Assembly: GCA_035544895.1 (NCBI GenBank)
Contig: DASZZM010000039.1
Location: forward strand, 61,007-125,006
Direction: 5' to 3'
Origin: Thermoanaerobaculia bacterium
GTDB lineage: Bacteria; Acidobacteriota; Thermoanaerobaculia; Multivoradales; UBA5704
DNA length: 64,000 bases
Notes under the pieces: model-generated
What the model was told of the DNA's origin: nothing
Databases searched by the model: none
What the model saw: only the letters and a program-made list of their open reading frames with translations
In this document: in pieces, positions 1 to 64,000 of the stretch
Layout of the letters: each line of letters opens with the position of its first letter
Position numbering within the stretch: the stretch's first letter is position 1
Position numbers and translations under genes: made by a program

Positions 1-1
1 G

Positions 2-1291
2 CGGCTGTACGACGAGCTCGTGGCGCTGCCCGAGGTTGCATGGGGGACGGCGATCGAGCAGGAGCGCTTCGGCTCGCCCGGTCTCGCCGATCTGCTGCTC
101 GCGGCGAGCGCCGAGACGGTGGGGAGCGATGCGCCGCGGGCGGAAAAGCTCGCAGCGCTGGCGCTCGACATCGCCGGCGGCGTCGATGGCGGCCGTTACG
201 GCGGGAGCCTGGTGCGGCGCCTGCACGCGCGCTGCCTCTGCGCTCTGGGCGAGGCGCGGCGCCGGCAGGGTGACAGCGCCGCGGCCGAGCGGGCTTTCGA
301 GGTGGCAGGGCGGCGGCTCGGCGACGAGCCCATGGACATCGAGGAGCGCGCCGTGGCCTGCCGGCTGCTGGCGCGGCTGCGCGCCGACCAGGAGAGACTG
401 GACGAGGCTTTCGGGCTGCTCGAGCGGGCGGCGATACTCTTTGCCGGCCTGGCCCGCTTCCGCGAGCTGGGCGAAGTCCTGGGCGAGCAGGGCCTTCTCT
501 ACCTCTCCCACGGCGAAGCGCATGCGGCGCTGCCGCTTTTGCGCGAGGCGGTCGGACACGTCGAGGCCTCGCCGCGGCCGCGTGCCGCGGTCGAGCTGCG
601 CCTCGGCCTGGCGCGCTGCTACGCCGAGCTGGGCCAGCCGGCCGAGGCGGACGCCGCCCTGGGGGCAGCGCGCCAGCTCTACCACCTCTTCGGCCGCCGC
701 GAGCGGCTGACCTTCCTGCACGCCGAGGCGGGCATCGACGCGCTGTGCCACCGGCTGCTCAAGGCGGTCTCGAAGCTCACGGCCGTGGTGCACCGGCTTG
801 GCGCCGTGGCGCCCTACGACGCGGCGGCGGCGGCGCTCGACCTGGCCGAGATCTACCTCGAGCGCGGCATGCGCGAGCCGCTGCTGCGGCTCGGCGGCGA
901 GCTCGTCCTGCTGCTGGCCTCGTCCGAGCTTCATCCGCGGGCGCGCCTGGTGTTGGCGGTCACCGTGGCGGTGCTCGCCCGCTCACCCGATGTCCTGTCG
1001 AGCGATCTCGTCGAGCGGGCGGCGCGCTACTTCGCGCTGGCCCGCCATGCCCCGGAGCGCGCCTTCGAGCGTCCCGAAGGCAGACCCTTCGAGCTGCCCT
1101 GGGACGAGCTCGACCCGGAGAGCTTGCGGCGTGATCTCTGCGCCGTGGCCGGGCTGCCGGAGGAGATGGCGCGCCTCGGTGCGGCGCAGATCGACCCGGC
1201 GATCCGGGAGCGGCTGGCGGCGACCTGCGAGGAGATCCTGGGAGTGCGCATCGTTTTCGGCGAGCTCGGAGCCAGGGCGGAGCCGAGCTGA
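2..1291 (+). CDS. TPR-like helical repeat protein, 5'-truncated by the window edge
   Basis: Frame is open from base 2 (RLYDELVALPE...). Ala/Leu-rich TPR-like repeats (ACRLLARLRADQERLDEAFGLLERAAILF; LRLGLARCYAELGQPAEADAAL). Similar in style to ORFs 1291 and 25101. Confidence 0.65.
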   Translation, partial: RLYDELVALPEVAWGTAIEQERFGSPGLADLLLAASAETVGSDAPRAEKLAALALDIAGGVDGGRYGGSLVRRLHARCLCALGEARRRQGDSAAAERAFEVAGRRLGDEPMDIEERAVACRLLARLRADQERLDEAFGLLERAAILFAGLARFRELGEVLGEQGLLYLSHGEAHAALPLLREAVGHVEASPRPRAAVELRLGLARCYAELGQPAEADAALGAARQLYHLFGRRERLTFLHAEAGIDALCHRLLKAVSKLTAVVHRLGAVAPYDAAAAALDLAEIYLERGMREPLLRLGGELVLLLASSELHPRARLVLAVTVAVLARSPDVLSSDLVERAARYFALARHAPERAFERPEGRPFELPWDELDPESLRRDLCAVAGLPEEMARLGAAQIDPAIRERLAATCEEILGVRIVFGELGARAEPS

Positions 1292-2577
1292 TGGAGCGCG
1301 GGCACCCGAGCCTCGAGACGCTCGCCAAGTGGCTGGCCGGACGGCTCGAGCACGACGAGGTACGCGGCGAGATCGTGCCGCACCTGGCGGAGTGCTGCGC
1401 GGGCTGCCGCGCCCGCTTCGCGGAGATCGGCCGCCTGCAGGGTGAGGTCGGGCATTGGGATGAGGTGGTCGCGGTGCTCGAAGGGCAGGCGGCGCCGGGT
1501 GTGGTCGCCGAGCTGCTGGCGCTGCCCGCGCCGGCGCGCTGGCGGCGCGCGGCGGAGCTCGCCGATTGGGGGGCGAGCCGCGAGCTGCTGCGCCGCAGCC
1601 GCGAGACGGCGCCCGACGACCCCGCCGCGGCAGCGGACCAGGCGCTGCTCGCCGTGGTGATGAGCGAGCGGCTGAGCAGCGCCTACGATCCGAATTGGGT
1701 GCTCGACCTCCAGGCGCTGGCGCACGCGCAGCTCGCCGAGACGCGGCGCCGCCTGGGCGAGCGGCACGGCGCGGGCGAGGAGCTGCGGCGCGCCGAGGAG
1801 TGCCTGGCGCGCAGCACGACCGGCAGCCCCCTGGTGCTGGCGGATGTGTTGACCGCCCGGGCGGCGCTCTCCCGCGACGAGGGACAGCCCGAAGAGGCCA
1901 GCCAGCTGCTCGGCGAAGCGATCGCCCTCTACCGGGAGGCCGAGGAGCGCGACACCGCCGCGGCGGCCGAGGTTCTGGTCGAGAGCGCGGACCTCCTGGC
2001 CGATCTCGGAGACTTCGAGGGCGCGCTGGCCAAGGTGGTCGAGGCGGAGAGCCTGGCGGGCGCCCTGGCCCCCGCCGCCGCCCCCGCGATGGTGATACGG
2101 ATCGAGCTCAAGGTGCTCGACGTCCTGACCCGGGCCGGGCGCGCCGAGCAAGCCGCGGCCCGGCTGGAGCAGGCGCGGGCGCTGGTGGCGGCACAGGGCG
2201 GGGAGCTGGAGGGCGCGCTGCTCGGGTGGGTCGAGGCGCGGCTGGCGCTGTCCGCGGGCGAGACGGCGGCGGCAGAGTCGGGCCTGCGCCGCGTCTGGCC
2301 GTCGCTCGCGGGGCAGCGGCGGTGCGGCGATGCCGCCCTGGCCGCGCTCGAGCTCGCGCTGCTCTTGCTGCACGACGACGGCGCGCCGGCAGAGGAGAGG
2401 CTCAAGTCCCTGGCGGCCGAGCTGACACAGGCGCTCGCCGCCGGCGCCGCCGAGACGGCGACCTGGGAGGGCCTGGTCGACTTCCTGCGCGCTGCCGCGC
2501 AAGGCCAGGTCAGGCCGGCCCTGGTACGGGCGACGGCGGCAGGCCTGCGCCTGGGGCCGCGGGGCAGGCGGTGGTGA
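1291..2577 (+). CDS. TPR-like protein with N-terminal anti-sigma-type zinc-finger-like motif (zf-HC2-like)
   Basis: N-terminus HPSLETLAKWLAG...VPHLAECCAGCRARF (HxxxCxxC-like), followed by TPR-like helices. ATG overlaps the upstream TGA. Confidence 0.7.
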   Translation: MERGHPSLETLAKWLAGRLEHDEVRGEIVPHLAECCAGCRARFAEIGRLQGEVGHWDEVVAVLEGQAAPGVVAELLALPAPARWRRAAELADWGASRELLRRSRETAPDDPAAAADQALLAVVMSERLSSAYDPNWVLDLQALAHAQLAETRRRLGERHGAGEELRRAEECLARSTTGSPLVLADVLTARAALSRDEGQPEEASQLLGEAIALYREAEERDTAAAAEVLVESADLLADLGDFEGALAKVVEAESLAGALAPAAAPAMVIRIELKVLDVLTRAGRAEQAAARLEQARALVAAQGGELEGALLGWVEARLALSAGETAAAESGLRRVWPSLAGQRRCGDAALAALELALLLLHDDGAPAEERLKSLAAELTQALAAGAAETATWEGLVDFLRAAAQGQVRPALVRATAAGLRLGPRGRRW

Positions 2578-2636
2578 GCGCTGGCGGGCCGGGAGGGACC
2601 GAGAGCGACGGGTCGCGCACCCGAGGAGGATCCCCG

Positions 2637-3071
2637 ATGAGCAGGAAACTGAGTTTCGGCCTCGCCGTGGCGAGTCTTTCGGTTGTCTGGGCCTGTAGCG
2701 GCGGTGGCAGCTCACCGTCCGAGCCGGTGGGCCAGGACAGTATCTCGTTGGTCACGATCACACCGGCCGACGGGACCAAGCTCGCCGCGGGCAGCGTGGT
2801 CACCTTCGCGGCGACGCTTCACTACCAGCTGAGCAGCGCCGCCTCGGGCGAGATCATCGAGGTGATTGAGAACCAGAACGGCGGCATTCTCACGAGCGGT
2901 CCGCAGTTTTCCGTAACGGTCAGCCGCGGGCAGGGCTCGGCACAGCTTGCCGACCGGATCACGATACCTTCGAGCGGCGTTACCCAGATCCTGGTCTTCT
3001 TCCCGCTGACTCCCCAGGGAGCCAATCACACATCGATTGTGGCGACCGCCGCCTATCCGGTGGGGCCTTAG
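2637..3071 (+). CDS. Secreted lipoprotein (144 aa), paralog 1
   Basis: GAGGA SD upstream; signal peptide with lipobox VVWA-C; beta-rich mature part; aligns colinearly with 4374-4808. True start lies inside track ORF 1566..3071. Confidence 0.8.
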   Translation: MSRKLSFGLAVASLSVVWACSGGGSSPSEPVGQDSISLVTITPADGTKLAAGSVVTFAATLHYQLSSAASGEIIEVIENQNGGILTSGPQFSVTVSRGQGSAQLADRITIPSSGVTQILVFFPLTPQGANHTSIVATAAYPVGP

Positions 3072-3117
3072 CCACGATGCGTCGCGCGCGCTTCGTGGAG
3101 CTCGAGCGGGTGGGGCA

Positions 3118-4308
3118 ATGATGACGGTTCCCGGAGCACCAGCGAGCGATCGGCAAGCGCTCGAGGATGTGCTGCCGGCGCTGTGCGAGCAGCTCCGGCC
3201 GCAGCTCCGGCGCATCCTCGCCGCTTTCCAGATCCCGATGGAGGACGCCGAGGACCTGGTGCAAACCACACTGCTGATCGCACTCGCGAAGTGGCCCGGG
3301 ATCTGGAACCCCACGGCATGGCTGCTCGGGACTCTCCAGAAACGCTGCATCATGTACTGGCGCGAGCGCCGCCGGCGTAGCGCCCGCCTGGTGGCCCTCG
3401 AGCCGCTCGAGCACGAGCTCAGCGCGGAGCCGCCCCAGGAAGGCCGAGTCCTCCTCGCCGAGATCGAGACGCTGTGCCGCCGGCTGCCGCAGCCGCAACG
3501 TGCGGTCGTTGTCCTCTACTGCTGCCAGGGCCTGCCCCAGCGGGACGTGGCGCGCGCCACCGGCCTCCGTCCTTCGTCGGTGAGGAAGACCGCGCATCGA
3601 GCAGTCGCCCAGCTGCGCCAGGCCGTAAAGGGTCGCGCGCCCGGTCCTCGCCACCCTTCCCGCCACTGCCTCGGCACCGGCTCGCCGTGGCCGGTAAACG
3701 CTTTCTTGGCCGCCTATGCCAGGTCGACACGGCGGAACTACGGCTGGCAGCTTGGCCGCGCCGCTGCCGCGCTTGGCGACGGCCCACTCGCCGAGCTCAC
3801 TGCCGAAGCGCTGGCCGCCTACCGCGCCGCCGTGATTGCGGACGGCCGCCCGCCCGGCAGTCAAGAGGCAACCCTGGCCCCGCTGCGAACGTTCCTCCTC
3901 TGGGCGGCCGAGCACGGTTGGCACGCTCTCGAGCCGGCAGTGATCCGAGAGGCCCTGCGCTCGCCGCTCCGGCGTCTCCGGATCCCGCGCACCCGCGCCG
4001 CCACCGGCTCGCCGTGGTCGGCGCCGGTGGACGCGTTTCTCGCCGGTCGGGCTGACACGACAAAGTGCCTCTACGCCCGGCAGCTTGGCCAGGCCGCCGC
4101 CAAGCTCGGCGGCAGGCCGCTCGCCGAGCTCACCGCCGAAACCCTGGCCGGCTGCGTCGCCGCGCTGAGGGCAGACGGGCGCGCGCCCATCACTCACGCC
4201 CAGAGGATTGTCACGCTGCGATCGTTCCTGCTGTGGACGGGCGAACGCGGCTGGCACGCTCTCGAGCCGGTGGTGGTTGACGAGGCCCTGCGGCGGCCAG
4301 ACGGATGA
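3118..4308 (+). CDS. ECF sigma-70 factor fused to two tandem integrase core-binding (SAM-like) domains
   Basis: Region 2 (EDAEDLVQTTLL...NPTAWLLGTLQKRCIMYWRERRRR) and region 4 (RLPQPQRAVVVL..QGLPQRDVARATGLRPSSVRKTAHRA), then two repeats resembling Phage_int_SAM (STRRNY..QL..A..L...PLAELTAE.LA.....L..DG..P......L..LR.FL.W....G). Confidence 0.75.
   Translation: MMTVPGAPASDRQALEDVLPALCEQLRPQLRRILAAFQIPMEDAEDLVQTTLLIALAKWPGIWNPTAWLLGTLQKRCIMYWRERRRRSARLVALEPLEHELSAEPPQEGRVLLAEIETLCRRLPQPQRAVVVLYCCQGLPQRDVARATGLRPSSVRKTAHRAVAQLRQAVKGRAPGPRHPSRHCLGTGSPWPVNAFLAAYARSTRRNYGWQLGRAAAALGDGPLAELTAEALAAYRAAVIADGRPPGSQEATLAPLRTFLLWAAEHGWHALEPAVIREALRSPLRRLRIPRTRAATGSPWSAPVDAFLAGRADTTKCLYARQLGQAAAKLGGRPLAELTAETLAGCVAALRADGRAPITHAQRIVTLRSFLLWTGERGWHALEPVVVDEALRRPDG
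3675..4295 (+). repeat. Intragenic tandem duplication (~100 aa units) in the sigma factor C-terminal extension
   Basis: CACCGGCTCGCCGTGG at 3675 and 4002; both units read TGSPW..V.AFLA...PLAELTAE.LA...LR.FLLW..E.GWHALEP.V..EALR. Confidence 0.9.
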
Positions 4309-4373
4309 AAGCAGCTACCCGGCCGGAGAAGAAGTGGCGCCCGGCGGGTCATGCGGCGCACAGGAGAATCCCA

Positions 4374-4808
4374 ATGAGCAGAAAACTGGTCTTCGGCCTT
4401 GCCGTCGTGCTCCTGTCGGTTGTCTATGCCTGCAGCGGCGGTGGCAGCTCGCCGTCCGAGCCCGTGAGCCAGGACAGCCTCGCGTTGGTCACGATCGCGC
4501 CGGCCGCCGGGACCAGGCTCGCCGCGGGCAGCGCGGTCACCTTCGCCGCCACGCTCCACTATCAGTTGGGCAGTGCTGCCTCCGGCACCATCGCCGAAGT
4601 CATCGAGAACCAGACCGGCGGCCTGCTCGGCAGCGGCCCGCAGGTGAGCGTCACGGTCAACCGCGGGCAGGGCTCGGTGCAGCTCGCCGACCGCATCACC
4701 GTGCCGCTCTCGGGGGTCACCCAGGTTGAGGTCTTTTTCCCGTTGACTCCCGCGGGCGTGACCACGACCTCGATCGTGGCGACCGCCACCTATCCGGTAG
4801 GGCCTTAG
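4374..4808 (+). CDS. Secreted lipoprotein (144 aa), paralog 2
   Basis: AGGAG SD; lipobox VVYA-C; same length as and colinear with 2637-3071 (MSRKL.FGLAV...CSGGGSSPSEPV...YPVGP). Confidence 0.8.
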   Translation: MSRKLVFGLAVVLLSVVYACSGGGSSPSEPVSQDSLALVTIAPAAGTRLAAGSAVTFAATLHYQLGSAASGTIAEVIENQTGGLLGSGPQVSVTVNRGQGSVQLADRITVPLSGVTQVEVFFPLTPAGVTTTSIVATATYPVGP

Positions 4809-5207
4809 CAGCCATGCCGCTTCGGCCGGGTAGCGCAAGGGTGGGCGGTCGCCGAGGGCTGGCGAGCGGCAGCGGGCCTGGACGAACTCGCAGGGCGCCT
4901 GAGCGTCGCGGCCGGGCGCGACGGCCTTTACGTGGCCGCCTTCTCCGGCGAGGGCGGTCTGTGGCGGCTGCCCTGGGAGGCGCTCGAAGCCGCGGAGTGG
5001 CAGCGGGTCGGCGAGGCGAGGCTGGATGGGGAGCCACTGCCGGTCTTGAATTGATGCCGGTCGACCGCGCCGCGGCTGCTGCAGCGCGCATCCTGATGGG
5101 GTTTCGTGCGGGAGAGGAGCCGCAAGCGCCACGAAACCGCACCGTACGCACGCTGAATAGCGTGGGGGGCGGCGTAAGTCGGTCGGCGGCGGTTCGCCGA
5201 CGCGCCG

Positions 5208-6155
5208 TTAGCTCACCGGCCGCCGCCCGCCATCAATGGGAGTTTGAACGTAATGGCTCTGCGACCCCATGGTGAGGGCGCCGGCTTCAAAATCCAAGTA
5301 GAGCAGGTCTTCGAACGGCCCGAGGTCGGCGCCTGGAGACGCGACCGTGATCCAGTCGGTGATCGCCGCGAGCACCTCGGCGCCGAGCGCCGTGTTGGTG
5401 GTGAACAGGAGCTCCTTGCCGAGGACTTCACCCGACCGGCTCATCTTGAGCTGGACCGCCAGGACACCCGAGAGTTTGCCGAGCCGTCCTTCGGGCACCT
5501 TGAGGCCGAAGAGCCGTCCGGCTGCGTCCTTCTTCGACCGCGCCTGGCGGAAATGGAAGCTCCTGGCCGTATCATCCTCGCCACCGAACATCAGCTGGTG
5601 GTCGGCGCACTGTTGGAACTTCGTCGCATAGTCGGGATCGGAGGCGAACCGTAGTTGTCGGATCGGGACTCGATCTTGCTTCGGCTCGACGAGCTCGCTA
5701 TAGGACCACAGATCTTGGTCAGGCTTGAAATCCTGCTGCAACTGGGTGCACGACTCCAGGGAAAGAGCAGCCGCGCCATCGCTGGTCCTTGTCCGGCTGC
5801 CTGTTGCCTTCGCCGGCGCGACGCCGCCACGAGCTGCAATCTCCGGCAGACTAAGCTTCGCGCACTGATAGTCGGGCCAAGGCCCACAATCGTAGAACGC
5901 GCAGTTGTTCCGATTAACGGGCCTGCCCGCCGTTCTGCAGCAGCACGAAGCCTCCAGGGCTGACCCGCAGAAGCTGTCCCGGCAAAAGGGCGAGCCCGTG
6001 GCGCAAAGCGGTGTGCACTTTGTGGTGTCCGCCACGCACGGGCAGGTGCACTTCGCTGAGCAGTCGTCCTGAGCGACCGCCGGGACCGTGAAGGCCAAGA
6101 CTCCCACCAGCACGGCAAGAGCGACAGTAGCTGGCTCTCGGTTCGTGGAGGACAT
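5208..6155 (-). CDS. Secreted protein with 14-cysteine N-terminal domain and possible TonB_C-like C-terminal domain
   Basis: GGAG upstream; signal peptide ending AVA-Q; 14 Cys in about 67 residues. C-terminal GVLAVQLKMSRSGEV...ALGAEVLAAITDW resembles the TonB C-terminal pattern (weak, by eye). Confidence 0.6.
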   Translation of the reverse strand: MSSTNREPATVALAVLVGVLAFTVPAVAQDDCSAKCTCPCVADTTKCTPLCATGSPFCRDSFCGSALEASCCCRTAGRPVNRNNCAFYDCGPWPDYQCAKLSLPEIAARGGVAPAKATGSRTRTSDGAAALSLESCTQLQQDFKPDQDLWSYSELVEPKQDRVPIRQLRFASDPDYATKFQQCADHQLMFGGEDDTARSFHFRQARSKKDAAGRLFGLKVPEGRLGKLSGVLAVQLKMSRSGEVLGKELLFTTNTALGAEVLAAITDWITVASPGADLGPFEDLLYLDFEAGALTMGSQSHYVQTPIDGGRRPVS

Positions 6156-6435
6156 GTGATCCTCTCCCTTTAAGAAGACTCCTATTCGAGCATATAGCGT
6201 CTCCTGGAGAGGCTGTCAAGGCAGGCGAGTCCGGCGGATGTCCTTTCAGCGGCCGAGGACCTTCTCGCAGGCAGGGTCTCCTGCGGTTTGGCACTGAACG
6301 GCATTTGCAACCTCCGACGACCCGAACCACGGCGTGCTCCTCGGCCGCCGGGTCGCTCATCGCACGAGAGACCTTTCGATGCTCGCCAGGTACGCACTCC
6401 CACCGCGGCAACGCCCTTGACACCCGTCATGTCAT

Positions 6436-6459
6436 GTCTGATAAACGACGTTATCGGAC
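6436..6459. promoter_or_regulatory. Palindromic tyrosine-recombinase-type binding/crossover site
   Basis: GTCTGATAA-ACGACG-TTATCGGAC: 9-bp inverted arms (1 mismatch) with a 6-bp spacer, 16 bp upstream of the integrase-remnant ATG. Confidence 0.6.
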
Positions 6460-6475
6460 CCGAAAAGGAGGCGAG

Positions 6476-6790
6476 ATGCCCCGCCACTCCAAGCCCGCTC
6501 GAACCCCCCAAACCGCATTAGCGCCCCTTGGCGGGCCGATCGGCCGTCCAGGCGGCCTCGTGCTCCCCTCCCTCATCGCCCAGGCCGGCGAGCGGGCGGC
6601 GCGCCGCTTCCTCGACTACTTTACGGCCGAGATCCGAAACCCCCATACTCGCGGCGCCTACGCCGGTGCGGCGCGGCGGTTTCTCGCCTGGTGCGACGGC
6701 CGAGGCCTCGCCCTCTCCGAGCTCCAGCCGTTTGTGGTGGCGGCCTGCGTCGAGGAGCGCGGCCGCGCGCTCGCCGCGCCCTCGGTCAAG
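6476..6790 (+). pseudogene. Truncated tyrosine recombinase/integrase (N-terminal core-binding part only)
   Basis: AAGGAGG SD and ATG at 6476. LPSLIAQAGERAARRFLDYFTAEIRNPHTRGAYAGAARRFLAWC...APSVK is a typical plasmid-type integrase N-terminus. Similarity stops near APSVK; no catalytic R-H-R-Y domain. Confidence 0.75.
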
Positions 6791-6875
6791 GGCGCTACCC
6801 TTCACTGGGGGCGCCTTCGTGAGCTTCCCGGGCCTTCGATCCACGGTGCGGACCCACGACAGGCGTCCAGTCCGG

Positions 6876-7934
6876 CTACCGCAGGTCGGCGCCGACCGCT
6901 TCCCAGATCGACTCGAAGCCGTCGCGGGCCATCAGCTCGAGGAGCTCGAGGTTGATGCGGCGCGCCAGCGAGGGGCCTTCGTAGACCAGGGCGGTGTAGA
7001 CCTGGACCAGGGAGGCGCCGGCGCGGATGCGGCGGTAGGCCTCCTGGCCGGAGTCGATGCCGCCGGCGCTGATCAGGACGGAGCGGCCGAAGACGCGCCG
7101 GGCCACCGCGGCGAGGACGCGGCGACTCTGATCGCGCAGCACCTGGCCGGAGAGGCCGCCGAAGGGCTGGCTGCCGGGGAGGAGAGAGTAGTCGGTCGTG
7201 GTGTTGGTCGCCACGATGCCGGCGGCGCCGGCATCGACCGCCGCGGCGGCCAGGCTCGCGGCCTCGCCGGGCTCGAGATCCGGCGCGAGCTTGACCAGCA
7301 CCGGGCGGCCGGTGAGGCGGGCGGCCAGGGCCAGGAGGGCGCGCAGGAAGGGCTCGTTCTGCAGATCGCGGAGGCCGGGGGTGTTGGGCGAGGACAGGTT
7401 GACGACCAGGTAGTCGGCGAGATCGCCCAGGGCGCCGAGCAAGGCCTCGTAGTCGGCCAGCGCCTCTTCGGCGGGCGTCGCCCGGCCCTTTCCCAGGTTC
7501 ACCCCCACGGGCAGCGGAAACGGCCGCGCGGCGGCGAGGCGGCGGCGCATCGCCGCCAGGCCAGAGTTGTTGAAGCCGAGGGCGTTCTGCAGGCTGCGCG
7601 CGGCGGGGAAGCGGAAGACGCGCGGCCGCGGGTTGCCGGGCTGCGGCAGCGGGGTCACCGTGCCGACCTCGACGAAGCCGAAGCCGAGCATGGGCAGGGC
7701 GCGGACGGCCGCGGCGTCCTTGTCGAAGCCGGCGGCGAGCCCGACCGGGTTGGGGAAACGGCGGCCGAACAGGGTCTGGGCGAGCGCCTCGGCGCTGATC
7801 CGGTAGCGGGCCTCCAGGCGCCGGGCCAGCGGCGGCAGGGCCGCGGCCGCGCGCAGGGCGAAGAGGCCCAGGCGGTGGCTCGTCTCGGGATCGAGCCGGA
7901 AGAGCAGGGGGCGGAGGGCGGGATAGGAGAGCAC
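6876..7934 (-). CDS. pyrD: Quinone-dependent dihydroorotate dehydrogenase (class 2)
   Basis: NPVGLAAGFDK, EVGTVTPLPQPGNPRPRVFR, VNLSSPNTPGLR, KLAPDL, NTT, GGLSG, VQVYTALVYEGP motifs. Confidence 0.95.
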   Translation of the reverse strand: MLSYPALRPLLFRLDPETSHRLGLFALRAAAALPPLARRLEARYRISAEALAQTLFGRRFPNPVGLAAGFDKDAAAVRALPMLGFGFVEVGTVTPLPQPGNPRPRVFRFPAARSLQNALGFNNSGLAAMRRRLAAARPFPLPVGVNLGKGRATPAEEALADYEALLGALGDLADYLVVNLSSPNTPGLRDLQNEPFLRALLALAARLTGRPVLVKLAPDLEPGEAASLAAAAVDAGAAGIVATNTTTDYSLLPGSQPFGGLSGQVLRDQSRRVLAAVARRVFGRSVLISAGGIDSGQEAYRRIRAGASLVQVYTALVYEGPSLARRINLELLELMARDGFESIWEAVGADLR

Positions 7935-8040
7935 GGAGCGCGGCTAGTATTCCATCGCTTCACCCTGTGGTATAGTGCTTTTTCGGCAAACCGCTGGCAT
8001 CACGCAACTTGCTGCCCGGTTCTAGCCTGAGGACGCGGAC

Positions 8041-8337
8041 GTGGAAACCATGCCAGGGGCCACCACCGAAGTGGAGATCTACGGTGTGGTCTACCATGTG
8101 CGCGGCAGCGATGACCAGGAGTACCTTCAGGGACTGGCCGATCTCGTGGACCGCCGGATGCGCGAGGTCGCCCAGCACGCGAGCACGGCCGACACGACCC
8201 GCATCGCGATCCTGGCGGCGCTCAATCTGGCGGATGAACTGTCCCGCACTCAGAAGCGGCAGGAAGGGGAACGGGTCGAGATCAAGGAGAAGGTGGCGAA
8301 GCTGACCGAGGAATTGACGGCAGCCCTGAACGGTTGA
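8041..8337 (+). CDS. zapA: Cell division protein ZapA (start may be ATG 8050)
   Basis: VEIYG..Y.VRG....YL..LA..VD..M; RIAILAALNLADEL; canonical position upstream of 6S RNA and rny. Confidence 0.9.
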   Translation: METMPGATTEVEIYGVVYHVRGSDDQEYLQGLADLVDRRMREVAQHASTADTTRIAILAALNLADELSRTQKRQEGERVEIKEKVAKLTEELTAALNG

Positions 8338-8387
8338 CAGGGAACGGCGGCACCGCCAGCCACACGAGATATATGAAAACTGCTCTT

Positions 8388-8583
8388 GCACCCCCTGCGT
8401 GGTTCGTGATGGTTACCACGATTGTAGAACCAACATACATCTCTCGGGAGTCTTTTACCCGCGCGGCCCGTGCCAGCCTCCATCCCACCCGGATGACGAG
8501 GACGCTAACGGCTCGTGGAGCGGACACCCACCTGGTGCGTTTCAGGTTCTAAACGCCGGCCCACACGGCCACGCGGGGGATGC
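8388..8583 (+). ncRNA. ssrS: 6S RNA (SsrS)
   Basis: About 195 nt between zapA and rny (conserved synteny). 5' GCACCCCCTGCGTGGTTCGTG can pair with 3' CACGGCCACGCGGGGGATGC as a closing stem. Boundaries approximate. Confidence 0.75.
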
Positions 8584-8658
8584 ATTTGATCCTCTCTTCC
8601 TGAGAGGCCTCTCCGATCCGACCGGTGCCCTCCTGTCGAAGGAAGCAGGGGGTACGCG

Positions 8659-10227
8659 GTGAATGATCAAGTCACACTGTTTGCAGCCGCCGCTCTGCTG
8701 GTCGGGGCCGGCGTCTTGCTCGTCTGGTTCGTGCTGCTGCGGCGGGCGGGAAAGCGCATGGCCGCGCAGGCCAAGCGGCAGGCCGGCAAGACCATCGAAG
8801 ACGCCGAGCGGCAGGCCGAGACGATCCGCCGCGAGGCCGAGGTCGCGGCGCGCGAGAAGCTTCTGCAGGCGCGCAGCGAGCACGAGGCGGCGCTGCGCAA
8901 GCGGCGGGTCGAGCTCGAGGCCCTGGAACGGCGGCTCACCCAGAAGGAGGACAACCTCGACAAGCGCGCCGACGAGGTGGCGCGCCGCGAGCGCGACCTG
9001 ACGCAGACCGACCGCGAGCTCACCGGCCGCGAAAAGGCCCTGGCCAGGCAAGAGACCGAGGTCGAGACAATCGCCGCGGAGGGGCGCGCCCGGCTCGAGC
9101 AGATCGCCGGATTGACCGCGCAGCAGGCGCGCGAAGAGCTGCTGCACGAGATGGAGGACGGAGCGCGAATCGAAGCCGCGCATATCGTCAAGCGCATCGA
9201 GGACGAAGCGCGCGAGCAGGGCGGCAAGCAAGCCCAGCGCATCATCGGGATGGCGGTGCAGCGCTCCGCCTCGGACTACGTGTCGGAGACCACCGTCTCG
9301 GTGGTGATGCTGCCGAGCGACGAGATGAAGGGGCGCATCATCGGCCGCGAAGGACGCAACATCCGCGCCCTCGAGATGGCGACCGGGGTCGATCTCATCG
9401 TCGACGATACGCCGGAGGCGGTGATCCTCTCCGGGTTCGATCCATACCGCCGCGAAGTCGCCAGGGTAGCGCTCGAGCGCCTGATCGGCGACGGCCGCAT
9501 CCATCCGGCCCGCATCGAAGAGGTGGTCGAGAAGGTCAAGGCCGAGCTCGACCAGAAGATCGTGCAGGAGGGGGAGTCGGCCCTCCTCGAGCTGGCGATC
9601 CCCGGCATGCACCCCGAGCTCATCCGGCTCCTGGGGCGCTTGCGCTACCGCACCTCCTACGGCCAGAACGTGCTGCAGCACAGCAAGGAGGTCGCCTTCC
9701 TGGCCGGCACCATGGCCGCGGAGCTCAGGGCCAACATCCAGGTCGCCCGCCGCGCCGGCCTGGTGCACGACATCGGCAAGGCCATCGACCGCGAGATGGA
9801 CGGCACCCATCTGCAAATCGGCATCGACCTGCTGCGCAAGTACGGAGAGAACGAAGACGTGGTGCACGCGATGGCCTGCCACCATGGCGACTACGACCCG
9901 CAGACGGTCGAGGCGGTTCTGGTGACCGCCGCCGACGCGCTCTCCGCGGCCCGCCCCGGGGCCCGCCGCGAGATCCTCGAGACCTATGTCAAGCGCCTGG
10001 AGAAGCTCGAAGAGATCGCCTCCGGCTTCAAGGGGGTGCAGAAGACCTTCGCCATCCAGGCCGGCCGCGAGATCCGCATCATCGTCGACAGCGGCAAGAT
10101 CAGCGACGAGCAGTCGCTCTGGCTCTCCAAAGACATCGCGCGCAAGATCGAGGCGGAGCTGACTTATCCCGGGCAGATCAAGGTGACGGTCATCCGCGAG
10201 ACCCGCTCCATCGAGTACGCGCGGTGA
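8659..10227 (+). CDS. rny: Ribonuclease Y
   Basis: N-terminal TM helix, coiled coil, KH ([17 protein letters not shown]), HD domain (GLVHDIGKA), C-terminal [12 protein letters not shown]. Confidence 0.97.
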
Positions 10228-11021
10228 AGCTGCTCTTCGTCGGCGACGTCGTCGGCAAACCCGGACGCAAGGCGCTGCTCGGATTGCTGCCGCGCCTGGT
10301 GGACCGCCACCTGGCCGACTACGTGGTGGTCAACGTCGAGAACTCGGCGGGAGGCTTCGGCGTCACGCCCGAGGTGCTCGACGAGCTGGCGGAGCTGCCC
10401 ATCGATTGCTTTACGACCGGCAATCATGTCTGGGACAAGAAGGAAGTCCTCGAGCTGCTCGAGCGCGAGCCGCGGTTGCTGCGCCCCGCCAACTACCCGG
10501 AGGGCAACCCCGGGCGGGGCCTGCACCTCGGCGAGACGGCGGCGGGGGTGCCGGTGGCGACGCTGAACCTGGAGGGGAGGGTGTTCATGCACAACCTCGA
10601 CTCGCCCTTCCTGGTCGCCGACCGGCTGCTGGCCTCTCTGCGCCCCGACGTCAAAGTGGTGCTGATCGATTTTCACGCCGAGACGACGAGCGAGAAGCAG
10701 GCCCTGGCCTTCTATCTCGACGGGCAGGTGAGCGCGGTGATCGGCACCCACACCCACGTGCCGACCGCCGACGAGCGTGTGCTGCCCCGGGGGACCGCGC
10801 TGTTGACCGACGCGGGCATGACCGGCCCTTACGAATCGATCATCGGCATGCGCGCCGACAAGGTTCTCAAGCGCTTCCTGCTGCAGACCCCCGCCAGCTT
10901 CGAGGTCGCCAAGCGCGACGTCCGCCTCGCCGCCGCCGTCGTCGACGTCGACGAGGAAACCGGCAAGGCGCGCGGCATCGAGCGCCTGCTGGTGCCGTTC
11001 GGGCACGACGAGACGGACTGA
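10224..11021 (+). CDS. ymdB: YmdB/TIGR00282 metallophosphoesterase
   Basis: [53 protein letters not shown]; overlaps the rny stop. Confidence 0.93.
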
Positions 11022-11031
11022 CGAAGCGCGC

Positions 11032-11595
11032 CTACTTGCCGCTTGCCTCGGGCCAGGCGACGAAATAGCCGTCGGACCACACGAGGTCGTGGTCGTGATC
11101 GGTGGGGGAGAAGGCGCCGACTTCATAGCTGTCGCCAGAGAAACTGCCGTCGGCGCCGGCGCTGCGCACCGCCATGATCTGTGTGGCTTCGAGGTTCCGG
11201 GTGTTCAGGCGGTACTCGTACGGGTGGCCCCACGGATCGTTCCGCGGCAGCGACCGGAGGTACTTGGGCACGAGCAGGGTCGCGAGATCGTCGTACGAGA
11301 TGACCGGTATCGGGCCAAGATCGACCCTGGCCGCGGCCTCGCCGGCGTGCTCGGCGTGGCCTTCACCTTTGCCCTTCGCGGATTCCTTCTGGTCCGTGTA
11401 CCACGAGAACATGGCGGTGCCGGCGTTGCGGATGTCGCCGATTGCCTTCTTGGTCTCGGGCGATCCGGTTGGCGGCTTGGCAGTCCCAGCCGCGCCAGCC
11501 GGGGTCGCCAGAGCCACCACGAGGACAATCAGCAATCCCAGGGGTGGCGCCCACCAGGCGGCGGCCAGACGGGCGTTCTTCTGTACTCTGCGCAT
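11032..11595 (-). CDS. Secreted protein with GspG/pseudopilin-like C-terminal domain
   Basis: Hydrophobic signal ending PAGA; LVPKYLRSLPRNDPWGHPYEY...VRSAGADG resembles the T2SS protein G domain; no GFTLIE prepilin motif. Confidence 0.6.
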   Translation of the reverse strand: MRRVQKNARLAAAWWAPPLGLLIVLVVALATPAGAAGTAKPPTGSPETKKAIGDIRNAGTAMFSWYTDQKESAKGKGEGHAEHAGEAAARVDLGPIPVISYDDLATLLVPKYLRSLPRNDPWGHPYEYRLNTRNLEATQIMAVRSAGADGSFSGDSYEVGAFSPTDHDHDLVWSDGYFVAWPEASGK

Positions 11596-11702
11596 CGCTT
11601 TCTCCTTATCGAGCCGCGGGACGAAGAGGTCACGCGTGGGCGATACTGTATCACTGATGTGATACAGAAGTACAGTCTGTGCCCCGCGCCTGGGTGAGAG
11701 GG

Positions 11703-12533
11703 TCAGGAAGCAGCCGAAGAGAACGGCCTGCCCCTCTCGGCGGCCCCGTCGGCGGCCCCGTCCGGCACGTCCGCCTGCCGCGCCACGGCGCCTGGCGAGC
11801 TCCAGACCTCGATCTCCGTGGACTGGCGGCGGTCGATCCAGCGGGATTGCATCCAGCGCACCGCGAGCAGGTCGGCGGTGGCGCGCCAGACGCGGTTGCG
11901 GATGTTGTACTTGGGAGCGCCGTGCAGACGCGGCCGGTGATGGACGGAGACTTCGGCGACGCGCGCCCCTTCCATGCGCAGCAGCGTGGGGAGGAAGCGG
12001 TGCATGCCCGTCCACACCGGGATGCGCGCCAGGTACTCGCGGCGGTAGGCCTTCAGCGAGCAGCCCACGTCCGTCACCGCCTCGTGCGTCACGCGGTTGC
12101 GCACTCCGTTGGCGATGCGCGATGAGATCCGCCGCAGCCAGCTGTCCCGGCGCCGCGAGCGCACGCCGCACACCACGTCATGGGTGGCCAGGTGGGCGAG
12201 CAGCCGCGGGATGTCCGCCGGGTCGTTCTGCAAGTCGGCGTCGAGGGTGACCACCGCCGCGCCGCGGGCGTGCCGGAAGCCGGCGTCGAGCGCCGCCGAC
12301 TGCCCGCTGTTGCGGGCCTGCCGCACCACCCGGATCGCCGGGTCGTGCCGCGCCAGGCCGGCCAGGACTTCCAGGCTGCCGTCGCTGCTGCCGTCGTCGA
12401 CGAAGATCACCTCATAGGCGCGCCCGAGCCCTCCCATCGCGGCGCGGATCTCCGCGGCCAGGACCGGCAGGCTCTCCTCTTCGTTGTAGACCGGGATCAC
12501 CAGCGACACTTCCGGCTGCGGCGATCCGCCCAT
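11703..12533 (-). CDS. Glycosyltransferase family 2 (polyprenol-phosphate glycosyltransferase, ArnC/Dpm1-like)
   Basis: SLVIPVYNEEE, FVDDGSSD, NSGQSAAL..GF, TLDADLQNDPADIP, HRFLP motifs. Confidence 0.9.
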   Translation of the reverse strand: MGGSPQPEVSLVIPVYNEEESLPVLAAEIRAAMGGLGRAYEVIFVDDGSSDGSLEVLAGLARHDPAIRVVRQARNSGQSAALDAGFRHARGAAVVTLDADLQNDPADIPRLLAHLATHDVVCGVRSRRRDSWLRRISSRIANGVRNRVTHEAVTDVGCSLKAYRREYLARIPVWTGMHRFLPTLLRMEGARVAEVSVHHRPRLHGAPKYNIRNRVWRATADLLAVRWMQSRWIDRRQSTEIEVWSSPGAVARQADVPDGAADGAAERGRPFSSAAS

Positions 12534-12613
12534 GCGGCTATCTTACCGTTGGAAATCGCACGCCTGCCGGCGGCGGGCCGTATGGTATGCTCCCGGGCTC
12601 GACAGGAGAGCCC

Positions 12614-12865
12614 ATGGCGGTCGATCCGGAACTGCTGGAAATCCTCGTCTGCCCCAAGAGCAAAGGGGAGCTGGAGCTCATCGAGCTGCCGCAGGAAGTG
12701 CGCGGGATGCTGGTGGAAAAGTATCGCGAGCACTTCCGGGACGAGGAGCCCGTGGTCGAGCAGGGGCTCTTCTGCGCCGTCTCCGGCCTCGTTTACCCGA
12801 TCGTCTCCGACATCCCCATCATGCTGATCGACGAGGCGCTCCCCGCCTCAGCCGTCGGACGCTGA
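12614..12865 (+). CDS. Trm112-like (YcaR family) protein
   Basis: AGGAG SD; LLEILVCP..KG.L ... C.....YPI..DIPIMLIDEA. Confidence 0.85.
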   Translation: MAVDPELLEILVCPKSKGELELIELPQEVRGMLVEKYREHFRDEEPVVEQGLFCAVSGLVYPIVSDIPIMLIDEALPASAVGR

Positions 12866-12985
12866 GGTCACGCGCCCGGCCCGGCTCACCGGCCCCTGGC
12901 GGCGCAGTCGCGGGTCTCTGCCGGTATGGCCGTTGCATCAGACCGCCGCCGGCGCTAGCGCCAAACCAGGGAGGACCGCAGAGCC

Positions 12986-13867
12986 GTGGCAGTGCGCCTT
13001 GATCAGTTGCTGGTCGAGCGCGGGTTCTTTCCCAGCCGTGAGCAGGCGCGGCGCGCGGTCATGGCCGGCACGGTCGAGGTCGAGGGACGGCGGGTGGACA
13101 AGCCGGGGACCGCGGTCGCCGCGGACGCGCGGCTGGCGGTGGCCGCCGGCCGGGAACCCTACGCGTCGCGGGCCGGGCGCAAGCTGGCGGCCGCGCTCGA
13201 TCACTTCGCCGTCGACCCGGCAGGCTGGGTGTGCCTCGACGTGGGAGCGTCCACCGGCGGCTTCACCGATTGTCTCCTGCAGAGGAGAGCGGCCCGGGTC
13301 TACGCGCTCGACGTCGGTTACGGCCAGCTCGATCAGCAGCTGCGCAACGACCCGCGCGTGGTCGTCATGGAGCGCGTCAACGCCCGCCACCTCGCCCCCG
13401 ATGCGCTGCCGGAAAGCTGCCGGCTCGCCACCGTCGACGTGTCGTTCATCTCGCTGCGCAAGATCGTTCCAGCCCTGCTGCCGCACCTCGTGCCGGGCGG
13501 ACTGCTGCTGGCACTAATCAAGCCCCAGTTCGAAGCCGGACGCGGCGCCGTGGGCAAAGGAGGCATCCTGCGCGACGAATCCCTGCGCCGGCAAGTGATC
13601 CGCGACTGTGCCGCAGCGCTCGCCCTCGTTCTTGACACGCCTCCGCGAGGAGCCGCAAATGGGCCCGGATCCAAGGCGCACGAAGGCCGGACGACCGAGG
13701 CGTACAACGAGTACGTTGAGGGCGTCCGGCCGAGTGCAACGCCGGAGACGGGTCCATTTCCGGCTCCGCAGCCGAGCCTGGAGCTCTTGGGGACTTACGA
13801 CTCCCCGGTTGCCGGCAGCGGCGGCAACCGCGAGGCCTTCGCGCTGCTGCGGCGGACCGGGCCATGA
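12986..13867 (+). CDS. tlyA: TlyA family rRNA 2'-O-methyltransferase, with an ~50-aa in-frame insertion near the C-terminus
   Basis: S4 domain [10 protein letters not shown]; YASRAGRKL; [12 protein letters not shown]; DVSFISL; LIKPQFEAG; SP..G..GNRE. Adjacent to nadK. Confidence 0.92.
13650..13766. repeat. Palindromic element with terminal inverted repeats inside tlyA
   Basis: Left GAGCCGCAAATGGGCCC (13650-13666); reverse complement of 13750-13766 is GAGCCGGAAATGGACCC (15/17). Internal GGCGTAC-AACGA-GTACGTT hairpin. Confidence 0.75.
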
Positions 13868-14754
13868 GCCGCCGGCGCAAGCTGCAACGCATCGGGGTGG
13901 TGGCCAAGGTAGGCAGCCCGGAAGCGGTCGACGCCGCCGGCGAGCTGGCCGAATGGCTGACCCGGCGCAGCGTCCAAGTCGCGCTCGATTCCGCAACCCT
14001 CGCCGCCAAGAGCTCGTCGGCCGAGACCTTCGAGCCGGGCGCCGCCTATGACCTGGTGATCGTGCTGGGGGGCGACGGCACCCTGCTGGCGGTGGCGCGC
14101 GGCCTGGGCGACGGAGTGCCGATCCTGGGCGTCAACCTGGGGAATCTCGGCTTCCTGACCGAGATCAACCGCGGCGAGCTCTACCCGGCCATGGTCCAGG
14201 TGCTGGCGGGCAAGTTCGACGTCGAGGCCAGAAAGCTCCTCGACGTCGAGCTGCGGCGGCGCGGCGACGGTCCGCTGCGCTACCGCGTGTTCAACGACGC
14301 GGTGATCACCAAGAGCGCGCTCTCCCGCATCATCGAGCTGACGCTCGAGGTCGACGGGCACCTGATCGCTCGCTACCGCTCGGACGGCCTGATCATCTCC
14401 TCGCCGACCGGCTCGACCGCCTACAACCTCTCGGCCGGAGGGCCGATCCTCAATCCGTTGCTGCCGGTGACCGTGCTGACCCCGATCTGCCCGCATGCCT
14501 TGTCGCTGCGTCCCATCGTGGTGCCAGGCGCGAGCCTCGTCGAGGTCACGCTGGAGACTCAGCGCGAGGAGGTCTTCCTCACCCTGGACGGCCAGGAGGG
14601 GACCGCCATCGGCTACCACGATACGGTCGCGGTGACGCGCAGCAGCGCGGCGATTCACCTGGTCAAGGTCAGCGAGCGCAGCTTCTATGACAGCCTGCGG
14701 GAGAAGCTTCGCTGGGGGGGCCTCCATCCTCCGCCGGAAGGAAGGACCCCCTGA
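13864..14754 (+). CDS. nadK: NAD(+) kinase
   Basis: [50 protein letters not shown] motifs. Confidence 0.95.
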
Positions 14755-14876
14755 GCGGCCCGAGCGAGCCGCCCCGGCCCCCTCCCTCTGCCGGCACGCC
14801 GGCGGCCGAGGAGCCCTCTCCGCCGGCGGCCGGCGGGGCCGCTGCCGGCCGTCCATCGCGGCGGCGGCCGGGAAGG

Positions 14877-17800
14877 GTGCGGCGCTGGCTGGTGCGCCCG
14901 GTCGTCTGGACGAGCTTCCTGATCGTCGTGCTGGTGGCGGGCGCGATCGGCTTCGTGCACAGCGAGTACGCGCTGCGCGAGCTTGCGGATCTGGTGCGGT
15001 CACGCCTCTCTGACGCCGTCGAACGCGAGGTGCAGCTCTCCTCGGTCGATTACGACCTGTGGACGCCGCGGCCGTCGCTCGAGCTGCACGACCTGGTCAT
15101 CCCCGGGCCGCGGCGCGGCGACCGCCCGGTGCTGCGCGCCTCGCTGGTGCGCCTCCAGGTCACCTGGACAGCGCTGCGCAGCAAGGTCTTCGACCTCGAG
15201 CAGGTCGAGATCGTCAGGCCGCAGATCTACCTGGAGCTCTACCGCGACGGCAGCAGCAACCTGCCGCGCCCCCGGCGCACCGCCAAGGCGCCGCGCTTCG
15301 AGGTGCGCATCGGGCATCTCGCGCTCGAGGACGGCGTCCTGCAGCTCAACGAGCGCCGCTCGCCGCTCGCGGTCGAGGCCCGCGCGCTGTGGGGGCGGGC
15401 GGTGGGGGTCGAGGAAACGGGCAGCAAGGAGCTGCGCCTCGACGCTCGGCTCACCACCCAGGACCTGCGGGTCACCCTGCCCAACGCGCGTCCCTACCCG
15501 TTCACGTTTTCGGCGCGCGGCAGCGTCACCGGCGGGAAAGTGACCATCGCCAGGGCCCTGCTCTCCGCCCCCGAGCTCAGCCTGGCGGCCAGCGGCGCGA
15601 TCGGCTGGGGCAAACAAAACCAGGTGGAGCTCGCGGTCAACGGCACGGCCGCGGCCCGCTGGGTCAACGACGTCGGCTTCATGGCCGAGCCGATCGACGG
15701 TCCGGCTTCGTTCGCCGGGCGCTTCGAGCTGCGCGGTGGCGACTGGCGCTACTGGGGCACGCTGGAGTCGCCCCGCGTCGCCGTCTTGCGGCGGCAGTTC
15801 CTCGATCTCGCGGGCGACTTCGCGGGCGACTCGCGGCGCCTCACCGTCGGCCTGCGGCGGGCGCGCTATGCCGACGGCGACATCACCGGCCGGGTGGTGA
15901 TCGAGACCGGCGCGGCACCCGGCCCGCGCGGCGGCCGGCCGGTCGAGCTCGATCTCCTGGTGCGCGGCCTGGCGCTGCAGCCTTTCCTCGCCGATCTGTT
16001 TCCGCGCCAGTTCGCCGGTCCGGGAGGGCCGGTGGTCGAGCTCTCGGGGCGGGCAAGCGGCCGCGTCCGCTACCGCTTCCCGAGCGCCGAGTGGCGGCTC
16101 GGCGCCGGTACTGCCGGCCTGCGGCTCGAAGGGGGTGCGGCGGCGTTGCCCGGCCGCCCGGGCCTGGCGGTGGGAGGCGAGCTGCCGCTCGCCCTCGCCC
16201 AGGGCGTGCTGACCGCCGGCGACGTCGTGCTGACCGCGCCCGGCCAGCAGGCCACTGTCAGCGCTTTCCGCTACGACTTGCTGCGCGACGCGGGGCGCCT
16301 CGACTACCGGCTGACGAGCGGTGACACCGGCGGGCTCATCCCGCTGTTCCCGCCGGTGCGGCCCAAGCCGGGCGCGCCGCCGCCGGTCCAGGCCTCGCCC
16401 GTCTGGCTGCCCACCGCCGGCCACGGCACGGCCTCCGGCGCCGTGACCATCACCCCCACCGGCTATTCGGCGCGCATGGACCTCGACCTGCGGCAGGTGG
16501 CGAGCCCCGCCCTGGGCTCGGCCGACCGCCTGCACGGCGGCCTCACCATCGAGCCGCTGGCCATCGAGGGCCTGCGCCTGGAAGCGAGCGCCGGCGGAGG
16601 CGCCTTGCTGGTGACCGGCAGGATCCCGCTGGCGCGCGCAGGGCGCGCCGAGCCCGACGAGCCGATCCAGCTCGGGATCGATGCTTCCGACTGGCCCGCG
16701 GCCGGGCTTGCCCCCTATCTGCCGGCCGGGTTTCCGGTGGCTGGCGTGCCGGGCAGCGACCCGGCGCATGCCGTCGAGCTGCGCGGCGCGGTCTCCGGCC
16801 GGCTGGACCTTGGCGGCAATTTCGAGCGGCTCACCGGCCGCGGCGACGTCGATGCCAGCGGAGTCGTCGTCTCAGGAGTCCAGCTCGGGCGGGTGCGCGG
16901 CGAGCTGGCTTTCGACCCTGGCCGCTTCACGGTCGAAGGCGGCCTGATCGACAGCCCCGCCGGCAAGGCCGTGGTGCGCGGGACCTTCGAGCGGGCGAGC
17001 GGGGTGGTCGACGCGACCATCGACGCGCCTTCCCTCTCGCTTGCCGCCGAGCCGTTGCGCGGCGCCTCGAGCGGCACCGGTCTGACCGGCCGCATCGCCC
17101 TGATGGCGGCGGCGAGCGGCACCCTGGACCGGCCGCGGGCAATGCTCACCCTGCGCGGGCAGGGGCTGGCGGTCAACGGCCGCCCGCTGGCCGGCGCCGT
17201 GCGCGGCGCAGCGCCGTCAGGCGCATCCAATCAATCGCCGGCAGGCGCATCCAGTCAATTGCCTCCAGGCGCGTCATCTAGTCAATCGCCCTCAGGCGCG
17301 CCCTCGCCATCCAGCCCCCAGCCGTCCGGCGAGGCCCAGGTGACGGTCTCCTTGAGCGATGGGACACTGCGCGCCAGCGGGGCGCTGGCCGGCCTGCTGT
17401 CCTTCGAGGGTGGCGGCAGGCTCGACCGCCGGCGCGGCGGCATCACGCTCGACGTGCGCAGCAACGATCTCGGCGGGCTCCTCCGCCTCGCCGCCACGCC
17501 CCAGATGCCGGATCTCACCGGCTCGTTCGCCGGTTCGCTGGTCGTCGACGCCGATCTGGCGGCGGGGACCTACGGCGGAGAGCTGCGCCTGGCCGATCTG
17601 CGGGCCGAGTACGCGGGCAGGAAGATCGCCAACCGCGAGCCCGTCGTGGCCAGCTTCTCTTCTGCGCGCCTGGTGATCCGCTCTTTCTACCTGGGCGAAA
17701 CGGGCGCCGACACCGAGCTCTTCGTTTCCGGCAGCATCGGCCTCGGTTCCGGCCAACCGCTCGACCTGCGGCTGCAGAGCACGATCTCGGCCTCGTGGGC

Positions 17801-19064
17801 GAGGCTCGCCGTCCCCAATCTCGATCTGACCGGCGCGGTCGACGTGCTGGCGACCCTGCGCGGCACTCTCGCCGAGCCCTTGCTCAACGGGCAAGCGGGC
17901 TTGCACGGCGCCCGGCTGATCGTGCCCGGCCTGCCCAATGCCATCGAGGACATCGACGGCACGGTCCTGCTCTACCGCGACCGCCTGGTCATGGACGGCC
18001 TGCGCGCGCGCCTGGGCGGCGGCACGCTGCGGGTCTCGGGCCAGCTGACCTTGCCCGCGCAGGGACGGGCGCTGGCCTATCGCGCCGAGCTGTCGGCCCA
18101 GGACGTCAGCGTGCGCTTCCCCGAGGGATGGGTGAGCCGCGGCGACGCCCAGATCTCGCTCGCCGAGAGCGGCTCCGGACGCCAGGTGCAGGGCCTGATC
18201 ACCTTGAGCCGCGCGCTCTACGTCGAAAAGGTCGAGGTCGACGCGCTGCAGCTCCTCTTGCGCGGGCTGCACCGGGAGCGCCTGCGGGTGGCCGCCACCA
18301 CCGGAGCGCTGGCGACCACGCAGCTCAACCTGGCGATCAACGGACCCGGCGCCCTGCGTGTCCGCAACAACGTGGCTGACGTGCACGGCGACATCGAGCT
18401 GACCGTGGTCGGCACCCTGGCCTCGCCGGTGCTCTTCGGCTTCATCCAGCTCGAGCCAGGCGGCTCGCTGGTCTATGCCGACACCAAGTACTCGATCGAG
18501 CGCGGCACTTTGACCTTCGCCAACCCCAACCGCATCGACCCGGTCATCGATCTCGGCCTGAAGACCCAGGTGCAGAGCTACGACATCGCCCTGAATCTGT
18601 CGGGCACCGTCGATCGGCTCAACGCCAAGTTCGCTTCCAGCGGCGACCTTGCCGATCTCGACATCCTGGCCCTGCTGGCGACCGGCCAGCGCCCCGAGAC
18701 CCGCCCGCCGCCTCCCCCCGGCTCGCCGGAGCGCGAGATCGCCGGCCAGACGGCGGCGGCCGGCTTCCTGGCGGGCCAGGCGTCTTCGGCCCTGTCGGCG
18801 CGCGTCGGCAGGCTCTTCGGCCTGGACCGCCTGCGGATCGACACGACGTCGCTCTCGGCAGCCGGCCAGCCGACCTCCGGCGTCGTGATCATCGCCGGCA
18901 AGCGCCTGTCGAAGAACGTCTTCGTCACCTATGTGAGCACGCCCAACAACCCTCACCAGGACGTACGGCAGATCGAGTGGCAAGCGGCCAGGAGCCTGAA
19001 GGTATTGCTCACCCAGAGCGCCGGGAGCTACGCCGTCGACTTCCAGCTGGAGAGGCGTTTTTGA
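14877..19064 (+). CDS. tamB: TamB/AsmA-like translocation and assembly module protein
   Basis: 1395 aa, N-terminal TM anchor, beta-taco-like repeats, C-terminal DUF490-like region (GTL.F.NP..IDP.IDL; FGLDRLRID; GKRLSKNV.VTY). Precedes an Omp85 gene. Confidence 0.8.
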   Translation: MRRWLVRPVVWTSFLIVVLVAGAIGFVHSEYALRELADLVRSRLSDAVEREVQLSSVDYDLWTPRPSLELHDLVIPGPRRGDRPVLRASLVRLQVTWTALRSKVFDLEQVEIVRPQIYLELYRDGSSNLPRPRRTAKAPRFEVRIGHLALEDGVLQLNERRSPLAVEARALWGRAVGVEETGSKELRLDARLTTQDLRVTLPNARPYPFTFSARGSVTGGKVTIARALLSAPELSLAASGAIGWGKQNQVELAVNGTAAARWVNDVGFMAEPIDGPASFAGRFELRGGDWRYWGTLESPRVAVLRRQFLDLAGDFAGDSRRLTVGLRRARYADGDITGRVVIETGAAPGPRGGRPVELDLLVRGLALQPFLADLFPRQFAGPGGPVVELSGRASGRVRYRFPSAEWRLGAGTAGLRLEGGAAALPGRPGLAVGGELPLALAQGVLTAGDVVLTAPGQQATVSAFRYDLLRDAGRLDYRLTSGDTGGLIPLFPPVRPKPGAPPPVQASPVWLPTAGHGTASGAVTITPTGYSARMDLDLRQVASPALGSADRLHGGLTIEPLAIEGLRLEASAGGGALLVTGRIPLARAGRAEPDEPIQLGIDASDWPAAGLAPYLPAGFPVAGVPGSDPAHAVELRGAVSGRLDLGGNFERLTGRGDVDASGVVVSGVQLGRVRGELAFDPGRFTVEGGLIDSPAGKAVVRGTFERASGVVDATIDAPSLSLAAEPLRGASSGTGLTGRIALMAAASGTLDRPRAMLTLRGQGLAVNGRPLAGAVRGAAPSGASNQSPAGASSQLPPGASSSQSPSGAPSPSSPQPSGEAQVTVSLSDGTLRASGALAGLLSFEGGGRLDRRRGGITLDVRSNDLGGLLRLAATPQMPDLTGSFAGSLVVDADLAAGTYGGELRLADLRAEYAGRKIANREPVVASFSSARLVIRSFYLGETGADTELFVSGSIGLGSGQPLDLRLQSTISASWARLAVPNLDLTGAVDVLATLRGTLAEPLLNGQAGLHGARLIVPGLPNAIEDIDGTVLLYRDRLVMDGLRARLGGGTLRVSGQLTLPAQGRALAYRAELSAQDVSVRFPEGWVSRGDAQISLAESGSGRQVQGLITLSRALYVEKVEVDALQLLLRGLHRERLRVAATTGALATTQLNLAINGPGALRVRNNVADVHGDIELTVVGTLASPVLFGFIQLEPGGSLVYADTKYSIERGTLTFANPNRIDPVIDLGLKTQVQSYDIALNLSGTVDRLNAKFASSGDLADLDILALLATGQRPETRPPPPPGSPEREIAGQTAAAGFLAGQASSALSARVGRLFGLDRLRIDTTSLSAAGQPTSGVVIIAGKRLSKNVFVTYVSTPNNPHQDVRQIEWQAARSLKVLLTQSAGSYAVDFQLERRF
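17218..17310 (+). repeat. Degenerate 24-27 bp tandem repeat encoding a Ser/Pro/Gly linker in tamB
   Basis: CAGGCGC-initiated units at 17218, 17242, 17266 and 17293. Confidence 0.7.
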
Positions 19065-21913
19065 GCCGGCGCGCGCGCGCCCTGTCGCTGGCTTGCGCTC
19101 TCGCCGTCGCCGCCGGCCCGGCCCCGGCCCAGACGCCGCCGCTCCCGAAGCCCCCGGAGCTCTCGGAGCTCCCGGCGCTCCCGCTGCTCCCGGCACTCCC
19201 GCTAGTCACCGCGATCGAGATCCGCACTCCGACGCCTCTCGGCAAGAAATCCGAGGTCGCTTCGGTGCTCGAGATCGAGCCGGGCAAGCCGCTGACCGAC
19301 ATGGCGGTGCGCCATACGCTGCGCAACCTGGTGGCGACCGGCGCCGCCTCTCGGGCCGAGCTCTACACCCGGACCGAACCGGAGGGAGTGGTCGTGGTCC
19401 TCGTCTTGCGCCCGGTCGTGCAGGTCGGCCGCGTCCGCCTCGCCGGCGACCTCGGCCTCGACGAGTCCGAGCTCAAGGCCGTCCTGCCGCAGAAGGAGGC
19501 GGAGCCCCTCGCCGAGGAGGCGGTGGTCCAGGGGGTCTACAACCTGCAGAACCTCTACCAGCAGAACGGCTACTTCAAGGCCAGCGTGCACCTCGACGTC
19601 CATACCGATCCGGTGCAGCACGGGGCCGACGTAACTTACCAGGTGGCCGCCGGACCGCGCGCCACGGTCGGCACGATCGCCTTCGACGGCCAGCTGGCGC
19701 CGTTCGCTCCGGCCATCTTGATCGATCGCCTGCGGACCAAGCCCGGCAAGGCCTATCGCCAGCGCGCGGCGGAGGACGATGCCGAGCGCCTGCAGGCATG
19801 GCTGATCGAGCAGCACTACGGGTCTGCCCGGGTGGACCGTCCGCGCGCGGCCTACGATGCCGCCAGCAATAGCGTGGGCCTGGTCTATCCCGTCCAGCTC
19901 GGGCCGCTGATCACGTTCACGCTCACCGGCGGCGATGAAAAGAAGCTGCGCAAGAAAGGACTGCTCCCATTCCTCGGCCCCGAAGGCTATGACGAAGCGC
20001 TGGTGCAGCAGGCGCTCGCCAAGATCAAGGCCTACTACCAGCTCCAGGGGCATTACCACGTGCGCGTCGACTCCGCCGAAAAACCCGCCGAAGGCAAACT
20101 CGATCTCGCCATCACCATCGAGCCCGGTCCGGTCTATACCCTCGAAGCCGTCGAGTTCAGGGGCAACCGCGGCGTCGGCAGCTCCCAGCTCGCCAAGCTG
20201 ATGTCCACCGCGCCGCGCAAGCTGCTGCGGCCGGGAAGCGGGCGGCTGGTGCAGGACGAGCTCGATGCCGATATCGAAAACATCCGCTCCTACTACGCCC
20301 TGCAAGGCTATGGAGAGGCCAAGGTCGGGCCGGCCCAAGTGACCGAGCAAGGCGCCGTGCTGCGCCTCGCCGTGCCGATCGACGAGGGGCCGCAGCAGCG
20401 GGTGGTCAAGATCGAGCTGCGCGGCGTCGAGAAGCTCGACGCGGCCAGGCTGCGCAAGAGCCTGCCGCTCCAGGAAGGGGGGCCCTTCCATCCGGTGTTG
20501 CTGGAGCAGACGCTGACCGCGATCCGCACCGCCTACGCCGACCAGGGGTACCTGCGCATGCAGGTCTCCGCGGCGAGCGACTGGGACCGCTCACATCGCC
20601 TCGTCGACCTGACCCTCTCGGTCCTCGAGGGGCCGCAGCGCGTGCTCGACCGTGTGATCGTGCGCGGCAACCAGGCGACCAGGGTCGAGGTCATTCGCCG
20701 CGCGCTCGCCGTCAAGCAGGGCGAGCCGCTGGGCCAGACCAAGCTCTTCGAACTGGAAAGCCGGCTCTACCGGCTGGGGATCTTCTCGCGCGCCGACGTG
20801 GACCTGACCGGGTCCGGTCTCGATTCGCCGGAGCGCGACGTGCTGGTGCGGGTCGAAGAGGCCAAGTTCAAGAGCCTCACCTACGGCGCCGGCTACGACA
20901 CCCAAGAGGGGCTGCGCGGCACCGTCGGCTTCTCCCACAGCAATGTAGCGGGCCAGGCGGACAGCCTGCGCGCCGACATGCGGCTGTCGCAACGCGACAA
21001 ACGGTTCCGTCTGCTGTTCAACCAGCCGTACCTGGGCAGCCGCCGGATTCCCCTGACCTCGACGCTGTTCTACTTCGACACCCGCGAGGTGAGCTTCCGC
21101 ACCAAGCGTTGGGGCGGCCGGGTGGAAGCGGTCAAGGCGTCGCCGCACAAGCGCCTGTCGCTCGCCTTCGACTACCGCGTCGTCGAGCTGACGGTCGACC
21201 CCGGCGTGGCCCTCAATGCCATCGAGCGCCAGAACCGGCCCAACCAGCTGTCCAGCGTCATCCCGACGCTGTTGCTCGATCATCGCGACGACCCGCTGGA
21301 GCCGACGCGCGGGTGGAGCGCGCTGGCGCAGATCCAGTATTCCTTCCCCTTGGCCTCGAAGGCGGACTTCCTGAAGCTTTTCTTGCAGCAGACCCGGTAC
21401 TTCCACCTGGGCCGCCCCGGAGTGGTGGCCGCCAGCCTGCGGGCCGGTGGGATCGAGGCCTTCAGCAGCCTTGGGCGAGGCGACCCGGACGTGCCTCCTT
21501 CGCTGCCCAGCAGCAACGTCTTCATCGACGAACGCTTCTTCGGCGGCGGCAGCACCACGCACCGCGCCTACAGCCTCGACCGCCTCGGCATCCGCGGCCA
21601 GACCCTGATCCAGCCCGCCGGCCGCAGCGCCTTCTTGCCGGTCGGCGGCAATGGTTTGCTGCTCGCCAACGTCGACTACCGATTCCCGATCGCCGGACCG
21701 GTGGGTGGCATTCTGTTTTTCGATTCCGGCAACATCTGGCCCGACTGGCGCGACATCCGCCTGCGCGAGGTGAAGTCCGGCGTCGGCCTGGGTGTGCGCT
21801 ACCTCTCGCCGATCGGTCCCCTGCGCGCCGAGATTGGCTGGAAGCTCAACCGCGAGCGCCACCCCGACGAGCCCCCGTTCGTGGTGTTCCTGAGCTTCGG
21901 GAATCCGTTCTAG
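19061..21913 (+). CDS. Omp85/BamA-TamA family outer-membrane protein with multiple POTRA domains
   Basis: Probable TTG start overlapping the tamB stop; signal peptide; repeated POTRA motifs (F.GN, Y..QGY); RFFGGGSTTHRAY, GLGVRYLSPIGPLR, terminal FGNPF. Confidence 0.88.
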   Translation: MSRRARALSLACALAVAAGPAPAQTPPLPKPPELSELPALPLLPALPLVTAIEIRTPTPLGKKSEVASVLEIEPGKPLTDMAVRHTLRNLVATGAASRAELYTRTEPEGVVVVLVLRPVVQVGRVRLAGDLGLDESELKAVLPQKEAEPLAEEAVVQGVYNLQNLYQQNGYFKASVHLDVHTDPVQHGADVTYQVAAGPRATVGTIAFDGQLAPFAPAILIDRLRTKPGKAYRQRAAEDDAERLQAWLIEQHYGSARVDRPRAAYDAASNSVGLVYPVQLGPLITFTLTGGDEKKLRKKGLLPFLGPEGYDEALVQQALAKIKAYYQLQGHYHVRVDSAEKPAEGKLDLAITIEPGPVYTLEAVEFRGNRGVGSSQLAKLMSTAPRKLLRPGSGRLVQDELDADIENIRSYYALQGYGEAKVGPAQVTEQGAVLRLAVPIDEGPQQRVVKIELRGVEKLDAARLRKSLPLQEGGPFHPVLLEQTLTAIRTAYADQGYLRMQVSAASDWDRSHRLVDLTLSVLEGPQRVLDRVIVRGNQATRVEVIRRALAVKQGEPLGQTKLFELESRLYRLGIFSRADVDLTGSGLDSPERDVLVRVEEAKFKSLTYGAGYDTQEGLRGTVGFSHSNVAGQADSLRADMRLSQRDKRFRLLFNQPYLGSRRIPLTSTLFYFDTREVSFRTKRWGGRVEAVKASPHKRLSLAFDYRVVELTVDPGVALNAIERQNRPNQLSSVIPTLLLDHRDDPLEPTRGWSALAQIQYSFPLASKADFLKLFLQQTRYFHLGRPGVVAASLRAGGIEAFSSLGRGDPDVPPSLPSSNVFIDERFFGGGSTTHRAYSLDRLGIRGQTLIQPAGRSAFLPVGGNGLLLANVDYRFPIAGPVGGILFFDSGNIWPDWRDIRLREVKSGVGLGVRYLSPIGPLRAEIGWKLNRERHPDEPPFVVFLSFGNPF

Positions 21914-21952
21914 CGGACGTGTTATTCTAGGGGTGGGAAGACCTCTAAACCA

Positions 21953-23167
21953 ATGTCCAAGCCGGCACCGTTCACTGCGATAGAGGCGGCGATCGAGCAT
22001 TTCCGCCAGGGCGGGATGGTCATCATCGTGGATGACGAGGACCGCGAGAACGAGGGCGACCTGGCGATCGCCGCCGAGAAGGTCAGCGCCAAGGCGATCA
22101 ATTTCATGGCCAAATTCGGCCGCGGGCTGATCTGCCTCGCCTTGACCGAGGAGCGCTGCCGCGAGCTCGACCTGCCGCTCATGGTGGAGACCAACACCTC
22201 CACCTTCGGGACCGCCTTCACCGTCTCCATCGAGGCGCGCGGCAAGGTCACCACCGGGATCTCGGCGGCGGACCGCGCCGCCACCGTCCTGACCGCCATC
22301 GACCCGGCGACCCGTCCCGAGGACCTGCTGCGCCCCGGCCATGTCTTCCCGCTGCGCGCCCGCAAGGGCGGGGTGCTCAAGCGCGCCGGGCAGACCGAGG
22401 CGTCGGTGGACCTGGCAGTTCTCGCCGGGCTCGCGCCGGCGGGCGTCATCTGCGAGATCATGAACGACGACGGCTCGATGGCGCGTGTTCCCGACCTCAC
22501 CGCGTTCGCGGCCGAGCACGGCCTGCCGATGATCACCGTCTCGGACCTGATCAGCTACCGGCTGCGCCACGAGACGCTGGTGCGCAAGGTCGCCTCCCCG
22601 CTCCTACCCACCGTCTACGGGGAGTTCCGCATCCATGCCTACCGCTCGGACGTGACCGGCGACGAGAACGTGGCGCTGGTGATGGGCGAGATCTCCCCGG
22701 AGGAGCCGGTCCTGGTGCGGGTGCACAGCCAGTGCCTGACCGGCGACATCTTTGCCTCGGCGCGCTGCGACTGCGGCGTCCAGCTCCAGCAGGCGCTCGA
22801 CAAGATCGCGCAGGAGGGCAAAGGCGTGCTCCTCTACCTGCTGCAGGAGGGGCGCGGCATCGGGCTGATGAACAAGCTGCGGGCCTATGAGCTGCAGGAG
22901 CAGGGACACGACACGGTCGAGGCCAACGAGCGCCTGGGCTTCCGCCCCGATCAACGCGAGTACGGGGTCGGCGCCCAGATCCTGCGCGACCTCGGGGTGC
23001 GCCAGATGCGCTTGATGACCAACAACCCCAGCAAGTACATCGCCCTGCACGGCTACGGCCTGGAGATCGTCGAGCGTGTGCCTCTGGAAGTGCCGCCGAC
23101 CGACGCCAGCCGCAAGTACCTGCGCACCAAGCGCGACAAGCTCGGCCACCTGCTCAAGCTGGTCTAG
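21953..23167 (+). CDS. ribBA: Bifunctional DHBP synthase / GTP cyclohydrolase II
   Basis: [56 protein letters not shown]. Confidence 0.97.
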
Positions 23168-23182
23168 AACCGCTCTCATGGC

Positions 23183-24418
23183 TTGAACATCCTCCTCGTC
23201 ACCACGCGCTATCCCTGGCCGCCGCGGCGCGGCGATCAGCTGCGCACGGTGCAGATGCTCGACTTGCTGTCTGGCGAGCACGCGGTCACTCTGCTGACGC
23301 CGGCTCCTCGCAAGAGCGCCGCCGCCATGACGAGCTTCCGGGACGGTTCGGCCCCCGTCCTCCCTCCGCGCAATGTTCAGGAGATTCAGGAGGCGGTGCG
23401 GATCGAAACCTATGAGAGCGGAGGAGTGGGCGCCGCGGCGGAAGGGTTCGCCCGCGCCGCGGTTGGCGGCTGGCCCCTGCAGAGCGGGCTTTTCCACCTG
23501 CCGGGCCTGGGCAGGCGGCTGCGCGCGCTCGCGCCGCGGGCCGATCTCGCCGTCATGCAGCTGGCGCGGCTGGCCATCCACCTCGACGATTTCGGCAACA
23601 CTCCGCTGCTGATCGACCTGATCGACAGCCTGTCGCTCAACCTCGCGCGGCGCGCCGCCTGCGACCGGAGGTGGCTTCGTCCCCTGCTCCGGCTCGAAGC
23701 GGGCCGGCTTGCCCGCGCCGAGACGAGGCTTGCCGCGCGCGCCCGCGCCGTCGTGGTGGTCAGCGAACGGGACCGGCTGGCGCTCGCCGGCCGCATGCCA
23801 GCCGCCCTGGCCGGCCGCCTCGGGCTGGTCGGACTGGCGGTCGAGCCCGGCGCGCACGCCGAGCAAAGGGAGCCGCGCCGTGGCGGTCCCGTCCTGGCCA
23901 TCACCGGCAATCTCGGTTACTTCGTCAACGCGGACGCGGTGCTCTGGTGGCTGGGTGCGGTCTGGCCTTTACTGCGCGCGCGGCGGCCCGACGTGCGGCT
24001 GGAGGTCGCCGGCGACCGGCCGCGGCCGGCGGTGCGGCGAGCCGTGACCCGGGCGGGCGCTCTGCTGATCGAGTCGCCGGCCGACCTGCGGCAGGTGCTC
24101 GCCGGAGCGACCATCGCGCTTGCGCCGCTGCGCTGCGGATCGGGAGTGCCTCTCAAGGTGCTCGAAGCCTGGGCCGCGGGAATCCCGGTCGTCGCCACGC
24201 CCTGGGCCGCCGCCGGGACCTCCGGCCGCCCGGGAGAGGACCTGCGCGTTGCCGAACGCCCGCAGGAGTGGGTGGAGACCCTGCTCGATCTGCTCGACGA
24301 CCCTGCCGCGAGGCGCCGCCTCGCGGAAAACGGCCGCCGCCGCCTCGAAGCCGACTACTCCCGCGCCGCAGTCGGGCGACAGCTCGCTCACGCAATTGAG
24401 CTGGCCTGCTCGGGTTAG
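23183..24418 (+). CDS. Glycosyltransferase family 4 (GT-B)
   Basis: YPWPPRRGDQLR; GNLGYFVN.DA; GSGVPLKVLEAWAAGIPVVAT. TTG start. Confidence 0.85.
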   Translation: MNILLVTTRYPWPPRRGDQLRTVQMLDLLSGEHAVTLLTPAPRKSAAAMTSFRDGSAPVLPPRNVQEIQEAVRIETYESGGVGAAAEGFARAAVGGWPLQSGLFHLPGLGRRLRALAPRADLAVMQLARLAIHLDDFGNTPLLIDLIDSLSLNLARRAACDRRWLRPLLRLEAGRLARAETRLAARARAVVVVSERDRLALAGRMPAALAGRLGLVGLAVEPGAHAEQREPRRGGPVLAITGNLGYFVNADAVLWWLGAVWPLLRARRPDVRLEVAGDRPRPAVRRAVTRAGALLIESPADLRQVLAGATIALAPLRCGSGVPLKVLEAWAAGIPVVATPWAAAGTSGRPGEDLRVAERPQEWVETLLDLLDDPAARRRLAENGRRRLEADYSRAAVGRQLAHAIELACSG

Positions 24419-24512
24419 TTGCCGCCACCGGCGTTCCACACGAACCATTTCGTTTTAGTCCCGGTGAGTGAGAAGACCGTATCAGGGGCGGTCATGAGCA
24501 GGTCGGGAGCGA

Positions 24513-24530
24513 TTCATGATATATCATGAA
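24513..24530. promoter_or_regulatory. Perfect 18-bp palindrome (candidate operator) in AT-rich promoter region
   Basis: TTCATGATATATCATGAA is its own reverse complement; TATAAT at 24560-24565 lies downstream. Confidence 0.65.
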
Positions 24531-24559
24531 ATAGAAAAGTGAGAATTATTTGGAATATA

Positions 24560-24657
24560 TATAATCGAAAGAGCCTTTCCTTGGTAAGAGCGGCGGTGAC
24601 GCCACCGCCGCGCACTGCCAGGCCAATAGCCGGCCTGGCGCAAACCGTGGAAAGGAG
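24560..24657 (+). promoter_or_regulatory. Putative -10 box, two leader hairpins and SD for the small secreted protein gene
   Basis: TATAAT at 24560; stem GCGGCGGTG/CACCGCCGC (24590-24611); stem GCCAGGCC/GGCCTGGC (24617-24639); AAAGGAG at 24651. Confidence 0.55.
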
Positions 24658-24663
24658 TTTTTT

Positions 24664-25029
24664 ATGAGCAGGCAAGGACTTCACCGCGTTTTACCAGGGC
24701 TGGCCATCGCGGCCGCCCTGAACCTGACGGCTCCCGGCCGGGCCGAGGCGGCCTGGGCTTTCCGAGCCAATTCCGCGGCAGGCTGGAGCGACGTCTGGAG
24801 CGCCGCCTGGAGCAAGGGGGCGAGCTGGTGGGACGATCTGTGGGCCCGGGTTGGGCCCGGGCCGTCCCGCGGCGGCTCACGGCCGAGCACGGAAGCTCGA
24901 TTCAGCGGCGTCTCGAGGAAAGAGGGCCAGCACGATGGCGACTCTTCGTGGCACCGCGACGATCGGGGTCCCGGTTCAGAAGGAGCCTGCAGCGTCAACC
25001 CGAACGGCGTCTGCAGCCCTGAGCACTGA
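24664..25029 (+). CDS. Small secreted protein/propeptide (121 aa) ending in C-SVNPNGV-C
   Basis: Strong SD; signal peptide ending AEA-A; Trp-rich segment, Gly/Ser/Arg linker, C-terminal GACSVNPNGVCSPEH. Confidence 0.7.
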   Translation: MSRQGLHRVLPGLAIAAALNLTAPGRAEAAWAFRANSAAGWSDVWSAAWSKGASWWDDLWARVGPGPSRGGSRPSTEARFSGVSRKEGQHDGDSSWHRDDRGPGSEGACSVNPNGVCSPEH

Positions 25030-25100
25030 GCCGAAGCGGGGAGAAGCTTGCGTTGAAGGGAGGCTTGTTCTAATCTCCTGAAATTTACTGAAGGAGGGGT

Positions 25101-26516
25101 TTGAGCGAACATCCCACCGCCGAGGAGCTCGCGCGCTTCATCGCCGAGGAGCTTCCTCCGCCGCGGACTCGGGCCGTGGTCGAGCACCTGGTCCGCGGCT
25201 GCCGGCGCTGCCGCACGGCGCTTGCCGGGCGGACGGGACTCGCTTCCTTCGCGGCTCCGGCGGCGGCTGCCGAGCGGCCGGCGGCCGGTGGACGGGATCG
25301 CCGGCGCGGCAAGCGGAGCGGAACGGGCGCCGGCTCCGGCTCCTGCAATGCCGAGTACGACCGCGCGATCGCCAGCGCTTTCGCCACCGCTCGCCGGCAC
25401 AGCCGCCGCCTGCGCCTCGACAAGGCGAGAGCGCAGCAGGTCCGCGACCTCTTGCAGGCCCGGGGCATCGCCGGCTTCCTCGGCCTGCCCAGGCACCTGC
25501 GCGGCGTACCCGCCTGTCAAGGGTGTCTCGATCTCGCCTGGTCCCTGCGCCAGGAGGATCCGCGGCAGATGGTGCAGCTGGCGCAGCTGGCGACCCTGGC
25601 CGCGCGCCGGCTGCCGCCGGCTGGCCACGGCGATGCCCAGAGCCTCGACTTGCGCTGCCGAGCCGAGATGGAGCTGGCCAACGCCTATCGGGTGGTCAGC
25701 CGGTTTCGCGAAGCGGGTGCCGCCTTGAGTGTCGCGGCCGACCTCTTTCGCCGCGGCAGCCGAGATCCTTTCCTTGCCGCGCGGCTCCTCGAGATCAAGG
25801 CCAACATCTGCGGCGACCGCTGCAACTTCCTGGAAGCCTTCAGAGCTCTCAACGGCGCGGCGCGGATCTATCGCCGCTACGGCCAACCTCACCTCGCCGG
25901 CCGCATGCTGATCGAGAAAGGCATGTATAGCGGCCACGCGGGCGAGCCGGAGAAGGCGATCGCCTTGCTGCGCCAAGGCCTCGAGATGATCGATCCGGCG
26001 ATCGATCCGCAACTAGCCCTGGCGGCGGTTCACAACGTGGCGGTGTGTATGGTGGATCGCGGCGACTTCCGGCCGGCACGGCTGCTGCTCTGGCGTCATC
26101 TGCAGCTCTTCGAGGAGCATGCCGGCCTGACGCATCGGCTGAGGCTGGCGTGGCTGAAAGGCCGGATTCACGAGGGACTTGGAGAGTACGTCCGCGCCGA
26201 GCGCGCCTTCGTCCAGACACGCGAGGACATGTCCGCCGCCGGCGACCCGTACGCGGCGGCGACCGCCACTCTCGATCTCGCCGCACTGACGATGCGGCGG
26301 GGAGACGCCGAGCGCGCGCACGCCCTCGCCCGCGAAGCGGCGCAGGTCTACTTCACCCTGGACCTCGGGCGCGAGACCACGGCCGCCGTGATGCTCCTCG
26401 AGGCGACTCTCGAGTTTCAGAAGAGTACGACGGCAGGGCTGTTCAAACAGGTTGCCGATTTCATGCGCCAGGCCGCGAGCGATAAGTCGCTGAGTTTCAG
26501 GAATTATTTCTCGTAA
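25101..26516 (+). CDS. TPR-like protein with N-terminal zf-HC2-like motif
   Basis: AAGGAGG SD and TTG start; HPTAEELARF...VVEHLVRGCRRCR; AEMELANAYRV...A.AAL; multiple TPR-like helix pairs. Confidence 0.75.
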   Translation: MSEHPTAEELARFIAEELPPPRTRAVVEHLVRGCRRCRTALAGRTGLASFAAPAAAAERPAAGGRDRRRGKRSGTGAGSGSCNAEYDRAIASAFATARRHSRRLRLDKARAQQVRDLLQARGIAGFLGLPRHLRGVPACQGCLDLAWSLRQEDPRQMVQLAQLATLAARRLPPAGHGDAQSLDLRCRAEMELANAYRVVSRFREAGAALSVAADLFRRGSRDPFLAARLLEIKANICGDRCNFLEAFRALNGAARIYRRYGQPHLAGRMLIEKGMYSGHAGEPEKAIALLRQGLEMIDPAIDPQLALAAVHNVAVCMVDRGDFRPARLLLWRHLQLFEEHAGLTHRLRLAWLKGRIHEGLGEYVRAERAFVQTREDMSAAGDPYAAATATLDLAALTMRRGDAERAHALAREAAQVYFTLDLGRETTAAVMLLEATLEFQKSTTAGLFKQVADFMRQAASDKSLSFRNYFS

Positions 26517-26528
26517 GGGGACGCCCCC
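26515..26528 (-). repeat. REP-like motif copy (GGGGGCGTCCCCTT, reverse orientation)
   Basis: AAGGGGACGCCCCC at the TPR stop codon; exact reverse complement of copies at 35373 and 55935. Confidence 0.6.
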
Positions 26529-26587
26529 GCCCCTGGCGTACTGATTGACGAGTTTCTTTCTAACTTCTGCTCCCTGCGGCGAACTAT

Positions 26588-27013
26588 TCAGTCGTCGTCG
26601 AGGGGCGGGTCGGGGTCGAGGCCGGCGATGCGGCGCAGCGCGTCCTGCACCATTTCGTCGATGTCGGGCGGGCCCCAGGGCTCGGTCGTAGCGGCGTCCC
26701 GGGCTGCGGGAGATGGGTGGCGGCCGTGCAGGACCTCGAGGAGGCTCAGCATGCGCTCCTCTTCGGTATCGAGCCCGCGCTCGTGCGGAAACATCACCGC
26801 CAGGAAGCGGGCGGGGGAGAGCTCGAGGGCGCCGAGGATGCTCAGCAGCTGACTGACCTTGAGGTCGCTCGTGCCGCGCATCAGGCGCGTCATGGTGCCC
26901 GCGCTCCAGCCCAGCTGGCGCTCGAAGTCCCGGTAGCTGCGCTGCGACAACCGGATCGCGTCCCTGAGCATGGCAAGCAGGAGCTCGGCAGCGTCGCCGG
27001 ACTTAGCCGCCAT
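26588..27013 (-). CDS. XRE/Cro-family helix-turn-helix regulator
   Basis: LRDAIRLSQRSYRDFERQLGWSAGTMTRLMRGTSDLKVSQLLSILGALELSP pattern; convergent on the TPR gene. Confidence 0.8.
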   Translation of the reverse strand: MAAKSGDAAELLLAMLRDAIRLSQRSYRDFERQLGWSAGTMTRLMRGTSDLKVSQLLSILGALELSPARFLAVMFPHERGLDTEEERMLSLLEVLHGRHPSPAARDAATTEPWGPPDIDEMVQDALRRIAGLDPDPPLDDD

Positions 27014-27284
27014 CTCTCAAAAGGCGCTCTTTCTCATGTCTTTAGCTTATACGGCTGATAAAAACTTGTCCAATTACTGGTGGAAGATCTCGGCGAGAGC
27101 GGCAGCGACCTGCCGAGCGGCAACTAATGGCGGGAGCGGCGGGCCGAGCCCGCACGGCACGAGCCGCGGTCCTCCCGTCCCCCGGTTGGCGGCACGAGAG
27201 CGGCTGGGGCGGGCGTCGACCGGCTCGGGCCGGCTCAGGACGACGGCGGAGATGAGTGAGAGTCGTTCTTGATCGGAGAGACGA

Positions 27285-27617
27285 TCACCAGCGCTCGCGT
27301 CCGCCCTCGCGGTTGCCGCCGCGCCCCCCACCGCCGCCCCAGCCACTGCCGGCGCCGCCGCCGCGCCCTCCCTCGGTGCGCGGCCGCGCCTCGTTGACGT
27401 TGAGCTTGCGCCCCATCACCTCTTTGCCGTTGAGGCCGGTGATGGCGGCTTCGGCCTCGGAGCGCTCCGGCATCTCCAGAAAGCCGAAGCCCTTCGACGA
27501 TCCGGTGACCTTGTCCTTGATGATGGTGCAGGACGAAACCTGCCCGTACTCCTCGAAGGTCTCCTTGAGCTGGTCCTCGGTAATGCGGTAGGGCAGGTTG
27601 CCCACGTACAAATTCAT
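27285..27617 (-). CDS. RRM (RNP-1) RNA-binding protein with Gly-rich tail
   Basis: RNP2 LYVGNL and RNP1 KGFGFLEM; NVNEARPR followed by GGRGG tail. Confidence 0.95.
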   Translation of the reverse strand: MNLYVGNLPYRITEDQLKETFEEYGQVSSCTIIKDKVTGSSKGFGFLEMPERSEAEAAITGLNGKEVMGRKLNVNEARPRTEGGRGGGAGSGWGGGGGRGGNREGGRERW

Positions 27618-27855
27618 CTGTTCCTCCTTGGCTCTGATCCCGTGGAAGAGGCTTGCAAAACCTCTGCCCGCGCACGCCTGGCTTCTGCAACCAGCGTTCC
27701 TGCCTGGCTCGAGGCTCTTGCGGCTCTTCCCGACCGCGTATCACATCAGAGAGGCAGGGTCCGCGCAAGCGTCGGCCCGGGGGCGGGGACGTCGGGCTCT
27801 CGGCTATGATCGGCGCCGTTGGTCCAACGGACGACTGACGGGAAAGAGGTAGCAG

Positions 27856-29310
27856 ATGGTTGGTGAGAGGTCTACGGGGGGCGCGCTGCCGCGCATGCTG
27901 GTGATCTTGGTGGTCCTGCTGCTCGTGGTGGCGCTGACCGGCACGTTGTGGGTGGGACGGGCTCCCCGGCTCGAGATCAAGCCTTCGCGGCCCGGCATCG
28001 GCAGGCGGACTCCGATCCTGGTCAAGCTGAACGACGCCGGCCGGGTCGACAAGCTCACGGTCGAGGTGGTGCAAGGCATGGACGTCAAGCCGGTTGCCGA
28101 AAAGAGCTTCGCACCCCACTCCGCCTGGGCGTTCTGGAAAGCGGCGGCGCCGGCCGAGCTGGCCGTCGAGGTCGGCCGCGACACCGTGCCGGGCCTGCGC
28201 ACCGGCGAGGCGATCGTGCGGGCGACCGCCCAGCGCGCGGGATCGCTGCTGCGCAGCCCCGCCCCGGTGGTCGTCGAGGTAAAGCTGCCGGTCCGCCTGT
28301 CTCCCCCCGCCCTCGCCGTGACCTCCGGCTTCCATTACGTAGCCCAAGGCGGTTGCGAGGCGGTGGTCTACAGCGTCGGCGAGGGCGCCGTGCGCGACGG
28401 GGTGCAGTCGGGCGAGTGGTGGTTCCCCGGCTTCCCGTTGGGAGGCGACAAGAGGCAGCGCTTCGCGCTGTTTGCCATCCCCTACGAGACCGGAGACGCC
28501 TCCAAGGTCCGCCTGGTGGCCGAGGACGAGATCGGCAACCGCGCCGAAGTCTCGTTCGTCGACCTGTTTTTCCCCAAGCCCCTGAAGACCGATACCATCC
28601 AGCTCAACGACGCTTTCCTCAACCGGGTGGTGCCGGAGATCATGGGGCAGACGCCCGGACTGCAAGACCGGGGCTCGCCGCTGCAGAACTACTTGGAGAT
28701 CAACGGCGAGCTCAGGCGCAAGAGCTCCGGAGAGCTCGCGCGGCTGGCGGACAAATCGGCTCCTCGGTTCCTCTGGAAGGAGCCCTTCTTGCCCATGCGC
28801 AACGCCAAGATCACCGCCGCCTTCGCGCAACGCCGCACCTACCTCTACGCCGGTAAGAAGGTCGACCAGCAAGACCACCTCGGGTTCGACATGGCCTCGG
28901 TGGAGCACGACTCCGTGCCGGCCTCGAACAGCGGGGTGGTGCTGCTGGCCAGATACTTTGGCATCTTCGGCAACGCGGTCGTCGTCGATCACGGCTATGG
29001 GCTGATGAGCCTCTACGGCCATCTATCCGCGATCAGCGTGCGCGAGGGCCAGGAAGTCAAGCGCGGGCAGGAGCTGGGCCGCTCCGGTCAGACCGGCCTG
29101 GCCGGCGGCGACCACCTGCACTTCACCACCATGCTGCGCGGCCTGCCAGTCAATCCCGTGGAGTGGTGGGACCCGCACTGGATCCGGGACCGCCTGGCAA
29201 GAAAGCTCGGCCCCGCCCTCTCCTATGCCGCCGGCACGGCCGCCGCCACTCCCGCCCCCCAGCGGCCGCCCGCCGCGGCCTCCAGAAAGAAGGGCCGGCC
29301 CGGGCGCTAG
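27856..29310 (+). CDS. M23 family metallopeptidase
   Basis: N-terminal TM/signal; QDHLGFD, YGHLS, TGLAGGDHLHF, VNPVEWW. Confidence 0.9.
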   Translation: MVGERSTGGALPRMLVILVVLLLVVALTGTLWVGRAPRLEIKPSRPGIGRRTPILVKLNDAGRVDKLTVEVVQGMDVKPVAEKSFAPHSAWAFWKAAAPAELAVEVGRDTVPGLRTGEAIVRATAQRAGSLLRSPAPVVVEVKLPVRLSPPALAVTSGFHYVAQGGCEAVVYSVGEGAVRDGVQSGEWWFPGFPLGGDKRQRFALFAIPYETGDASKVRLVAEDEIGNRAEVSFVDLFFPKPLKTDTIQLNDAFLNRVVPEIMGQTPGLQDRGSPLQNYLEINGELRRKSSGELARLADKSAPRFLWKEPFLPMRNAKITAAFAQRRTYLYAGKKVDQQDHLGFDMASVEHDSVPASNSGVVLLARYFGIFGNAVVVDHGYGLMSLYGHLSAISVREGQEVKRGQELGRSGQTGLAGGDHLHFTTMLRGLPVNPVEWWDPHWIRDRLARKLGPALSYAAGTAAATPAPQRPPAAASRKKGRPGR

Positions 29311-30461
29311 CGCCGCGCCGACCGCGCGCCGCGGCGGGCGCGCAGCAACTCCGGGAGGTTGTCGCGCACCCAGCGGTCCGCCTTCTCGAAGAGGCGGAAC
29401 TGGCGTTCCCGCCGGCGGAACTCGGGGGTATGGAAGTAACGCCGGCCCTGGCGCACCACCGGCGGGAGATCGGCGTGCAGGAGCTCGTGGTAGATCACGG
29501 ACTCGATGACGTAGCGTGGCACCTCCGGGCGGTCGAGCACTCGGTGGACCCGTATGAGGCGGTCCTCGTAGGAGTAGCTGCCGAGCTGCAGGCTCGCGGC
29601 GTGCGCGCGCCGGCAGTTGTGGGCAGTCTCGCCGGCCGCCCTGCCCCAGGTGATCCGGACCTTCAGGCGTCCCGCGAAGTAGCGCTTGTTGAGCTCCCCG
29701 GCGACCGCGCGCAGATCGAGCACCGATCCCACCGGCTGCAAGGCAAGGCGGCGCGCGGGGGCCGGCGCCGGCTGCGGACTGCGGCCGTTGAAGTGCTCGC
29801 GGAGCACGCCGAGCGCGTGCCGCGCGCCGGCGCTACCCTTCTTGCTGGCGACGAAGGTGGCGACCGCTTGGAGCACCTCCTCCGGAGCGGTCACGAACGA
29901 GCGGTGGATGCGTAGCACCAAGGGGGCGAAGGCTCCGCTTCTCTCGCCGGGCCGGCACGGCCGCACCGAGAGGATGGTGCGCCTGTTGTCGGTCAGGGCA
30001 AGGGAGCGCAGGCGGCCGCGGGTGAGGCGGTGCAGGCGGGCAAAGAGCGCGCGGCGCTGACTCTCCTCGGCGGCCTGCGCGGGCACGACGATTCTTGGTA
30101 GCGCCGCCGGCGGAGGAGAGAGCGGCCGTGCGGAGGGGCGTCCCCGCTCCGGTGACTGAGCCAGCTCCGCCGACTCCGCCAGGCCCGTGGCGCGGCCGGG
30201 ACCAGGCTTTCGCCAGGCCCGGGAGGAGCCTGGGGGTCCAGGCTCGGACAGGGAACCGAACAGGTTGAGCTGGATTGGCTGGTGGTGCTGGACGCGCCCC
30301 GAGGAGGCACCGCGCTCCGGGCTTCGCTGGCGACGTGGAAGCGCTTGGCCCGGCGATCTCATCGGCTTTCCTGGCACGTCCAACCTCCAACTTGGCGGCC
30401 CGAACTCTAGCACGGCTTCTGGCGCCCGGAGCGCGGAAAATGGCGCCAACAGGCGGGACAC
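29307..30461 (-). CDS. SprT-like/zincin metalloprotease-domain protein (start uncertain, probably downstream of 30461)
   Basis: ELNKRYFAG...ITWGR...LGSY...IRVH..LD...VP.YV...VIYHELLH...H..EF pattern. Confidence 0.7.
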   Translation of the reverse strand: MSRLLAPFSALRAPEAVLEFGPPSWRLDVPGKPMRSPGQALPRRQRSPERGASSGRVQHHQPIQLNLFGSLSEPGPPGSSRAWRKPGPGRATGLAESAELAQSPERGRPSARPLSPPPAALPRIVVPAQAAEESQRRALFARLHRLTRGRLRSLALTDNRRTILSVRPCRPGERSGAFAPLVLRIHRSFVTAPEEVLQAVATFVASKKGSAGARHALGVLREHFNGRSPQPAPAPARRLALQPVGSVLDLRAVAGELNKRYFAGRLKVRITWGRAAGETAHNCRRAHAASLQLGSYSYEDRLIRVHRVLDRPEVPRYVIESVIYHELLHADLPPVVRQGRRYFHTPEFRRRERQFRLFEKADRWVRDNLPELLRARRGARSARR

Positions 30462-30470
30462 CAGACCGCC

Positions 30471-31502
30471 TTACGTTCCGCTTGCGCCCCCTCCCACACC
30501 TCCGGCCGGGCCGGCTGGGGCTGGGAGCAACCAGCGGTCGCCGATGGCTAAAGTCTTGACGCGGCTGGAGTCGCGGCCTTCTGCCCGAACGATGGCGGCA
30601 AGGACTCGAGGTGGGAGGTCGACGGGCTCGTCGGTCAGGTCGAAGACGCCCCAGTGCATGGGGACCATCCAGCGTGCGCGCAGGTCGCAAAAGGCGTGGT
30701 AGGCCTCGCGCGGGTCCATGTGGTGGTATTTCATGAACCACCGCGGCTCGTAGGCGCCGATGGGCAGGATGGCAACGTCGATCGGCGCGAAGCGGCGCCC
30801 GTACTCCGCAAAGCCCATGAAGTAGCCGGAGTCGCCGGCGAAATAGTAGCGGCGCGTGCCCGAGTCGATCAGCCACGAGCACCAGAGGGTGGCGTTCTTG
30901 CCGGCGTCGAGCCGGTTCGACCAGTGCTGGGCCGGCAGGCAGGTGAGGGTCCAGCGGCCATGCCGCGCGCTCTGCCACCAGTCGAGCTCGACGACCTGCT
31001 CAGGGCCGCGGCCGCGGTACCACCTGGCCAGGCCGAGCGGCACGAACCAGGGGATCGTCCGCGGGAGCCGCTTCACGGTCCAGGCATCCAGATGGTCGTA
31101 ATGGTTGTGGGAAAGGACCGCGAGCGCGCGCGGAGGCACGGCTGAGAGGGGAACGCCTGGAGGCCCCAGCCGCCGCGGCAGCAGCGCTCTTGGGCCCCAG
31201 TGCGGATCGGTCAGCACCACGTCGTCCTCCTCCTGGATCGCGAAGGTCGCATGTCCCACCCAGGTGACGGAGGCGGGCTGGCCTGCCGCGCGCAGATACG
31301 AGCCGTCGTTGGCCACCGCGGGCACTCGCGGGCGCGCTCTCTTGTCGTAGCGGTTGCGCCCCAGCTTCCAGCGCAACAGGTCGAGCAGCCTGGCGGGTCG
31401 AGATCCCCAGGGGAGGAGGAAGTGCCCCGCTTCCCCATGCGCCGCGTAAAGGAGATCGGCTCTGCTAGACTCGGTGGCTGACGTGACGGACGGTTCGCTC
31501 AT
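30471..31502 (-). CDS. Metallo-beta-lactamase-fold hydrolase (NAPE-PLD/RomA-like)
   Basis: TWVGHATF, TDP, SHNHYDHLD, PAQHWS, FAGDSGY, PIGAYEPRWFM, PMHWG. Confidence 0.9.
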   Translation of the reverse strand: MSEPSVTSATESSRADLLYAAHGEAGHFLLPWGSRPARLLDLLRWKLGRNRYDKRARPRVPAVANDGSYLRAAGQPASVTWVGHATFAIQEEDDVVLTDPHWGPRALLPRRLGPPGVPLSAVPPRALAVLSHNHYDHLDAWTVKRLPRTIPWFVPLGLARWYRGRGPEQVVELDWWQSARHGRWTLTCLPAQHWSNRLDAGKNATLWCSWLIDSGTRRYYFAGDSGYFMGFAEYGRRFAPIDVAILPIGAYEPRWFMKYHHMDPREAYHAFCDLRARWMVPMHWGVFDLTDEPVDLPPRVLAAIVRAEGRDSSRVKTLAIGDRWLLPAPAGPAGGVGGGASGT

Positions 31503-31630
31503 GTCCCAGATTGTGCTCCAGTCGCACCTAAAAGGTGAGACGGTTTTCGTCCTGGTCACGGACCGGGCAGTTCCGCCGCATGCGGCAAGCGGCCGCTCGG
31601 CGCCGGAACGCTCGACTCAAGGAGATTGAC

Positions 31631-31882
31631 ATGAGCTGGGAAGACAGGGAAGACAACACCATCTACAAGGTCGTGGTCAACCACGAGGAGCAATACTCGA
31701 TCTGGCCCGCCCACCGCGAGAACCCCCTGGGTTGGAACGACGTCGGCAAGAGCGGCACGAAGCAGGAGTGCCTGGACTACATCAAGGAAGTGTGGACCGA
31801 CATGCGGCCCCTCTCCTTGCGCAAGAAGATGGAGGAGATGGAGCGCGAGCGCCAGAAGCAAGCCGGCCAGGAGACGAACTAG
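31631..31882 (+). CDS. mbtH: MbtH-like protein
   Basis: GGAGA SD; [13 protein letters not shown]....P.GW......[22 protein letters not shown]. Confidence 0.97.
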
Positions 31883-31888
31883 CCAGAT

Positions 31889-32671
31889 TTGAAACCGAAC
31901 CCTCCCCCCTCGGAGCGGTGGCTCGCCTACCGCGAAGTCAATCCCCGTGCGCGGCTGCGTCTGTTGTGCTTTCCCTACGCGGGCGGCGGCGCCTCCGCCT
32001 ACCGCGGCTGGGGAGCGGCGCTGCCCGCGGACGTCGAGGTCTGCCCGGTGCAGCTGCCGGGCCGGGAGAGCCGCCTGCGCGAGCCGCCTTTCACGCGCGC
32101 CGAGCCATTGATCAGGACCCTGGCCGACGTGCTCGAGCCGCACCTTGACGTTCCCTTCGCCTTCTTCGGGCACAGCATGGGCGCGATGATCGGCTTCGAG
32201 CTGGCGCGCGAGCTGCGCCGCCGTGGCCGCCCGCTGCCGCAACACCTCTTCGCCGCCGGCCGCCGGGCGCCGCAACTTCCGGCCCGCGAGGAGGACATCC
32301 ACGACCTGCCGGAGCCGGAATTCCTGGCCAAGCTGCGCGAGCTCAACGGCACACCCGAAGAGGTGCTGCAGCACGGCGAGCTGATGCGCCTGCTGCTGCC
32401 CATCCTGCGCGCCGATTTTGCGATCAACGAGACCTACGCGCACACGCCGGAGGTTCCCTTCGACTTCGGCATCTCCGCCTTCGGCGGCCTGGGCGACAAG
32501 GAGGTCACGCGCGAGGACCTGGCGCTCTGGCACGACCACACCCGCGGGCGCTTCCGGCTGCGCATGCTGCCCGGAGACCACTTCTTCCTGCACAGCGCCA
32601 AGGACCTGCTCGTCGAGGCGGTGGCGCGCGACCTGGCCGAGCTCACGCAGGCCGCTCAACCCTTGCGGTGA
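31889..32671 (+). CDS. Type II thioesterase
   Basis: LLCFPYAGGGAS, VQLPGRE, FFGHSMG, ILRADF, LPGDHFF. Confidence 0.93.
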   Translation: MKPNPPPSERWLAYREVNPRARLRLLCFPYAGGGASAYRGWGAALPADVEVCPVQLPGRESRLREPPFTRAEPLIRTLADVLEPHLDVPFAFFGHSMGAMIGFELARELRRRGRPLPQHLFAAGRRAPQLPAREEDIHDLPEPEFLAKLRELNGTPEEVLQHGELMRLLLPILRADFAINETYAHTPEVPFDFGISAFGGLGDKEVTREDLALWHDHTRGRFRLRMLPGDHFFLHSAKDLLVEAVARDLAELTQAAQPLR

Positions 32672-33420
32672 CCACGACTTTCCCGCCGCGGACGGCCGCC
32701 TCCGAACTGGAGCTGCCCGCCGGGGAGATCCATCTCTGGGCTGTCCGGCTCGATCCTCCCCACGAGCAGGCCGAGCGGCTCGGCCGGGCCCTGTCGCCCG
32801 ACGAGCGGCAGCGCGCCGAGCGCTTTCGCTTCGATCGCCATCGGCGCCGTTACGTGGTGGGGCGCGGCGCGCTGCGGGCGCTGCTCGCCGGCTATCTCGG
32901 CACCCGGCCCGAGCTCGTGGCCTTCGGCTACGGGCCGCGCGGCAAGCCTCTCCTCGCCGCGCCGCCGGCCGGCACGCCAGATGGCCTGTTCTTCAACCTC
33001 TCCAACTCCGACGAGCTCGCCCTGGTGGGGTTCGTGCGCGGCGCCGAGATCGGCGTCGACGTCGAGCTCCTCAAGCCCATGCCGGACCTCGAGCAGATCG
33101 CCGAGCGCTTCTTTTCGGAGAGCGAGCGCCTGGTTCTGCGCCGGCTGCCCGAGCACCAGAAACGGGAGGCGTTTTTCAACTGCTGGACGCGCAAAGAGGC
33201 CTACCTGAAGGCCGTCGGCGAGGGGCTGGCGGCTCCGCTCGACTCGTTCGACGTCACCCTTGCGCCCGGAGAGCCGCCGCGGATGCTCACCCTGCGCGGC
33301 GATGCCGAGCGGGCCGCCCGCTGGTTCTACCGCGATTTCCGGCCGGCGGAGGAGTTCATCGGCGCCCTCGCCATCGAAGGCGGCCCCTGGCAGGTCCGCA
33401 CCTGGACCTTCACGGGATAG
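32668..33420 (+). CDS. Sfp/HetI-type 4'-phosphopantetheinyl transferase
   Basis: LSPDE..RA.RF, GKP, FNLSNS, IGVDVE, FFNCWTRKEAYLKA.G.GL. Confidence 0.93.
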   Translation: MTTTFPPRTAASELELPAGEIHLWAVRLDPPHEQAERLGRALSPDERQRAERFRFDRHRRRYVVGRGALRALLAGYLGTRPELVAFGYGPRGKPLLAAPPAGTPDGLFFNLSNSDELALVGFVRGAEIGVDVELLKPMPDLEQIAERFFSESERLVLRRLPEHQKREAFFNCWTRKEAYLKAVGEGLAAPLDSFDVTLAPGEPPRMLTLRGDAERAARWFYRDFRPAEEFIGALAIEGGPWQVRTWTFTG

Positions 33421-35302
33421 CGGGGGCGTCTCCCTCCCGCCGGACGCCGCCCTCGTCGGTCCGGCGGCCGGCGTGGTACCCGGGCGCGGAGGGTCGCAGC
33501 CATGCCGCCCTGTGCGCCCGCTGGGTGGGCGTCGCCGCCGGGTCGGGCTCCAGCCGGAAGCGCAGGCGGGGGCGCTGGCCGAAGACCACGGGCAGGCGCT
33601 CCAGGCGCTCGCGGCGGGCCACCAGCAGGGTCCGCTCTTCACCCGACCGGTAGGCGGCCAGGCGCTCCCGCAGCCCGTCCGGCGGCACCCGGTAGTCGCC
33701 GATGGCCAGGATCTCGTCGCCGACGTTGACGCCGGCAGCATAGGCTGGCGTGCCGCGCTTGACCTGGGTGACGACCAGGCGGCCGGCTTGAGTTTCGGCT
33801 TCGAGACCCAGCCAGGCGGCGTTCGCCTCCCGCCGCTTGCCGCGCTCCTCGCTTTCGCCGAAGCGCAGCCCGAACCAGTCGAGGGCTTCCTCGTAGGCGA
33901 GGTCGCCGGTGCCGCGCACGGCCCGATCGAACCAGCCGCCGAGGTCGGTCTCGGCCACCTCGGAAGCGGTCTCCTCGAACTCACCGGCGCGGAAGCCGCG
34001 CGCGCCGGAGTAGCGCTCGAAGGCGCGGCGCAGGACGGTGTCGAGGCTCCTCCGCCCCATGGTCGCCCGGCGGATGGCGGCGTCGAGCAGGAAAGACACC
34101 ACCGCGCCCTTGGTGTAGTAGCTGATGCCGGCGTTGGCGAAGTTCTCGTCGCGGCGGTAGTACTGGATCCAGGTGTCGAACGACGCGGCCTCGAGCGATT
34201 GCACCAGCCGGCCCGGCGAGGTCTCCAGCAGCTCGATCTGGCGGCTGAGCTGGCGCAGCAGCTCGCCCGGAGTGGAAAGTCCGGCGCGATGCACCAACAG
34301 GTCGTCGTAGTAGGAGGTCACCCCCTCGACCTGCCAGAGGCTCCGCGTGTAGACCTCCTGCTCGAAATCGAGGTCGGCGAGCTCCGCGGGACGCAAGCGC
34401 TTGGCGTTCCAAGCGTGGAAGAGCTCGTGGCTCAGCAGGCCGAGCCAATCCAGCCGGCCTTCACGGCTGCGCGAGCGCCAGCGGCTGGTCATCAGCACGC
34501 TGGAATCGCGATGCTCCAGCCCCCCCGAGCCCTCGGTGATCAAGTTGAAGAAGACGTAGCGCGAGTAAGGTACGCTGCCCCAGAAGGCGGTCTGCTCGCG
34601 CACCACGCGCTCGGCGTCGGCGGCCGAGCGCGGCCCGTCCCAGACCGCCGGATCCTCCCCCTCGTTGACCAGCAGGTGGGGCCGCCCCGCCACCTCGAAG
34701 CGGTGGACGGCGGCGTTGCCGGCATAGATCGGCGAATCCACCAGGTGCTCGAAGCTCTCGGCCTGGTAGAGCATCTCGCCTTCCCGTGGCGCGCCGGGAG
34801 CCTCGGGCAGGGCGGAGACCGCCACCCGCCACCGCGGCGGGGCGACGAGGCAGACCAGGTGCGGGCGGGCGATCCCGCCGCCGTCACCCCCGCCGTCCGG
34901 GCCGTCCTTGCCTTCGGGACCTTCGAGACCTTCTGGAGCCAGGGCGAGGAAGGTGGCGGCGCCGTTGAGCAGGGCGAAGCCCGCGTCGACGAAGTCGGTG
35001 CGCACCGACATCTCGCGGGCGTAGAGGCGATAGCGGACGACGATCCGAGGAAGTCCGCGCGCCGCCACCTGCCAGCGGTTCTTGCTGATTTTCTGGCAGG
35101 CCAGAGGCTCGCCCGCTTCGGTTGCGGCCGCCAGGACTTCGACATGGCGCGCGAACTCGCGCACCAGGTACGAGCCGGGCGTCCACACCGGCATCATGAG
35201 GTCGACCCTGGAGCGGCCGCCGGTGGGGAAGCGGGCCTCGACCTCGATGCGATGAGTTTCGGGGTGCGGCAGCCTCACCGTGTAAAGAATCGGCTCGGAC
35301 AT
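33410..35302 (-). CDS. M61 family glycyl aminopeptidase with C-terminal PDZ domain
   Basis: PVWTPGSYLVREFA, GGLEH, HELFHAWN, W..EGVTSYY, SYYTKG, PDZ (TPA..AGVNVGDEILAI). Confidence 0.93.
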   Translation of the reverse strand: MSEPILYTVRLPHPETHRIEVEARFPTGGRSRVDLMMPVWTPGSYLVREFARHVEVLAAATEAGEPLACQKISKNRWQVAARGLPRIVVRYRLYAREMSVRTDFVDAGFALLNGAATFLALAPEGLEGPEGKDGPDGGGDGGGIARPHLVCLVAPPRWRVAVSALPEAPGAPREGEMLYQAESFEHLVDSPIYAGNAAVHRFEVAGRPHLLVNEGEDPAVWDGPRSAADAERVVREQTAFWGSVPYSRYVFFNLITEGSGGLEHRDSSVLMTSRWRSRSREGRLDWLGLLSHELFHAWNAKRLRPAELADLDFEQEVYTRSLWQVEGVTSYYDDLLVHRAGLSTPGELLRQLSRQIELLETSPGRLVQSLEAASFDTWIQYYRRDENFANAGISYYTKGAVVSFLLDAAIRRATMGRRSLDTVLRRAFERYSGARGFRAGEFEETASEVAETDLGGWFDRAVRGTGDLAYEEALDWFGLRFGESEERGKRREANAAWLGLEAETQAGRLVVTQVKRGTPAYAAGVNVGDEILAIGDYRVPPDGLRERLAAYRSGEERTLLVARRERLERLPVVFGQRPRLRFRLEPDPAATPTQRAHRAAWLRPSAPGYHAGRRTDEGGVRREGDAPAIP

Positions 35303-35372
35303 CGGGCCGACACCTTACCGGAGATCAGTCTCGCCTCCAAGCTCAAAGACGAAACTTCTGCCCCGAGAGGGA

Positions 35373-35390
35373 GGGGGCGTCCCCTTCCCC
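35373..35390 (+). repeat. REP-like motif copy (GGGGGCGTCCCCTTCCCC)
   Basis: Intergenic; extended context CGAAACT...GAGGGGGCGTCCCCTTCCCCC is shared with 55910-55955. Confidence 0.65.
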
Positions 35391-35402
35391 CGGGCCAGGC
35401 TT

Positions 35403-36230
35403 CTACAACAGGCCCTTGGTGTAGCCGCCGTCCACGGCGATGGACTGGCCGGTGATGTAGGAGGCGGCCGGCGAGCAGAGGAAGGCCACCACCTCTCCAA
35501 CCTCCGCGGGCTCGGCCAGGCGTCCGGCGGGGGTCTGCGAGGTCCAGGCGCCGACGATGTCCTCGCGCGACCTGCCGCTGCGCTGGGAGATCGCGGCCAC
35601 CAGCTCCTCCTGCCTGGCGGTGCGGGTATAACCGGGGAGCACGGCATTGACGGTGACGCCCTCTGCCGCCACCTCTTGCGACAGGGTCTTCAGATAGCCC
35701 ACCACCGCCGGGCGCAGGGTGTTGGAGAGGGCAAGTCCGGGAATCGGCTGCCGCGCCGCCGCCGAGTTGATGGCGACGATGCGCCCCCAACGCCGCTGGC
35801 GCATCGCGGGCAGGACGAGACGGCAGAGGCGCGGCACGAACAGCAGGGCCAGCGGGATGCCGATCTGCCAGTCCTCCTCGGTCAGCTCGCTTGCCAGCCG
35901 GGCAGGCGGTCCGCCGGCGTTGGCCACCAGGATGTCGATCGGCCCCAACCGCCGCTCGACCTGGCGCACCAGCGCGGCGAGTGAGTCGGGGTCCCTAACG
36001 TCGGCGGGTACCGCGATCGGCTCGCCGTTGCCTTCCGGCCGGCTGGCGGCCAGCCCCGCGCGCGCGGCCTCGAGCTTGTCGCCGCCGCGGCTCGACAGCG
36101 CGACGCGGGCCCCGCGCCGGGCAAGGGCGGCGGCTGCCGCCTCGCCCAGGCCGCTGCTCGCCCCGGTGACCAGGGCGACCCGGCCGGAGAGGTCGGGGGT
36201 CTGGGCGGGTTCGTCGCCTGCCGCGCTCAC
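35403..36230 (-). CDS. Short-chain dehydrogenase/reductase (FabG-like)
   Basis: [35 protein letters not shown]...[13 protein letters not shown]. Confidence 0.9.
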
Positions 36231-37135
36231 AGCGCGATTCTCTCACCCTGATCGTCGTAGGTGTAGATGCCGCGCCCGACCTTGCGGCCCAGCCGGCCGG
36301 CGCGGACGTGTTGCACCAGCAGCAGGTTGGGCCGGTACGCCTCGCCGAGAGTGCGGTGCAAGAACTCGAGAATCGCCAGCCGCACGTCCAGCCCGACGAG
36401 ATCGACCATCTCGAACGGCCCCATCGGATGGGCAAGGCCGAGCTTGAGCGCCTTGTCGATGTCGGGGGCGCTGGCGACGCCCTCTTGCAGCATGCGAAAG
36501 GCTTCGTTGCCGATCAAGGCGTTGATGCGCGTGGTGACGAAGCCGGGCGCCTCGTTGATCAGCACGACCTCCTTGCCCATGCGCTCGCCGACCGCCTGCA
36601 GGGCCGCCAGAGTCTCTGAGGACGTCTCGAGGCCGCGCACCAGCTCGATCAGCTTCATCAAGTGCACCGGATTGAAGAAATGCATGCCGGCAAAACGGTC
36701 CGGCCTGCCGCAGGCGGCGCCCATCTCGGTGATCGACAAGGCCGAGGTATTGGAGGCGAGGAGCGCATCGGCGGGAGCGCTGCGCACCACTTCGCGGAAG
36801 AGCTCGATCTTGACCGCGATGTTTTCGGGAGCGGCTTCGATCACCAGGTCCGCCGCGGCCACCGCGCCTGCCAGCTCCACTTCCGCGTGCAGGCTGAGGC
36901 GCGCGCTCTCGGCTTCCTCGGCGGCGACCTTGCCGAGCTCGACGCCCCTGGCCAGGTTGCGATGCACGCTCGCCTCGGCGCGGCGCAAGGCCGCGGCGTC
37001 CGGGTCGTAGAGATGGGTGACGAAGCCGGCCAGCGCGGCGACGTGAGCGATCCCGCGCCCCATGGTGCCGGCGCCCAGGACGGCGATCGTCCGCAGGGCG
37101 GAGGAGGAGGGGACCGGCTGGCTCATGACGCTCAC
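36227..37135 (-). CDS. 3-hydroxyacyl-CoA dehydrogenase
   Basis: [43 protein letters not shown]...DLVGLD, GRLGRK.G.G.Y. Confidence 0.93.
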
Positions 37136-37791
37136 GACACCGGGATGCTGTGCACGCCGGTCGTCTTGGCGGCCAGGTTGCGCAGCTCGTCGGCGATCGC
37201 CAGGGTGTTGCGCGCGGCCGCGCCGGCGAGCTCCTGCAGCTCGGGAGTGACGGCGTACTTCTCCAGGATCTCCCGCCCCAGCTTATGGTGATGGGCCTCT
37301 TCGGGCTGGATGACCGCGGCATAGAGCTCTGCCGTCTTCTCGTCGCCCACCGAGCGGCAGAAGCGGACGAACTGGTCGTTGCGGATCTGCGCGATCGCCT
37401 CGCTGGCGAAGGGGCCGCCGGCGATCCGCTCGACCGTCGTGCGCAACCCGCGCAGGTACTGGTAGAGCGGGCTGTGGCCGTCGGCGAGCGGGTCGAAGGC
37501 GCTCGGGTCTTCCCCGAGCTGCGCCAGGCGCTCGCAGATCAGGGCGTAGTGCTTCATCTCGTCTCCGCACTGCAAGGCCAGGCATAGCTTGGCGTCCAGC
37601 TCGGGCGTGGTCGGCATCCAGAAGCCGGCGAGCTCGGACGCTTCGATCTCGCTCTTGAGCGCCAGGCGCAGCAAGGTGACGACGTCCACCCTCCCCTCCG
37701 ACTCCGCTTCCAGCGTCTCGGTCTCTCCGAGCTGGGCGAAGAGACGGTCCATCTCCTCGACCAGCCGACTGACGAATTCGTGGCTGTTCAC
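37132..37791 (-). CDS. Ferritin-like (diiron carboxylate) four-helix-bundle protein
   Basis: Paired SEIEASE...DEMKH and SEAIA...EEAHH motifs; stop overlaps the downstream GTG. Confidence 0.7.
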   Translation of the reverse strand: MNSHEFVSRLVEEMDRLFAQLGETETLEAESEGRVDVVTLLRLALKSEIEASELAGFWMPTTPELDAKLCLALQCGDEMKHYALICERLAQLGEDPSAFDPLADGHSPLYQYLRGLRTTVERIAGGPFASEAIAQIRNDQFVRFCRSVGDEKTAELYAAVIQPEEAHHHKLGREILEKYAVTPELQELAGAAARNTLAIADELRNLAAKTTGVHSIPVS

Positions 37792-37898
37792 GACAAGTCT
37801 CCTTGCAAGGGCTCCCGGAAGCCGCCGCGCGGCGAGCGCCCGTCAGGAATGCGGGCCGCCAGACATTCTATCCGTCCCGGCAGCGGCGCGTCAGCCTG

Positions 37899-38522
37899 TT
37901 AGGTCTCCACGGTACGCAGCACCGCGCGCACGGGGGAGGCGTCGAGGCCCGCCAGCTTGAGGGGCAGGGCGATCAACTCGTAGACTCCTTCCGGGACGCC
38001 GTCGAGCACCAGGCCTTCGAGGATGGCCACTCCGCCGCGCGCCAGAGCGTGGTGGGCGTCGAGGGTGCTGCTGTCGAGCGGGTCGACCGATGGAGTGTCG
38101 AGCCCAACCAGGAGCACACCGCGCGCGGCGAGCAAGAGCGCGACTTCGGGAGAGAGCGCGGTGAAGCGCTCGGGGAAGCTCTTGCGGTCGCGCACGCTCT
38201 CCGTCTTGAAGAGCAGCCGCGGCGGGGCCGCCAGGTCGAGCCCTTCGACGTGGCGCGGCTCGATCAGCGGATGGGCCGGCACCTTGACCACCCGGCAGAG
38301 TCCGAGGAAGCGCTCGAGCGGCAGGTCGGCAATCGTCTCGCCGCGCGCCTCGGTGTGGAACGGAGCATCGGCGTGAGAGCCCACGTGGGAGGTCGTGGTG
38401 ATCGCCGACAGATTGCACGACGCTCCCTCGGCGATCGACGAGGTGAACCGACTCTGGAACGGCACGTCCCCCGGCCAGACCGGGATCTCCGGATGCACCC
38501 CAGGCGACAAGTCATAGAGCAT
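37899..38522 (-). CDS. kynB: Cyclase family protein / kynurenine formamidase-like
   Basis: PVWPGD, HVGSHADAPFH, LVGLDTPSVD, ILEGLVL, YELIALPLKL...DASPVRAVL. Confidence 0.8.
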   Translation of the reverse strand: MLYDLSPGVHPEIPVWPGDVPFQSRFTSSIAEGASCNLSAITTTSHVGSHADAPFHTEARGETIADLPLERFLGLCRVVKVPAHPLIEPRHVEGLDLAAPPRLLFKTESVRDRKSFPERFTALSPEVALLLAARGVLLVGLDTPSVDPLDSSTLDAHHALARGGVAILEGLVLDGVPEGVYELIALPLKLAGLDASPVRAVLRTVET

Positions 38523-38631
38523 GGCGCCCTCCTGCGAACCCTCAATGATAGTCCGAGGGGCGGGCTTGGCGGTGGTGTAGGATATGCACGCGAGTCTTCA
38601 GGGGGGTCAGGGGGCGAGCAGAGGCGATTCG

Positions 38632-39261
38632 ATGAATGAGCGGGACCTGATGGTTGAAGAACAGGTATCGGAGGTGTTCGCGGGCCTCGACGCGGCGCAG
38701 CGCGTCAAGGCCGAACGCATCGCCAAGCACGTGCGGGCGATGATGACGGAGATCGGGCTCGACCTGGCGGACCCCAACCTGGCGGAGACCGACCTGCGGG
38801 TCGCCAAGCTGTACCTGGAGATGTTTCACGGCCTGGACGAAGGCGCCGAGCCCAAGGTGACCACCTTCCCCAACGAGGAAGGGTACAGCCACATGGTGAT
38901 GGAGAAGAACATCCAATTCTACTCCTTGTGCGCTCATCACCTGGTCCCCTTCTACGGCCACGCGCACATCGCCTACATCCCTCGCGGGCGCATCCTTGGC
39001 CTCTCCAAGTTCTCGCGCATCCTCGAGTTCTATGCCAAGCGGCCGCAGCTGCAGGAGCGCATCACCGAGCAGGTGGTGACCTTCATCGACGAGAAGCTGC
39101 AGCCGCAGGGAGCGATGGTCGTCATCGAGGCGCGGCACCTGTGCGTGGAGATGCGCGGCGTCAAGAAATCGGGTGCCCTGACCGTAACCTCCGCCCTGCG
39201 GGGCATCTTTCACCAGCGGCCGGTGCGTGAAGAGTTCCTCGACCTCCTGCGCCGCGAGTAG
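38632..39261 (+). CDS. folE: GTP cyclohydrolase I
   Basis: FYSLCAHHLVPFYG.AHIAY, GLSKF.R, RPQLQERIT.Q, EARHLCVEMRG. Confidence 0.95.
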   Translation: MNERDLMVEEQVSEVFAGLDAAQRVKAERIAKHVRAMMTEIGLDLADPNLAETDLRVAKLYLEMFHGLDEGAEPKVTTFPNEEGYSHMVMEKNIQFYSLCAHHLVPFYGHAHIAYIPRGRILGLSKFSRILEFYAKRPQLQERITEQVVTFIDEKLQPQGAMVVIEARHLCVEMRGVKKSGALTVTSALRGIFHQRPVREEFLDLLRRE

Positions 39262-39820
39262 CGCTGGGCTCGGCGTGCTGCTGCTCGCCGCGCTCGCTTG
39301 CGGCACGTCCACCACGCCGCGCGCGCTCGCCGACCTCACCAACCCTTACCTGGGGCCGGAGCTCTCCGGCTGGCTGATCGGGCCGATCTCCCAGATCGCC
39401 TCCGCCGAGGAGATCCGCTCCTACCTGGCGCTGCGCGACGACCGCCAGGCCGCCTCTTTCGTCGAGCGCTTCTGGGAGAGCCGCAACCCGAAGCCGTCGC
39501 GCCCCAACCCGCTGCTCCAGGCTTTCGAAGAGCGCGAGGCCGAGGCGGACCGCCGCTTCAGCGAGGCTGGCGTGCTCGGCCGGCGCACCGACCGCGGCAC
39601 GGTCTGGGTGGTTTACGGCCCGCCGAGCAGAAGCGGCTTCGAGTCGCCGCCGTCGCCGCGCGACCCGCCGATCGAGCTGTGGGTCTACGACTCCGGCCGC
39701 CCGGCGGGCCTCGACGGCAAGCGGCCGGCGAGCCAGTACCGCTTCGCCAAGCGCGGCGACCTGACCGTGACCTACGTGCCGCGCCATGGCCGCCTGCCCC
39801 AGGCCGGCCCGCCGTTCTGA
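39227..39820 (+). CDS. GWxTD-domain lipoprotein
   Basis: Lipobox-like LAC; F...FWESRNP...NP...F..R...A...F......GRRTDRGTVWVVYGPP; E.W.Y. Confidence 0.8.
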   Translation: MKSSSTSCAASSAGLGVLLLAALACGTSTTPRALADLTNPYLGPELSGWLIGPISQIASAEEIRSYLALRDDRQAASFVERFWESRNPKPSRPNPLLQAFEEREAEADRRFSEAGVLGRRTDRGTVWVVYGPPSRSGFESPPSPRDPPIELWVYDSGRPAGLDGKRPASQYRFAKRGDLTVTYVPRHGRLPQAGPPF

Positions 39821-39843
39821 CGCCGCCGCTCCATGGGCTCCAG

Positions 39844-40911
39844 ATGACCGATCGGGCCGTCCTCCTCGCCACCGGCGTCTCGATTCCGCCGCTCGAAGTC
39901 AGCAACGAGATGCTGGCGCGCATTCTCGACACCGACGACGCCTGGATCCGTGAGCGCAGCGGCATCTCGACCCGCTACTTCGTCGCGGCCGGGACGGCTT
40001 CCTCCGACCTGGGCGCCGAGGCGGCGCGGGCGGCGCTGGCCGCCAGCGGCGTCGAGGGCGGCGAGATCGACTACCTGGTGTGCGCCACGATGACCCCCGA
40101 CCATTACTTTCCGGGGTCCGGCACGATCATCCAGCAGAAGCTCGGCTTGCGGCCGCTGCCGGTGCTCGACATCCGCCAGCAGTGCGCCGGCTTCGCCTAC
40201 GGGATGCAGGTCGTCGACGCCCTGGTGCGCGCCGGCGCCGCCCGCACCGTGCTGCTGGTCGGCACCGACGTCCACACCTCCCTGATGCCCATCTCGGCCC
40301 GCTCCTTCGAGGTCCTGCACGGCCGCGACCCGGGGCCTCTCGCCGCCCAGGAATTCGAGTGGAACTCCAGGTTCCGCCACTTGATGGTGCTGTTCGGCGA
40401 CGGCGCCGGCGCGATGGTCTTCCGCGCCGGGCGCGAGGATGGGCGGGGCATCCTGGGCAGCGTCCTGCAAGGCGACGGCAATCATCGCGACATCCTCTAC
40501 GTGCCCGGAGGCGGGTCGCAGCGCCGCCCCTTCGTCAGCTGCGAGATGATCGAGCGCGCCGAAACGGTGCCGGTGATGGACGGCAGGGCGGTGTTCAAGC
40601 TGGCAGTCACCCGCATGCCCGAGGCCACGCGCGCGGTGCTGAGGCAGAGCGGCTATGGGCTCGAGGACCTCGACCTCTTGATCATGCACCAGGCCAACCT
40701 GCGCATCAACGAGGCGGCGCAGAAGGCGATGGGACTTCCCAACGAGAAGGTCCACAACAACATCCAGAAGTACGGCAACACCACCTCGGCGACCTTGCCC
40801 ATCGCTTTCCACGAGGCCCACGCTCTCGGCAAGGCGCCGCCCGGAGCCCTCGTCGCCTTCACCGCCCTGGGCGCCGGCCTGCACTGGGGCTCGGTGCTGA
40901 TGCGGGTCTAG
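39844..40911 (+). CDS. fabH: 3-oxoacyl-ACP synthase III (FabH-like)
   Basis: WIRERSGI..R, QCAGF (catalytic Cys), LFGDGAGA, HQANLRI, YGNTTSA, GAGLHWG. Confidence 0.85.
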   Translation: MTDRAVLLATGVSIPPLEVSNEMLARILDTDDAWIRERSGISTRYFVAAGTASSDLGAEAARAALAASGVEGGEIDYLVCATMTPDHYFPGSGTIIQQKLGLRPLPVLDIRQQCAGFAYGMQVVDALVRAGAARTVLLVGTDVHTSLMPISARSFEVLHGRDPGPLAAQEFEWNSRFRHLMVLFGDGAGAMVFRAGREDGRGILGSVLQGDGNHRDILYVPGGGSQRRPFVSCEMIERAETVPVMDGRAVFKLAVTRMPEATRAVLRQSGYGLEDLDLLIMHQANLRINEAAQKAMGLPNEKVHNNIQKYGNTTSATLPIAFHEAHALGKAPPGALVAFTALGAGLHWGSVLMRV

Positions 40912-40918
40912 CCCGTCG

Positions 40919-41989
40919 ATGCCTGGGAGCCCTCCCGGACCGATCGCCATCGCCGAGGCCCTGTCCCGCCGGGTGATGGGCCAGGTGGACGCGGTGCGCG
41001 AGATGTCGGTCGCGCTCGCCAAGCACCTCGCCGGCCTGCGGGTGGGCAATATCCTGCTGATCGGCTCTTCGGGCACCGGCAAGACCACGCTGATGCGGGC
41101 CGTGGAGTCCTTTCTTGCCGCCGATCCGGACCTCGCCACTCGCTCGACGGTGGTGCGCATCCATGCCAACGTGCTGGGTGAGGAGGCCGAGCGCGGCAAG
41201 CCGGGCGAGGCCGTTCTCGGGCGCCTGCTCGGGCGGGCGCGCGAGCAGCTCGGGGCTTCGGCTCCGCTCGACGCCCTGATCGCGCGAGCCGGCTGCGGCC
41301 TGGTCTTCGTCGACGAGGTGGACAAGATCCGCGCCCACGTGGGCCACCTGCCCAACGTCGCCGGCATTCGGGCCCAGGAGGCACTGCTCACGCTGATCGA
41401 GAACGAGGCGGTAGCCGTCGCGCTCCCCGCCTGGGCCGGCGGCGGTACGGCGACGGTTGACTCTTCGGGCCTGCTTTTCGTCTGCGCGGGCGCCTTCGAA
41501 GGGCTCTACGACGCCGTCTTCGACCGCGTGACCATCGGCACGGACCGCGGCGCGCTACAGCCGATCACCATCGTCGAGGATGGCAAGGTGCGCGAGCGGC
41601 TCGACTTCCAGCTGCGCAACTGGCTGCGCTATGACGACCTGTTCGCCTACGGCATGAGCCCGCAATTCCTCTCCCGCTTCGACGCCGTGGTGCTGCTCAA
41701 CGACCTCTCGCTCGACGAGCTGGTCCACATCTTCCTCGATACTCCCGACTCCGCCTATCACCACACCCGCGCCTACTTCGCCAGCCTGGGGATCCACCTC
41801 GCGCTGTCTCCGGCCGCCGTCCGCCGCATCGCGTCCGAGGCCGCCCGCCAGCCGCGCCTCGGCGCCCGCGCCCTCAAGGAAGTCTTCCGCCGGGTCATCC
41901 GCGCCTACGAGTACGATCCCGCTCCCGCGGTCAAGGCCGGCAGCTTGTTGATCGATTTGGCAGAAGTCGAGGCGGCGCTGGCCGGTTAA
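40919..41989 (+). CDS. Divergent ClpX-like AAA+ ATPase
   Basis: V.GQ, NILLIGSSGTGKT, VFVDEVDK, Q.ALL.LIE, LFVCAGAF.GL, YGMSPQFLSRF, GARALK. No N-terminal zinc-binding domain. Confidence 0.75.
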   Translation: MPGSPPGPIAIAEALSRRVMGQVDAVREMSVALAKHLAGLRVGNILLIGSSGTGKTTLMRAVESFLAADPDLATRSTVVRIHANVLGEEAERGKPGEAVLGRLLGRAREQLGASAPLDALIARAGCGLVFVDEVDKIRAHVGHLPNVAGIRAQEALLTLIENEAVAVALPAWAGGGTATVDSSGLLFVCAGAFEGLYDAVFDRVTIGTDRGALQPITIVEDGKVRERLDFQLRNWLRYDDLFAYGMSPQFLSRFDAVVLLNDLSLDELVHIFLDTPDSAYHHTRAYFASLGIHLALSPAAVRRIASEAARQPRLGARALKEVFRRVIRAYEYDPAPAVKAGSLLIDLAEVEAALAG

Positions 41990-42765
41990 TCGGCTCGCCC
42001 CCGTTTCCTCCTTACCTGGCGCTGCTCGACGAGGGCGCGGTAGCGGGCACGGCGGCGGCGGCCCTGGAGGAGAGGGGGGAGGAGGGTGAGGAGGATGAGG
42101 AAGACGACGGCGACGCCGAGCTGCAGCCAGATCGCAGAGCGCCGGCCCTCGGCCGCATGCGCGAGGGCGGCGAAGAAATAGGTATAGATGAACACGGCCG
42201 GGATGAGGCCGACCGCGGTGGTGGCGAGGAAGAGGCCCGGTGGTACGCCGGCCAGGGCGGCGCAGTAGTTGGTCACGGCGAAGGGCAGGCCCGGCACGAA
42301 GCGGATCGCGACCAGCCCCCAGAAGCCGCGCTGGGCGAGCCCCCGCTCGACCTTCTTCAGTCGCTTGCCGGCCAGGTGGCGGACGAAGTCGCGGCCGAGG
42401 AAGCGGCCGAGAGCGTAGGTCGAGGCGGCGCCCAGGAAGAGCCCGATCAGGTTGTAGAGCGTGCCCTGCGCGGCGCCGAAAACCACGGCCCCGGCGAGCA
42501 TCGGCGGCACGGCCGGCATGCCGATCGGGCTCGCCAGCAGGTAGACCGCGATCAGCAGCGCGGGCGCCCACCACGCCTGGCGCAGGCTCTCGAAGGCGGC
42601 CTTCAGCTGCGGGCCCGAGGCATAGCCGGCCAGCGGCGTCCAGCGCAGGGCAGCGAAGCCGGCGGCCACCAGCAACGCCAGGAGCACGAAGCGGAACAGG
42701 GCCTGGCGCGGCAGCCCCGAGGACGGCTTGGCGCCGGTCTCCCGGGTCGTCGGTTCGCTGGTCAC
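41986..42765 (-). CDS. TVP38/TMEM64 (DedA/VTT) membrane protein
   Basis: GAVVFG...G, Y.LGRFLGR, RFVPGLPF..TNY.A.L, F..T..G.IP. Confidence 0.88.
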   Translation of the reverse strand: MTSEPTTRETGAKPSSGLPRQALFRFVLLALLVAAGFAALRWTPLAGYASGPQLKAAFESLRQAWWAPALLIAVYLLASPIGMPAVPPMLAGAVVFGAAQGTLYNLIGLFLGAASTYALGRFLGRDFVRHLAGKRLKKVERGLAQRGFWGLVAIRFVPGLPFAVTNYCAALAGVPPGLFLATTAVGLIPAVFIYTYFFAALAHAAEGRRSAIWLQLGVAVVFLILLTLLPPLLQGRRRRARYRALVEQRQVRRKRGRAD

Positions 42766-42788
42766 GAGTGGCCTGTACCTACAGGCCG

Positions 42789-43052
42789 CTAGCCCGAGGC
42801 CGGCTCCCGCGTCGCGGCGCTCGGATTCAGGAAGTCCCGCATCTGCTTGTCGAGGATCTCCTGCGCCGCCGGGTCCATGAAGTTCAGGCGCAGCTCGTTG
42901 ATCACCATTACCTCGGCGCGGGTCCATTCGGCCCAGCAGTCGGCGCAGGTCTGCGCCTGGATCTCGCGGCCGCGCTGGCCCGGCAAGGGGGGGCGCGCCA
43001 GGGCGGGGGCCGCCTCCCGGCCGCAGCGCACGCAGTGTATGGTTTCAGGCAC
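42789..43052 (-). CDS. YggX-like Fe(II)-trafficking / oxidative-damage protection protein
   Basis: C..CG......PP.PG..G..I....C..CW.EW......INE.RLN......Q..L..QM..FL. Confidence 0.85.
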   Translation of the reverse strand: MPETIHCVRCGREAAPALARPPLPGQRGREIQAQTCADCWAEWTRAEVMVINELRLNFMDPAAQEILDKQMRDFLNPSAATREPASG

Positions 43053-43054
43053 TC

Positions 43055-43321
43055 TTAGCGGACCTCGCCGGGGAGCACGATGCGGCTGGTCGAGCGCTCG
43101 AGGACCTGGTGCGGCACGACGACCAGGAGGACCAGGTCGCGCTCGTCCGCCCTGCCCTTCAGCCCCTTGACCACCTCATCCGGGACCGCGATTTTGACGT
43201 AAGCCGGCCTCTTCGGGTTCTGGCGGGCGCTCTCCAGCACCAGCTCCGCGAGCTGCATCACCTCGACGCGCTCCGGGTACTTGTCGAGCGCGAAGGCCAG
43301 GGCCTGCGTGGGGTTCTGCAT
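43055..43321 (-). CDS. Hypothetical protein (88 aa)
   Basis: Coding-like codon use; fits the minus-strand run with 2-bp spacing; TAGAAT 6 nt upstream of ATG. Confidence 0.65.
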   Translation of the reverse strand: MQNPTQALAFALDKYPERVEVMQLAELVLESARQNPKRPAYVKIAVPDEVVKGLKGRADERDLVLLVVVPHQVLERSTSRIVLPGEVR

Positions 43322-43330
43322 GGGCGGATT

Positions 43331-44335
43331 CTATGCGGATCCAGGCTGGTATGCCGCTCTCTCTTGATGCTCGCCGCCTTCCGGCATGCGGCCGTCGCGG
43401 CGCTCGACCACCGAGCGGAAATAGCGGATCGTGCTGGCGAGGCCGTCTTCGAGTCCGACCCTCGGCTCCCAGCGGAGGCGCTGCCGGGCCAGCGTGATGT
43501 CGGGTTGCCGGGTCTGAGGATCGTCAACCGGCAGGGCCCTGTGCACGATCGGGCTGCCGCTGCCGGTCACCCGGCGGATGATCTCGGCGAACTGCAGGAT
43601 CGTCATCTCATGCGGGTTGCCGATGTTGACCGGTTCGTCGACGTCGCTTCCGAGCAGACGGTAGATGCCTTCGATCAGGTCGTCCACGTAGCAGAAGGAG
43701 CGGGTCTGGGTGCCCGCGCCGAAGACGGTCAGCGGCTCGCCGGCCAGCGCCTGCTGGATGAAAGCAGGCACTACTCTGCCGTCGCGCAAGCGCATGCGCG
43801 GCCCGTAGGTGTTGAAGATCCGCACGATGCGGACCTCCAGGCCATGGTAGCGGTGGTACGCCATGGCGATGGCTTCGGCAAAGCGCTTGGCCTCGTCGTA
43901 GACGCCGCGCGGCCCGACCGGGTTGACGTTGCCCCAGTAGCTCTCTTTCTGCGGATGCTCTTTGGGGTCGCCGTAGACCTCCGAAGTGGAGGCGAGCAGG
44001 AAACGCGCCCCCTTGGCGCGCGCCAGGCCCAGGGCGTTGTGGGTGCCGAGCGAGCCCACCTTGAGCGTCTGGATGGGCAGCTCCAGGTAGTCGATCGGCG
44101 AAGCCGGCGAGGCGAAGTGGAGGACGTAGTCAACCGCGCCCGGCACCTCGAACTTGACCGTGACGTCGTGGTGCATGTAGTGGAAGTCGGGACGCTGCCG
44201 CAGGTGCGCCACGTTCTCCATGCGCCCGGTCAGCAGGTTGTCGACGCAGACCACCTCGTGACCTTCGGCGAGCAGCCGCTCGCAGAGATGCGAGCCGAGG
44301 AACCCCGCGCCTCCGGTGATGACCGCGCGGCTCAC
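43331..44335 (-). CDS. UDP-glucuronate decarboxylase (UXS-like)
   Basis: [58 protein letters not shown]. Confidence 0.93.
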
Positions 44336-45732
44336 GGATTCGACCTGCCGGGAGTGCCGCCAATGGCGGGAGCGGCGACCGACCTGCCGGGAGTGTCGCC
44401 AATGGCGGGAGCGGCGACCGCGGGCAGAGCCTGGGGACGGCCGATCGACACGTACTCGAACTGCGCCGCCGCGAGCTTGCCGGGCTCATAGAGATTGCGC
44501 AGATCGACGATCAAGGGCCGGCGCATGAGGCGATGCAGCCGGTCGAGCTCCAGCTTGCGGAACTGGTTCCATTCCGTGGCGATGACCAGGGCGTCGGCGC
44601 CGCGCGCGGCCTCGTAGGGGTTGTCGCAGAACTGGACCTCGGGGAAAAGCGGCCGGCAGGCGGCCATCGCCTCCGGATCGAAAGCGCGCACCGCGGCGCC
44701 GCTCGCGAGCAGCCCCGCGACGATGGGCAGCGCCGGCGACTCGCGGATGTCGTCGGTGTTGGGCTTGAAGGACAGGCCCAGCACCGCCACGGTGCGGCCG
44801 GCGATCCTGCCCAAGGCCTTTTCGATCTTGTCCACCATGCGCGCGTTGGTGGCCGTGTTGACCTCGAGCACCGCTTCGATGATGCGGAATGAGAGGCCCT
44901 GGTCGCGCGCGATCTGCGCCACCGCCCGGGTGTCCTTGGGAAAGCACGAGCCGCCGAAGCCGGGGCCGGGCTGCAGGAACTTCGGCCCGATGCGGTTGTC
45001 CAGTCCCATGCCGCGGGCCACGACCTCGACGTTGGCGCCGAGCGCTTCGCAGAGCAGCGCCACTTCGTTGATGAACGAGATCTTGGTGGCGAGGAAGCCG
45101 TTCGACGCGTACTTGATCAGCTCGGCGCTCTCGACGTCGGTGATCACGAACGGCACGTCGGCGGCGACCAGCGGCGAGTAGACGTCGAGCATCAGATCGA
45201 TCGCCTGCTGGTCGCGCGTGCCGATCACCACGCGGTCCGGGTGCATGAAGTCGTCGATGGCCGAACCTTCGCGCAGGAACTCGGGATTGGAAACCACCGC
45301 GAACGGATGCCGGCCGCCCGCTCCCTCGCGGACGATTGATTCGATCATCTTGCCGGTGCCGATCGGCACGGTGCTCTTGGTGACGATGATCTTGTAGCCG
45401 TTCAGGTGCTCGCCGATCGCGGAGGCCACCTCGCGGATGAACGTCAGATCGGCCGAGCCGTCTTCCTTGGGCGGCGTGCCCACGGCAATAAAGATGGCCT
45501 GCGCCTCGGCAATCGCCGCCGCCAGCTCGGTCGAAAAGCTCAGGCGTCCCTCGCCCATGTTCTTCTGCACCAGGGTCTCGAGGCCCGGCTCGTAGATGGG
45601 CACCTTGCCGCGCGCCAGCTCCTCGATCTTGCCGTGGTCTTTGTCCACGCCGGTTACGTGCATGCCGAAGTCGGCCAGGCAGGCGCCCGTCACCAGGCCG
45701 ACGTACCCGCTCCCCGCGACGCAGATCTTCAT
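44332..45732 (-). CDS. ugd: UDP-glucose/GDP-mannose dehydrogenase
   Basis: [63 protein letters not shown]. Confidence 0.95.
44341..44418 (-). repeat. 39-bp tandem duplication in the ugd C-terminal tail
   Basis: Units 44341-44379 and 44380-44418 differ at one base; encode VAAPAIG(D/G)TPGRS twice. Confidence 0.9.
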
Positions 45733-46766
45733 AGATGGCTCTCGTTTCTCGCCGCTCCGGCTCCCGCCGGATCCGGAAGGTTGGCCGCGGGCACTGAGGC
45801 GGCTTGGCTCCCGCGGTACCAGGCGACGAAGCGCCGCAGGCCTTCGCGGATCGGAACCTTCGGAGAATAGCCCAGCAGCCGCGCCGCTTTGGTGACGTCG
45901 GCATAGGTGATCGGAACGTCTCCGGGCTGTGCGGGAAGGTACTCGATGCGCGGCTCGACGCCGAGCTCCTCGGCGAGCCGCGTGACGAGCTCGTGCAGCG
46001 AAGTCGTTTCGGCGCCGCCCAGGTTCAGGATCTCGAACCGGGGCGCGAGATCGAGAGCGGCCGCCAGCCCGTCCACGATGTCGTCGACGTAGGTGTAATC
46101 GCGGCGGCTCGAGCCGTCGCCGTAAACCGGTACGGGCCGGCCGCCGGCCAGCAGCTCGGTGAACTTATGAATCGCCATTTCCGGGCGCTGCGCCGGCCCG
46201 TAAACGGTGAAGAATCGCAAGCAAACCGCCTTCAGCCCGTAAAGATGATGATAGTTGTAGCACAGCAGCTCGCCCGCCCGCTTGGTCGTGGCGTACGGGC
46301 TGATCGGCTGGTCCACCCCATCGTCCTCCGCGAAAGGAACTTTCCGATTGATGCCGTAGACCGAAGAGGAGGAGCCGAACACGAAGCGCTCGGGGCCGTG
46401 CCGGCGCGCCGCTTCCAGCAGGCGGAGGGTGCCGATGCAGTTGACTTCTTCGTAGAGGATCGGCTGCTGCAAGCTCGGGCGCACCCCGGCCCGCGCCGCC
46501 AGGTGCACCACGGCGTCGAGGCCGCTCTCGGCGAACAAGCGGTCGACGAGCCGGTGATCGCGGATGTCTCCTTCGACCAGCCGGCAGCGGTCCGCGTACT
46601 CGGCGGCGGCGAGCAGCGGAGCCAGGTTGGCGCGCTTGCGCGCCGGGTCATAAAAATCGTTGAAATCGTCGAGCACCGTGACGCGGTCGCCGCGGGCGAG
46701 CAGCCTCCGCGTCAGGTGCGAGCCGATGAAGCCCGCGCCGCCAGTGACCAGGATGTGGATGGGCAT
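45729..46766 (-). CDS. NAD-dependent epimerase (UDP-glucuronate 4-epimerase-like)
   Basis: TGGAGFIGSH, HLAARAGVR.S, SSSSVYG, PISPYATTK, LRFFTVYGP.QRP.MA, QPGDV..T.AD. Confidence 0.92.
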   Translation of the reverse strand: MPIHILVTGGAGFIGSHLTRRLLARGDRVTVLDDFNDFYDPARKRANLAPLLAAAEYADRCRLVEGDIRDHRLVDRLFAESGLDAVVHLAARAGVRPSLQQPILYEEVNCIGTLRLLEAARRHGPERFVFGSSSSVYGINRKVPFAEDDGVDQPISPYATTKRAGELLCYNYHHLYGLKAVCLRFFTVYGPAQRPEMAIHKFTELLAGGRPVPVYGDGSSRRDYTYVDDIVDGLAAALDLAPRFEILNLGGAETTSLHELVTRLAEELGVEPRIEYLPAQPGDVPITYADVTKAARLLGYSPKVPIREGLRRFVAWYRGSQAASVPAANLPDPAGAGAARNESHL

Positions 46767-46784
46767 GGCTCGAGATCGGTTTTT

Positions 46785-47819
46785 CTATCGCGATGGCGGC
46801 GGCTGCGGCGGTTGCTTCCCCTTGGACGGTGTCCGGGGCGCTGGACCTCCTCCGCTCTGTCCCTTGGTGGCGTCCTGGTAGCGCTTGGCGATCCCCGCCT
46901 TCTGGCGGTTCTGGACGAGCCAGCGTAGCATCTTGTTCTGATTGACGCCAACGACCATGTTGTTGAGCGCGTCGTAGATCTGGGGGTCCTGGACCAGCTT
47001 GCCCAGGGTGCCCTGGCCGCTGGCCACTTTGCCGGTGACCATGGCGAGGTTGTCGACGGTCTTGCGCAGTTTTTCGGTGATCTCGCGGCCGTACGCCTGG
47101 TCGCCGAGCAGCCGCGGCAGCAGGCCGCCGCCACCTCGGTTCAGGCTGGCGGTGAAGACAGCGAGGTCCTGGCTCGCCTGGTTGAGGTTCTGGGTGATCT
47201 GCCTCACCTGGGCCATGACGTCTCCGCCGGAGGCGACGAGGGTCTGGACACTGATCGGGGTGAAGGCGGGGATCTCTTCCTTGACCGGGATCGTGGGGTA
47301 CTTCGGCGAGCCCACGGTGAGGGCGACGAACTTGTCGCCGAGCAGACCTTGGGTCTTGAGCTCGGCCCGGGTGGCCGGCGGCGCCGTCCCCGCCGTCGGC
47401 GCGGGCGGCGCTGTCTGCGATGTCGGCGTTGTCAGCGCCGCGGGCCCCTGCGGCGCGCGCAGCCGCTCGGCATAACGCCGGTCGATCTCGATCCACACGC
47501 GGACCTCGGTGCGGTTGGGATCTTCCGGCAGGGTCACCTCCGCGACCTTGCCGACGTTGACGCCGTTGAGCTGTACCACGTTGCCCGCGGCAAGGCCGTC
47601 GACGTCGTTGAATCGGATGTAGTAGCGGTTCTTGCGGACGAAGAGGCTTTCCTGGTTGCCGATCAACGCCACGCCGGCAGCCAGCACGGCGAGGGCGATC
47701 ACGACCAGAAGGCCCACTTTGAGCGCGCTGGCGCGCGCCGGCGGCCGGCCGGAGCGCGCACGGGGCTCGCCGGAGCGCTCCGGGGGTCCGGCTGATTCCG
47801 CCGGGGGCTCATGCGGCAT
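46785..47819 (-). CDS. mlaD: MlaD/MCE family protein
   Basis: ALKVGLLVV TM anchor; GL..G..V.LNGV.VG.V; QGLLGDKFV.L; helical tail with GTLGKL..DP..Y. Confidence 0.85.
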   Translation of the reverse strand: MPHEPPAESAGPPERSGEPRARSGRPPARASALKVGLLVVIALAVLAAGVALIGNQESLFVRKNRYYIRFNDVDGLAAGNVVQLNGVNVGKVAEVTLPEDPNRTEVRVWIEIDRRYAERLRAPQGPAALTTPTSQTAPPAPTAGTAPPATRAELKTQGLLGDKFVALTVGSPKYPTIPVKEEIPAFTPISVQTLVASGGDVMAQVRQITQNLNQASQDLAVFTASLNRGGGGLLPRLLGDQAYGREITEKLRKTVDNLAMVTGKVASGQGTLGKLVQDPQIYDALNNMVVGVNQNKMLRWLVQNRQKAGIAKRYQDATKGQSGGGPAPRTPSKGKQPPQPPPSR

Positions 47820-48579
47820 CTTCGTCCTCCTCCCGCGCCGCAAGGAAATCAGCAAGCTCGCGGTCCCGGCCGCTCTCCGCGGCCGCCCAGTCGCCGACGA
47901 AACGGAAGCGTCCGCCGGCCAGAAAGGCAAGCCGGTCGCCGACCCGGCGGGCCAGCGCGAGGTCATGGGTGATCACCACCGAGGCAACCTCGTACTGCTT
48001 CTCGACGCGCCGGATCAGGCTGCCGATGGCGGCAGAGGTCATGGAGTCGAGGCCGGTGGTGGGCTCGTCGTAGAGCATCAGCTCCGGGTCGAGGGCGAGC
48101 GAGCGCGCCAGCGCCGCCCGTTTCTTCATGCCGCCCGACAGATCGGCGGGCATCTTGTTGCCGGCCCCGGCGAGATGGACCAGGCCCAGCTTCTCTTCGA
48201 CCTTCTCGGCGAGCTCGTCCGGCGCCAGAGCGCCGTGCTCGAGCAGGGGAAACGCGACGTTATCGAAGACGCTCATCGAGTCGAACAGCGCGCCGCCCTG
48301 GAACAGCATTCCCATGCGCCGGCGCAGCGGAAACAGCTCCTCTTCCTCGAGATCGGTCAGCTCGGTGCCGGCGAAGACCACGCTGCCGGAGTCCGGCTTC
48401 TCCAGCCCGTTGAGCTGGCGCAGCAGGACGCTCTTGCCCGAGCCGGACCGGCCGAGGACCACCAGGCACTCGCCCCGCGCGACTTCGAAGTCGATGCCGG
48501 CGAGGACCCGCTTGTCGCCATAGGACTTGGCCAGGCCATAGGCCGCGAGCAGCGGAGGGCGAGCGGAGGTCTCGGTCAT
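47809..48579 (-). CDS. mlaF: MlaF-type ABC transporter ATP-binding protein
   Basis: GRSGSGKS, GMLFQGGALFDSM, LSGGMKKR, LYDEPTTGLD, ITHD. Confidence 0.9.
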   Translation of the reverse strand: MTETSARPPLLAAYGLAKSYGDKRVLAGIDFEVARGECLVVLGRSGSGKSVLLRQLNGLEKPDSGSVVFAGTELTDLEEEELFPLRRRMGMLFQGGALFDSMSVFDNVAFPLLEHGALAPDELAEKVEEKLGLVHLAGAGNKMPADLSGGMKKRAALARSLALDPELMLYDEPTTGLDSMTSAAIGSLIRRVEKQYEVASVVITHDLALARRVGDRLAFLAGGRFRFVGDWAAAESGRDRELADFLAAREEDEDAA

Positions 48580-49346
48580 GAGACGATGATGAACAGCCTG
48601 GTCAGGAAGTAGTCGGAGATCAGCACCATGATGGCGGCGGTGACCACGGTGCGGGTCGTCGAACGGCCGACTCCGTCCGCCCCACCGCTGGTGTGCAGGC
48701 CGTTGAAGCAGGCGACGATGGTGATGAAGTAGGCGAAGAAGAAGGTCTTGCCGAGGCCGCTGGCGACGTCGGTCAGGTTCAGGTTCTGCAGCATGTTGTT
48801 GATGTAGGTGGCGGCCGGCACATTGAGCTGGAAGACGGCGACCAGCAGCCCGCCCAGGATTCCGATGGCGTCGCCCAGGACGGTCAGCGCCGGCAGCATG
48901 ACCAGCGCCGCCACCAGCTTGGGCACCACCAGCTTGCGGACCGGATCGGCGGCCATCGAGCGCATCGCTTCCACCTGCTCGGTCACCTTCATGGTGCCGA
49001 TCTCGGCGGTCATGCCCGCCCCGATCCGCCCGCCGACGATGAGCGCGGTGAGCACCGGCCCCAGCTCGCGCACCAGCGATTTGGAGACCACCGAGCCGAT
49101 GTAGAACTTGACGCCCAGGGTGGGCAAGCTGTAGGCCGTCTGCAACGCCAGCACCATGCCGGTGAAGAGCATGGTGACGCCGGCGACCGACAGCGACCGG
49201 ACGCCTATCTGCTCCATCTGCGCCATCCACAGATCGATCTCGAAGGGCCGCCGGAAGATGGCGGCGAAGGCGCGGCCGGTGAGCTGTGCCAGCTCGCCCG
49301 CGCGCTCGACGAATCCCCGGAAGGTCAGGCGCGGGCCGGCCACCAC
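48576..49346 (-). CDS. mlaE: MlaE-type ABC transporter permease
   Basis: GMVLALQ, RELGPVLTA..VGGR.G...TAEIGTMKVTEQ..A...M..DP; G..GVGRSTT..VV. Real start inside track ORF 48576..50162. Confidence 0.9.
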   Translation of the reverse strand: MVAGPRLTFRGFVERAGELAQLTGRAFAAIFRRPFEIDLWMAQMEQIGVRSLSVAGVTMLFTGMVLALQTAYSLPTLGVKFYIGSVVSKSLVRELGPVLTALIVGGRIGAGMTAEIGTMKVTEQVEAMRSMAADPVRKLVVPKLVAALVMLPALTVLGDAIGILGGLLVAVFQLNVPAATYINNMLQNLNLTDVASGLGKTFFFAYFITIVACFNGLHTSGGADGVGRSTTRTVVTAAIMVLISDYFLTRLFIIVS

Positions 49347-49744
49347 AGGGCGGCGTGGACCAGCCCCAGTCCCAGATCCACTGCCGCCAGGGGATAGAGG
49401 CCGGCGAGCCCCGGAGCCAGGCGGACCGCCAGCAGCAGCGCCACCCCGCCCGCGATGCGGCCGCCGATCGCCACCGCCACGATGCCGCTGTAGCGCCGCG
49501 TGTCGCGCGCCGCGAGCCCGTAGAGCAGGGCGAGCATCAGCAGCAGGATGGCCAGAATCCACAGGTAGAAGGTCCCCGCCGGCAGGGGCGGCAGCGGCAG
49601 CGCGAGGGTGCGGGCCGGCACCCGCGGGGCCGCCACCATGAGGACCGCGAAGGCCGCGTCGTAGAGCGCTCCGGCGACGAGACTGGCGCGCAGCAGGGTC
49701 AGGCAGCGGAAGCGCAAGGCGAAGTGGGCCATGGAAGGCATCAT
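49325..49744 (-). CDS. Small membrane protein (4 predicted TM helices)
   Basis: Hydrophobic 139-aa ORF; TAGAAT 9 nt upstream of ATG; overlaps the mlaE start. Confidence 0.6.
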   Translation of the reverse strand: MMPSMAHFALRFRCLTLLRASLVAGALYDAAFAVLMVAAPRVPARTLALPLPPLPAGTFYLWILAILLLMLALLYGLAARDTRRYSGIVAVAIGGRIAGGVALLLAVRLAPGLAGLYPLAAVDLGLGLVHAALWWPARA

Positions 49745-49847
49745 GGTCCCGGAATTCTAGCCCGGGGACGCCTGGACGGCAGCGCGGCGGCAATGGAGAA
49801 TAGACTTCGGTCCAGAGCAGTCTGTCACTCCTCGGCGCTCGCATGCG

Positions 49848-50693
49848 TTGGCACTCAACCAGCCAGAGATCCCGCCCTTGAACGCCGCGGCGCAGGCGGC
49901 GGCCGGTCGCGGGCAGCCGGACGGAGCCAACATACGCAAAATCCTGGCCACCCTGACGGGCAACCTCTATCTCGTCGTGGGGAGCCTGATGTTGAGCCTG
50001 GTGGCCATCGCGGTCGGCTGGCTGCCGCCGCGCGGCAACTGGTCGCTGCTGGTCATGCGCCTGTGGGCCTGCGCGCTGCTGCGCGCCAGCCTCGTGCGGG
50101 TCGACGCCCGCTTCGCGGCCGAGCTCGATCCGCGGGCGAGCTACGTGTTCCTGCCCAACCACCAGAGCATGTTCGACATCCCGGTGTTGCTCGCGACCGT
50201 CCCCGGGCAGGTGCGGCTGATGGCCAAGCGCAGCCTCTTCCGCATCCCGTTTTTCGGGTGGGCCTTGGCCGCCGGCGCCTTCATATCCGTCGATCGGAAG
50301 GACCGCAGCGGCGCCCGGGAGGCATTTGCCGCCGCGGGCGCCCGGCTGCGGCAGGGGACCTCGATCCTGATGTTTCCCGAGGGCACCCGCTCGTTGATCG
50401 ACACGCTGCTGCCCTTCGAGCGCGGCGGTTTCCTGCTCGCCATACGCAGCGGCCTGCCGATCGTGCCGGTGGGCATTCGCGGCACCCGCGCGGTGCAGCG
50501 CAAGGGGAGTTGGGCGATCCGCCCCGGCAAGGTTACCGTGCGTTACGGCGCTCCACTGCGCGTCGAGGACTTCGGCGTGCGGCGCAAGCGCGAGCTGATA
50601 GAGGAAGTCCGCGCGCGCATCGCGGAACTGGCGGAGATCTCCCTCGCCCCTGGGCAGTCAGAGTCGGCGGCCGCGGGCGGCGACGAAGGCTGA
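49848..50693 (+). CDS. plsC: 1-acyl-sn-glycerol-3-phosphate acyltransferase (LPLAT); start uncertain
   Basis: NHQSMFD, AKRSLFRIP.FGW, FPEGTRS, F.RGGF. Confidence 0.88.
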   Translation: MALNQPEIPPLNAAAQAAAGRGQPDGANIRKILATLTGNLYLVVGSLMLSLVAIAVGWLPPRGNWSLLVMRLWACALLRASLVRVDARFAAELDPRASYVFLPNHQSMFDIPVLLATVPGQVRLMAKRSLFRIPFFGWALAAGAFISVDRKDRSGAREAFAAAGARLRQGTSILMFPEGTRSLIDTLLPFERGGFLLAIRSGLPIVPVGIRGTRAVQRKGSWAIRPGKVTVRYGAPLRVEDFGVRRKRELIEEVRARIAELAEISLAPGQSESAAAGGDEG

Positions 50694-50758
50694 TGAAGAT
50701 GAATGGAAGGCGGGCTCTTTTCCCGAGACTTTGGGGCCGTCATCGAGGAGAATAAGGC

Positions 50759-52108
50759 ATGCCTCCACCGCTCTGCTTCGTCCTCATGCCGTTCGGCCAG
50801 AAGCCCGACGCCGGCGGCGGCCTGGTGGACTTCGACGCGGTCTACCGCGACCTGATCGCCCCCGCGGTCCGCGAGGCAGGGCTCGAGCCCCTGCGCGCCG
50901 ACGAGGAGATGGGGGGCGGGATCATCCACAAGCCGATGTATGAGCGCCTGATCCTCTGCGAGTACGCGGTCGCCGACCTGACCACGGCCAATGCCAACGT
51001 CTACTACGAGCTCGGCCTGCGCCACGCGGTGCGCCCGTGGAGCACCGTCCTGCTGTTTGCCGAGGGCGGGCGCCTCCCCTTCGACGCCGCTCCTCTCCGC
51101 GCCATGCCCTACCGGCTGGCGCCCTCGGGCGCGCCGGTCGACCTCGACACCGCGCGGTCGGGGCTCGTCGCGCGCCTGCAGGAGGCCCGGCGGGCGGCTC
51201 GCGACCGGCCGGCCGCCGACAGCCCGCTCTACCAGCTCGTCGACGGCTATCCCAGCGGCATCGACCATCAACGGACCGACGTCTTCCGCGACCAGGTGCG
51301 CTACTCGGCGGACCAGAAGGCGCGGCTCGCCGCCGCACGCCGAGAGGGCGCCGGCGCGCTGGCCGCGATCGAGACGGAGCTCGGACCGCTCGCCGACGTG
51401 GAGTCGGGGGTGGTAATCGACCTCTTCCTGTCGTATCGCGCCGTCAAAGCCTGGGAACGGATGATCGAGCTCGAAACGAAGATGCCGCGGCCCCTCGCCG
51501 AAACCATCCTCGTGCAGGAGCAGCTCGCGCTGGCGCTCAATCGCGCCGGGCGGGGAGAGGAGGCGGAGCGGGTCCTGCTCGCCCTGCTCGCCAAGCGCGG
51601 CCCGAGCAGCGAGACCTGCGGGATCCTCGGCCGGGTCTACAAGGACCGCTGGGAGAAGGCGGCGAAAGCGGGGGAACCCTACCTCGCCGCCGGCCTTCTC
51701 GGCAAGGCGATCGACGCCTACCGCCGCGGCTTCGAGGCCGACTGGCGCGACGCCTACCCGGGAGTCAACGCGGTGACGCTCATGGAGATCAAGGACCCGC
51801 CCGACCCTGCCCGCCACGAGATCCTGCCCGTCGTCTCCTACGCCGTCGAGCGGCGCATCGCTTCAGCCGCGCCCGACTACTGGGACTTCGCCACCCGCCT
51901 CGAGCTCGCCGTCCTCGGCAAGGACGAGGCGCGGGCGGCCGCCGCTCTCGCCGACACCCTGGCCTCGGTGCGCGAGGTCTGGGAGCCCGAGACCACCGCC
52001 CGCAACCTCCGCCTCATCCGCGAAGCGCGGGAGCGCCGCGGCGAGCGCCTCCCCTGGGCGCGCGAGCTGGAGGAGGCGCTCGACCGGCGCGCCCGCGCTG
52101 GGGGCTAG
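50759..52108 (+). CDS. DUF4071 / MAP3K TRAF-binding-like protein with N-terminal nucleoside-deoxyribosyltransferase-like domain and TPR region
   Basis: CFVLMPFG, RADEE, ADLTTANANVYYELGLRHA, LALNR, SETCGILGRVYKD, YPGVNAVTL, DYWDFAT..E, WE.ETT..NL. Confidence 0.8.
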   Translation: MPPPLCFVLMPFGQKPDAGGGLVDFDAVYRDLIAPAVREAGLEPLRADEEMGGGIIHKPMYERLILCEYAVADLTTANANVYYELGLRHAVRPWSTVLLFAEGGRLPFDAAPLRAMPYRLAPSGAPVDLDTARSGLVARLQEARRAARDRPAADSPLYQLVDGYPSGIDHQRTDVFRDQVRYSADQKARLAAARREGAGALAAIETELGPLADVESGVVIDLFLSYRAVKAWERMIELETKMPRPLAETILVQEQLALALNRAGRGEEAERVLLALLAKRGPSSETCGILGRVYKDRWEKAAKAGEPYLAAGLLGKAIDAYRRGFEADWRDAYPGVNAVTLMEIKDPPDPARHEILPVVSYAVERRIASAAPDYWDFATRLELAVLGKDEARAAAALADTLASVREVWEPETTARNLRLIREARERRGERLPWARELEEALDRRARAGG

Positions 52109-52229
52109 AGCCGCGCGGTCGAGACCCGCCGGCGCGACGCCGTTGCAAGGTCATGGCGGAGGCGAAGAGATCGTCGAGCGTCTGCCACCGGGCTGCCGGC
52201 AGCCGCGAGAAGTGAGAGAGGGGCGACGT

Positions 52230-53042
52230 TTGCCGAAACTTCCTTTGTTTCTCGGCCTCGTCGCTGTGGCGCTCCTCGCGGTCTATTGGAGTCTTCTGTT
52301 CCTGACACAACGTTCGTTGCTCTTCCCCGCCCCGATGGCCGCGGGCGCGCCGGTGCGCCCGGTCGATGCCGAGCAGCTATGGCTCGCAACCGGCTTCGGG
52401 CGCATAGAGGCCTGGTTTCTTCCCCCAACCGGTCCGACCGCCGCCGCGATTCCGCTCATCATCTTCACCCACGGGAACGGTGAATTGATCGACTTCTGGC
52501 CGGCGGCGTTCGACGAGCCACGACGCTGGGGGATCGGTGTCTTGCTGGTCGAGTACCCGGGTTACGGCCGGTCGCCAGGCCGCGCCTCGGAAACGACGAT
52601 CACTCGCGGAGTGCTGGCGGCCTTCGACTGGGCCCGCGGACATCAGGGCATCGATCCAGGTCGGATCGTGGCTTACGGCCGATCGGTCGGCGGCGGAGCG
52701 GCTTGCCAGCTCGCGGCACGGCGTGCAGTGTCAGCTCTCGTCCTGGAATCGACCTTTACGAGTATCCGTTCCTTCGCCCGGGGCTTCGGCGCGCCAGCTT
52801 TTCTGGTTCGTGATCCGTTCGACAACCTTGCCGTCGTCCGGGAATATCGCGGGCCGCTCCTGCTCCTTCATGGCAGCCACGACGACGTCATCGTCCCCAG
52901 CCACAGCCAGGCGCTCGCCGCGGCCGCCCGGCAGGCCGAGCTGCACCTGCTGCCATGTGGACACAACGACTGTCCTCCGCAGTGGCCGCTGCTCCACGCC
53001 TTCCTGGCGCGCCACGGCCTCCTCCCCTCGCCACGACGATAA
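52230..53042 (+). CDS. Alpha/beta hydrolase (ABHD12/13-like); start uncertain
   Basis: HGNGE, EYPGYG.S.G, YGRSVGG, ESTFTS, HG..D.VI, HND. Confidence 0.85.
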   Translation: MPKLPLFLGLVAVALLAVYWSLLFLTQRSLLFPAPMAAGAPVRPVDAEQLWLATGFGRIEAWFLPPTGPTAAAIPLIIFTHGNGELIDFWPAAFDEPRRWGIGVLLVEYPGYGRSPGRASETTITRGVLAAFDWARGHQGIDPGRIVAYGRSVGGGAACQLAARRAVSALVLESTFTSIRSFARGFGAPAFLVRDPFDNLAVVREYRGPLLLLHGSHDDVIVPSHSQALAAAARQAELHLLPCGHNDCPPQWPLLHAFLARHGLLPSPRR

Positions 53043-53051
53043 GCTAAGCGC

Positions 53052-53111
53052 GTGGTGATCCGTTGGACGGCGTCCGGCCCCGCCGAGGTCGAGATCTGCG
53101 ACTACCACTGA
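53052..53111 (+). pseudogene. higB: C-terminal remnant of HigB-type toxin
   Basis: Reads VVIRWTASGPAEVEICDYH*, matching the typical HigB ending (F.W....A.DVEI.DYH); only about 19 codons survive. Confidence 0.6.
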
Positions 53112-53120
53112 GGTGCCATC

Positions 53121-53324
53121 ATGAGCGTGACCACGAGGCGAAGGGAACCCACGACGCCGGGCGAGATCCTGCGGGAGGAATTCCTGGTCCCTCTGCGCGT
53201 CGAGCTGCTGAGGGACACGGACGATCAGCCGTTGCCCGACCGGGTACTCACCGCTGCCTCCCCCGGCGCCTTTAGCGGCCGGAGGCCACTCCCGGTCAGG
53301 TGTAGGTCTGGCGCCGGCGGATGA
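53121..53324 (+). pseudogene. higA: HigA antitoxin remnant with HTH core missing
   Basis: PTTPGEILREEFLVPL is a typical HigA N-terminus, after which similarity is lost; directly downstream of the higB remnant. Confidence 0.65.
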
Positions 53325-54960
53325 GGCTGGCGACGGCCAGCAGGGCCGCGGCGAGGGCGAGGTAGAGGAGGGGGTGGACGGCGGGTCGGGGGGCGGAGAG
53401 GCAGGTGAAGTCGAGCAGCGCGACGCGGTTCATCGGGCCGCAGTACCAGAGGAGAAGGTAGACGATCTCGAAAAGGCGGGGCGAGCCGCTGGCGGCGCCG
53501 AGGGCGAGGGCGAGGCTGGGGACGAAAAGGCAGCCCGCGAGCCAGCCCGTGAGGCCGGCGGCGTCGCTGGCGAAGGCAAGCCGGAGCGCCACGCCGGCGC
53601 CGGCGGCCGCGGCGACCAGGACTCCGGCGGCCCAGATCGCGGCGGCGTGCCGCCATGGAGAGCTGGCGCCGGCAACGATGAGCTCCCGGGTTCCGTGCCG
53701 AGTCTCGCGGGTGCCCATGGCCGAGAAGAGCGGCAGAGGCCAGATCCAGGCCAGCGCGAGCAGGGTGCCGCGGGCCTCGCCCGCGGGCACCGCCAGGCCA
53801 GCCACCACGAGCGCGGCCGCGCCGGCGAACCACCAGCGGCTGCGCCCCTTGACCATCAGCCTGACCTCGGCCGCCACGAGGACGGCGGCGCCGCCGCCTA
53901 AGCGCCGGGCAGCGACCCGGCGCGCCAGAATCGACCGCTGGGCAGGGACCCAGAGCGCCAGAATTGATTGCCGGGCAGCGACCCGGCGCGCCAGAATCGA
54001 CCGCTGGGCAGGGACCCAGCGCGTCAGGATCGACCGCCGGACATGGACCCGGCGCCGGCGCGGCGCGGCGGGCGCCAGCCCAGGCGTGGACGGGGGCGAC
54101 CTCTCGCCGCGCGGCCGCTCGCGTGCCGGATCGAAACGGGAGAAGGGGAGGGCGGCCAAGAGGGCCAGGGCGGCAGCGGCCGCGAGCCAGGTCAACCGGC
54201 GCGCCGCCAGCCCGGTGGTCCACGCGACCCCCTGCCAGGTAAAGGCGGCGCGGATATCGGCGCCCGGGCCGAGATTGAGCGACAGTCCTCTCTCTTTGCC
54301 ATCGGCTGTAGGGCCGAGGTAACGCTCCAGGCTGGCGTGCACGGCGCCGATCCCGACGAGGTCGCCGGCGGGCACCAGGATGGAGGCGCTGATAGCGGCG
54401 GTCCACAGGAAGAAATACAGGACGTTGCCCAGCGTGCCGCGCAGCCAGCTCACGGCCTCGAAGAAGACCGCGGCGGCGGCCGTCAGAGCGATCGGCGGCA
54501 GCGCCAGCCAGGCGATGGGGGCGAGCAGCGCGGCCAGGTCGAGCCGGCGGTCTTCGCCGGCAAGGAGTTGCAGCACGGCCGCCGCCAGCGCCAGAAGCGC
54601 GACGATCACCGCTAAGAGCAGGAAGTTCGACAGTGCCTTGCCCATGGTGTAGGCGCGGCGCGACAAGGGAGTCGCGGCAAGAATCTCACCCACTCCCGTC
54701 CGCCGGTCCCACTCGAGGGTGTTCTTGACCAGGTAGAAACCGGCCAGTGGAAGGAGCGTGCCGATGAAGAGACCCATCAGAGTCCCCATCCATGCCGAGT
54801 TGAGCACGCCGCGCTGCCCGGCAATGCTCAGGTGGACGTAGCCGGCGTTGATCAGGTAGCAGAAATAGAGGGTCGCCGCCAGGGTGAGGAGGAAGCTGGA
54901 CCGCCGCGCCCGCTCCCGGAAATCGGCGCGCGCCAGCTCGGCCACCGCCCGTGAGCTCAC
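53296..54960 (-). CDS. ABC-2-type exporter permease (double-domain) with internal repeat insertion
   Basis: LARADFRER.RR; EILAATPLSR..Y..GK; multiple TM helices; start overlaps the ABC ATPase stop. Confidence 0.8.
   Translation of the reverse strand: MSSRAVAELARADFRERARRSSFLLTLAATLYFCYLINAGYVHLSIAGQRGVLNSAWMGTLMGLFIGTLLPLAGFYLVKNTLEWDRRTGVGEILAATPLSRRAYTMGKALSNFLLLAVIVALLALAAAVLQLLAGEDRRLDLAALLAPIAWLALPPIALTAAAAVFFEAVSWLRGTLGNVLYFFLWTAAISASILVPAGDLVGIGAVHASLERYLGPTADGKERGLSLNLGPGADIRAAFTWQGVAWTTGLAARRLTWLAAAAALALLAALPFSRFDPARERPRGERSPPSTPGLAPAAPRRRRVHVRRSILTRWVPAQRSILARRVAARQSILALWVPAQRSILARRVAARRLGGGAAVLVAAEVRLMVKGRSRWWFAGAAALVVAGLAVPAGEARGTLLALAWIWPLPLFSAMGTRETRHGTRELIVAGASSPWRHAAAIWAAGVLVAAAAGAGVALRLAFASDAAGLTGWLAGCLFVPSLALALGAASGSPRLFEIVYLLLWYCGPMNRVALLDFTCLSAPRPAVHPLLYLALAAALLAVASLIRRRQTYT
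53905..54036 (-). repeat. 2 x 66-bp (4 x 33-bp degenerate) tandem repeat within the permease
   Basis: Units 53905-53970 and 53971-54036; protein (R/Q)SIL(T/A)(R/L)WVPAQRSILARRVAAR twice. Confidence 0.9.
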
Positions 54961-55847
54961 GCCGCGGCTCTCTGCCGCGCCGCCGCGACACGGTGGAGAT
55001 AGGCATCCTCGAGGGTGGGTGGCAGGGCGGTCGCCGCGAGGCCAGGGGGCTGCTCGGCGACGACGCGCAGCTGGATGCCGTCGCCGCGCCGCATGGTGCC
55101 GCTGACCAGCCAGCGCTCGCGCGCCGCCGCCAGCTCGGCGCTCGGCACGGTCCATCCCCAGACGCGCCCGGCTACCGCGCGCAGCAGCTCTTCAGGCGCG
55201 GCGCGGACGACCAGGCGCCCGCGGTCGATGACCGCGATGTCAGTGGCCACCGACTCGACGTCCGACACGATGTGGGTGGAAAGGATGACGATCCGCTCGC
55301 CGGAGAGCTCGGCGAGGAGGTTGCGGAAACGCACCCGCTCTTCGGGATCGAGCCCCACCGTCGGCTCGTCGACGATCAGCAGGCGGGGGTCGTTGAGCAG
55401 CGCCTGCGCGATGCCGACTCGCTGCTTCATGCCTCCCGAGAAGTCGCCGAGCGGCCGGTCTGCCGCCGCGCCGAGGCCGACCAGGTCGAGGAGCTCGCGG
55501 ATGCGCGCGCGGGCGTGGCGGGCCGCGAGTCCTTTGACCGCGGCCAGGTACTCGAGGAACTCGCTGGCCGACAGATTAGGGTAGACGCCGAAGTCCTGCG
55601 GCAGGTAGCCGAGCGCCTGGCGCAACGCCCGCGGATGGCGCCCGACGTCCTCACCGTTCCAGCGCACCACGCCGGTCGAAGGACGCGTGACCGTGGCGAG
55701 GATGCGCATCAGCGTCGACTTGCCGGCGCCGTTCGGTCCCAGCAGGCCGAGGATCCCGGCCTCGAGCCGCAAGCTGAAGTCGACCAGTGCCTGCGTGCCG
55801 CCGCGGTAAGTCTTGCCGACCCGATCGATCTCCAGCCGTATCGTCAT
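54957..55847 (-). CDS. ABC transporter ATP-binding protein
   Basis: GPNGAGKST, GYLPQDFG.YP, FSGGMKQRVGIAQALL, VDEPTVGLDPEER, LSTHIV. Confidence 0.95.
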   Translation of the reverse strand: MTIRLEIDRVGKTYRGGTQALVDFSLRLEAGILGLLGPNGAGKSTLMRILATVTRPSTGVVRWNGEDVGRHPRALRQALGYLPQDFGVYPNLSASEFLEYLAAVKGLAARHARARIRELLDLVGLGAAADRPLGDFSGGMKQRVGIAQALLNDPRLLIVDEPTVGLDPEERVRFRNLLAELSGERIVILSTHIVSDVESVATDIAVIDRGRLVVRAAPEELLRAVAGRVWGWTVPSAELAAARERWLVSGTMRRGDGIQLRVVAEQPPGLAATALPPTLEDAYLHRVAAARQRAAA

Positions 55848-55909
55848 CGATTGATTTACGCTGCGGGCGCCGACAAGTTGCCGGTCCGGCGGCGGGCTGG
55901 TGGCTAGAG

Positions 55910-55990
55910 CGAAACTCGTTGGTGCGCGAGGGGAGGGGGCGTCCCCTTCCCCCCCGGAGGGGAGGGAAGGGGATCGAGGGGTTGCGGGGG
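55910..55990 (+). repeat. REP-like/palindromic intergenic element
   Basis: GGGGAGGGGGCGTCCCCTTCCCCCCCGGAGGGGAGGGAAGGGG can form a hairpin; core shared with 35373, 26515 (reverse) and degenerate 33422. Confidence 0.6.
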
Positions 55991-56059
55991 GCGATCCGAT
56001 AGATTGGAGGCCGCCACCGCCAATCAGCGAGCGCGGTTTCCCCGGGGCCGTCCACCCGG

Positions 56060-57202
56060 TCATGCGGCCCAAACATTATCGCGCGAGCGGCCTTCCAGCT
56101 TGCTGCGGTAGAGGGCTTCGTCGGCGCGGCGGGTGACCTCGGACAGCGTCCTGCCATGCTTGGGGCAGGCCGCCACTCCCATCGAGACCGAGATCGGCAG
56201 CACCGCGTTGCCGTCGATCTTGAGGGGATGGTCGCCGAGATAGGAGCGCACCCGGCGGCAATAGGCCAGGGCGCCTGCTTCGGAGGCGTTGGCCAGCCGG
56301 ACGATGAACTCGTCGCCGCCGATGCGTGAGCACAGGTCGTCGCTGCGCGCGGCGCTGCGAATGGCGTCGGCGACGGTGCGGATCAGCTCCGAGCCGATGG
56401 CATGGCCGTGCGTGTCGTTGACCGACTTCAGGCGGTCCGCGTCCACCATGACGATGGTGTAGGGCCCTCCCAGCTTGTCGCGGAGGTCGGCGGCCGAGGT
56501 GAAGTAGCGCACGTTGGGCAGTCCGGTCAGGCCGTCGGTGTGCGCCTGAAGGAAAAGCGAGCGATGAAGGTTGGCCCCCAGCGCGCCGGTCTCGGCCGAG
56601 AAGTAGGCGACCAGCCATACCCCGGTGAGCGGCCATACCAGGTTGACCGCGAAATCCGCCCACTCGCGGCGTGGCGCCAGGCCGAGAGTCGTGCCGACGC
56701 CGGCGCCGAGCGGCAGGATGATGCCGAGCACCAGCAGAGTGGCGGCCCCCGCCTTGCCATAGGTCTGGGCGCGGCTGGTCGATGGCGTGCTGGCGAAGAT
56801 GACCATGTAGTAGAGGAAGAAGAACGGGCTTCGCCCTGCGCCCGTGAACAGGACTACGGCGGTGATCCAGGAGAGATCGATGCCGGTCTCGGCCCACATC
56901 CGCTCCTCCAGGGAGAAGCGGGCGAAGAGCCGCGAGTGCAGCGCCAGGGTGTAGAGCACCATGCTGCCGGCCAGCACGAGGAGAGTGGCGAGCTCCGGGG
57001 AGAGCGAGAGCCGGAAGCCGCCACTCCACGGCGACCGCGGGTTGGCGTCTTCCGATACCAAGGCATAGAGGATGACGAGCGCCGCCGCCAGCCAGTGGAG
57101 ATTGCGCACCAGCGCGGAGTAGGAGGCAAAGCGCTCCCGCTCGATGGCCGCGAGGGCGCCGGAGCCCTCCAGCGTGCGGAACGCGGTCTCTTCGTGAGGC
57201 AT
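56060..57202 (-). CDS. Membrane-bound diguanylate cyclase
   Basis: Multi-TM N-terminus; TDGLTGLPN, D.DRLK.VNDTHGH..G, RSDD I-site, RIGGDEF, ADEALY.SK..GR. Confidence 0.93.
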   Translation of the reverse strand: MPHEETAFRTLEGSGALAAIERERFASYSALVRNLHWLAAALVILYALVSEDANPRSPWSGGFRLSLSPELATLLVLAGSMVLYTLALHSRLFARFSLEERMWAETGIDLSWITAVVLFTGAGRSPFFFLYYMVIFASTPSTSRAQTYGKAGAATLLVLGIILPLGAGVGTTLGLAPRREWADFAVNLVWPLTGVWLVAYFSAETGALGANLHRSLFLQAHTDGLTGLPNVRYFTSAADLRDKLGGPYTIVMVDADRLKSVNDTHGHAIGSELIRTVADAIRSAARSDDLCSRIGGDEFIVRLANASEAGALAYCRRVRSYLGDHPLKIDGNAVLPISVSMGVAACPKHGRTLSEVTRRADEALYRSKLEGRSRDNVWAA

Positions 57203-57274
57203 GTGACGCTCCGTCGGCTCCCGCGATGATACCAAGGATGCCGGAGCACGGTCTGGCAAGTGTTTCCAGCCGCG

Positions 57275-57562
57275 TCAGACGGCGCGCAAAGGCTTCCTCG
57301 GGAGCAGGGCGGCGCGATGCAGCAGGCGAAGGCGGGCGGCGGAGAGCGCACGCCGGCCCGGTCCGGGGGGTGGCAGCCGGCGCAGGTTGGTGAGCGGGAC
57401 GAGGACTCCCGCGATGGGGTTGAGCGCGGTCAGCTCGCGCGGAGTGAGGGGGCGGACACTGAAGACCGGGCGCCGCATCCGGGCGGCCGCGGTCGGATCG
57501 CAGCCGCGCTCGAGAAAGGCCGAGAGCAGCCAGCATCCGAGGGTACGCCGGGCCGCGTTCAC
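57275..57562 (-). CDS. Possible leaderless small protein (95 aa)
   Basis: TAGAAT lies 6 nt upstream of the GTG, as for other real genes here; no recognisable family. Confidence 0.3.
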   Translation of the reverse strand: MNAARRTLGCWLLSAFLERGCDPTAAARMRRPVFSVRPLTPRELTALNPIAGVLVPLTNLRRLPPPGPGRRALSAARLRLLHRAALLPRKPLRAV

Positions 57563-57627
57563 ACGTCCATTCTAGCCCCTACCGGCTGTGCCGACCCCCG
57601 CCCTCTCGCGCACCTACGAGTTTCCTT

Positions 57628-59952
57628 CTAGCTGCCCGCCGCCCAGTCATCGAGCCGCTTGATGACCAGCACGGTGGTGTCGTCGGGCGGCGTCTCGACG
57701 CCGATGTGGCGGCGCCAATCCTCGAGAAGAGAGTCGACGATCCTCGCCGCCGACCGGTAGCGCGCGGTGAACAGCACCTCGCGCGGGCGATCGAAGCCGT
57801 AGGCGACCTCGGCTGCGTTGGCGGCTTCGAACAGGCCGTCGGAGCAGAAGACCAGGAGGCTCCCGGGCTGCAAGTCCACGCGCACCTCTCCGTACTCGCG
57901 CGGCGGCCCCTGGCCGAGCGGCAGGCCAGGCAGGGAGATCTCCGTAACCGGGCCGCCGCCGGTTCGCAGCAAGAAGGGGAAGGGATGGCCGGCGTTGGCG
58001 AGCATCGCCTCGCCGCTGCTGGTGTCGAGCCGCAACAGGGCGAGGGAAGTGAAGTTGCGCCGCGACCCGCCGCGGCGGATCACGCGGTTGACTTGCCCGA
58101 GCACCTCGCCAGGCCGCTTGCCGGGCTCGATCAGGCTGGCGAGCGCGGCCGAGGTCATCGCTTGCACGATCGAGCAAGAGTAGCCGTGCCCGGCGACGTC
58201 GCCGGCAGCGATCCACAGCTTGCCTTCCTCGTCCCACAGGAAATCGTAGAGATCGCCCCCGGCCTCGGTGGCGAGCAGGGACCGCACCGCGATCTCCCAG
58301 CCGGGCGGCTGAGGGACCGACCGTGGCAGCAGCTCGAGCTGCATCCGCGCCAGCAGATCCACCTCGTAGCGCAGCCTCCTCTCATCCTCGAGCCGGCGCA
58401 TGAAGGCCGGCGGCCTCGGCCGCTCGTTCTCGACCTGCTCCGGACGCCGCAGGCCGGCGACGCCCAGCCCGAGCAATCCGGCGGACATTGCCGCCGTCGC
58501 CACGAAGCTCGCCGGCAGCCAGGCCAGGTGCAGCGCCGAGAAGGCGGCAGCGGGCAGCAGGAAACAGGTCACGCACGCCGTGAGCAGGCTGGTCAGGCCG
58601 TGACGCATGGCCAGCCAGACCAGGAGGCCCGCGAGGACGCCGTTGGCGGCGATCTCGACCGGAACGGGGTGGAACCGGAAGGGGCCGAGAAAGAGCGCTC
58701 CGGCCAGCGTGGCCGCCGCCAGCCGCCAGCGCGGGGCGACGAACCGCCGGGCGAGCGCCAGGATCAACATGATTCCGGCCGCCAGCAAGAAGCCAGACTC
58801 GAGCGGGCTGTGGGTGGCACTGAAGATCGGGATCTCCAGGCTCTGAGCTCGCTGCCAGGTTCCAGGCAAGAGCCGGGCGGCCGCATTGACCGCCAGGCAG
58901 AGACCCGCGAGTCCCGATCCGGCGGCGATCCCGAGCACGATCGCGCGGCCGCCGCGCGGCCCGATCCTGCCGCGGCGCAGGAGGTCGAAACCGGCCAAGA
59001 ACCCGGGGTCCGTCGAGCGCATCAGCGATTCCCCGGCCGACCAGAGGACGAGCAGCCACAGCGCCAGGGCGGCGGCGGGCAGCACCTGACCGGCCAGGAC
59101 TAACCAGGGAGGGCCGGGACGGAAGCCCGGCAAGGACACCGCCAGGGCGAGCGCCGCCAGGACCGCACCGTTAACCAGATCGATCCTGCGGCGGAAGACC
59201 AGGAAAAGAAAGAACGCCACCACTCCCAGCGCGAACAGAACGGCCGGCACCGCTCCCAGAAAGAATGACAGCGCGCTCGTGCGGTATCGCGCCAGTGCGC
59301 TCGCCAAGGTTCCGGGATAGCGCCTGCCGTGCACCAGGTTCTCGGCGGGGGGCACCTGGATCACCATGTACTGCGGCGGCCGGCTGCCGGCAATGGCATA
59401 GAGCACCGAAGGGTTGCCGGCGACCCTCTCGAAGCCCGATGCCCCGAGCGACTCTCCCGGGATGAGAAGCGCCCGGGCATAGCGGACCGCGGCCTGTTGC
59501 GGCTCGGACGGTCTGGCGGCAAGACCTGCGAAGCTCAGCGCATCGGTGGTCATCACCTCCAGAGAAGAGGGGCGGCCTGCCGGAGTGAATTCGACGGTCC
59601 AGATCTGCGGCAGGCTCCCCGCCACGCTGCCTTCCCGCTCGACCTCGACCAGGACTCCCGCCCCTAGGGCCGAGAGGACGCCGGGCGAGCCGCCGTGCGG
59701 CCCGTGCTCGAGCCAATCGTGCTTGTCGCTCGCCTGCGAGAGGGCGATTCTGGGCTCGCCGGGAAGCAGGCGGACTCCTACCCTGCCAGCCAACTCACGG
59801 AAACGGTCGACGAAGAAGCTTCGGTCGGGAAGCCGCCCGTCCTGCCACTCGGGCGCCCCGGCACGCGCCGCGGCCAGCCCAGCGGCCAAGGCCAGCGCTC
59901 CCAGCCCGAGGGCCAATGCCACGGGCAGGCGGCGCTCTGGCGCGGGCGGCAT
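57628..59952 (-). CDS. Membrane-anchored PP2C/SpoIIE-type Ser/Thr phosphatase
   Basis: Multi-TM N-terminus; GGDLYDF, AGDVAGHG, ANAGHP, LPLG, CSDGLFEA, DDTTVLVI. Confidence 0.9.
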   Translation of the reverse strand: MPPAPERRLPVALALGLGALALAAGLAAARAGAPEWQDGRLPDRSFFVDRFRELAGRVGVRLLPGEPRIALSQASDKHDWLEHGPHGGSPGVLSALGAGVLVEVEREGSVAGSLPQIWTVEFTPAGRPSSLEVMTTDALSFAGLAARPSEPQQAAVRYARALLIPGESLGASGFERVAGNPSVLYAIAGSRPPQYMVIQVPPAENLVHGRRYPGTLASALARYRTSALSFFLGAVPAVLFALGVVAFFLFLVFRRRIDLVNGAVLAALALAVSLPGFRPGPPWLVLAGQVLPAAALALWLLVLWSAGESLMRSTDPGFLAGFDLLRRGRIGPRGGRAIVLGIAAGSGLAGLCLAVNAAARLLPGTWQRAQSLEIPIFSATHSPLESGFLLAAGIMLILALARRFVAPRWRLAAATLAGALFLGPFRFHPVPVEIAANGVLAGLLVWLAMRHGLTSLLTACVTCFLLPAAAFSALHLAWLPASFVATAAMSAGLLGLGVAGLRRPEQVENERPRPPAFMRRLEDERRLRYEVDLLARMQLELLPRSVPQPPGWEIAVRSLLATEAGGDLYDFLWDEEGKLWIAAGDVAGHGYSCSIVQAMTSAALASLIEPGKRPGEVLGQVNRVIRRGGSRRNFTSLALLRLDTSSGEAMLANAGHPFPFLLRTGGGPVTEISLPGLPLGQGPPREYGEVRVDLQPGSLLVFCSDGLFEAANAAEVAYGFDRPREVLFTARYRSAARIVDSLLEDWRRHIGVETPPDDTTVLVIKRLDDWAAGS

Positions 59953-59989
59953 GACTCCATGCTACCGTCTTTTTCGTCTCCCCCTCAGC

Positions 59990-60648
59990 TCCAGGCGAGC
60001 CGTGAGATCTCTGAGACGCTCGGCGCCGGTGGCGTGCCGCTCGAAGAGCGTCACGCACGGCTGGAGGAGGGAAGCGAGATCCTGCGCCGCGCCCTCGCGC
60101 AGGAGACAGTCAGCCACGCGGGACGCTTCTGGAACATCCCGGAGGTCGCCCTCAGGCCGCGTCCCTACCGCGGTCGCGCGCCCCTTTTCCTGCGCGCCAG
60201 CTCGAGCCTGGAATCGCTGCACCAGGCGGCGGCCGAAGGCGTGCCGCTGATGTTCGGGCTCGTCCCCATCGAGCAGATCGCCGAGCGTATCGCCGCCTAC
60301 CGAGCGCGGCGCTCGGCGCTCGGCCGGTCGGCGTCCCAGATCGATCGCGAGGTGGCCGAGTTCCGGGTCCTGCGCCGGATCGTCCTGGCCGCCACCGACG
60401 GAGAGGCGCTGGCCTACTCCCGCCGGGCGCTGCGCTGGGAGACTACGACGGCGAGGCGGGTCCATGGGGCGGGCACCGACGCCGGTGCCAGGCTCGCCAA
60501 CATCGACAAGTTCGTCAACGGGGAGCCGGTCGAGAACCAGGACGTAGTGATCTGGTACGGCGCCCACTTCACCCACGACGTCAAGTCCGAACCTCCCGGA
60601 GAGTTCGGGCACATCGTGGGGCCGGAGCTGAAACCGGTGAACTGGTAG
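59990..60648 (+). pseudogene. Chimeric remnant: luciferase-like monooxygenase fragment joined to a copper-amine-oxidase-like C-terminus
   Basis: EERHARLEEG.EILRRAL..ETVSHAGRFW...VALRPRP is LLM-like; NGEPVENQDVVIWYGAH is amine-oxidase-like. No plausible N-terminus or start. Confidence 0.5.
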
Positions 60649-60815
60649 TCCTCACTCGACGACGGTGGCGGGCCGAGAAGAGGCAACCCGTCAGCCTACT
60701 CGAGGGCTCGGGTCCGTTGGCGGCGAGCTCACCTCTTGCGTCCCTGGTGTTCGCCCTGTATGATGCGGATACCTAGCAGCTCTATGCACGAGAGCGCGAC
60801 CCCAGGACGACTTCC

Positions 60816-61157
60816 ATGCCCCTCTCGAAAGATCTCGTCGCTGCCTCGGCGAGCCCGTTGATCCTGTCGATTCTGGAGCGTGGCGACAGCTACGGCTACG
60901 CCATCATCCAACAGGTGCGGGAGCTGTCCGGCGGCGAGATGGAGTGGGCCGACGGCATGCTCTACCCGATTCTCCATCGTCTCGAGAAGCGCAAGCTGGT
61001 GGAAGCCTATTGGGGTGAGGCCGACAACGGCCGCAAACGCAAGTACTACCGGCTTCACCGTTCAGGCGTCGAGGAGCTCGCGGCCTTGCGCGCGCACTGG
61101 GACAAGCTGCACGGCATGCTGCAACGTCTAGAAGGAGAAGCGCGATGTTCGATCTAG
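60816..61157 (+). CDS. PadR family transcriptional regulator
   Basis: ILSIL...DSYGYAII, GMLYPILHRLEK, RKRKYY.L...G. Confidence 0.93.
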   Translation: MPLSKDLVAASASPLILSILERGDSYGYAIIQQVRELSGGEMEWADGMLYPILHRLEKRKLVEAYWGEADNGRKRKYYRLHRSGVEELAALRAHWDKLHGMLQRLEGEARCSI

Positions 61158-61621
61158 AGAAAGAGGTTGCGGCCTGGAGCGAGGCTGTTCACGCCGGCCG
61201 CTGTAGCCAAGCCGCCAGCGTCGCGGAGCTCGGCGATCACCTGTACTGCGAGATCGACCGCGCCCGAGCCGGCGGGCTGTCGGACGAGCAGGCTTTCGCG
61301 GCGGCGGTGGCGAAGCTCGGCCCCGCGCCGGAGCTGGCGGCCGAGCACGCCAAGAACCGGTCTCTGGTCCGGACCGGCTGTGCGGCGTTGGCGAACCACG
61401 AGCTCTCGGAGCCGAGCGGCAAGCGCCGCGGGCTCCTGGTGGCCCACGCGATCATCTGGGCGGTGCTGACGATCGCCTCTGCCCTGGTGTGGAAGTCCGC
61501 CGCCCCCGCCGCATCGGGGGCATTCGAGTGGCTGCTGATCGGTATTTTTGTGCCGAGCTGGTTGGCCTCCGAGCAGATCCTGCGACGGGCCCTGCGCGCG
61601 AAGCCCAGGGCTGGAGCATAA
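61145..61621 (+). CDS. Permease-prefix-domain-1 membrane protein (PadR partner)
   Basis: EL.DHL...I......GLSDEQAF..A...LG....LA, then two TM helices; overlaps padR. Confidence 0.8.
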   Translation: MFDLEKEVAAWSEAVHAGRCSQAASVAELGDHLYCEIDRARAGGLSDEQAFAAAVAKLGPAPELAAEHAKNRSLVRTGCAALANHELSEPSGKRRGLLVAHAIIWAVLTIASALVWKSAAPAASGAFEWLLIGIFVPSWLASEQILRRALRAKPRAGA

Positions 61622-61744
61622 CGTCCTGCACCTGATGTTCGGCCAGGCGAGTGAAGTGGTGGACCAACTCACTCTGAGTTCGAACACCCCAGGGAATTCG
61701 AACACCCTCTATTCCTGGCAGCGACCGGCGAAGCGCGGAACTCC

Positions 61745-62497
61745 TCAGATGGGATAGACGTTCGCGACCTCGAGGAGACGCCAAGTCCTGCGCACCCTGG
61801 CGACCGCGCAGCTGATCGACCAGCCGGGGAGCAGGAGCGCCGTCGCGGCCTTCGGGACCTGGATCGGGCTCAGCTCGCTCGCTTCGCCCGAGTCCCAGAC
61901 TTCGAACCAGAGTCGACCGGGCTCGACCCGGGCGATCGTGAAGTGGTCGAATTCGAAGTAGCTCTGCTCGTCGAGCGAGGTGACGTCGATGTCGAGCCGC
62001 TCGGCATCTTCGTAGAGGATTCGGGCCGCGCGGTCGGCGCGGGGCAGGTCGCGGGCTGCGGCCGTGCCGCGCTCCGCCGCATCGCCAGCCGCTTCCTGGG
62101 TGATGTATCCCTTTGCCGTGAGCCAGCTCGCGAGCTTCCTCGTCACGGTGCCCGCGGCGCGCAGGAGATCCGGCCCGGCGCTCACCTTGCGGATCATGAA
62201 GTAGCCGAGGAACCCCCCGACGTTTTCGGGAATCTTCTCGGGGCCAAAGAGCTCGCAGAACTCGCGGTGCTCAGCGCCCTCGGCGTTGAAGCGGCGCTCG
62301 AAGAGCGCGGCCTCCCGTTTCGACAGGCTCTCGTAGGCGTAGCCGTCGAGGTGGCCGCGAAGTAGGTGGATCACGTCCGCGTATCGTCGCAGGGCTTGCG
62401 GCCGCAACCGGGCCCGCTGCTCGGCGAGGAACTCGTCGAGCACGCGGGCGATCGTCGGCTCTGCGGGCTCGGCGAGCTTCACGACCTTCGCGGTCAT
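61745..62497 (-). CDS. Hypothetical protein, N-terminus resembling an integrase core-binding helix set
   Basis: Coding-like ORF; IARVLDEFL....RLRPQALRRY..VI..L; later LASWL..KG; beta-rich C-terminus. Confidence 0.6.
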   Translation of the reverse strand: MTAKVVKLAEPAEPTIARVLDEFLAEQRARLRPQALRRYADVIHLLRGHLDGYAYESLSKREAALFERRFNAEGAEHREFCELFGPEKIPENVGGFLGYFMIRKVSAGPDLLRAAGTVTRKLASWLTAKGYITQEAAGDAAERGTAAARDLPRADRAARILYEDAERLDIDVTSLDEQSYFEFDHFTIARVEPGRLWFEVWDSGEASELSPIQVPKAATALLLPGWSISCAVARVRRTWRLLEVANVYPI

Positions 62498-62519
62498 CGC
62501 CGATCTCCGGTCGAACGGT

Positions 62520-63086
62520 TCATGGGTCCTCCTCGTGTTCCTCCTCGTCCCAATCGACGTACTGTGGCGGGCTCTCGCCGATGCGCTCTGTCACCCTCGG
62601 AAAACGGCCGGCGGGCGCGCTCTCGGCGATCGACAGCACCTTGACCGTGTGCCACCAGTCGTCGCCGAAGTCGAACCAGTAGCCGAAGGTGTCGCCGACC
62701 TCGAGACCGAGTACCTCGAGCTTCGCCCGGGCGGCGCTCTTCACCGGGTCGGGCGCTCCGAGGGCGAAGCCGAAGCCGCGCGGCTCGGGCAGTCCGTATC
62801 GTGCGGCCCGAGGGTCCATCGGTCGCCTCCCACCGATCTGGAACTCGTAGAGGTGCTCGTCGTCGCGATCGAAAGCCGCGAAGATGGCCGCATGAAGCCG
62901 CGCCAGCGTCTGGTCTCCTCGGATCTCGATCGTCCGCGTCACGACCGGGTTCGCGCGCGCGAAGCCCTCGGCCATCGGACCGCTCAGGATGGCGACCTCG
63001 AGCGTGTAGAGGTGCGCCGGGTCCTTGGCTGGAACGCCCGGCCGCATTGGCCGGTTCTTGCGCTGCGAACGCGCTCGTGGGCTCAT
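62520..63086 (-). CDS. pRiA4b ORF-3-like protein
   Basis: RTIEI.G..TL..LH.AI..AF...D.HL.EF; Y.FDFGD.W.H.V; FP.V....GE.PPQY. Confidence 0.8.
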   Translation of the reverse strand: MSPRARSQRKNRPMRPGVPAKDPAHLYTLEVAILSGPMAEGFARANPVVTRTIEIRGDQTLARLHAAIFAAFDRDDEHLYEFQIGGRRPMDPRAARYGLPEPRGFGFALGAPDPVKSAARAKLEVLGLEVGDTFGYWFDFGDDWWHTVKVLSIAESAPAGRFPRVTERIGESPPQYVDWDEEEHEEDP

Positions 63087-63199
63087 GGGCGACGACTCTC
63101 CTCGCTTGCTACGCCGGGCTTTCCGTGGACAGCTCCGCCTGCCCTGGGCGCCGACCAGCGACTCCAGAGGTACGCGGATGCAGTCCTGCGCCGCCTTTA

Positions 63200-63338
63200 C
63201 GCTGCGGTCTGCGTTGACGACGTACTCGACCTCTTCCTCGGCGACGCGCGCGCCTTCCTCGTCCACCTTCAGCTTGATCATGCGCGACTCGTAGAAGAGC
63301 GGCCGGGTGGCGCCGTCCTCGACGGCCTGACGGATGTC
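63200..63338 (-). pseudogene. hsdR: Fragment of type I restriction enzyme subunit R
   Basis: DIRQAVEDGATRPLFYESRMIKL matches the HsdR helicase-region motif (AVEDGAT.P..YE.R); only about 45 codons. Confidence 0.6.
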
Positions 63339-63353
63339 TCTCGTCGGGAACGC

Positions 63354-64000
63354 TCACATCTCCTCCAGCAGCCAGCGGGCGGCGGGGGCCCAGGTGAGCC
63401 TGTCGGGCAGGGGCCGGCTCGGCGGCACGGCGTCGAGCGTGACGAGGAAGGGGCGGGCGTCGGGGTGCGCCGCGGCCGCTCTGTCGAGCGCGCGCAACTC
63501 GCGGGCCCAGGTCTCGTCGCCTTCGCTCTCGAGGCATGCCTGGACGAGGAGCGGGGGGTCGCCGGCGCGCTGGGCGAGGAAGTCCACCTCGTAGCCCTCG
63601 GGCGTGCGCACGTAGGCGACCTCGAAGCCGCGGCGCTCCAGCTCGAGCAGGATCGCGGTCTCGAGCGCCCGGCCGTGGTGCGCCCGGCCGCTGCGCTCGA
63701 AGAGCGCGATGAGCCCCGGGTCCACCGGATAGGCCTTGCGCGGGTTCACCATCCGCTGACGTTCGGATGCGCTGTGCATCGCCACCGTGCGCACCAGGAA
63801 CGCATCCTCCAAGTAGGCCAGATAGTCGTGCAGGGTGTCCTTGCCCACCCGCACTCCCTGCGAGCGCAGCGTGTCGTAGTGCTTCTTGACCGAGAACGGC
63901 CCGCCGGGATTGGCCAGGAGCTGACGCTCGATCCAGCGCAGCGCCAGCGGATTGCTGACCGCGTGGCGCTCGATCACGTCGCGCAGCACGACCACGTCCA
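63354..64000 (-). CDS. AAA_14/DUF4143 ATP-binding protein, C-terminal part (5' end beyond window)
   Basis: DYL.YLEDAFL, NPRK.Y.VD.GL, GRALE..I..EL, Y.RT..G.EVDF, VQAC. Confidence 0.85.
   Translation of the reverse strand, partial: DVVVLRDVIERHAVSNPLALRWIERQLLANPGGPFSVKKHYDTLRSQGVRVGKDTLHDYLAYLEDAFLVRTVAMHSASERQRMVNPRKAYPVDPGLIALFERSGRAHHGRALETAILLELERRGFEVAYVRTPEGYEVDFLAQRAGDPPLLVQACLESEGDETWARELRALDRAAAAHPDARPFLVTLDAVPPSRPLPDRLTWAPAARWLLEEM

Follow-up and report, generated by a model that had tools for sequence, protein, structure and literature searches.

How an extracytoplasmic-type (ECF) sigma factor is controlled when no membrane-bound inhibitor is encoded beside it is the question raised by the first five genes of the DNA analysed here, a 64,000-nucleotide stretch (the window) from a genome of the acidobacterial class Thermoanaerobaculia. 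Among the major modes of bacterial signal transduction, ECF sigma factors are counted as the third; they also serve as orthogonal parts in synthetic biology, and each newly found means of controlling them has proved informative. In the window, an ECF-type sigma gene (D) lies among two TPR-protein genes (A and B) and two putative lipoprotein genes (C and E). A sequence-only reading, made without database searches, had proposed that B is a soluble anti-sigma factor and had taken D for an ordinary ECF sigma factor. Here, we draw on profile searches, structure prediction and the comparison of related loci (designated by L numbers) to determine the architecture of these proteins and to weigh what they may do together.

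Organization of the locus

The five open reading frames are co-oriented on the + strand (Table 1). The reading frames of A and B share 1 nt, the remaining intergenic gaps measure 46–65 nt and the codon-position GC of all five is that expected of real genes (GC3 0.80–0.93, GC2 0.50–0.57), which confirms the closely packed, co-oriented arrangement described from the sequence alone. The GC content of the genome is ~73%. The absence of a membrane-spanning anti-sigma from the locus, also claimed in that reading, is upheld: A, B and D have 0 predicted transmembrane segments and are hence predicted to be soluble, and the gaps between the five reading frames are too small for a hidden membrane anti-sigma gene. 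Of the earlier domain labels, those for the TPR arrays, the sigma factor and the lipoprotein-like leaders were right; the zinc finger of A and the C-terminal extension of D had been missed. The non-coding remnant downstream of E is 90% identical (blastn) to L003 13139–13355, a match that falls within L003 gene 12101–13321. A decayed integrase N-terminal fragment (G) is found nearby at 6305–6955.

Table 1. Features of the locus, in window coordinates.
Feature	Position	Strand	Evidence or remark
Gene A, ZnF-TPR paralogue	2..1291	+	5'-truncated by window edge, ~104 codons missing; frame open from base 2
Gene B, soluble ZnF-TPR protein, 428 aa	1291..2577	+	start overlaps A stop codon by 1 nt
B N-terminal helical zinc-finger-like domain	1291..1470	+	invariant ligands, AlphaFold helices
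B putative ligand codons	H5 1303-1305, H31 1381-1383, C36 1396-1398, C39 1405-1407	+	family-invariant residues
B TPR array, residues ~82-425	1534..2565	+	TPR HMM built here, E=1e-113
Gene C, putative lipoprotein, 144 aa, C-type copy	2637..3071	+	leader + ...SVVWAC-SGGGSS
Gene D, ECF-type sigma factor with C-terminal extension, 396 aa	3118..4308	+	Pfam, TIGR02937, AlphaFold, Foldseek
D sigma2, residues 9-90	3142..3387	+	PF04542 4.7e-9; helices pLDDT ~90; Foldseek SigH, SigL, RpoE
D sigma4, residues 106-170	3433..3627	+	PF08281 3e-10; AlphaFold model, Foldseek
D core-binding (SAM-like) repeat 1, residues 187-283	3676..3966	+	repeat HMM built here 1e-41; four/five-helix unit, pLDDT 80-92
D core-binding (SAM-like) repeat 2, residues 296-394	4003..4299	+	PF02899 24.7 bits vs cut-off 22.3; Foldseek
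Gene E, putative lipoprotein, 144 aa, E-type copy	4374..4808	+	homology to L003 lipoprotein and HVT17219.1
Remnant, 3' end of 406-aa secreted-protein gene present in L003	4872..5086	+	non-coding, deletion scar

The paralogues C and E, 80% identical to each other, both begin with a hydrophobic leader ending ...VV[WY]AC-SGGGSS. L160, the syntenic locus, has a single lipoprotein, which shares 95% identity with C; the only one of L003 shares 94% with E, and HVT17219.1 shares 81% with E. The hydrophobic leader, an invariant Cys and the motif SGGGSSPS are present in C, E and all three homologues; the −2 residue of this putative lipobox is atypical (W or Y in C, E and P0124), and neither Pfam nor NCBIfam contains a family that matches C. 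The accessions of HVT17219.1 (lipoprotein) and HVT17220.1 (sigma) are consecutive, and a single 27,361-nt contig contains the two genes, which are apparently adjacent in this one other MAG. The lipoproteins, previously counted as parts of the module, are not conserved neighbours; they accompany the sigma gene in just one other genome.

The sigma factor and its recombinase-like extension

The sigma core of D is of the ECF type. Sigma70_r2 (PF04542, residues 23–87) and Sigma70_r4_2 (PF08281, residues 115–166) exceed the Pfam cut-offs, and with 58.7 bits the TIGR02937 sigma70-ECF model also passes its cut-off of 42.9; no subfamily or equivalog model attains its cut-off with D. The core has the ECF architecture, with sigma2 and sigma4 only and a predicted disordered linker (90–105). 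Its best Foldseek matches are SigH, SigL, RpoE and SigW. The closest solved ECF is 5uxx_A, at only E=3e-6.

The plain ECF label did not survive for the remainder of the protein, where residues ~187–394 comprise two tandem Phage_int_SAM_1-like domains. The repeats form a direct repeat at the DNA level (spaced 333 nt, 75–81% identity), and repeat 2 is matched by Foldseek to 3nrw (TM 0.70, rmsd 2.5) and lambda Int (1z1b) and shares 35–45% identity with the N-terminal domain found in bona fide tyrosine recombinases. The Foldseek matches of the core-binding domain also include 5vfz. The catalytic domain of those enzymes (PF00589, R-H-R-Y) finds no match in D and the protein ends 2 residues past repeat 2; D is therefore not a recombinase. 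AlphaFold models D as four confident domains with disordered linkers between them (pTM 0.33) and predicts no confident contact of the core-binding (CB) repeats with the sigma core. A phmmer search with residues 175–396 against 1.84 billion representatives returned just 106 matches, ~24 of them sigma fusions with 1–4 repeats, while the catalytic domain PF00589 is present in 34 of 42 non-sigma matches. The sigma-fused repeats align with the non-sigma matches, mostly integrase CB domains, at ~40% identity without large gaps, the mean net charges of the two sets are +3.4 and +3.3, respectively, and 38 of 41 sigma-fused repeats fall into one clade of a neighbour-joining (NJ) tree. The extension of D is a pair of tandem tyrosine-recombinase CB domains without a catalytic domain, and the combination of a sigma factor with recombinase DNA-binding domains is apparently undescribed.

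The ZnF-TPR pair

Gene A is 93% identical to residues 105–533 of the product of L003 8400–10001 and to L160 7057–8655. Its full-length orthologues (532–533 aa) begin MDHPDL...FDHLFTCTGC, that is, with Hx3Cx2C; because they carry this N-terminal zinc finger, A is a second ZnF-TPR gene. A matches the TPR HMM built here at E=4e-94, and the orthologues of B in L003, L086 and L160 are 84–93% identical to it. Single-sequence searches with Pfam TPR_12 give 27 and 21 bits, under the 30.1-bit cut-off; the A/B family profile matches the kinesin-light-chain TPRs of the PDB at E=7e-12, which places the family among the TPR repeat proteins, and RapH weakly (1e-4). A and B are most likely soluble and translationally coupled, with an N-terminal HHCC zinc-finger domain followed by a TPR array in either protein.

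The putative ligands of B (H5, H31, C36 and C39) occur without exception in 15 diverse family members, in the pattern H-x25-H-x4-C-x2-C. The HxxxCxxC motif earlier attributed to B, which is the spacing of zinc anti-sigma (ZAS) domains, is one residue shorter than its actual Hx4Cx2C; the longer spacing is found in B and 13 of 15 aligned members and the canonical H-x3-C-x2-C in the A orthologues and L013. The AlphaFold model of the domain (pLDDT 79.6) contains helices 8–15, 21–32 and 37–53, with H5 before helix 1, H31 at the end of helix 2 and C36/C39 where helix 3 begins. In DdvA, whose zinc anti-sigma domain has been solved, the CHCC centre (C6/H28/C32/C35) takes up helix positions equivalent to those of residues 5/31/36/39 of B (PMC11506125). 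On these predicted helices, the HHCC placement suits a zinc anti-sigma domain best, and the four residues would bind zinc. Sequence and fold searches lend this no support. A Cys motif unlike zf-HC2 had been named in advance as grounds for refuting the proposal, and formally this is the case: Pfam zf-HC2 does not match B at E<=1 and matches 1 of 15 family N-termini, at E=0.61. The PDB profile search with the domain reaches RslA only at a non-significant E=0.51, hhalign against the ZAS set assembled here gives a non-significant 27% probability over 20 columns, and Foldseek finds no PDB match for the predicted domain. As a positive control, the ZAS profile built here recovers RsiW at 6e-4.

Linkage of the sigma clade to the TPR family

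The sigma+CB fusions (1–4 repeats) form a small clade whose named members come only from Thermoanaerobaculia/Acidobacteriota MAGs. Split forms occur in L089, L024 and L020, where a gene of its own for a CB protein comes after the sigma gene, with a GTGA start/stop overlap, and stand-alone repeat proteins occur in L002 and L012. Of 15 distinct informative loci of the sigma clade, 13 have a TPR-family gene no more than 2.2 kb from the sigma gene, in most cases immediately upstream and in the same orientation; the exceptions, L012 and L092, have none within 6–10 kb. The sigma relatives without CB repeats have a TPR-family gene directly downstream, so the link is independent of the repeats. The ~125 ordinary ECF loci from the same scans, mostly from other phyla, served as a control and yielded two weak TPR-family matches only. 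The family seems to be sparse in the background, the other 59 kb of the window containing a single additional copy. In L002, L020, L024 and L089, several different TPR paralogues, some with a zinc finger and some lacking it, are grouped around one sigma gene, and by inspection of the loci the number of repeats does not track the number of TPR genes.

The close relatives of the present locus tell a different story. The A-B pair is kept at 86–94% identity without any sigma gene in L160 (syntenic), L003 and L086, so the stable unit here is A-B rather than A-B-sigma, and it is precisely in the sigma/lipoprotein segment that the structural variants among these relatives diverge. More distant B-type genes (L004, L005 and window 25101–26516) have no sigma gene within 8 kb and are preceded by small secreted-peptide genes. 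Such genes adjoin many members of the TPR family and encode Trp-rich peptides with a Cys-loop (C-x-[VIL]-[DN]-P-x-G-x-C); in neighbouring paralogues the TPR domain is fused to an XRE-type HTH (HTH_31). The neighbourhood check suggested by the sequence-only reading finds the linkage across the clade as a whole, whereas at this locus the adjacency of A, B and sigma is absent from L160, L003 and L086. The proposal that the soluble ZnF-TPR protein is a cytoplasmic anti-sigma fares likewise: linkage, ligand placement and predicted solubility favour it, whereas the lack of a zf-HC2/ZAS match and the occurrence of A-B without sigma in relatives do not. We regard the ZnF-TPR proteins as candidate anti-sigma factors, a role that is plausible and partly supported.

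A proposed circuit and its alternatives

The reading we favour, to which we give somewhat less than an even chance, is that the region is a lineage-specific regulatory cassette in which the ZnF-TPR family provides cytoplasmic partners that hold and release the CB-bearing sigma factor. The zinc-finger helices would hold sigma in the manner of zinc anti-sigma domains, and binding of a ligand by the TPR array would release it. The CB-like domains may give sigma an extra module for DNA binding or partner docking beyond sigma4. The five genes may be co-transcribed, and C and E would be probable regulon members; our search for a promoter motif or regulon yielded none that could be defined. A more elaborate version, in which domesticated CB domains, fused to sigma or co-translated with it, widen promoter recognition to upstream DNA sites, a new family of soluble ZnF/TPR proteins act as anti-sigmas and the TPR senses the Trp-rich Cys-loop peptides, would be a new ECF circuit, and we consider it very unlikely. 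Peptide sensing by the TPR of A and B is pure conjecture, and we saw no genes for peptide processing or import. If it did occur, a diderm phylum in which no such system is known would have a sigma factor that responds to peptides in the manner of quorum sensing.

The cassette must be weighed against the rather unlikely possibility that two independent modules have become neighbours by accident at an indel hot-spot, with the self-contained cytoplasmic A-B sensor pair belonging with the upstream HTH-TPR and secreted-peptide genes, sigma and the lipoproteins making up a cassette of their own, and the sigma factor controlled by its own CB extension without any anti-sigma. The relatives argue for such independence, in that A-B persists without sigma in L160, L003 and L086 and the variants break exactly at the sigma/lipoprotein segment; so do the apparent lipoprotein-sigma adjacency in another MAG, the pairing of orphan ZnF-TPR genes with small secreted-peptide genes instead of sigmas and L087, the closest sigma homologue with context (64% identity), whose short contig contains no TPR gene. 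ECF extensions, moreover, typically take the place of the anti-sigma (PMC7826278). Adjacency of the TPR family in 13 of 15 sigma-clade loci, repeat-less relatives included, is nevertheless hard to explain without a functional link; the family also looks sparse elsewhere in the window.

Granting that link, the ZnF-TPR proteins could act with sigma rather than inhibit it, as scaffolds or co-activators on the CB repeats or the core, or as substrates or adaptors of proteolysis. This would accommodate gene linkage in the face of undetected anti-sigma homology, as well as the several TPR paralogues per sigma, not all with a zinc finger; we judge it quite unlikely, given that repeat-less sigmas are TPR-linked too, that repeat and TPR gene numbers, on inspection, show no parallel and that the HHCC placement, as modelled, best suits a zinc anti-sigma domain. 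Extremely improbable is an artefactual sigma reading frame, produced by a chimeric assembly or a chance in-frame fusion with the decayed 5' end of an integrase gene. Fragment G and the indel-rich locus invite this suspicion, but the architecture recurs in ~24 clusters at 50% identity, from many samples and with 1–4 repeats, which already refutes it; GC3 is 0.83 across the repeat region, the repeats are confidently folded in the model and form their own clade in the NJ tree, and G is not matched by the repeat HMM.

Comparison with known systems

RRNPP receptors (Rap, NprR, PlcR, AimR) are cytoplasmic TPR receptors for secreted peptides, most of them with an HTH. The A/B family resembles them in that its type of TPR is also HTH-fused in neighbouring paralogues, secreted-peptide genes are adjacent and RapH is a weak match. 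It differs in that the homology is limited to generic TPR and the host belongs to the Acidobacteriota; A and B themselves lack the HTH that, together with TPR and a cognate peptide, defines an RRNPP receptor, and their match to RapH stands at 1e-4.

The CB repeats of D share with those of tyrosine recombinases (Phage_int_SAM_1; XerC/D, lambda Int) 35–45% identity, a helical fold and a net positive charge, but they are arranged in tandem, lack a catalytic domain and are fused to sigma or encoded just after it. Several ECF groups have C-terminal extensions, namely SnoaL-like in ECF41/56/294/295, TPR in ECF42, Cys-rich in ECF238/287/288 and DUF1835 in ECF264 (Casas-Pastor et al. 2021, PMC7826278). 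The D clade is like them in combining a sigma2+sigma4 core with a fused domain of >50 aa and in being coherent and taxon-restricted; it is unlike them in that its extension consists of 1–4 tandem CB domains, which are DNA-binding modules, a type on which the 2021 classification is silent in its main text (PMC7826278). In described groups an extension usually coincides with the absence of an anti-sigma (PMC7826278), and such ECFs are usually without a partner gene, whereas the D clade keeps a conserved candidate partner family. The sigma+CB fusion would be a new type of ECF extension and might be the first to contact DNA instead of the sigma core.

The N-terminal domain of A and B resembles ZAS domains (RslA HHCC, ChrR, RsiW, RsrA, DdvA; PMC11506125) in its ~55–60 helical residues, its similar predicted ligand placement and, across the sigma clade, the ECF-adjacent position of its gene; it differs in the Hx4Cx2C of most family members, in the lack of a detected zf-HC2, sequence or fold match and in the many members that adjoin no sigma gene. 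Closest in layout is DdvA of Myxococcus xanthus, which also unites a zinc anti-sigma-like N-terminus and a large TPR sensor region in one polypeptide. DdvA itself consists of a ZAS domain, a TM helix and a periplasmic TPR-CHAT region with a CHAT protease domain, and is released by proteolysis, whereas A and B have neither TM helix nor CHAT domain and their TPR is predicted to be cytoplasmic. Soluble anti-sigma variants that have escaped recognition probably exist according to the 2021 ECF census (PMC7826278), and the ZnF-TPR family would bring a soluble, TPR-sensing class into the anti-sigma repertoire. This family and the sigma+CB fusion are alike restricted to one class of Acidobacteriota, little studied and for the most part uncultured, for which our computational comparison provides a well-defined, testable hypothesis.

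An ECF sigma factor with recombinase core-binding domains

The most noteworthy feature of the locus, missed by the sequence-only reading, is an ECF sigma factor (gene D) with tandem core-binding (CB, SAM-like) domains of tyrosine recombinases. Residues ~9-170 of the 396-aa protein form a standard ECF core, for which Sigma70_r2 and r4_2 exceed their thresholds and TIGR02937 reaches 58.7 (cut-off 42.9). A ~100-aa domain that matches Pfam Phage_int_SAM_1 at 24.7 bits (cut-off 22.3) and XerC weakly then occurs twice, at residues 187-283 and 296-394; the copies also form a direct repeat in the DNA, with a spacing of 333 nt. The AlphaFold model of D (mean pLDDT 77.6, pTM 0.33) has four confident domains with disordered linkers between them, and Foldseek searches with this model returned ECF sigmas as well as integrase N-terminal domains—3nrw (TM 0.70, rmsd 2.5 Å), lambda Int (1z1b) and Brujita Int (5vfz). 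The extension as a single sequence gave no matches in the PDB.

Only 106 of 1.84 billion representative proteins matched the extension in phmmer at E<=1e-3, about 24 of them sigma fusions with 1-4 repeats; the PF00589 catalytic domain is present in 34 of the 42 non-sigma matches checked. The extension is 35-45% identical to the CB domain of real tyrosine recombinases in an almost gap-free alignment, and the mean net charge of the sigma-fused repeats is +3.4 versus +3.3 for the non-sigma matches, which are mostly integrase CB domains. In an NJ tree 38 of the 41 sigma-fused repeats make one clade, which suggests a single capture of the CB domain followed by tandem amplification. In three loci (L089, L024, L020) the sigma factor and a CB protein of one repeat are encoded by two genes whose stop and start overlap in GTGA, and stand-alone repeat proteins are also encoded in L002 and L012. 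Fused and split forms of one pair are classic evidence for joint function, and the existence of both versions here argues that the sigma and CB parts work together. Between their TPR gene and full sigma+CB gene, L007 (with the same gene in L009 and L088) has a short sigma-like ORF of 152 aa and L017 one of 87 aa; these match the sigma-core HMM weakly and may represent a second, truncated sigma or a sigma-like partner.

Locus layout and transcription

The sequence-only reading described five co-oriented, closely packed genes in 2-4808. The ORFs are indeed present there, and three corrections to their description are needed. In all of genes A to E, GC content by codon position is that of real genes (GC3 0.80-0.93, GC2 about 0.5-0.57, in a ~73% GC genome). 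Gaps of 46-65 nt separate B, C, D and E, and scanning 1-6400 for sigma-70 promoters and terminators gave nothing exceeding the shuffled expectation, with neither a sigma-70-type promoter nor a convincing terminator between A and E. Since no such promoter or convincing terminator separates the genes, we infer that co-transcription of A to E is plausible. Enumeration upstream of 30 sigma genes for a bipartite ECF-type promoter motif recovered GC-rich background only. The window has no tRNA genes, and PADLOC defence models gave no match.

Features of the window and of the comparison loci (metagenome or genome contigs, L numbers; coordinates are those of the locus named)
Locus	Feature	Coordinates	Strand	Remarks
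Window	Gene A	2-1291	+	ORF call; open at window edge
Window	Gene B	1291-2577	+	ORF call; start overlaps stop of A by 1 nt
Window	Gene C (putative lipoprotein)	2637-3071	+	ORF call
Window	Gene D	3118-4308	+	ORF call
Window	Gene E (putative lipoprotein)	4374-4808	+	ORF call
Window	Intergenic region	4809-5207		Convergent; unusually long (400 nt)
Window	Deletion remnant	4872-5086		90% identical to 3' end of L003 gene
Window	Gene F	5208-6155	-	315-aa secreted protein; very Cys-rich N-terminal part; no family match
Window	Low-GC stretch (0.62)	6156-6875
Window	Decayed tyrosine-recombinase N-terminal fragment	6305-6955		ORF; overlaps 3' end of pyrD
Window	Small secreted-protein gene	24664-25029		72 nt upstream of third ZnF-TPR gene
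Window	Third ZnF-TPR gene	25101-26516	+	471 aa
Window	XRE-like HTH gene	26588-27013	-	Small; convergent with third ZnF-TPR gene
L002	HTH-TPR paralogue	3-1319
L002	Protein with ZAS-type motif	12934-13212		92 aa
L003	HTH-TPR paralogues	4225-7830		Just upstream of A
L003	Small secreted protein	5909-6271
L004	Small secreted proteins	7493-7873, 15291-15632
L004	ZnF-TPR genes	8001, 13809
L005	Small secreted protein	7595-7894
L005	ZnF-TPR gene	8001
L007	Short sigma-like ORF	5471-5926
L017	Short sigma-like ORF	995-1255
L160	HTH-TPR paralogues	2898-6439		Just upstream of A
L160	Small secreted protein	4545-4931

Two tandem zinc-finger/TPR proteins

Gene B encodes a 428-aa protein whose N-terminal ~60 residues are the zinc-finger part; as had been proposed, it is a predicted soluble ZnF-TPR protein, with no predicted transmembrane segment, and none is predicted in A. 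Single-sequence Pfam TPR matches of B stay under gathering scores, and the TPR assignment is sound because, within the PDB, a profile from 14 family members reaches the TPRs of kinesin light chain at E=7e-12. Across 14 and 15 diverse aligned relatives, no N-terminal position other than H5, H31, C36 and C39 is invariant, and the resulting ligand pattern is H-x25-H-x4-C-x2-C. The HxxxCxxC motif reported earlier for B was a misreading of the window copy, HLAECCAGC: the L003 and L160 orthologues read HLAERCAGC, and the conserved first Cys is therefore the +5 one. The same reading put a ZnF-TPR gene after a plain TPR gene, which holds for B and fails for A: the A orthologues (533 aa in L003, 532 aa in L160; 93% identical to A) begin MDHPDLHVLAKL...FDHLFTCTGC, a canonical Hx3Cx2C. 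A is truncated by the window edge, and the locus therefore opens with two tandem ZnF-TPR genes.

The same TPR domain, at ~30% identity to A/B across the TPR part, also stands behind an XRE-type HTH_31 domain in paralogues of L003, L160 and L002, so the family exchanges its zinc-finger head for a DNA-binding head. Judging from the syntenic L160, a pair of HTH-TPR genes of this kind should lie directly left of the window's first base.

Linkage of sigma and TPR genes across relatives

The sigma alignment was scanned against metagenome and genome collections, giving 152 further loci, and all ORFs of the fetched loci were searched with our own HMMs for the sigma core, CB repeat, ZnF, TPR and lipoprotein. 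Contigs bearing a name place the sigma clade (the relatives of D) only in Thermoanaerobaculia or Acidobacteriota. A TPR-family gene lies <=2.2 kb from the sigma gene in 13 of the 15 distinct loci with usable flanks, mostly directly upstream and co-oriented, and several loci have 2-5 TPR paralogues, at least one of them zinc-finger-bearing. Repeat-less sigma relatives (L022/L093, L026, L094) have a TPR-family gene without zinc finger directly downstream. Two weak TPR matches came from about 125 ordinary ECF loci that the scans also fetched, a weak control because those loci mostly belong to other phyla; within the lineage the TPR family is sparse, with one more copy in the window's other 59 kb. 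Taken together, these neighborhoods are good evidence that the sigma core is functionally linked to the TPR family. TPR gene number does not track CB repeat number: inspection of the sigma-clade loci found no correlation, and that idea was rejected.

Synteny and the segment downstream of B

Conservation of the neighborhood, which the sequence-only reading had proposed checking, thus extends clade-wide for the sigma/TPR linkage and fails for the A-B/sigma adjacency of the window, which is not conserved in L160, L003 or L086. L160 is truly syntenic, with the gene order pheST ... A, B, lipoprotein, F, pyrD, zapA, rny, and matches the window over 1-3117 (94%) and 6872-12000 (97%); there B is followed by one C-type lipoprotein (95%), D and E being absent. 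In L003, which matches the window over 1-2463 (93%), a single E-type lipoprotein (94%) follows B, and C and D are absent; L086, whose A/B orthologues share 86-88% protein identity, has an unrelated gene after B. Window 4872-5086 matches part of a 406-aa gene intact in L003 and is thus a deletion remnant; this remnant and the differences among relatives mark the segment downstream of B as an indel hot spot. The simplest history, given the C-type copy kept in L160 and the E-type copy in L003, is a window-like A-B-C-D-E ancestor with two independent deletions; insertion downstream of B is a possible alternative. No repeats or tRNAs were found around the indel region, which therefore offers no att-site evidence for site-specific insertion, and the cassette appears not to be phage-borne, since IMG/VR viral contigs hold no relatives.

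The lipoprotein family of C/E is tiny (three clusters). The accession of one lipoprotein, HVT17219.1, directly precedes that of a sigma homologue, HVT17220.1, and each is recorded on a single 27,361-nt contig; the two are therefore very probably on the same contig, and a second genome probably has the lipoprotein-sigma pair. The remaining fetched sigma-clade loci gave no lipoprotein homologues. Gene F, 3' of E, shares only 58% identity with the syntenic L160 gene, versus 93-97% for the flanking genes, and is either fast-evolving or replaced. The low-GC stretch beside it, where L160 has a 725-aa secreted-protein gene instead, looks like the scar of an earlier mobile-element event; its recombinase fragment reaches only 16.5 bits with Phage_int_SAM_1, has a GC3 of 0.70 and gives no match with the HMM for the CB repeats of D.

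Orphan ZnF-TPR genes and small secreted proteins

The third ZnF-TPR gene of the window (N-terminus EHPTAEEL...HLVRGCRRC) has no sigma gene nearby. Like the other ZnF-TPR genes without a nearby sigma (two in L004, one in L005), it is directly preceded by a small gene, here for a secreted protein that contains a Trp-rich stretch and ends in GACSVNPNGVCSPEH; the three-gene pattern of small secreted protein, ZnF-TPR and HTH recurs in L004. Members of this small secreted family have a signal peptide, an amphipathic, Trp-rich W-x-x-L/W stretch and between one and three loops of the form C-x-[VIL]-[DN]-P-x-G-x-C; no Pfam or NCBIfam model matches them. Their genes lie immediately 5' of ZnF-TPR genes or are flanked by HTH-TPR genes. 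The proteins could serve as signalling peptides or be products under regulation, and gene adjacency alone hints at peptide sensing.

Tests of the zinc finger as an anti-sigma domain

The earlier expectation that the Cys motif of B would fit the zinc-binding anti-sigma (ZAS) model zf-HC2 was not borne out: B gave no match at E<=1, and one of 15 family N-termini matched, at E=0.61. The B N-terminus as a single sequence had no PDB matches, the ZnF family profile reached the ZAS protein RslA only at a non-significant E=0.51, and hhalign against a ZAS set reached a non-significant probability of 27%, across 20 columns at the motif. This set, a small collection of genuine sigma-adjacent ZAS proteins assembled for this analysis, recovers RsiW at 6e-4 as a positive control. 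Foldseek with the AlphaFold model of B(1-105) (pLDDT 79.6, pTM 0.63) found nothing. With all of these searches negative or non-significant, placement of the domain among known anti-sigma domains was rejected. A protein in the comparison set with a canonical ZAS-type motif, HLILCNSC, is encoded a few kb from the L002 sigma/TPR cluster.

Interpretation and comparison with known systems

We tentatively favor, as a reading that may well prove wrong, that the ZnF-TPR proteins would be cytoplasmic partners of the sigma clade, most likely anti-sigma-like, that the CB domains of D would form an added DNA-binding or docking module, and that the lipoproteins C and E would be likely targets. The anti-sigma role, already proposed from sequence, is partly supported: gene linkage is strong, no significant ZAS homology emerged, and local synteny argues for caution. 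The main rival, a rather unlikely one, treats A-B and the sigma-lipoprotein cassette of the window as neighbors independent of each other, with the sigma factor controlled via its own extension. It is improbable that the TPR proteins act as scaffolds or co-activators. An artefactual sigma+CB fusion has next to no probability, as the recurring architecture excludes it.

Literature full-text searches returned no description of the sigma+CB architecture. In its main text, the 2021 ECF census names extensions of SnoaL-like, TPR, Cys-rich, DUF1835 and transmembrane type and mentions no integrase or SAM-like ones (Casas-Pastor et al., 2021; PMC7826278). The model of B(1-105) has helices at 8-15, 21-32 and 37-53, with H5 predicted ahead of helix 1, H31 ending helix 2 and C36/C39 starting helix 3. 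Since this topology agrees while the profile and fold tests fail, the domain looks ZAS-like by ligand pattern and predicted topology rather than like a demonstrable ZAS family member. In the ZAS protein DdvA the CHCC center (C6, H28, C32, C35) likewise lies in a three-helix bundle, on which its ligands are placed as those of B are in the predicted model (PMC11506125).

What the first reader, a model, noticed from the sequence alone, without database searches (positions are those of the whole stretch)
3118..4308. ECF sigma factor fused to two tandem recombinase core-binding domains
Seen: complete sigma regions 2 and 4, then two ~100-aa duplicated units (starts 3675 and 4002) with the pattern of XerC/D-type N-terminal SAM-like domains and no catalytic domain. 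Established: these domains bind DNA half-sites, and ECF C-terminal extensions (SnoaL, TPR, Zn-finger) modulate activity. I do not know of integrase-derived extensions. Inference: a domesticated integrase DNA-binding module that could tether the sigma to palindromic att/dif-like sites (two domains for two half-sites) or auto-inhibit it. An integrase remnant and a recombinase-type palindrome lie about 2 kb away. Strongest novelty candidate in the window.
Basis: partly seen in the sequence, partly recalled or inferred. Interest (0 to 1): 0.85.

Follow-up and report, generated by a model that had tools for sequence, protein, structure and literature searches.

The report
Sigma factor carrying integrase DNA-binding domains
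This is a real, conserved gene for an alternative (ECF-type) sigma factor whose tail consists of two copies of the DNA-binding "core-binding" domain of tyrosine recombinases without the catalytic domain; I found no description of this architecture, and it may give a sigma factor an extra, mobile-element-derived way to find its DNA targets.

Summary
Window 3118-4308 (+) encodes one 396-aa protein. It has ECF sigma regions 2 and 4, then two ~105-aa units that are 60% identical. The units match Phage_int_SAM_1 above Pfam's cut-off and fold like integrase core-binding (CB) domains. There is no catalytic domain.

It is not an assembly artefact. About 30 distinct proteins from independent metagenome and MAG assemblies, mostly Thermoanaerobaculia (Acidobacteriota), carry the same fusion with 1, 2 or 3 units. 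Unit orthology is position-specific.

The fusion is a rare branch of a large Thermoanaerobaculia sigma family. In the 93 plain paralogs found, only 1-49 residues (median 15) follow the sigma-domain match. The only partner conserved in all 10 fusion lineages is a ~450-aa cytoplasmic TPR protein whose N-terminus matches zinc-type anti-sigma domains (DdvA, ChrR, RslA).

Most likely mechanism (inferred, about 45%): the anti-sigma controls activity, and the flexibly tethered CB units act as extra DNA-binding modules. Rivals are a regulatory extension or a protein-docking module.

Novelty: a new variant of a known kind (an ECF sigma with a C-terminal extension of a type I found no description of).

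The parts
3118..4308 (+). Gene for the 396-aa ECF-type sigma factor with two C-terminal integrase core-binding-like units (sigma-CB2)
   Evidence: Single ORF; Pfam and NCBIfam domain hits; about 30 homologues with the same fusion.
3184..3378 (+). Sigma region 2 (aa 23-87)
   Evidence: PF04542, E 4.7e-9, above cut-off. Confident helices H9-36, H41-57 and H65-90. Foldseek matches to ECF sigma structures.
3460..3615 (+). Sigma region 4 (aa 115-166), with the helix-turn-helix that reads the -35 element
   Evidence: PF08281, E 3e-10, above cut-off. The recognition helix SSVRKTxxRA is conserved in both fused and plain paralogs.
3670..3993 (+). Core-binding-like unit 1 (aa 185-292)
   Evidence: Unit HMM E 9e-39. 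The XerC model matches its N-terminal positions 12-105. Helices H193-197, H202-218, H229-241, H246-265 and H273-279. Orthologous to unit 1 of P0002 (63% identity).
3997..4305 (+). Core-binding-like unit 2 (aa 294-396); the protein ends here, with no catalytic domain
   Evidence: PF02899, 24.7-27.3 bits against a cut-off of 22.3. 60% identical to unit 1. Orthologous to unit 2 of P0002 (68% identity). Foldseek matches to integrase CB domains.
1291..2577 (+). Candidate cognate anti-sigma factor: cytoplasmic TPR protein (428 aa) with an N-terminal zinc-type anti-sigma domain motif (H..27 aa..HLAECCAGC)
   Evidence: TPR_12 hit below Pfam's cut-off (21 bits against 30.1). The TPR family is present next to the sigma gene in all 10 fusion lineages and in many plain-paralog loci. 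H-x3/4-C-x2-C is present in 38 of 54 family members. The N-terminal profile hits the anti-sigma factors DdvA (E 8.4e-5), ChrR (2.4e-3) and RslA (0.02).
20..1291 (+). Second TPR-family paralog. Its reading frame is open to the left end of the window, so the true start may lie outside.
   Evidence: TPR Pfam hits, one at its cut-off (TPR_19, 24 bits against 25) and the rest below. TPR-family HMM hit on the stop-to-stop ORF 2..1288.
2637..3071 (+). Small lipoprotein (144 aa; MSRKL...ACSGGG lipobox), 46 nt upstream of the sigma gene
   Evidence: Sequence read directly. Paralog of 4374-4808 (D1/D3). A close homologue (HMM E 7e-85, near-identical by eye) lies directly downstream of the sigma-CB gene in L004.
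4374..4808 (+). Lipoprotein paralog (144 aa), 65 nt downstream of the sigma gene
   Evidence: DNA repeat 2633-3080 versus 4370-4817 at about 76-81% identity.

Best explanation
Window 3118-4308 encodes a functional ECF-type sigma factor (regions 2 and 4). Through disordered linkers it carries two autonomous four-to-five-helix domains derived from the core-binding (CB) domain of XerC/D-like tyrosine recombinases.

It belongs to a sigma family that is greatly expanded in Thermoanaerobaculia. The regular partner of this family is a cytoplasmic anti-sigma factor made of a zinc-type anti-sigma domain plus TPR repeats; here that is the gene at 1291-2577.

Proposed mechanism:
- The anti-sigma/TPR protein holds the sigma inactive until a signal arrives.
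- Once the sigma is released and bound to RNA polymerase, region 4 and region 2 read the -35 and -10 elements as usual.
- The CB units, acting like beads on a string, bind additional specific DNA sites near the target promoters. They would work as a built-in activator or tether, comparable to the alpha-CTD on UP elements, to FliZ, or to dCas12f recruiting sigmaE. The number of units (1-3) would set the number or strength of these contacts.

What is shown: the domain identities, the conservation of the fusion, the partner gene, and the position-specific maintenance of the units. What is inferred: the anti-sigma function, and above all DNA binding by the units and its role in promoter targeting.
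For: Anatomy.

Integrase origin and retained CB features: true recombinases with a catalytic domain are among the significant matches to the extension. Fused units and integrase CB domains share one consensus, W..AV.AFL...TRR.Y.R.L...LG..LAELT..LA.YRA...DG..P....AL..LRSFL.W...G.H.L. This includes the basic residues of helices 2 and 4, the DNA-contacting helices in Cre, lambda Int and FliZ according to PMC3367168. Both groups also have the same mean net charge of about +5 per unit.

The fusion is maintained:
- 24 of 104 50%-identity cluster representatives, plus further members, carry it. One cluster (P0013) holds four full-length 580-aa members on separate contigs from JGI and ENA sources.
- Units are orthologous by position even where the units within one protein are only 30-35% identical.
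- dN/dS is below 1 in the ortholog pairs, although the counts are small.

The units behave as autonomous modules:
- Linkers are disordered and pTM is low.
- One member (P0037) has a linker of about 240 aa, rich in Pro and Ala.
- A sigma-less protein of four units (P0012) is encoded next to a sigma-CB3 gene and is colinear with its extension.

The extension coexists with an anti-sigma partner. In described ECF groups, C-terminal extensions typically correlate with the lack of an anti-sigma factor (PMC7826278), so activity control is probably not the extension's job.

The region 4 recognition helix stays conserved in fused members, so the units add to promoter recognition rather than replace it.

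Precedents: FliZ is a CB-like domain without a catalytic domain that binds DNA sequence-specifically (PMC3367168). dCas12f-sigmaE shows that an ECF sigma can be delivered to DNA by a nuclease-dead Cas12f (the paper places it alongside repurposed TnpB proteins; PMC12259091).
Against: - No DNA target was identified. The window's operon promoter lies beyond the left edge of the window.
- A conserved ~60-nt element sits upstream of the sigma-CB genes in three other lineages. It is absent from the window and shows no repeat structure that tracks unit number.
- Isolated CB domains of recombinases are, to my knowledge, generally weak DNA binders.
- Two helix-2 basic positions are less conserved in fused units than in integrases (0.8 to 0.4 and 0.7 to 0.4), and a fusion-specific motif (ADGR.P) has appeared.
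- The two window units differ with dN/dS of about 0.8. This fits either diversified specificity or relaxed constraint.
- I could not inspect predicted inter-domain contacts (no PAE output), so docking of the units on sigma is not excluded.
Confidence: 0.45

Rival explanations
1. The CB-like units are a regulatory extension in the manner of ECF41, ECF42 or ECF56. They would contact sigma2, sigma4 or the linker and switch the sigma on or off. The DNA-binding ancestry would be irrelevant.
For: In the ECF groups reviewed, C-terminal extensions are treated as regulators of sigma activity (PMC7826278; the review PMC8999054 was listed, and only searched it for integrase-type terms). The extension is conserved across the sub-family. 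Fusion-specific residues such as ADGR.P, absent from integrases, could form a new interface.
Against: A cognate anti-sigma is co-encoded in all 10 lineages, which is atypical for extension-regulated ECFs. Unit number varies from 1 to 3 and linkers range from about 10 to 240 residues. AlphaFold places no fixed contact between the domains (pTM 0.40, disordered linkers), although the alignment was shallow. A free-standing four-unit protein exists (P0012).
Confidence: 0.25
2. The units are protein-docking modules. They would bind a partner such as one of the TPR paralogs, a recombinase or relaxosome of the host mobile element (CB domains contact each other in recombinase synapses), or each other. 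This would couple sigma activity or location to the state of the element.
For: Several fusion loci sit on plasmid-like or integrative elements. L089 is about 19.5 kb and carries iterons, DnaB, ParA, a relaxase and an integrase; L003, L004 and L086 are similar; L001 has an integrase 2.5 kb away; the window has an integrase remnant. Multiple TPR paralogs lacking the anti-sigma motif occur in the same loci.
Against: Integrases in these loci are not of the unit-type family: there is no unit-HMM hit on them and the window remnant is unrelated. The L085/L091 members are chromosomal with no mobile-element genes nearby. The number of TPR genes does not track the number of units. The residues conserved in the units are the same as in DNA-binding integrase CB domains.
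Confidence: 0.15
3. Artefact or decay: a misassembly, or a recent accidental fusion of a sigma gene with a degraded integrase gene, with no function for the tail.
For: An integrase remnant lies nearby, and one MAG (L026) has sigma and unit in different frames.
Against: The same architecture appears in about 30 proteins from JGI, ENA, Logan and NCBI assemblies, down to 38% identity. Position-specific unit orthology is maintained, and no catalytic-domain remnant follows the units. In the window, a lipoprotein gene starts 65 nt after the stop codon.
Confidence: 0.02

Closest known systems
ECF sigma factors with C-terminal extensions (ECF41/ECF56/ECF294 SnoaL-like, ECF42 TPR, ECF238/287/288 Cys-rich; Casas-Pastor et al. 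2021, PMC7826278)
   Same: A minimal sigma2-sigma4 core followed by a fused C-terminal domain of more than 50 aa that is conserved within a phylogenetic sub-branch.
   Different: The extension is a tandem array (1-3 copies) of an integrase core-binding domain, a nucleic-acid-binding fold. This type is not among the extension types listed in the main text of that paper. It coexists with a co-encoded anti-sigma factor and is joined by long disordered linkers rather than predicted to pack on the sigma core.
FliZ of Escherichia coli (Pesavento and Hengge 2012, PMC3367168)
   Same: An integrase core-binding-like domain without a catalytic domain, used in transcription control. In FliZ it binds DNA sequence-specifically through the helix that corresponds to CB helix 2.
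   Different: FliZ is a free-standing repressor that competes with sigmaS-RNA polymerase. Here the CB domains are covalently fused to the sigma factor itself and are repeated. No specific sequence relationship to FliZ was tested.
dCas12f-sigmaE RNA-guided transcription (Xiao, Hoffmann et al. 2025, PMC12259091)
   Same: An ECF sigma associated with a catalytically dead DNA-binding protein (a nuclease-dead Cas12f, which the paper places alongside repurposed TnpB proteins) that can bring the holoenzyme to DNA.
   Different: There the binder is a separate RNA-guided protein and largely supplants -35 recognition. Here it would be a protein domain fused in cis, and the sigma4 recognition helix remains conserved. 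The function is not demonstrated.
XerC/XerD-like tyrosine recombinases
   Same: The units are homologous to their N-terminal core-binding domain: Pfam PF02899 above cut-off, NCBIfam XerC/XerD N-terminal positions, Foldseek matches, and a shared consensus with recombinases found.
   Different: There is no catalytic domain and no R-K-H-R-H-Y active site, so recombination is impossible. The domain is duplicated in tandem and attached to a sigma factor.
Zinc-type anti-sigma factors (ChrR, RslA, DdvA), relevant to the partner gene at 1291-2577
   Same: An N-terminal H...H-x3/4-C-x2-C anti-sigma-domain signature, encoded next to its ECF sigma gene. DdvA likewise carries a large C-terminal domain (CHAT).
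   Different: The C-terminal sensor part is a roughly 350-aa TPR array with no membrane segment. Pfam zf-HC2 matches are only sub-threshold, and the spacing is mostly H-x4-C rather than H-x3-C.

Membership tests
ECF (group 4) sigma-70 family sigma factors | Regions 2 and 4 present and scoring above curated family thresholds | tested here: met
   PF04542 36.3 bits against 24; PF08281 40 bits against 25.7. TIGR02937 sigma70-ECF 58.7 bits against 42.9.
ECF (group 4) sigma-70 family sigma factors | No region 1.1 and no region 3; a short sigma2-sigma4 linker | tested here: met
   No Sigma70_r1 or r3 hits. The sigma part is about 170 aa with a 15-residue disordered linker at aa 91-105. The best structural matches are ECF sigmas: SigH, RpoE, SigL, AlgU.
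ECF (group 4) sigma-70 family sigma factors | Binds core RNA polymerase and directs promoter-specific initiation | not testable with these tools
   Needs biochemistry. Only the conservation of the DAEDLVQ motif and of the region 4 recognition helix was seen.
ECF sigma factors regulated by a fused C-terminal extension (ECF41/42/56 type) | Conserved extension of more than 50 aa after region 4 | tested here: met
   The extension is 212 aa here, and 1-3 units occur in about 30 homologues.
ECF sigma factors regulated by a fused C-terminal extension (ECF41/42/56 type) | Extension of a described type (SnoaL-like, TPR, Cys-rich, DUF1835, transmembrane) | tested here: not met
   The only above-threshold Pfam match in the extension is Phage_int_SAM_1. 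No such type is mentioned in PMC7826278 or PMC8999054.
ECF sigma factors regulated by a fused C-terminal extension (ECF41/42/56 type) | Usually no co-encoded anti-sigma factor | tested here: not met
   A ZAS-TPR gene is adjacent in all 10 fusion lineages. Its N-terminal profile hits DdvA, ChrR and RslA.
ECF sigma factors regulated by a fused C-terminal extension (ECF41/42/56 type) | Extension packs against sigma2, sigma4 or the linker | tested here: inconclusive
   pTM 0.40 with disordered linkers suggests independent domains. The alignment was shallow (18 sequences) and no PAE or contact output was available.
Tyrosine recombinases (XerC/XerD-like integrases) | N-terminal SAM-like core-binding domain | tested here: met
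   PF02899 above cut-off. The XerC and XerD models align through their N-terminal positions only. Foldseek matches 3nrw, lambda Int CB, Cre, XerA. Homology to recombinases P0034, P0042 and P0049.
Tyrosine recombinases (XerC/XerD-like integrases) | C-terminal catalytic domain with the R-K-H-R-H-Y active site | tested here: not met
   No PF00589 hit. The ORF stops at the end of unit 2 and the next gene starts 65 nt later. My catalytic-domain HMM finds nothing in the window.
FliZ-like catalytic-domain-less CB regulators | CB-like domain without a catalytic domain | tested here: met
FliZ-like catalytic-domain-less CB regulators | Sequence-specific DNA binding through CB helix 2 | not testable with these tools
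   Only the conservation of the helix-2 motif TRRxYxRxL relative to integrases was seen.
FliZ-like catalytic-domain-less CB regulators | Specific sequence relationship to FliZ | not tested
   No FliZ sequence was compared. NCBIfam hits for the extension were XerC, XerD and PRK00283 only.
Zinc-binding (ZAS) class I anti-sigma factors (partner gene 1291-2577) | N-terminal anti-sigma domain with an H-x3-C-x2-C zinc motif | tested here: inconclusive
   The motif H-x3/4-C-x2-C is invariant in the N-terminal alignment A5 (25 sequences) and present in 38 of 54 family members. The profile hits DdvA (8.4e-5), ChrR (2.4e-3) and RslA (0.02). Pfam zf-HC2 scores only 11-14 bits against a cut-off of 22.2, and the window copy reads H-x4-C-x2-C.
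Zinc-binding (ZAS) class I anti-sigma factors (partner gene 1291-2577) | Encoded next to, and binds, its cognate sigma | tested here: inconclusive
   Adjacency is met, and in some loci the genes overlap (L004: 8433-10004 and 10001-11035). Binding is not testable here.

The most novel reading that the evidence does not exclude
The CB arrays are sequence-specific DNA readers that program where this sigma factor initiates. This would be a protein-only, cis-fused counterpart of dCas12f-sigmaE, in which a domesticated recombinase module supplies promoter-upstream recognition. Each diverged unit would read its own half-site, and the sigma-less four-unit protein would act as a competitor. The system may in addition be switched by a secreted Cys-loop 'DPNG' peptide sensed by the TPR anti-sigma factor.
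Probability: 0.3. Interest if true: 0.8.

Novelty: new variant of a known kind. Interest (0 to 1): 0.66.

Why it matters
ECF sigma factors are among the main signal-transduction devices of bacteria. The extensions described in the ECF papers consulted here are treated as regulators of sigma activity. An extension built from a DNA-binding domain of mobile-element recombinases would be a new principle: a sigma factor with its own auxiliary DNA-targeting module.

It would also add a second clear case, after FliZ, of a recombinase core-binding domain recruited for transcription, and a protein-level parallel to RNA-guided sigma recruitment by dCas12f.

The modular design (1-3 diverged units on flexible linkers) would make it attractive for engineering orthogonal promoters.

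It also points to a large, uncharacterised sigma/anti-sigma(TPR) family in Thermoanaerobaculia, a poorly studied soil lineage, partly carried on plasmid-like elements.

Tried and rejected
- Sequence searches of the extension against PDB chains, as a single sequence and as a profile, gave no usable hit. Only the fold comparison connected it to solved integrases.
- Search for the fusion in IMG/VR viral contigs: none. In PLSDB plasmids: only generic sigma hits. The JGI metagenome scan with unit patterns gave one extra locus, L087.
- Paralogs of the sigma or of the units elsewhere in the window: none.
- Link between the units and the neighbouring integrase remnant: rejected, no similarity. Link to integrases in homologous loci: rejected, no unit-HMM hit on them.
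- The 6436-6459 palindrome as a recombinase site: the arms are 7 nt and need an indel to pair, and it was not reported by the repeat finder. I treat it as chance.
- Promoter and target-site search:
  - No sigma-70-like promoter was found in window 1-7000.
  - The ~60-nt element conserved upstream of sigma-CB genes in L001, L003/L089 and L088 is absent from the window. I could not parse it into convincing -35/-10 or CB half-sites.
  - A dyad search on plain paralogs gave a promoter-like motif, CTGGACA-N15/16-TGTTAAC, in 16 places. It was not matched in the sigma-CB loci or in the window, which were included in the scan.
- Defence-system models (PADLOC): no hit for any gene of the locus.
- Correlating unit number with the number of TPR genes or with upstream repeats: no relation.
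- dN/dS estimates are based on few substitutions and are only indicative.
- The look-up of encoding contigs could not return the window's own contig or P0005, so the operon start left of the window remains unseen.
Full report
**1. What is in the window**

The region is about 70-75% G+C. On the + strand, ATG 3118 to TGA 4308 is one ORF of 396 aa.

Pfam finds the following:
- Sigma70_r2, aa 23-87, E 4.7e-9.
- Sigma70_r4_2, aa 115-166, E 3e-10.
- Phage_int_SAM_1, aa 317-373, at 24.7 bits, or 27.3 bits when the tail is scanned alone. The cut-off is 22.3.
- No recombinase catalytic domain.

NCBIfam places the N-terminal half in the ECF superfamily (TIGR02937, 58.7 bits against a cut-off of 42.9). 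The XerC and XerD models align to the tail only through their first ~100 positions, in two stretches. PHROGs gives 'sigma factor' plus 'integrase'.

The tail consists of two units, aa 185-292 and aa 294-396. They are 60% identical (E 6e-36) and repeat with a 333-nt period at DNA level.

**2. Fold**

AlphaFold2 on an 18-sequence family alignment gives mean pLDDT 82.9. There are four confident helical domains separated by disordered linkers (aa 91-105, 173-183, 287-292), and pTM is only 0.40. The picture is beads on a string.

Foldseek matches the N-terminal half to solved ECF sigma factors: M. tuberculosis SigH and SigL holoenzymes, RpoE-NepR, AlgU-MucA and SigG1.

A separate model of the extension (pLDDT 82.6) has tyrosine-recombinase core-binding (CB) domains as its best PDB matches:
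- 3nrw, the N-terminal domain of a Haloarcula integrase: TM 0.70, rmsd 2.5 A over 98 columns, probability 1.0.
- Lambda Int CB (1z19, 2oxo), Brujita Int, Cre, XerA and Tn1549 Int.

Foldseek E-values are weak (0.1-2), as expected for a ~100-aa helical bundle. The ranking, the Pfam score and the sequence homology below all agree.

**3. The tail is integrase-derived**

A full HMMER scan of 1.84 billion cluster representatives with the 212-aa tail found 104 proteins at E <= 1e-3. Two groups stand out:
- 24 of them have the same sigma domain in front of the units.
- Many others are ordinary ~300-400-aa tyrosine recombinases with a Phage_integrase catalytic domain and sub-threshold XerC/XerD-like NCBIfam scores.

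Aligned to one HMM, the 45 sigma-fused units and the 37 integrase CB domains share a single consensus: W..AV.AFL...TRR.Y.R.L...LG..LAELT..LA.YRA...DG..P....AL..LRSFL.W...G.H.L.P..I..ALR.P. They also share the same conserved basic columns and the same mean net charge of about +5.

Mean identity is 38.5% among fused units and 32.1% between fused and integrase units, and the nearest neighbours of fused units are mostly other fused units. This is compatible with one capture followed by diversification, but it does not prove it.

**4. The fusion is real and maintained**

Counting, about 30 distinct proteins from JGI, ENA, Logan and NCBI assemblies show the sigma-plus-unit architecture. One cluster (P0013) holds four full-length 580-aa members on separate contigs from JGI and ENA sources. 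Public annotations call these proteins just 'sigma-70 family'.

Unit number by protein:

| Units | Proteins |
|---|---|
| 1 | 22 |
| 2 | 5 (including the window protein) |
| 3 | 4 |
| 4, no sigma domain | 1 (P0012) |

P0012 has no sigma and no catalytic domain. It is encoded 1.4 kb downstream of a sigma-CB3 gene and is colinear with that gene's extension.

Units are orthologous by position. Window unit 1 is closest to P0002 unit 1 (63%) and unit 2 to unit 2 (68%). In more distant members the units within one protein are only 30-35% identical, yet each has a 54-75% ortholog at the same position in another protein.

dN/dS in two close ortholog pairs is 0.2-0.4 for the units; this rests on few substitutions. 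The two window units differ with dN/dS of about 0.8.

Closely related plasmid-like contigs (near-identical gene order) carry a two-unit version (P0007, L003) and a one-unit version (P0009, L089). Copy number is therefore labile.

**5. Family and partner**

A scan of GTDB species genomes returned 80 loci, nearly all from Thermoanaerobaculia and other Acidobacteriota MAGs. These carry 93 plain paralogs of the sigma domain, with only 1-49 residues (median 15) after the sigma-domain match, often in tandem arrays. Only one locus (L026) has a unit. The fusion is thus a rare derived branch of a lineage-specific sigma family. The region 4 recognition helix is conserved in both groups.

All-against-all comparison of the neighbourhoods of the 10 fusion lineages finds only two shared gene families: the sigma itself and a ~420-520-aa TPR protein. 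The TPR gene often overlaps the sigma gene (L004).

Evidence that the TPR protein is an anti-sigma factor:
- 38 of 54 TPR-family members have an N-terminal H..(~27 aa)..H-x3/4-C-x2-C motif.
- A profile of this N-terminus hits the solved anti-sigma factors DdvA (E 8.4e-5), ChrR (2.4e-3) and RslA (0.02).
- Pfam zf-HC2 is only sub-threshold.

In the window this partner is 1291-2577 (HLAECCAGC). A second TPR paralog (20-1291) may start outside the window.

Gene order in the window is: TPR, ZAS-TPR, lipoprotein (2637-3071), sigma-CB2, lipoprotein paralog (4374-4808). The gaps are 46-65 nt, so this is probably one operon whose promoter lies left of the window. A close homologue of the same lipoprotein follows the sigma-CB gene in L004 (HMM E 7e-85).

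**6. Genomic setting**

Several fusion loci are on mobile elements:
- L089 is a ~19.5-kb plasmid-like contig. It has 22-nt iterons, par-like 8-nt repeats, DnaB, ParA, a TraI-type relaxase, MobC/NikA and an integrase.
- L003, L004 and L086 are similar.
- L001 has an integrase 2.5 kb away.
- L085 and L091 are chromosomal with no such genes.

In the window, an N-terminal integrase fragment (6476 to about 6800) abuts the 3' end of the pyrD-like gene (6876-7934, -). It is 60-65% identical to plasmid tyrosine recombinases but unrelated to the units. No integrase in any of the fusion loci examined is of the unit type.

**7. How it most likely works**

Two things are shown. The protein is an ECF-type sigma with conserved core-binding and promoter-reading elements. 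It also has a conserved neighbouring gene with an anti-sigma-domain signature.

The rest is inferred. The anti-sigma/TPR protein gates activity. The CB units, which keep the integrase consensus and charge, sit on flexible linkers of 10 to about 240 residues and also exist as a free-standing array. They would act as auxiliary DNA-binding modules that anchor the holoenzyme, or pre-position the sigma, at specific sites near its promoters.

Precedent supports plausibility:
- FliZ is a CB-like domain without a catalytic domain that binds DNA specifically through the helix equivalent to CB helix 2 (PMC3367168).
- dCas12f-sigmaE shows an ECF sigma being delivered to DNA by a nuclease-dead Cas12f (PMC12259091).
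- In described ECF groups, extensions typically correlate with the absence of an anti-sigma (PMC7826278). Here both are present, which argues that the extension does something other than gate activity.

I put this model at about 0.45. The rivals are a regulatory extension (0.25), a protein-docking module (0.15) and an artefact (0.02).

No DNA target was identified. This is the main gap.

**8. Comparison with what is known, and novelty**

The protein is a member of the ECF sigma superfamily; the curated thresholds are met.

It is not a tyrosine recombinase, because the catalytic domain is absent.

It resembles the extension-bearing ECF groups in layout. It fails two of their usual features: a described extension type, and the absence of an anti-sigma.

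Full-text searches found no paper that mentions a sigma factor fused to an integrase SAM-like or core-binding domain. Neither the ECF reclassification paper nor a 2022 review of non-canonical ECFs mentions integrase or recombinase. The supplementary tables of the classification paper were not available, so a listing there cannot be excluded.

I rate it a new variant of a known kind. Interest is 0.66: a specialist would be surprised by the domain combination, the family is coherent and testable, but the function is still inferred.

Noticed in passing
window 24664-25029 (+) and 25101-26516 (+); also L001 13502-13825(-), L003 5996-6301, L004 7390-7728(-), L085 11224-11535, L086 3110-3436, L088 4486-5112(-), L005, L068, L070: Genes for small secreted proteins (~70-135 aa: signal peptide, Trp-rich helix, then C-terminal repeats of the type C-x-G-x-(D/N)P(D/N/S)G-x-C) lie next to, and mostly directly upstream of, ZAS-TPR anti-sigma-like genes in many loci. 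This includes an orphan ZAS-TPR gene in the window that has no sigma gene next to it. The arrangement recalls peptide plus cytoplasmic TPR-receptor (RRNPP-type) signalling, and the peptide could be the input signal of this sigma/anti-sigma family.
   Followed up: partly
window 2633-3080 and 4370-4817: The sigma-CB gene is flanked by two paralogous lipoprotein genes (144 aa each, lipobox ACSGGG; 76-81% DNA identity, spacing 1737 nt). A close homologue (HMM E 7e-85) follows the sigma-CB gene in L004 (11029-11457). Its function is unknown; it may be a regulon member.
   Followed up: partly
window 6476-6811 (+): N-terminal ~105 aa of a tyrosine recombinase, 60-65% identical to plasmid-borne integrases of Sphingobium, Skermanella and others. 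It is cut off before the catalytic domain, right next to the 3' end of the pyrD-like gene (6876-7934, -). Together with the lower-GC stretch at 5500-6500, this suggests the right border of a decayed integrated element.
   Followed up: partly
window 5208-6155 (-): 315-aa protein with a hydrophobic, signal-like N-terminus and a very Cys-rich N-terminal part (CSAKCTCPCV...CCCR). It has no Pfam, PADLOC or PHROG match and lies between the sigma operon and the integrase remnant.
   Followed up: no
window 8389-8583 (+): 6S RNA (Rfam RF00013, 60.3 bits against a gathering score of 46.4), directly after a small ORF (8041-8337, my reading by eye: ZapA-like) and before a 522-aa ORF (8659-10227, my reading by eye: RNase Y-like).
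   Followed up: no
L002 8092-9606 (+): P0012: a 504-aa protein made of four CB-like units, with no sigma and no catalytic domain. It is colinear with the extension of the neighbouring sigma-CB3 gene (4771-6693) and is annotated in the source as 'site-specific recombinase XerD'.
   Followed up: partly
L003 7837-8295; L089 7164-7622; L090 5471-5929: A 152-aa truncated paralog of the sigma (the region 2 part only) is encoded directly after the TPR gene on the plasmid-like element, in addition to the full sigma-CB gene.
   Followed up: no
L001 9945-10000; L003 9957-10010; L088 1854-1915 (also L089, L090): A conserved ~60-nt element lies upstream of sigma-CB genes in three diverged lineages: (A)ACTT-S-TCGCGTA-R-AT, then 10 nt, then CTTG-KR-TA..ATACCG..GGGGG..GTG. 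In L003 it includes the palindrome GTATAG-G-CTATAC. It is absent from the window, and I could not assign -35/-10 elements or CB sites.
   Followed up: partly
L017 7883, L021 7940, L048 7937, L054 7939, L055 7929, L058 7893, L067 7925 and others: Plain (unit-less) sigma paralogs share a promoter-like motif, GCTATAAG-CTGGACA-N15/16-TGTTAAC, about 60 nt upstream of the start codon.
   Followed up: no
L089 1-19540: The contig looks like a complete or nearly complete small plasmid. The first 19 nt recur at 19513-19531. It has three 22-nt iterons at 124-190 before dnaB, arrays of 8-nt repeats flanking the parA operon (3600-3655, 4865-4944), a relaxase and an integrase. A perfect 22-nt inverted repeat (10315-10364) spans the stop codon of the sigma-CB gene.
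   Followed up: partly
L026 7419-9232: In the only GTDB representative genome with a unit, the sigma domain and the unit are in different reading frames. This is either a frameshift in a MAG assembly or a decaying copy.
   Followed up: no

Follow-up and report, generated by a model that had tools for sequence, protein, structure and literature searches.

The notion that palindromic DNA can insert in frame into protein-coding genes is 25 years old, and the best-documented cases come from Rickettsia and a few proteobacteria. The Rickettsia palindromic elements (RPEs) were reportedly described by Ogata et al. in 2000 and 2002. Bacterial MITEs of this sort, such as ERIC, the 107-bp Correia element, YPAL, QMITE1 and, as the extreme case, RPEs, are 100-200 bp long; they have terminal repeats and TA termini, form long stem-loops and contain open reading frames that become fused to genes (PMC2229807; PMC10969869). 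An RPE-containing guanylate kinase is both translated and active (PMC2229807; PMC10969869), and nearly half of the copies in three RPE families are genic (PMC10969869), while the target duplication of RPEs is listed as unknown (PMC2229807, Table 1). REPs are shorter palindromic repeats, 20-40 bp long, that begin with a GTAG or CGTC head and are extragenic (PMC3733652). Our literature search returned no account of in-frame palindromic insertions from Thermoanaerobaculia or Acidobacteria.

The stretch of DNA considered here, referred to as the window, comprises 64 kb of a Thermoanaerobaculia genome and includes a tlyA gene with an unusual internal segment (Table 1). The initial annotation regarded this segment as an RPE-like, coding-tolerant MITE outside Rickettsia, an idea that holds up well: the repeat is palindromic and non-autonomous, occurs between genes as well as in frame in at least eight of them, and accounts for a 180-nt difference between empty and filled alleles. 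In all probability, the segment is an old and immobilised copy of an undescribed MITE family of Thermoanaerobaculia-like soil Acidobacteriota, translated as a disordered loop of TlyA. The intact element would be a gene-free, 178-bp hairpin palindrome that duplicates 2 bp upon insertion, usually TA in the context C-TA...TA-G, so that each insertion would add 180 nt or 60 codons. In one of the open frames, a genic copy would add a hydrophilic stretch with many Gly, Pro, Ser and Thr residues, and it would persist where this stretch forms part of a surface loop or a linker; selection would purge other insertions. In the tlyA copy the right terminal repeat would later have disappeared and the left one decayed, with the enzyme core and the catalytic tetrad left intact.

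Table 1. The tlyA gene and the parts of the repeat copy within it (positions in the 64-kb window).
Feature	Position	Strand	Remarks
tlyA, 16S/23S rRNA cytidine-2'-O-methyltransferase, 293 aa	12986..13867	+	S4 + FtsJ domains
Degenerate copy of the 178-bp palindromic repeat	13622..13776	+	read as residues 213-264, in the frame customary for the family
Left terminal inverted repeat, remnant	13622..13635	+	GCCCTCGTTCTTGA here, canonical GCCCGCATTTCTCA; from alignments to canonical copies
Main stem, left arm	13649..13672	+	includes the 17-bp repeat; 24 nt, 83% complementary; consensus-structure helix 3
Inner stem, left arm	13685..13705	+	21 nt, 76% complementary; helices 5-6
Apical loop	13706..13710	+	AACGA here, TCGAA in the family consensus
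Inner stem, right arm	13711..13731	+	partner of 13685..13705
Main stem, right arm	13744..13767	+	partner of 13649..13672
Right junction	13773..13777	+	profile match ends at model position 167; alignments
Catalytic Glu283 codon (GAG, in GNREAF)	13832..13834	+	invariant column; chain residue 254 of 7S0S_B

The host gene encodes a TlyA by its domain content, with an S4 domain (Pfam, 2e-11) followed by an FtsJ/RrmJ-type domain (FtsJ, 1e-37) that carries a K-D-K-E tetrad. Its 3' end overlaps the NAD kinase gene (13864-14754) by 4 nt. The protein matches the structure of Mycobacterium tuberculosis TlyA (PDB 7S0S_B, 4e-50), with K66, D151, K179 and E283 aligned to chain residues 85, 170, 198 and 254; these we take to be K69, D154, K182 and E238 of the M. 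tuberculosis enzyme, provided that the chain has a 16-residue tag. All four columns are invariant in 55 orthologues. The best homologues come from metagenome-assembled genomes of Thermoanaerobaculia (Acidobacteriota) and nearly all are about 243 aa long, as against 293 aa in the window. Alignments with 12 and then 54 Thermoanaerobaculia orthologues attribute the difference to residues 213-264 (nt 13622-13777), which sit just after ...CAAAL, are absent from most orthologues and replace about four of their residues. The net gain of about 48 aa agrees with the roughly 50 extra residues first estimated, and the alignment to 7S0S_B is interrupted at the same place (query 3-206 on chain 21-225, query 268-289 on chain 239-260). 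The preservation of the frame through the insert was likewise read correctly at the outset, the open reading frame running uninterrupted from 12986 to 13867. Since Glu283 lies downstream of the insert, an active TlyA requires in-frame read-through of the element.

Structure prediction places the extra residues outside the core of the enzyme. In the AlphaFold2 model of TlyA, built from 55 sequences, the core is confident (mean pLDDT 81 overall) and the insert follows helix 198-217 of the methyltransferase fold and precedes strand 264-276, with residues 221-254 below a pLDDT of 50 and residues 218-263 devoid of secondary structure. Foldseek superimposes the model on the C-terminal domain structure 5EOV with a target-normalised TM-score (TMt) of 0.82 and an rmsd of 1.8 A. 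The simplest reading of the model is that the insert forms a disordered surface loop of about 48 residues in a working enzyme, the segment being presumably translated along with its host and presumably neutral.

At the DNA level, a profile of the repeat family matches the tlyA copy from 13617 to 13776 (nhmmer, E = 1.7e-32), covering model positions 5-167 of about 195, and alignments move the left boundary from 13628, where it had been drawn initially, to 13622. The dinucleotide that precedes the copy is TC (13620-13621) as opposed to the TA of canonical copies, and the peptide at the left end reads ALVLD instead of the ARISH of the family. On the right, the last 22-25 nt or so of the element are missing, including the terminal repeat TGAGAAATGCGGGC, together with some three to four host codons. 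The 17-bp inverted repeats noticed early on (13649-13665 and 13751-13767, 15 of 17 matching) are real; they are not terminal, being part of an internal stem with 24-nt arms, and the termini of the family lie further out. A 166-nt stretch of the element folds at -95.6 kcal/mol compared with -67.8 +/- 4.6 kcal/mol for shuffled sequences (z = -6.0), none of the 200 shuffles being as stable.

The element is a dispersed, multi-copy repeat in the genome from which the window derives. Sequencing run X1 contains a contig of 25,331 nt that is 100% identical to the window at a depth of 35.8, and this depth climbs to 190-675 over positions 13640-13779; separate X1 contigs at depths of 32.6-39.5 match the element only and then continue into unrelated sequence. 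A canonical copy taken from another locus (L019) behaves in the same way on X1 and X2, with zero depth outside 189 nt and peaks of about 1250-1360 over a background of about 36 on X1, and of about 950 over about 19 on X2. The ratios suggest in the order of 35-50 copies per genome, an approximate figure that derives from assembler word depth in metagenomes. In the 64-kb window itself blastn found no second copy. The one weak match, at 54036-54076, belongs to a different small repeat and was rejected.

Copies from other loci were drawn from the contigs of proteins identified in peptide searches and from a metagenome scan with a 21-nt core. A six-frame search recovered the element peptide in 13 other proteins, the 21-nt core CGAGGCGTACTCGAAGTACGT is present in 18 metagenome contigs, and the nhmmer profile recognises about 22 good copies in other soil-metagenome contigs. 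An earlier scan of the metagenomes with ATGGGCCCGGATCCAAGGC gave no match, because the tlyA copy has a C where the family has a T. A scan of a genome collection with the inner arms (AAATGGRCCCG...CGGGYCCATTT) produced seven matches, which proved to be chance palindromes in unrelated phyla and were set aside. The idea that the inner motif resembles repeats known from other bacteria was not supported: the element has no match in Rfam, plasmids or viral contigs. The copies share a set of constant features. Fourteen copies measure exactly 178 bp end to end, from GCCCGCATTTCTCA to TGAGAAATGCGGGC, with terminal inverted repeats of 14-16 bp, and in seven copies both ends are perfect. Subfamilies carry matched changes at the two ends (ATATTTCA/TGAAATAT; GCCGCC/GGCGGC), and length variants of 209, 217 and 223 bp represent either a divergent subfamily or copies with nested extra hairpin modules of 39-45 nt. 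The small size without a transposase gene, the terminal repeats, the many dispersed copies and a target duplication seen at one empty site are those of a MITE. Close TlyA orthologues mostly lack the segment and many other copies of its DNA exist in the same and in related genomes, which is the opposite of what the initial annotation had named as speaking against a mobile element.

More divergent relatives were also encountered (L024 150-367; proteins P0138-P0146). Here the peptide ends ARISH...CEKCG are kept while the interior differs, at about 60% peptide identity, and the ends of the L024 element have again changed in concert (GCCCGACCTTCTCA / TGAGAAGGTCGGGC); judging from these comparisons, a wider superfamily may be defined by its termini.

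The fold of the element is conserved along with its length. RNAalifold folds the family into one hairpin of 67 pairs, in which 96.3% of the cells are paired. Changes on both sides of a pair were observed for 27 pairs, compared with 10.5 +/- 2 in shuffled controls and 4-8 in slid controls, and these compensatory changes include both terminal repeats. The two strands are not equivalent: in 16 of 17 copies the plus strand folds more stably than the minus strand, and there are 47 G-T cells to 12 A-C cells.

With its canonical flanks, the element has two stop-free frames out of six, one in each orientation. Eight unrelated genes carry it in frame, all of them in the same orientation and the same frame: tlyA (window and L001), an RnfD-like gene (L012 and L016, at the same site), a GntR-SpoIIE gene in which the SpoIIE Pfam domain is split at profile position ~57/58, an RlmA-like methyltransferase, NadB (between FAD_binding_2 and Succ_DH_flav_C), a zf-HC2 anti-sigma factor, a membrane protein (P0123 and P0131) and a DUF4350 protein. 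In the contigs of the genes other than that for DUF4350, a coding signal or Pfam domains flank most of these copies on both sides, and the copies of the anti-sigma factor and L016 on one side. If the two open frames were equally likely, the chance that seven further insertions match the first would be about 0.008. P0137 is a possible genic copy in the other open frame. Among contigs that were found by DNA alone, which bear on the balance of intragenic and intergenic copies raised by the initial annotation, about one in 14 copies is clearly genic (nadB) and most are intergenic; the family is therefore mainly intergenic, with a minority of copies tolerated in genes. The orientation of the intergenic copies relative to neighbouring genes follows no consistent pattern.

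Searching again, now with the canonical peptide of each open frame, yielded mostly short, domainless ORFs in both frames; it missed earlier genic matches and does not amount to a census. These ORFs are likely miscalls on intergenic copies. Gene callers were seen to extend or invent ORFs over intergenic copies because the frames of the element are stop-free (L032 3749-3977, L033 554-739, L034 3653-3839, L010 10044-10232), examples of this artefact being P0121, P0122, P0132, P0133 and the N-terminus of the YceI protein P0130. For several of them, a signal peptide a short way downstream seems to mark the true start of the protein.

In each orientation the stop-free frame begins with ARISH and ends in a CxxC motif (CEKCG), both of which are encoded by the terminal repeats. 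The 60-codon unit, these stop-free frames and the use, by all eight domain-supported genic copies, of the one that yields a benign disordered peptide would fit a family that is adapted to life inside genes, beyond mere tolerance, which we consider unlikely. In such a setting the His...CxxC ends could clamp the base of the inserted loop, for instance via a metal ion, and a role of the hairpin in mRNA could lie behind the strand bias of the G-U pairing.

An insertion event can be followed in nadB. The filled allele (L025) reads TG|178 bp|TG, and a contig from X26 that is about 97% identical joins L025 position 1488 to 1670, skipping 181 nt with 1 nt in between, a net difference of 180 nt. The element therefore duplicates 2 bp and adds exactly 60 codons, the empty site being represented by one X26 contig (202 nt, depth 3.6) whose 2 bp are one base off the duplicated pair. 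A third nadB allele, from X27, has an internal deletion of 123 nt, or 41 codons. Across 19 copies the flanking dinucleotides are TA/TA in four, direct-only in four (CA/CA twice, TG/TG and TT/TT), inverted-only in two and non-matching in nine, the last of which are read here as products of the decay of TA. Most copies have flanks that are TA/TA or one transition away, often in the context C-TA...TA-G. The target may be looser than TA, given at least two CA/CA copies, one TG/TG and one TT/TT copy. IS630/Tc1-type transposases duplicate TA and have a preference for CTAG, and we infer that an enzyme of this type mobilised the family. The search for an insertion sequence with the same ends, proposed initially, turned up no autonomous element in about 360 kb of loci, nor were solitary or widely spaced termini present in the window or in 34 loci.

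The same dispersed repeat might instead have been moved by a hairpin-dependent, single-strand mechanism, either that of REP/REPIN sequences with a RAYT or that of an IS200/IS605-type TnpA, and not by an IS630-type DDE transposase. The pairing with compensatory changes along all 178 bp, well beyond the ends, would fit a single-stranded intermediate, as would the more stable folding of the plus strand and its excess of G-T over A-C. This route, which we deem improbable, is at odds with the length of the terminal inverted repeats and with a duplication of 2 bp at TA-like flanks. To our knowledge, REPINs and IS200/IS605 elements make no target duplication. A non-systematic look revealed no RAYT gene, and the ends of the element are without the GTAG or CGTC head described for REPs (PMC3733652).

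The tlyA copy of the family has a history of its own. A relative that shares the insertion (L001) matches the window at 97% identity over 15 kb of flanking sequence and has the same right junction, so the insertion is older than the split between the two. The L001 allele contains an extra 39-nt module and has lost the central 60 nt, while the window copy is without the module and one codon on the left; the module is a variant of the family that also occurs in L013, L016, L022 and L032. In the X2 allele, module and core are accompanied by a nested 35-nt insertion, the indels of +36, +31, +2 and -6 adding up to about +63 nt relative to the window. All element indels among the window, L001 and X2 alleles (-39, +60, -3 and about +63 nt) are multiples of 3. 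The tlyA copy is old and immobilised, with a decayed left end and a deleted right end.

If tlyA were inactive or dispensable, the insert could be no more than tolerated junk in a decaying gene. The gene is dispensable in many bacteria, which counts for such a reading, but the state of the locus makes it very unlikely: the frame has stayed open through three diverged alleles with indels that are all multiples of 3, the four catalytic residues and the whole TlyA fold are conserved, and the tlyA stop codon coincides in part with the start of the gene that follows, an arrangement shared by orthologues. Codon differences point in the same direction, with 9 synonymous and 4 non-synonymous differences between the window and L001, and 88 and 49, respectively, between the window and L002; the excess of synonymous differences indicates that the host gene is under constraint.

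A local origin of the hairpin by template switching or slippage, that is, a lineage-specific expansion of the loop with no mobile element involved, could draw on the extra 39 nt of L001, which contain an inverted copy of the adjacent GCGAGGAG, and on an unrelated 36-nt palindrome in the same loop in the L002 lineage. We attach hardly any weight to it and dropped it as refuted by the dispersed copies: dozens of copies of the element sequence exist at other places, each set in unrelated DNA and with defined termini, and the 39-nt module is itself a family variant. Equally negligible is an assembler misjoin through a repeat, a known cause of error in metagenome assemblies, given that the junctions recur in independent assemblies (the window, the 100% identical Logan X1 contig, the JGI contig L001 and the X2 contig) and that both flanks are halves of one conserved gene, in frame.

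Set against the described systems, the repeat represents a new bacterial MITE family whose in-frame insertions resemble those of RPEs. It shares with RPEs the size range (~100-200 bp), the palindromic, long stem-loop structure and the occurrence both between genes and in frame in conserved, unrelated genes in a fixed frame; the added peptide is compatible with the fold of the host protein, in TlyA as a low-confidence loop on a preserved fold, and old degenerate copies are common to related lineages. It differs in that its host is a free-living soil acidobacterium of 70% G+C, as opposed to an AT-rich obligate intracellular alphaproteobacterium, in its clear 14-16-bp termini, uniform 178-bp length and 2-bp duplication, in the predicted disorder of the peptide, and in the share of genic copies (about 1 in 14 versus nearly half). 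Because its host, a Thermoanaerobaculia-like acidobacterium by its best protein matches, lies outside Rickettsia, the family is not filed under RPEs; the likeness is one of behaviour.

The small size, terminal inverted repeats, 5'-TA-3' termini with duplication, long stem-loop, mostly intergenic location and occasional in-frame fusions are shared with ERIC/IRU, 107-bp Correia/NEMIS, YPAL/RU-2 and QMITE1 (PMC2229807; PMC10969869), from which the present family differs in that it belongs to another sequence family and phylum, adds exactly 60 codons, pairs with covariation over its full length and contains nested modules of 39-45 nt. The TA-like flanks in the C-TA...TA-G context recall MITEs of the IS630/Tc1-mariner type, but neither a transposase gene nor a full-length IS with the element termini was found in the loci searched. 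Abundance and hairpin potential are reminiscent of the short palindromic repeats of the REP/REPIN-RAYT system, from which the element is distinguished by its (C)TA-GCCCGC ends, the 178-bp unit with terminal inverted repeats, the 2-bp duplication and its in-frame presence in genes.

The process known from Rickettsia is thereby found in free-living, high-G+C soil Acidobacteriota, and with unusually clean evidence. This evidence includes the fixed 178-bp unit, the natural alleles of nadB that are empty, filled or deleted internally in frame, the 60-codon design, the bias towards one frame and the covariation over the whole length. The family is a tractable system in which to follow the addition of loops to conserved enzymes by selfish DNA, the later decay of these loops and the means by which the arms of the element stay complementary. 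It also explains odd, low-complexity inserts of 40-60 residues (ARISH...GPGSKAREG...PETGPFP...CEKCG) in annotated proteins of these metagenomes, and flags spurious short ORFs on intergenic copies.

Several other small features were observed along the way. The window contains a 6S (SsrS) RNA gene at 8389-8583 on the plus strand (Rfam RF00013, 60.3 bits, full length). A tandem array of 33-nt units (4.6 units at 53903-54055, with a further occurrence at 16749-16764) is made up of G+C-rich hairpins with the consensus CGCCGGGCAGGGACCCGGCGCGCCAGAATCGAC; the unit recurs as the 35-nt insertion nested in the X2 tlyA element, and looks like a second, REP-like repeat family in the lineage of the window. 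Between the glycosyltransferase and Trm112-like genes, L001 has 175 nt (9407-9581, corresponding to window position ~12565) that are absent from the window; they have no Rfam match, are unlike the 178-bp element and may be another small mobile insertion. About 115 nt of L019 (9334-9448) match Rfam models weakly and below threshold, namely Ms_IGR-7 and a miRNA precursor, with both strands involved, a pattern typical of yet another palindromic repeat. Finally, the 71% identical TlyA orthologue of L002 (protein P0003, ~5990-6030) has a 12-residue insert, RSEPGAKAFAPW, in the loop that bears the element in the window. It is encoded by the short palindrome GGCGCGAA-AGCC-TTCGCGCC, and an orthologue with the same AAALAGLG/LELLG flanking motifs (P0066) is without it; this loop of TlyA seems to accept palindromic insertions repeatedly.
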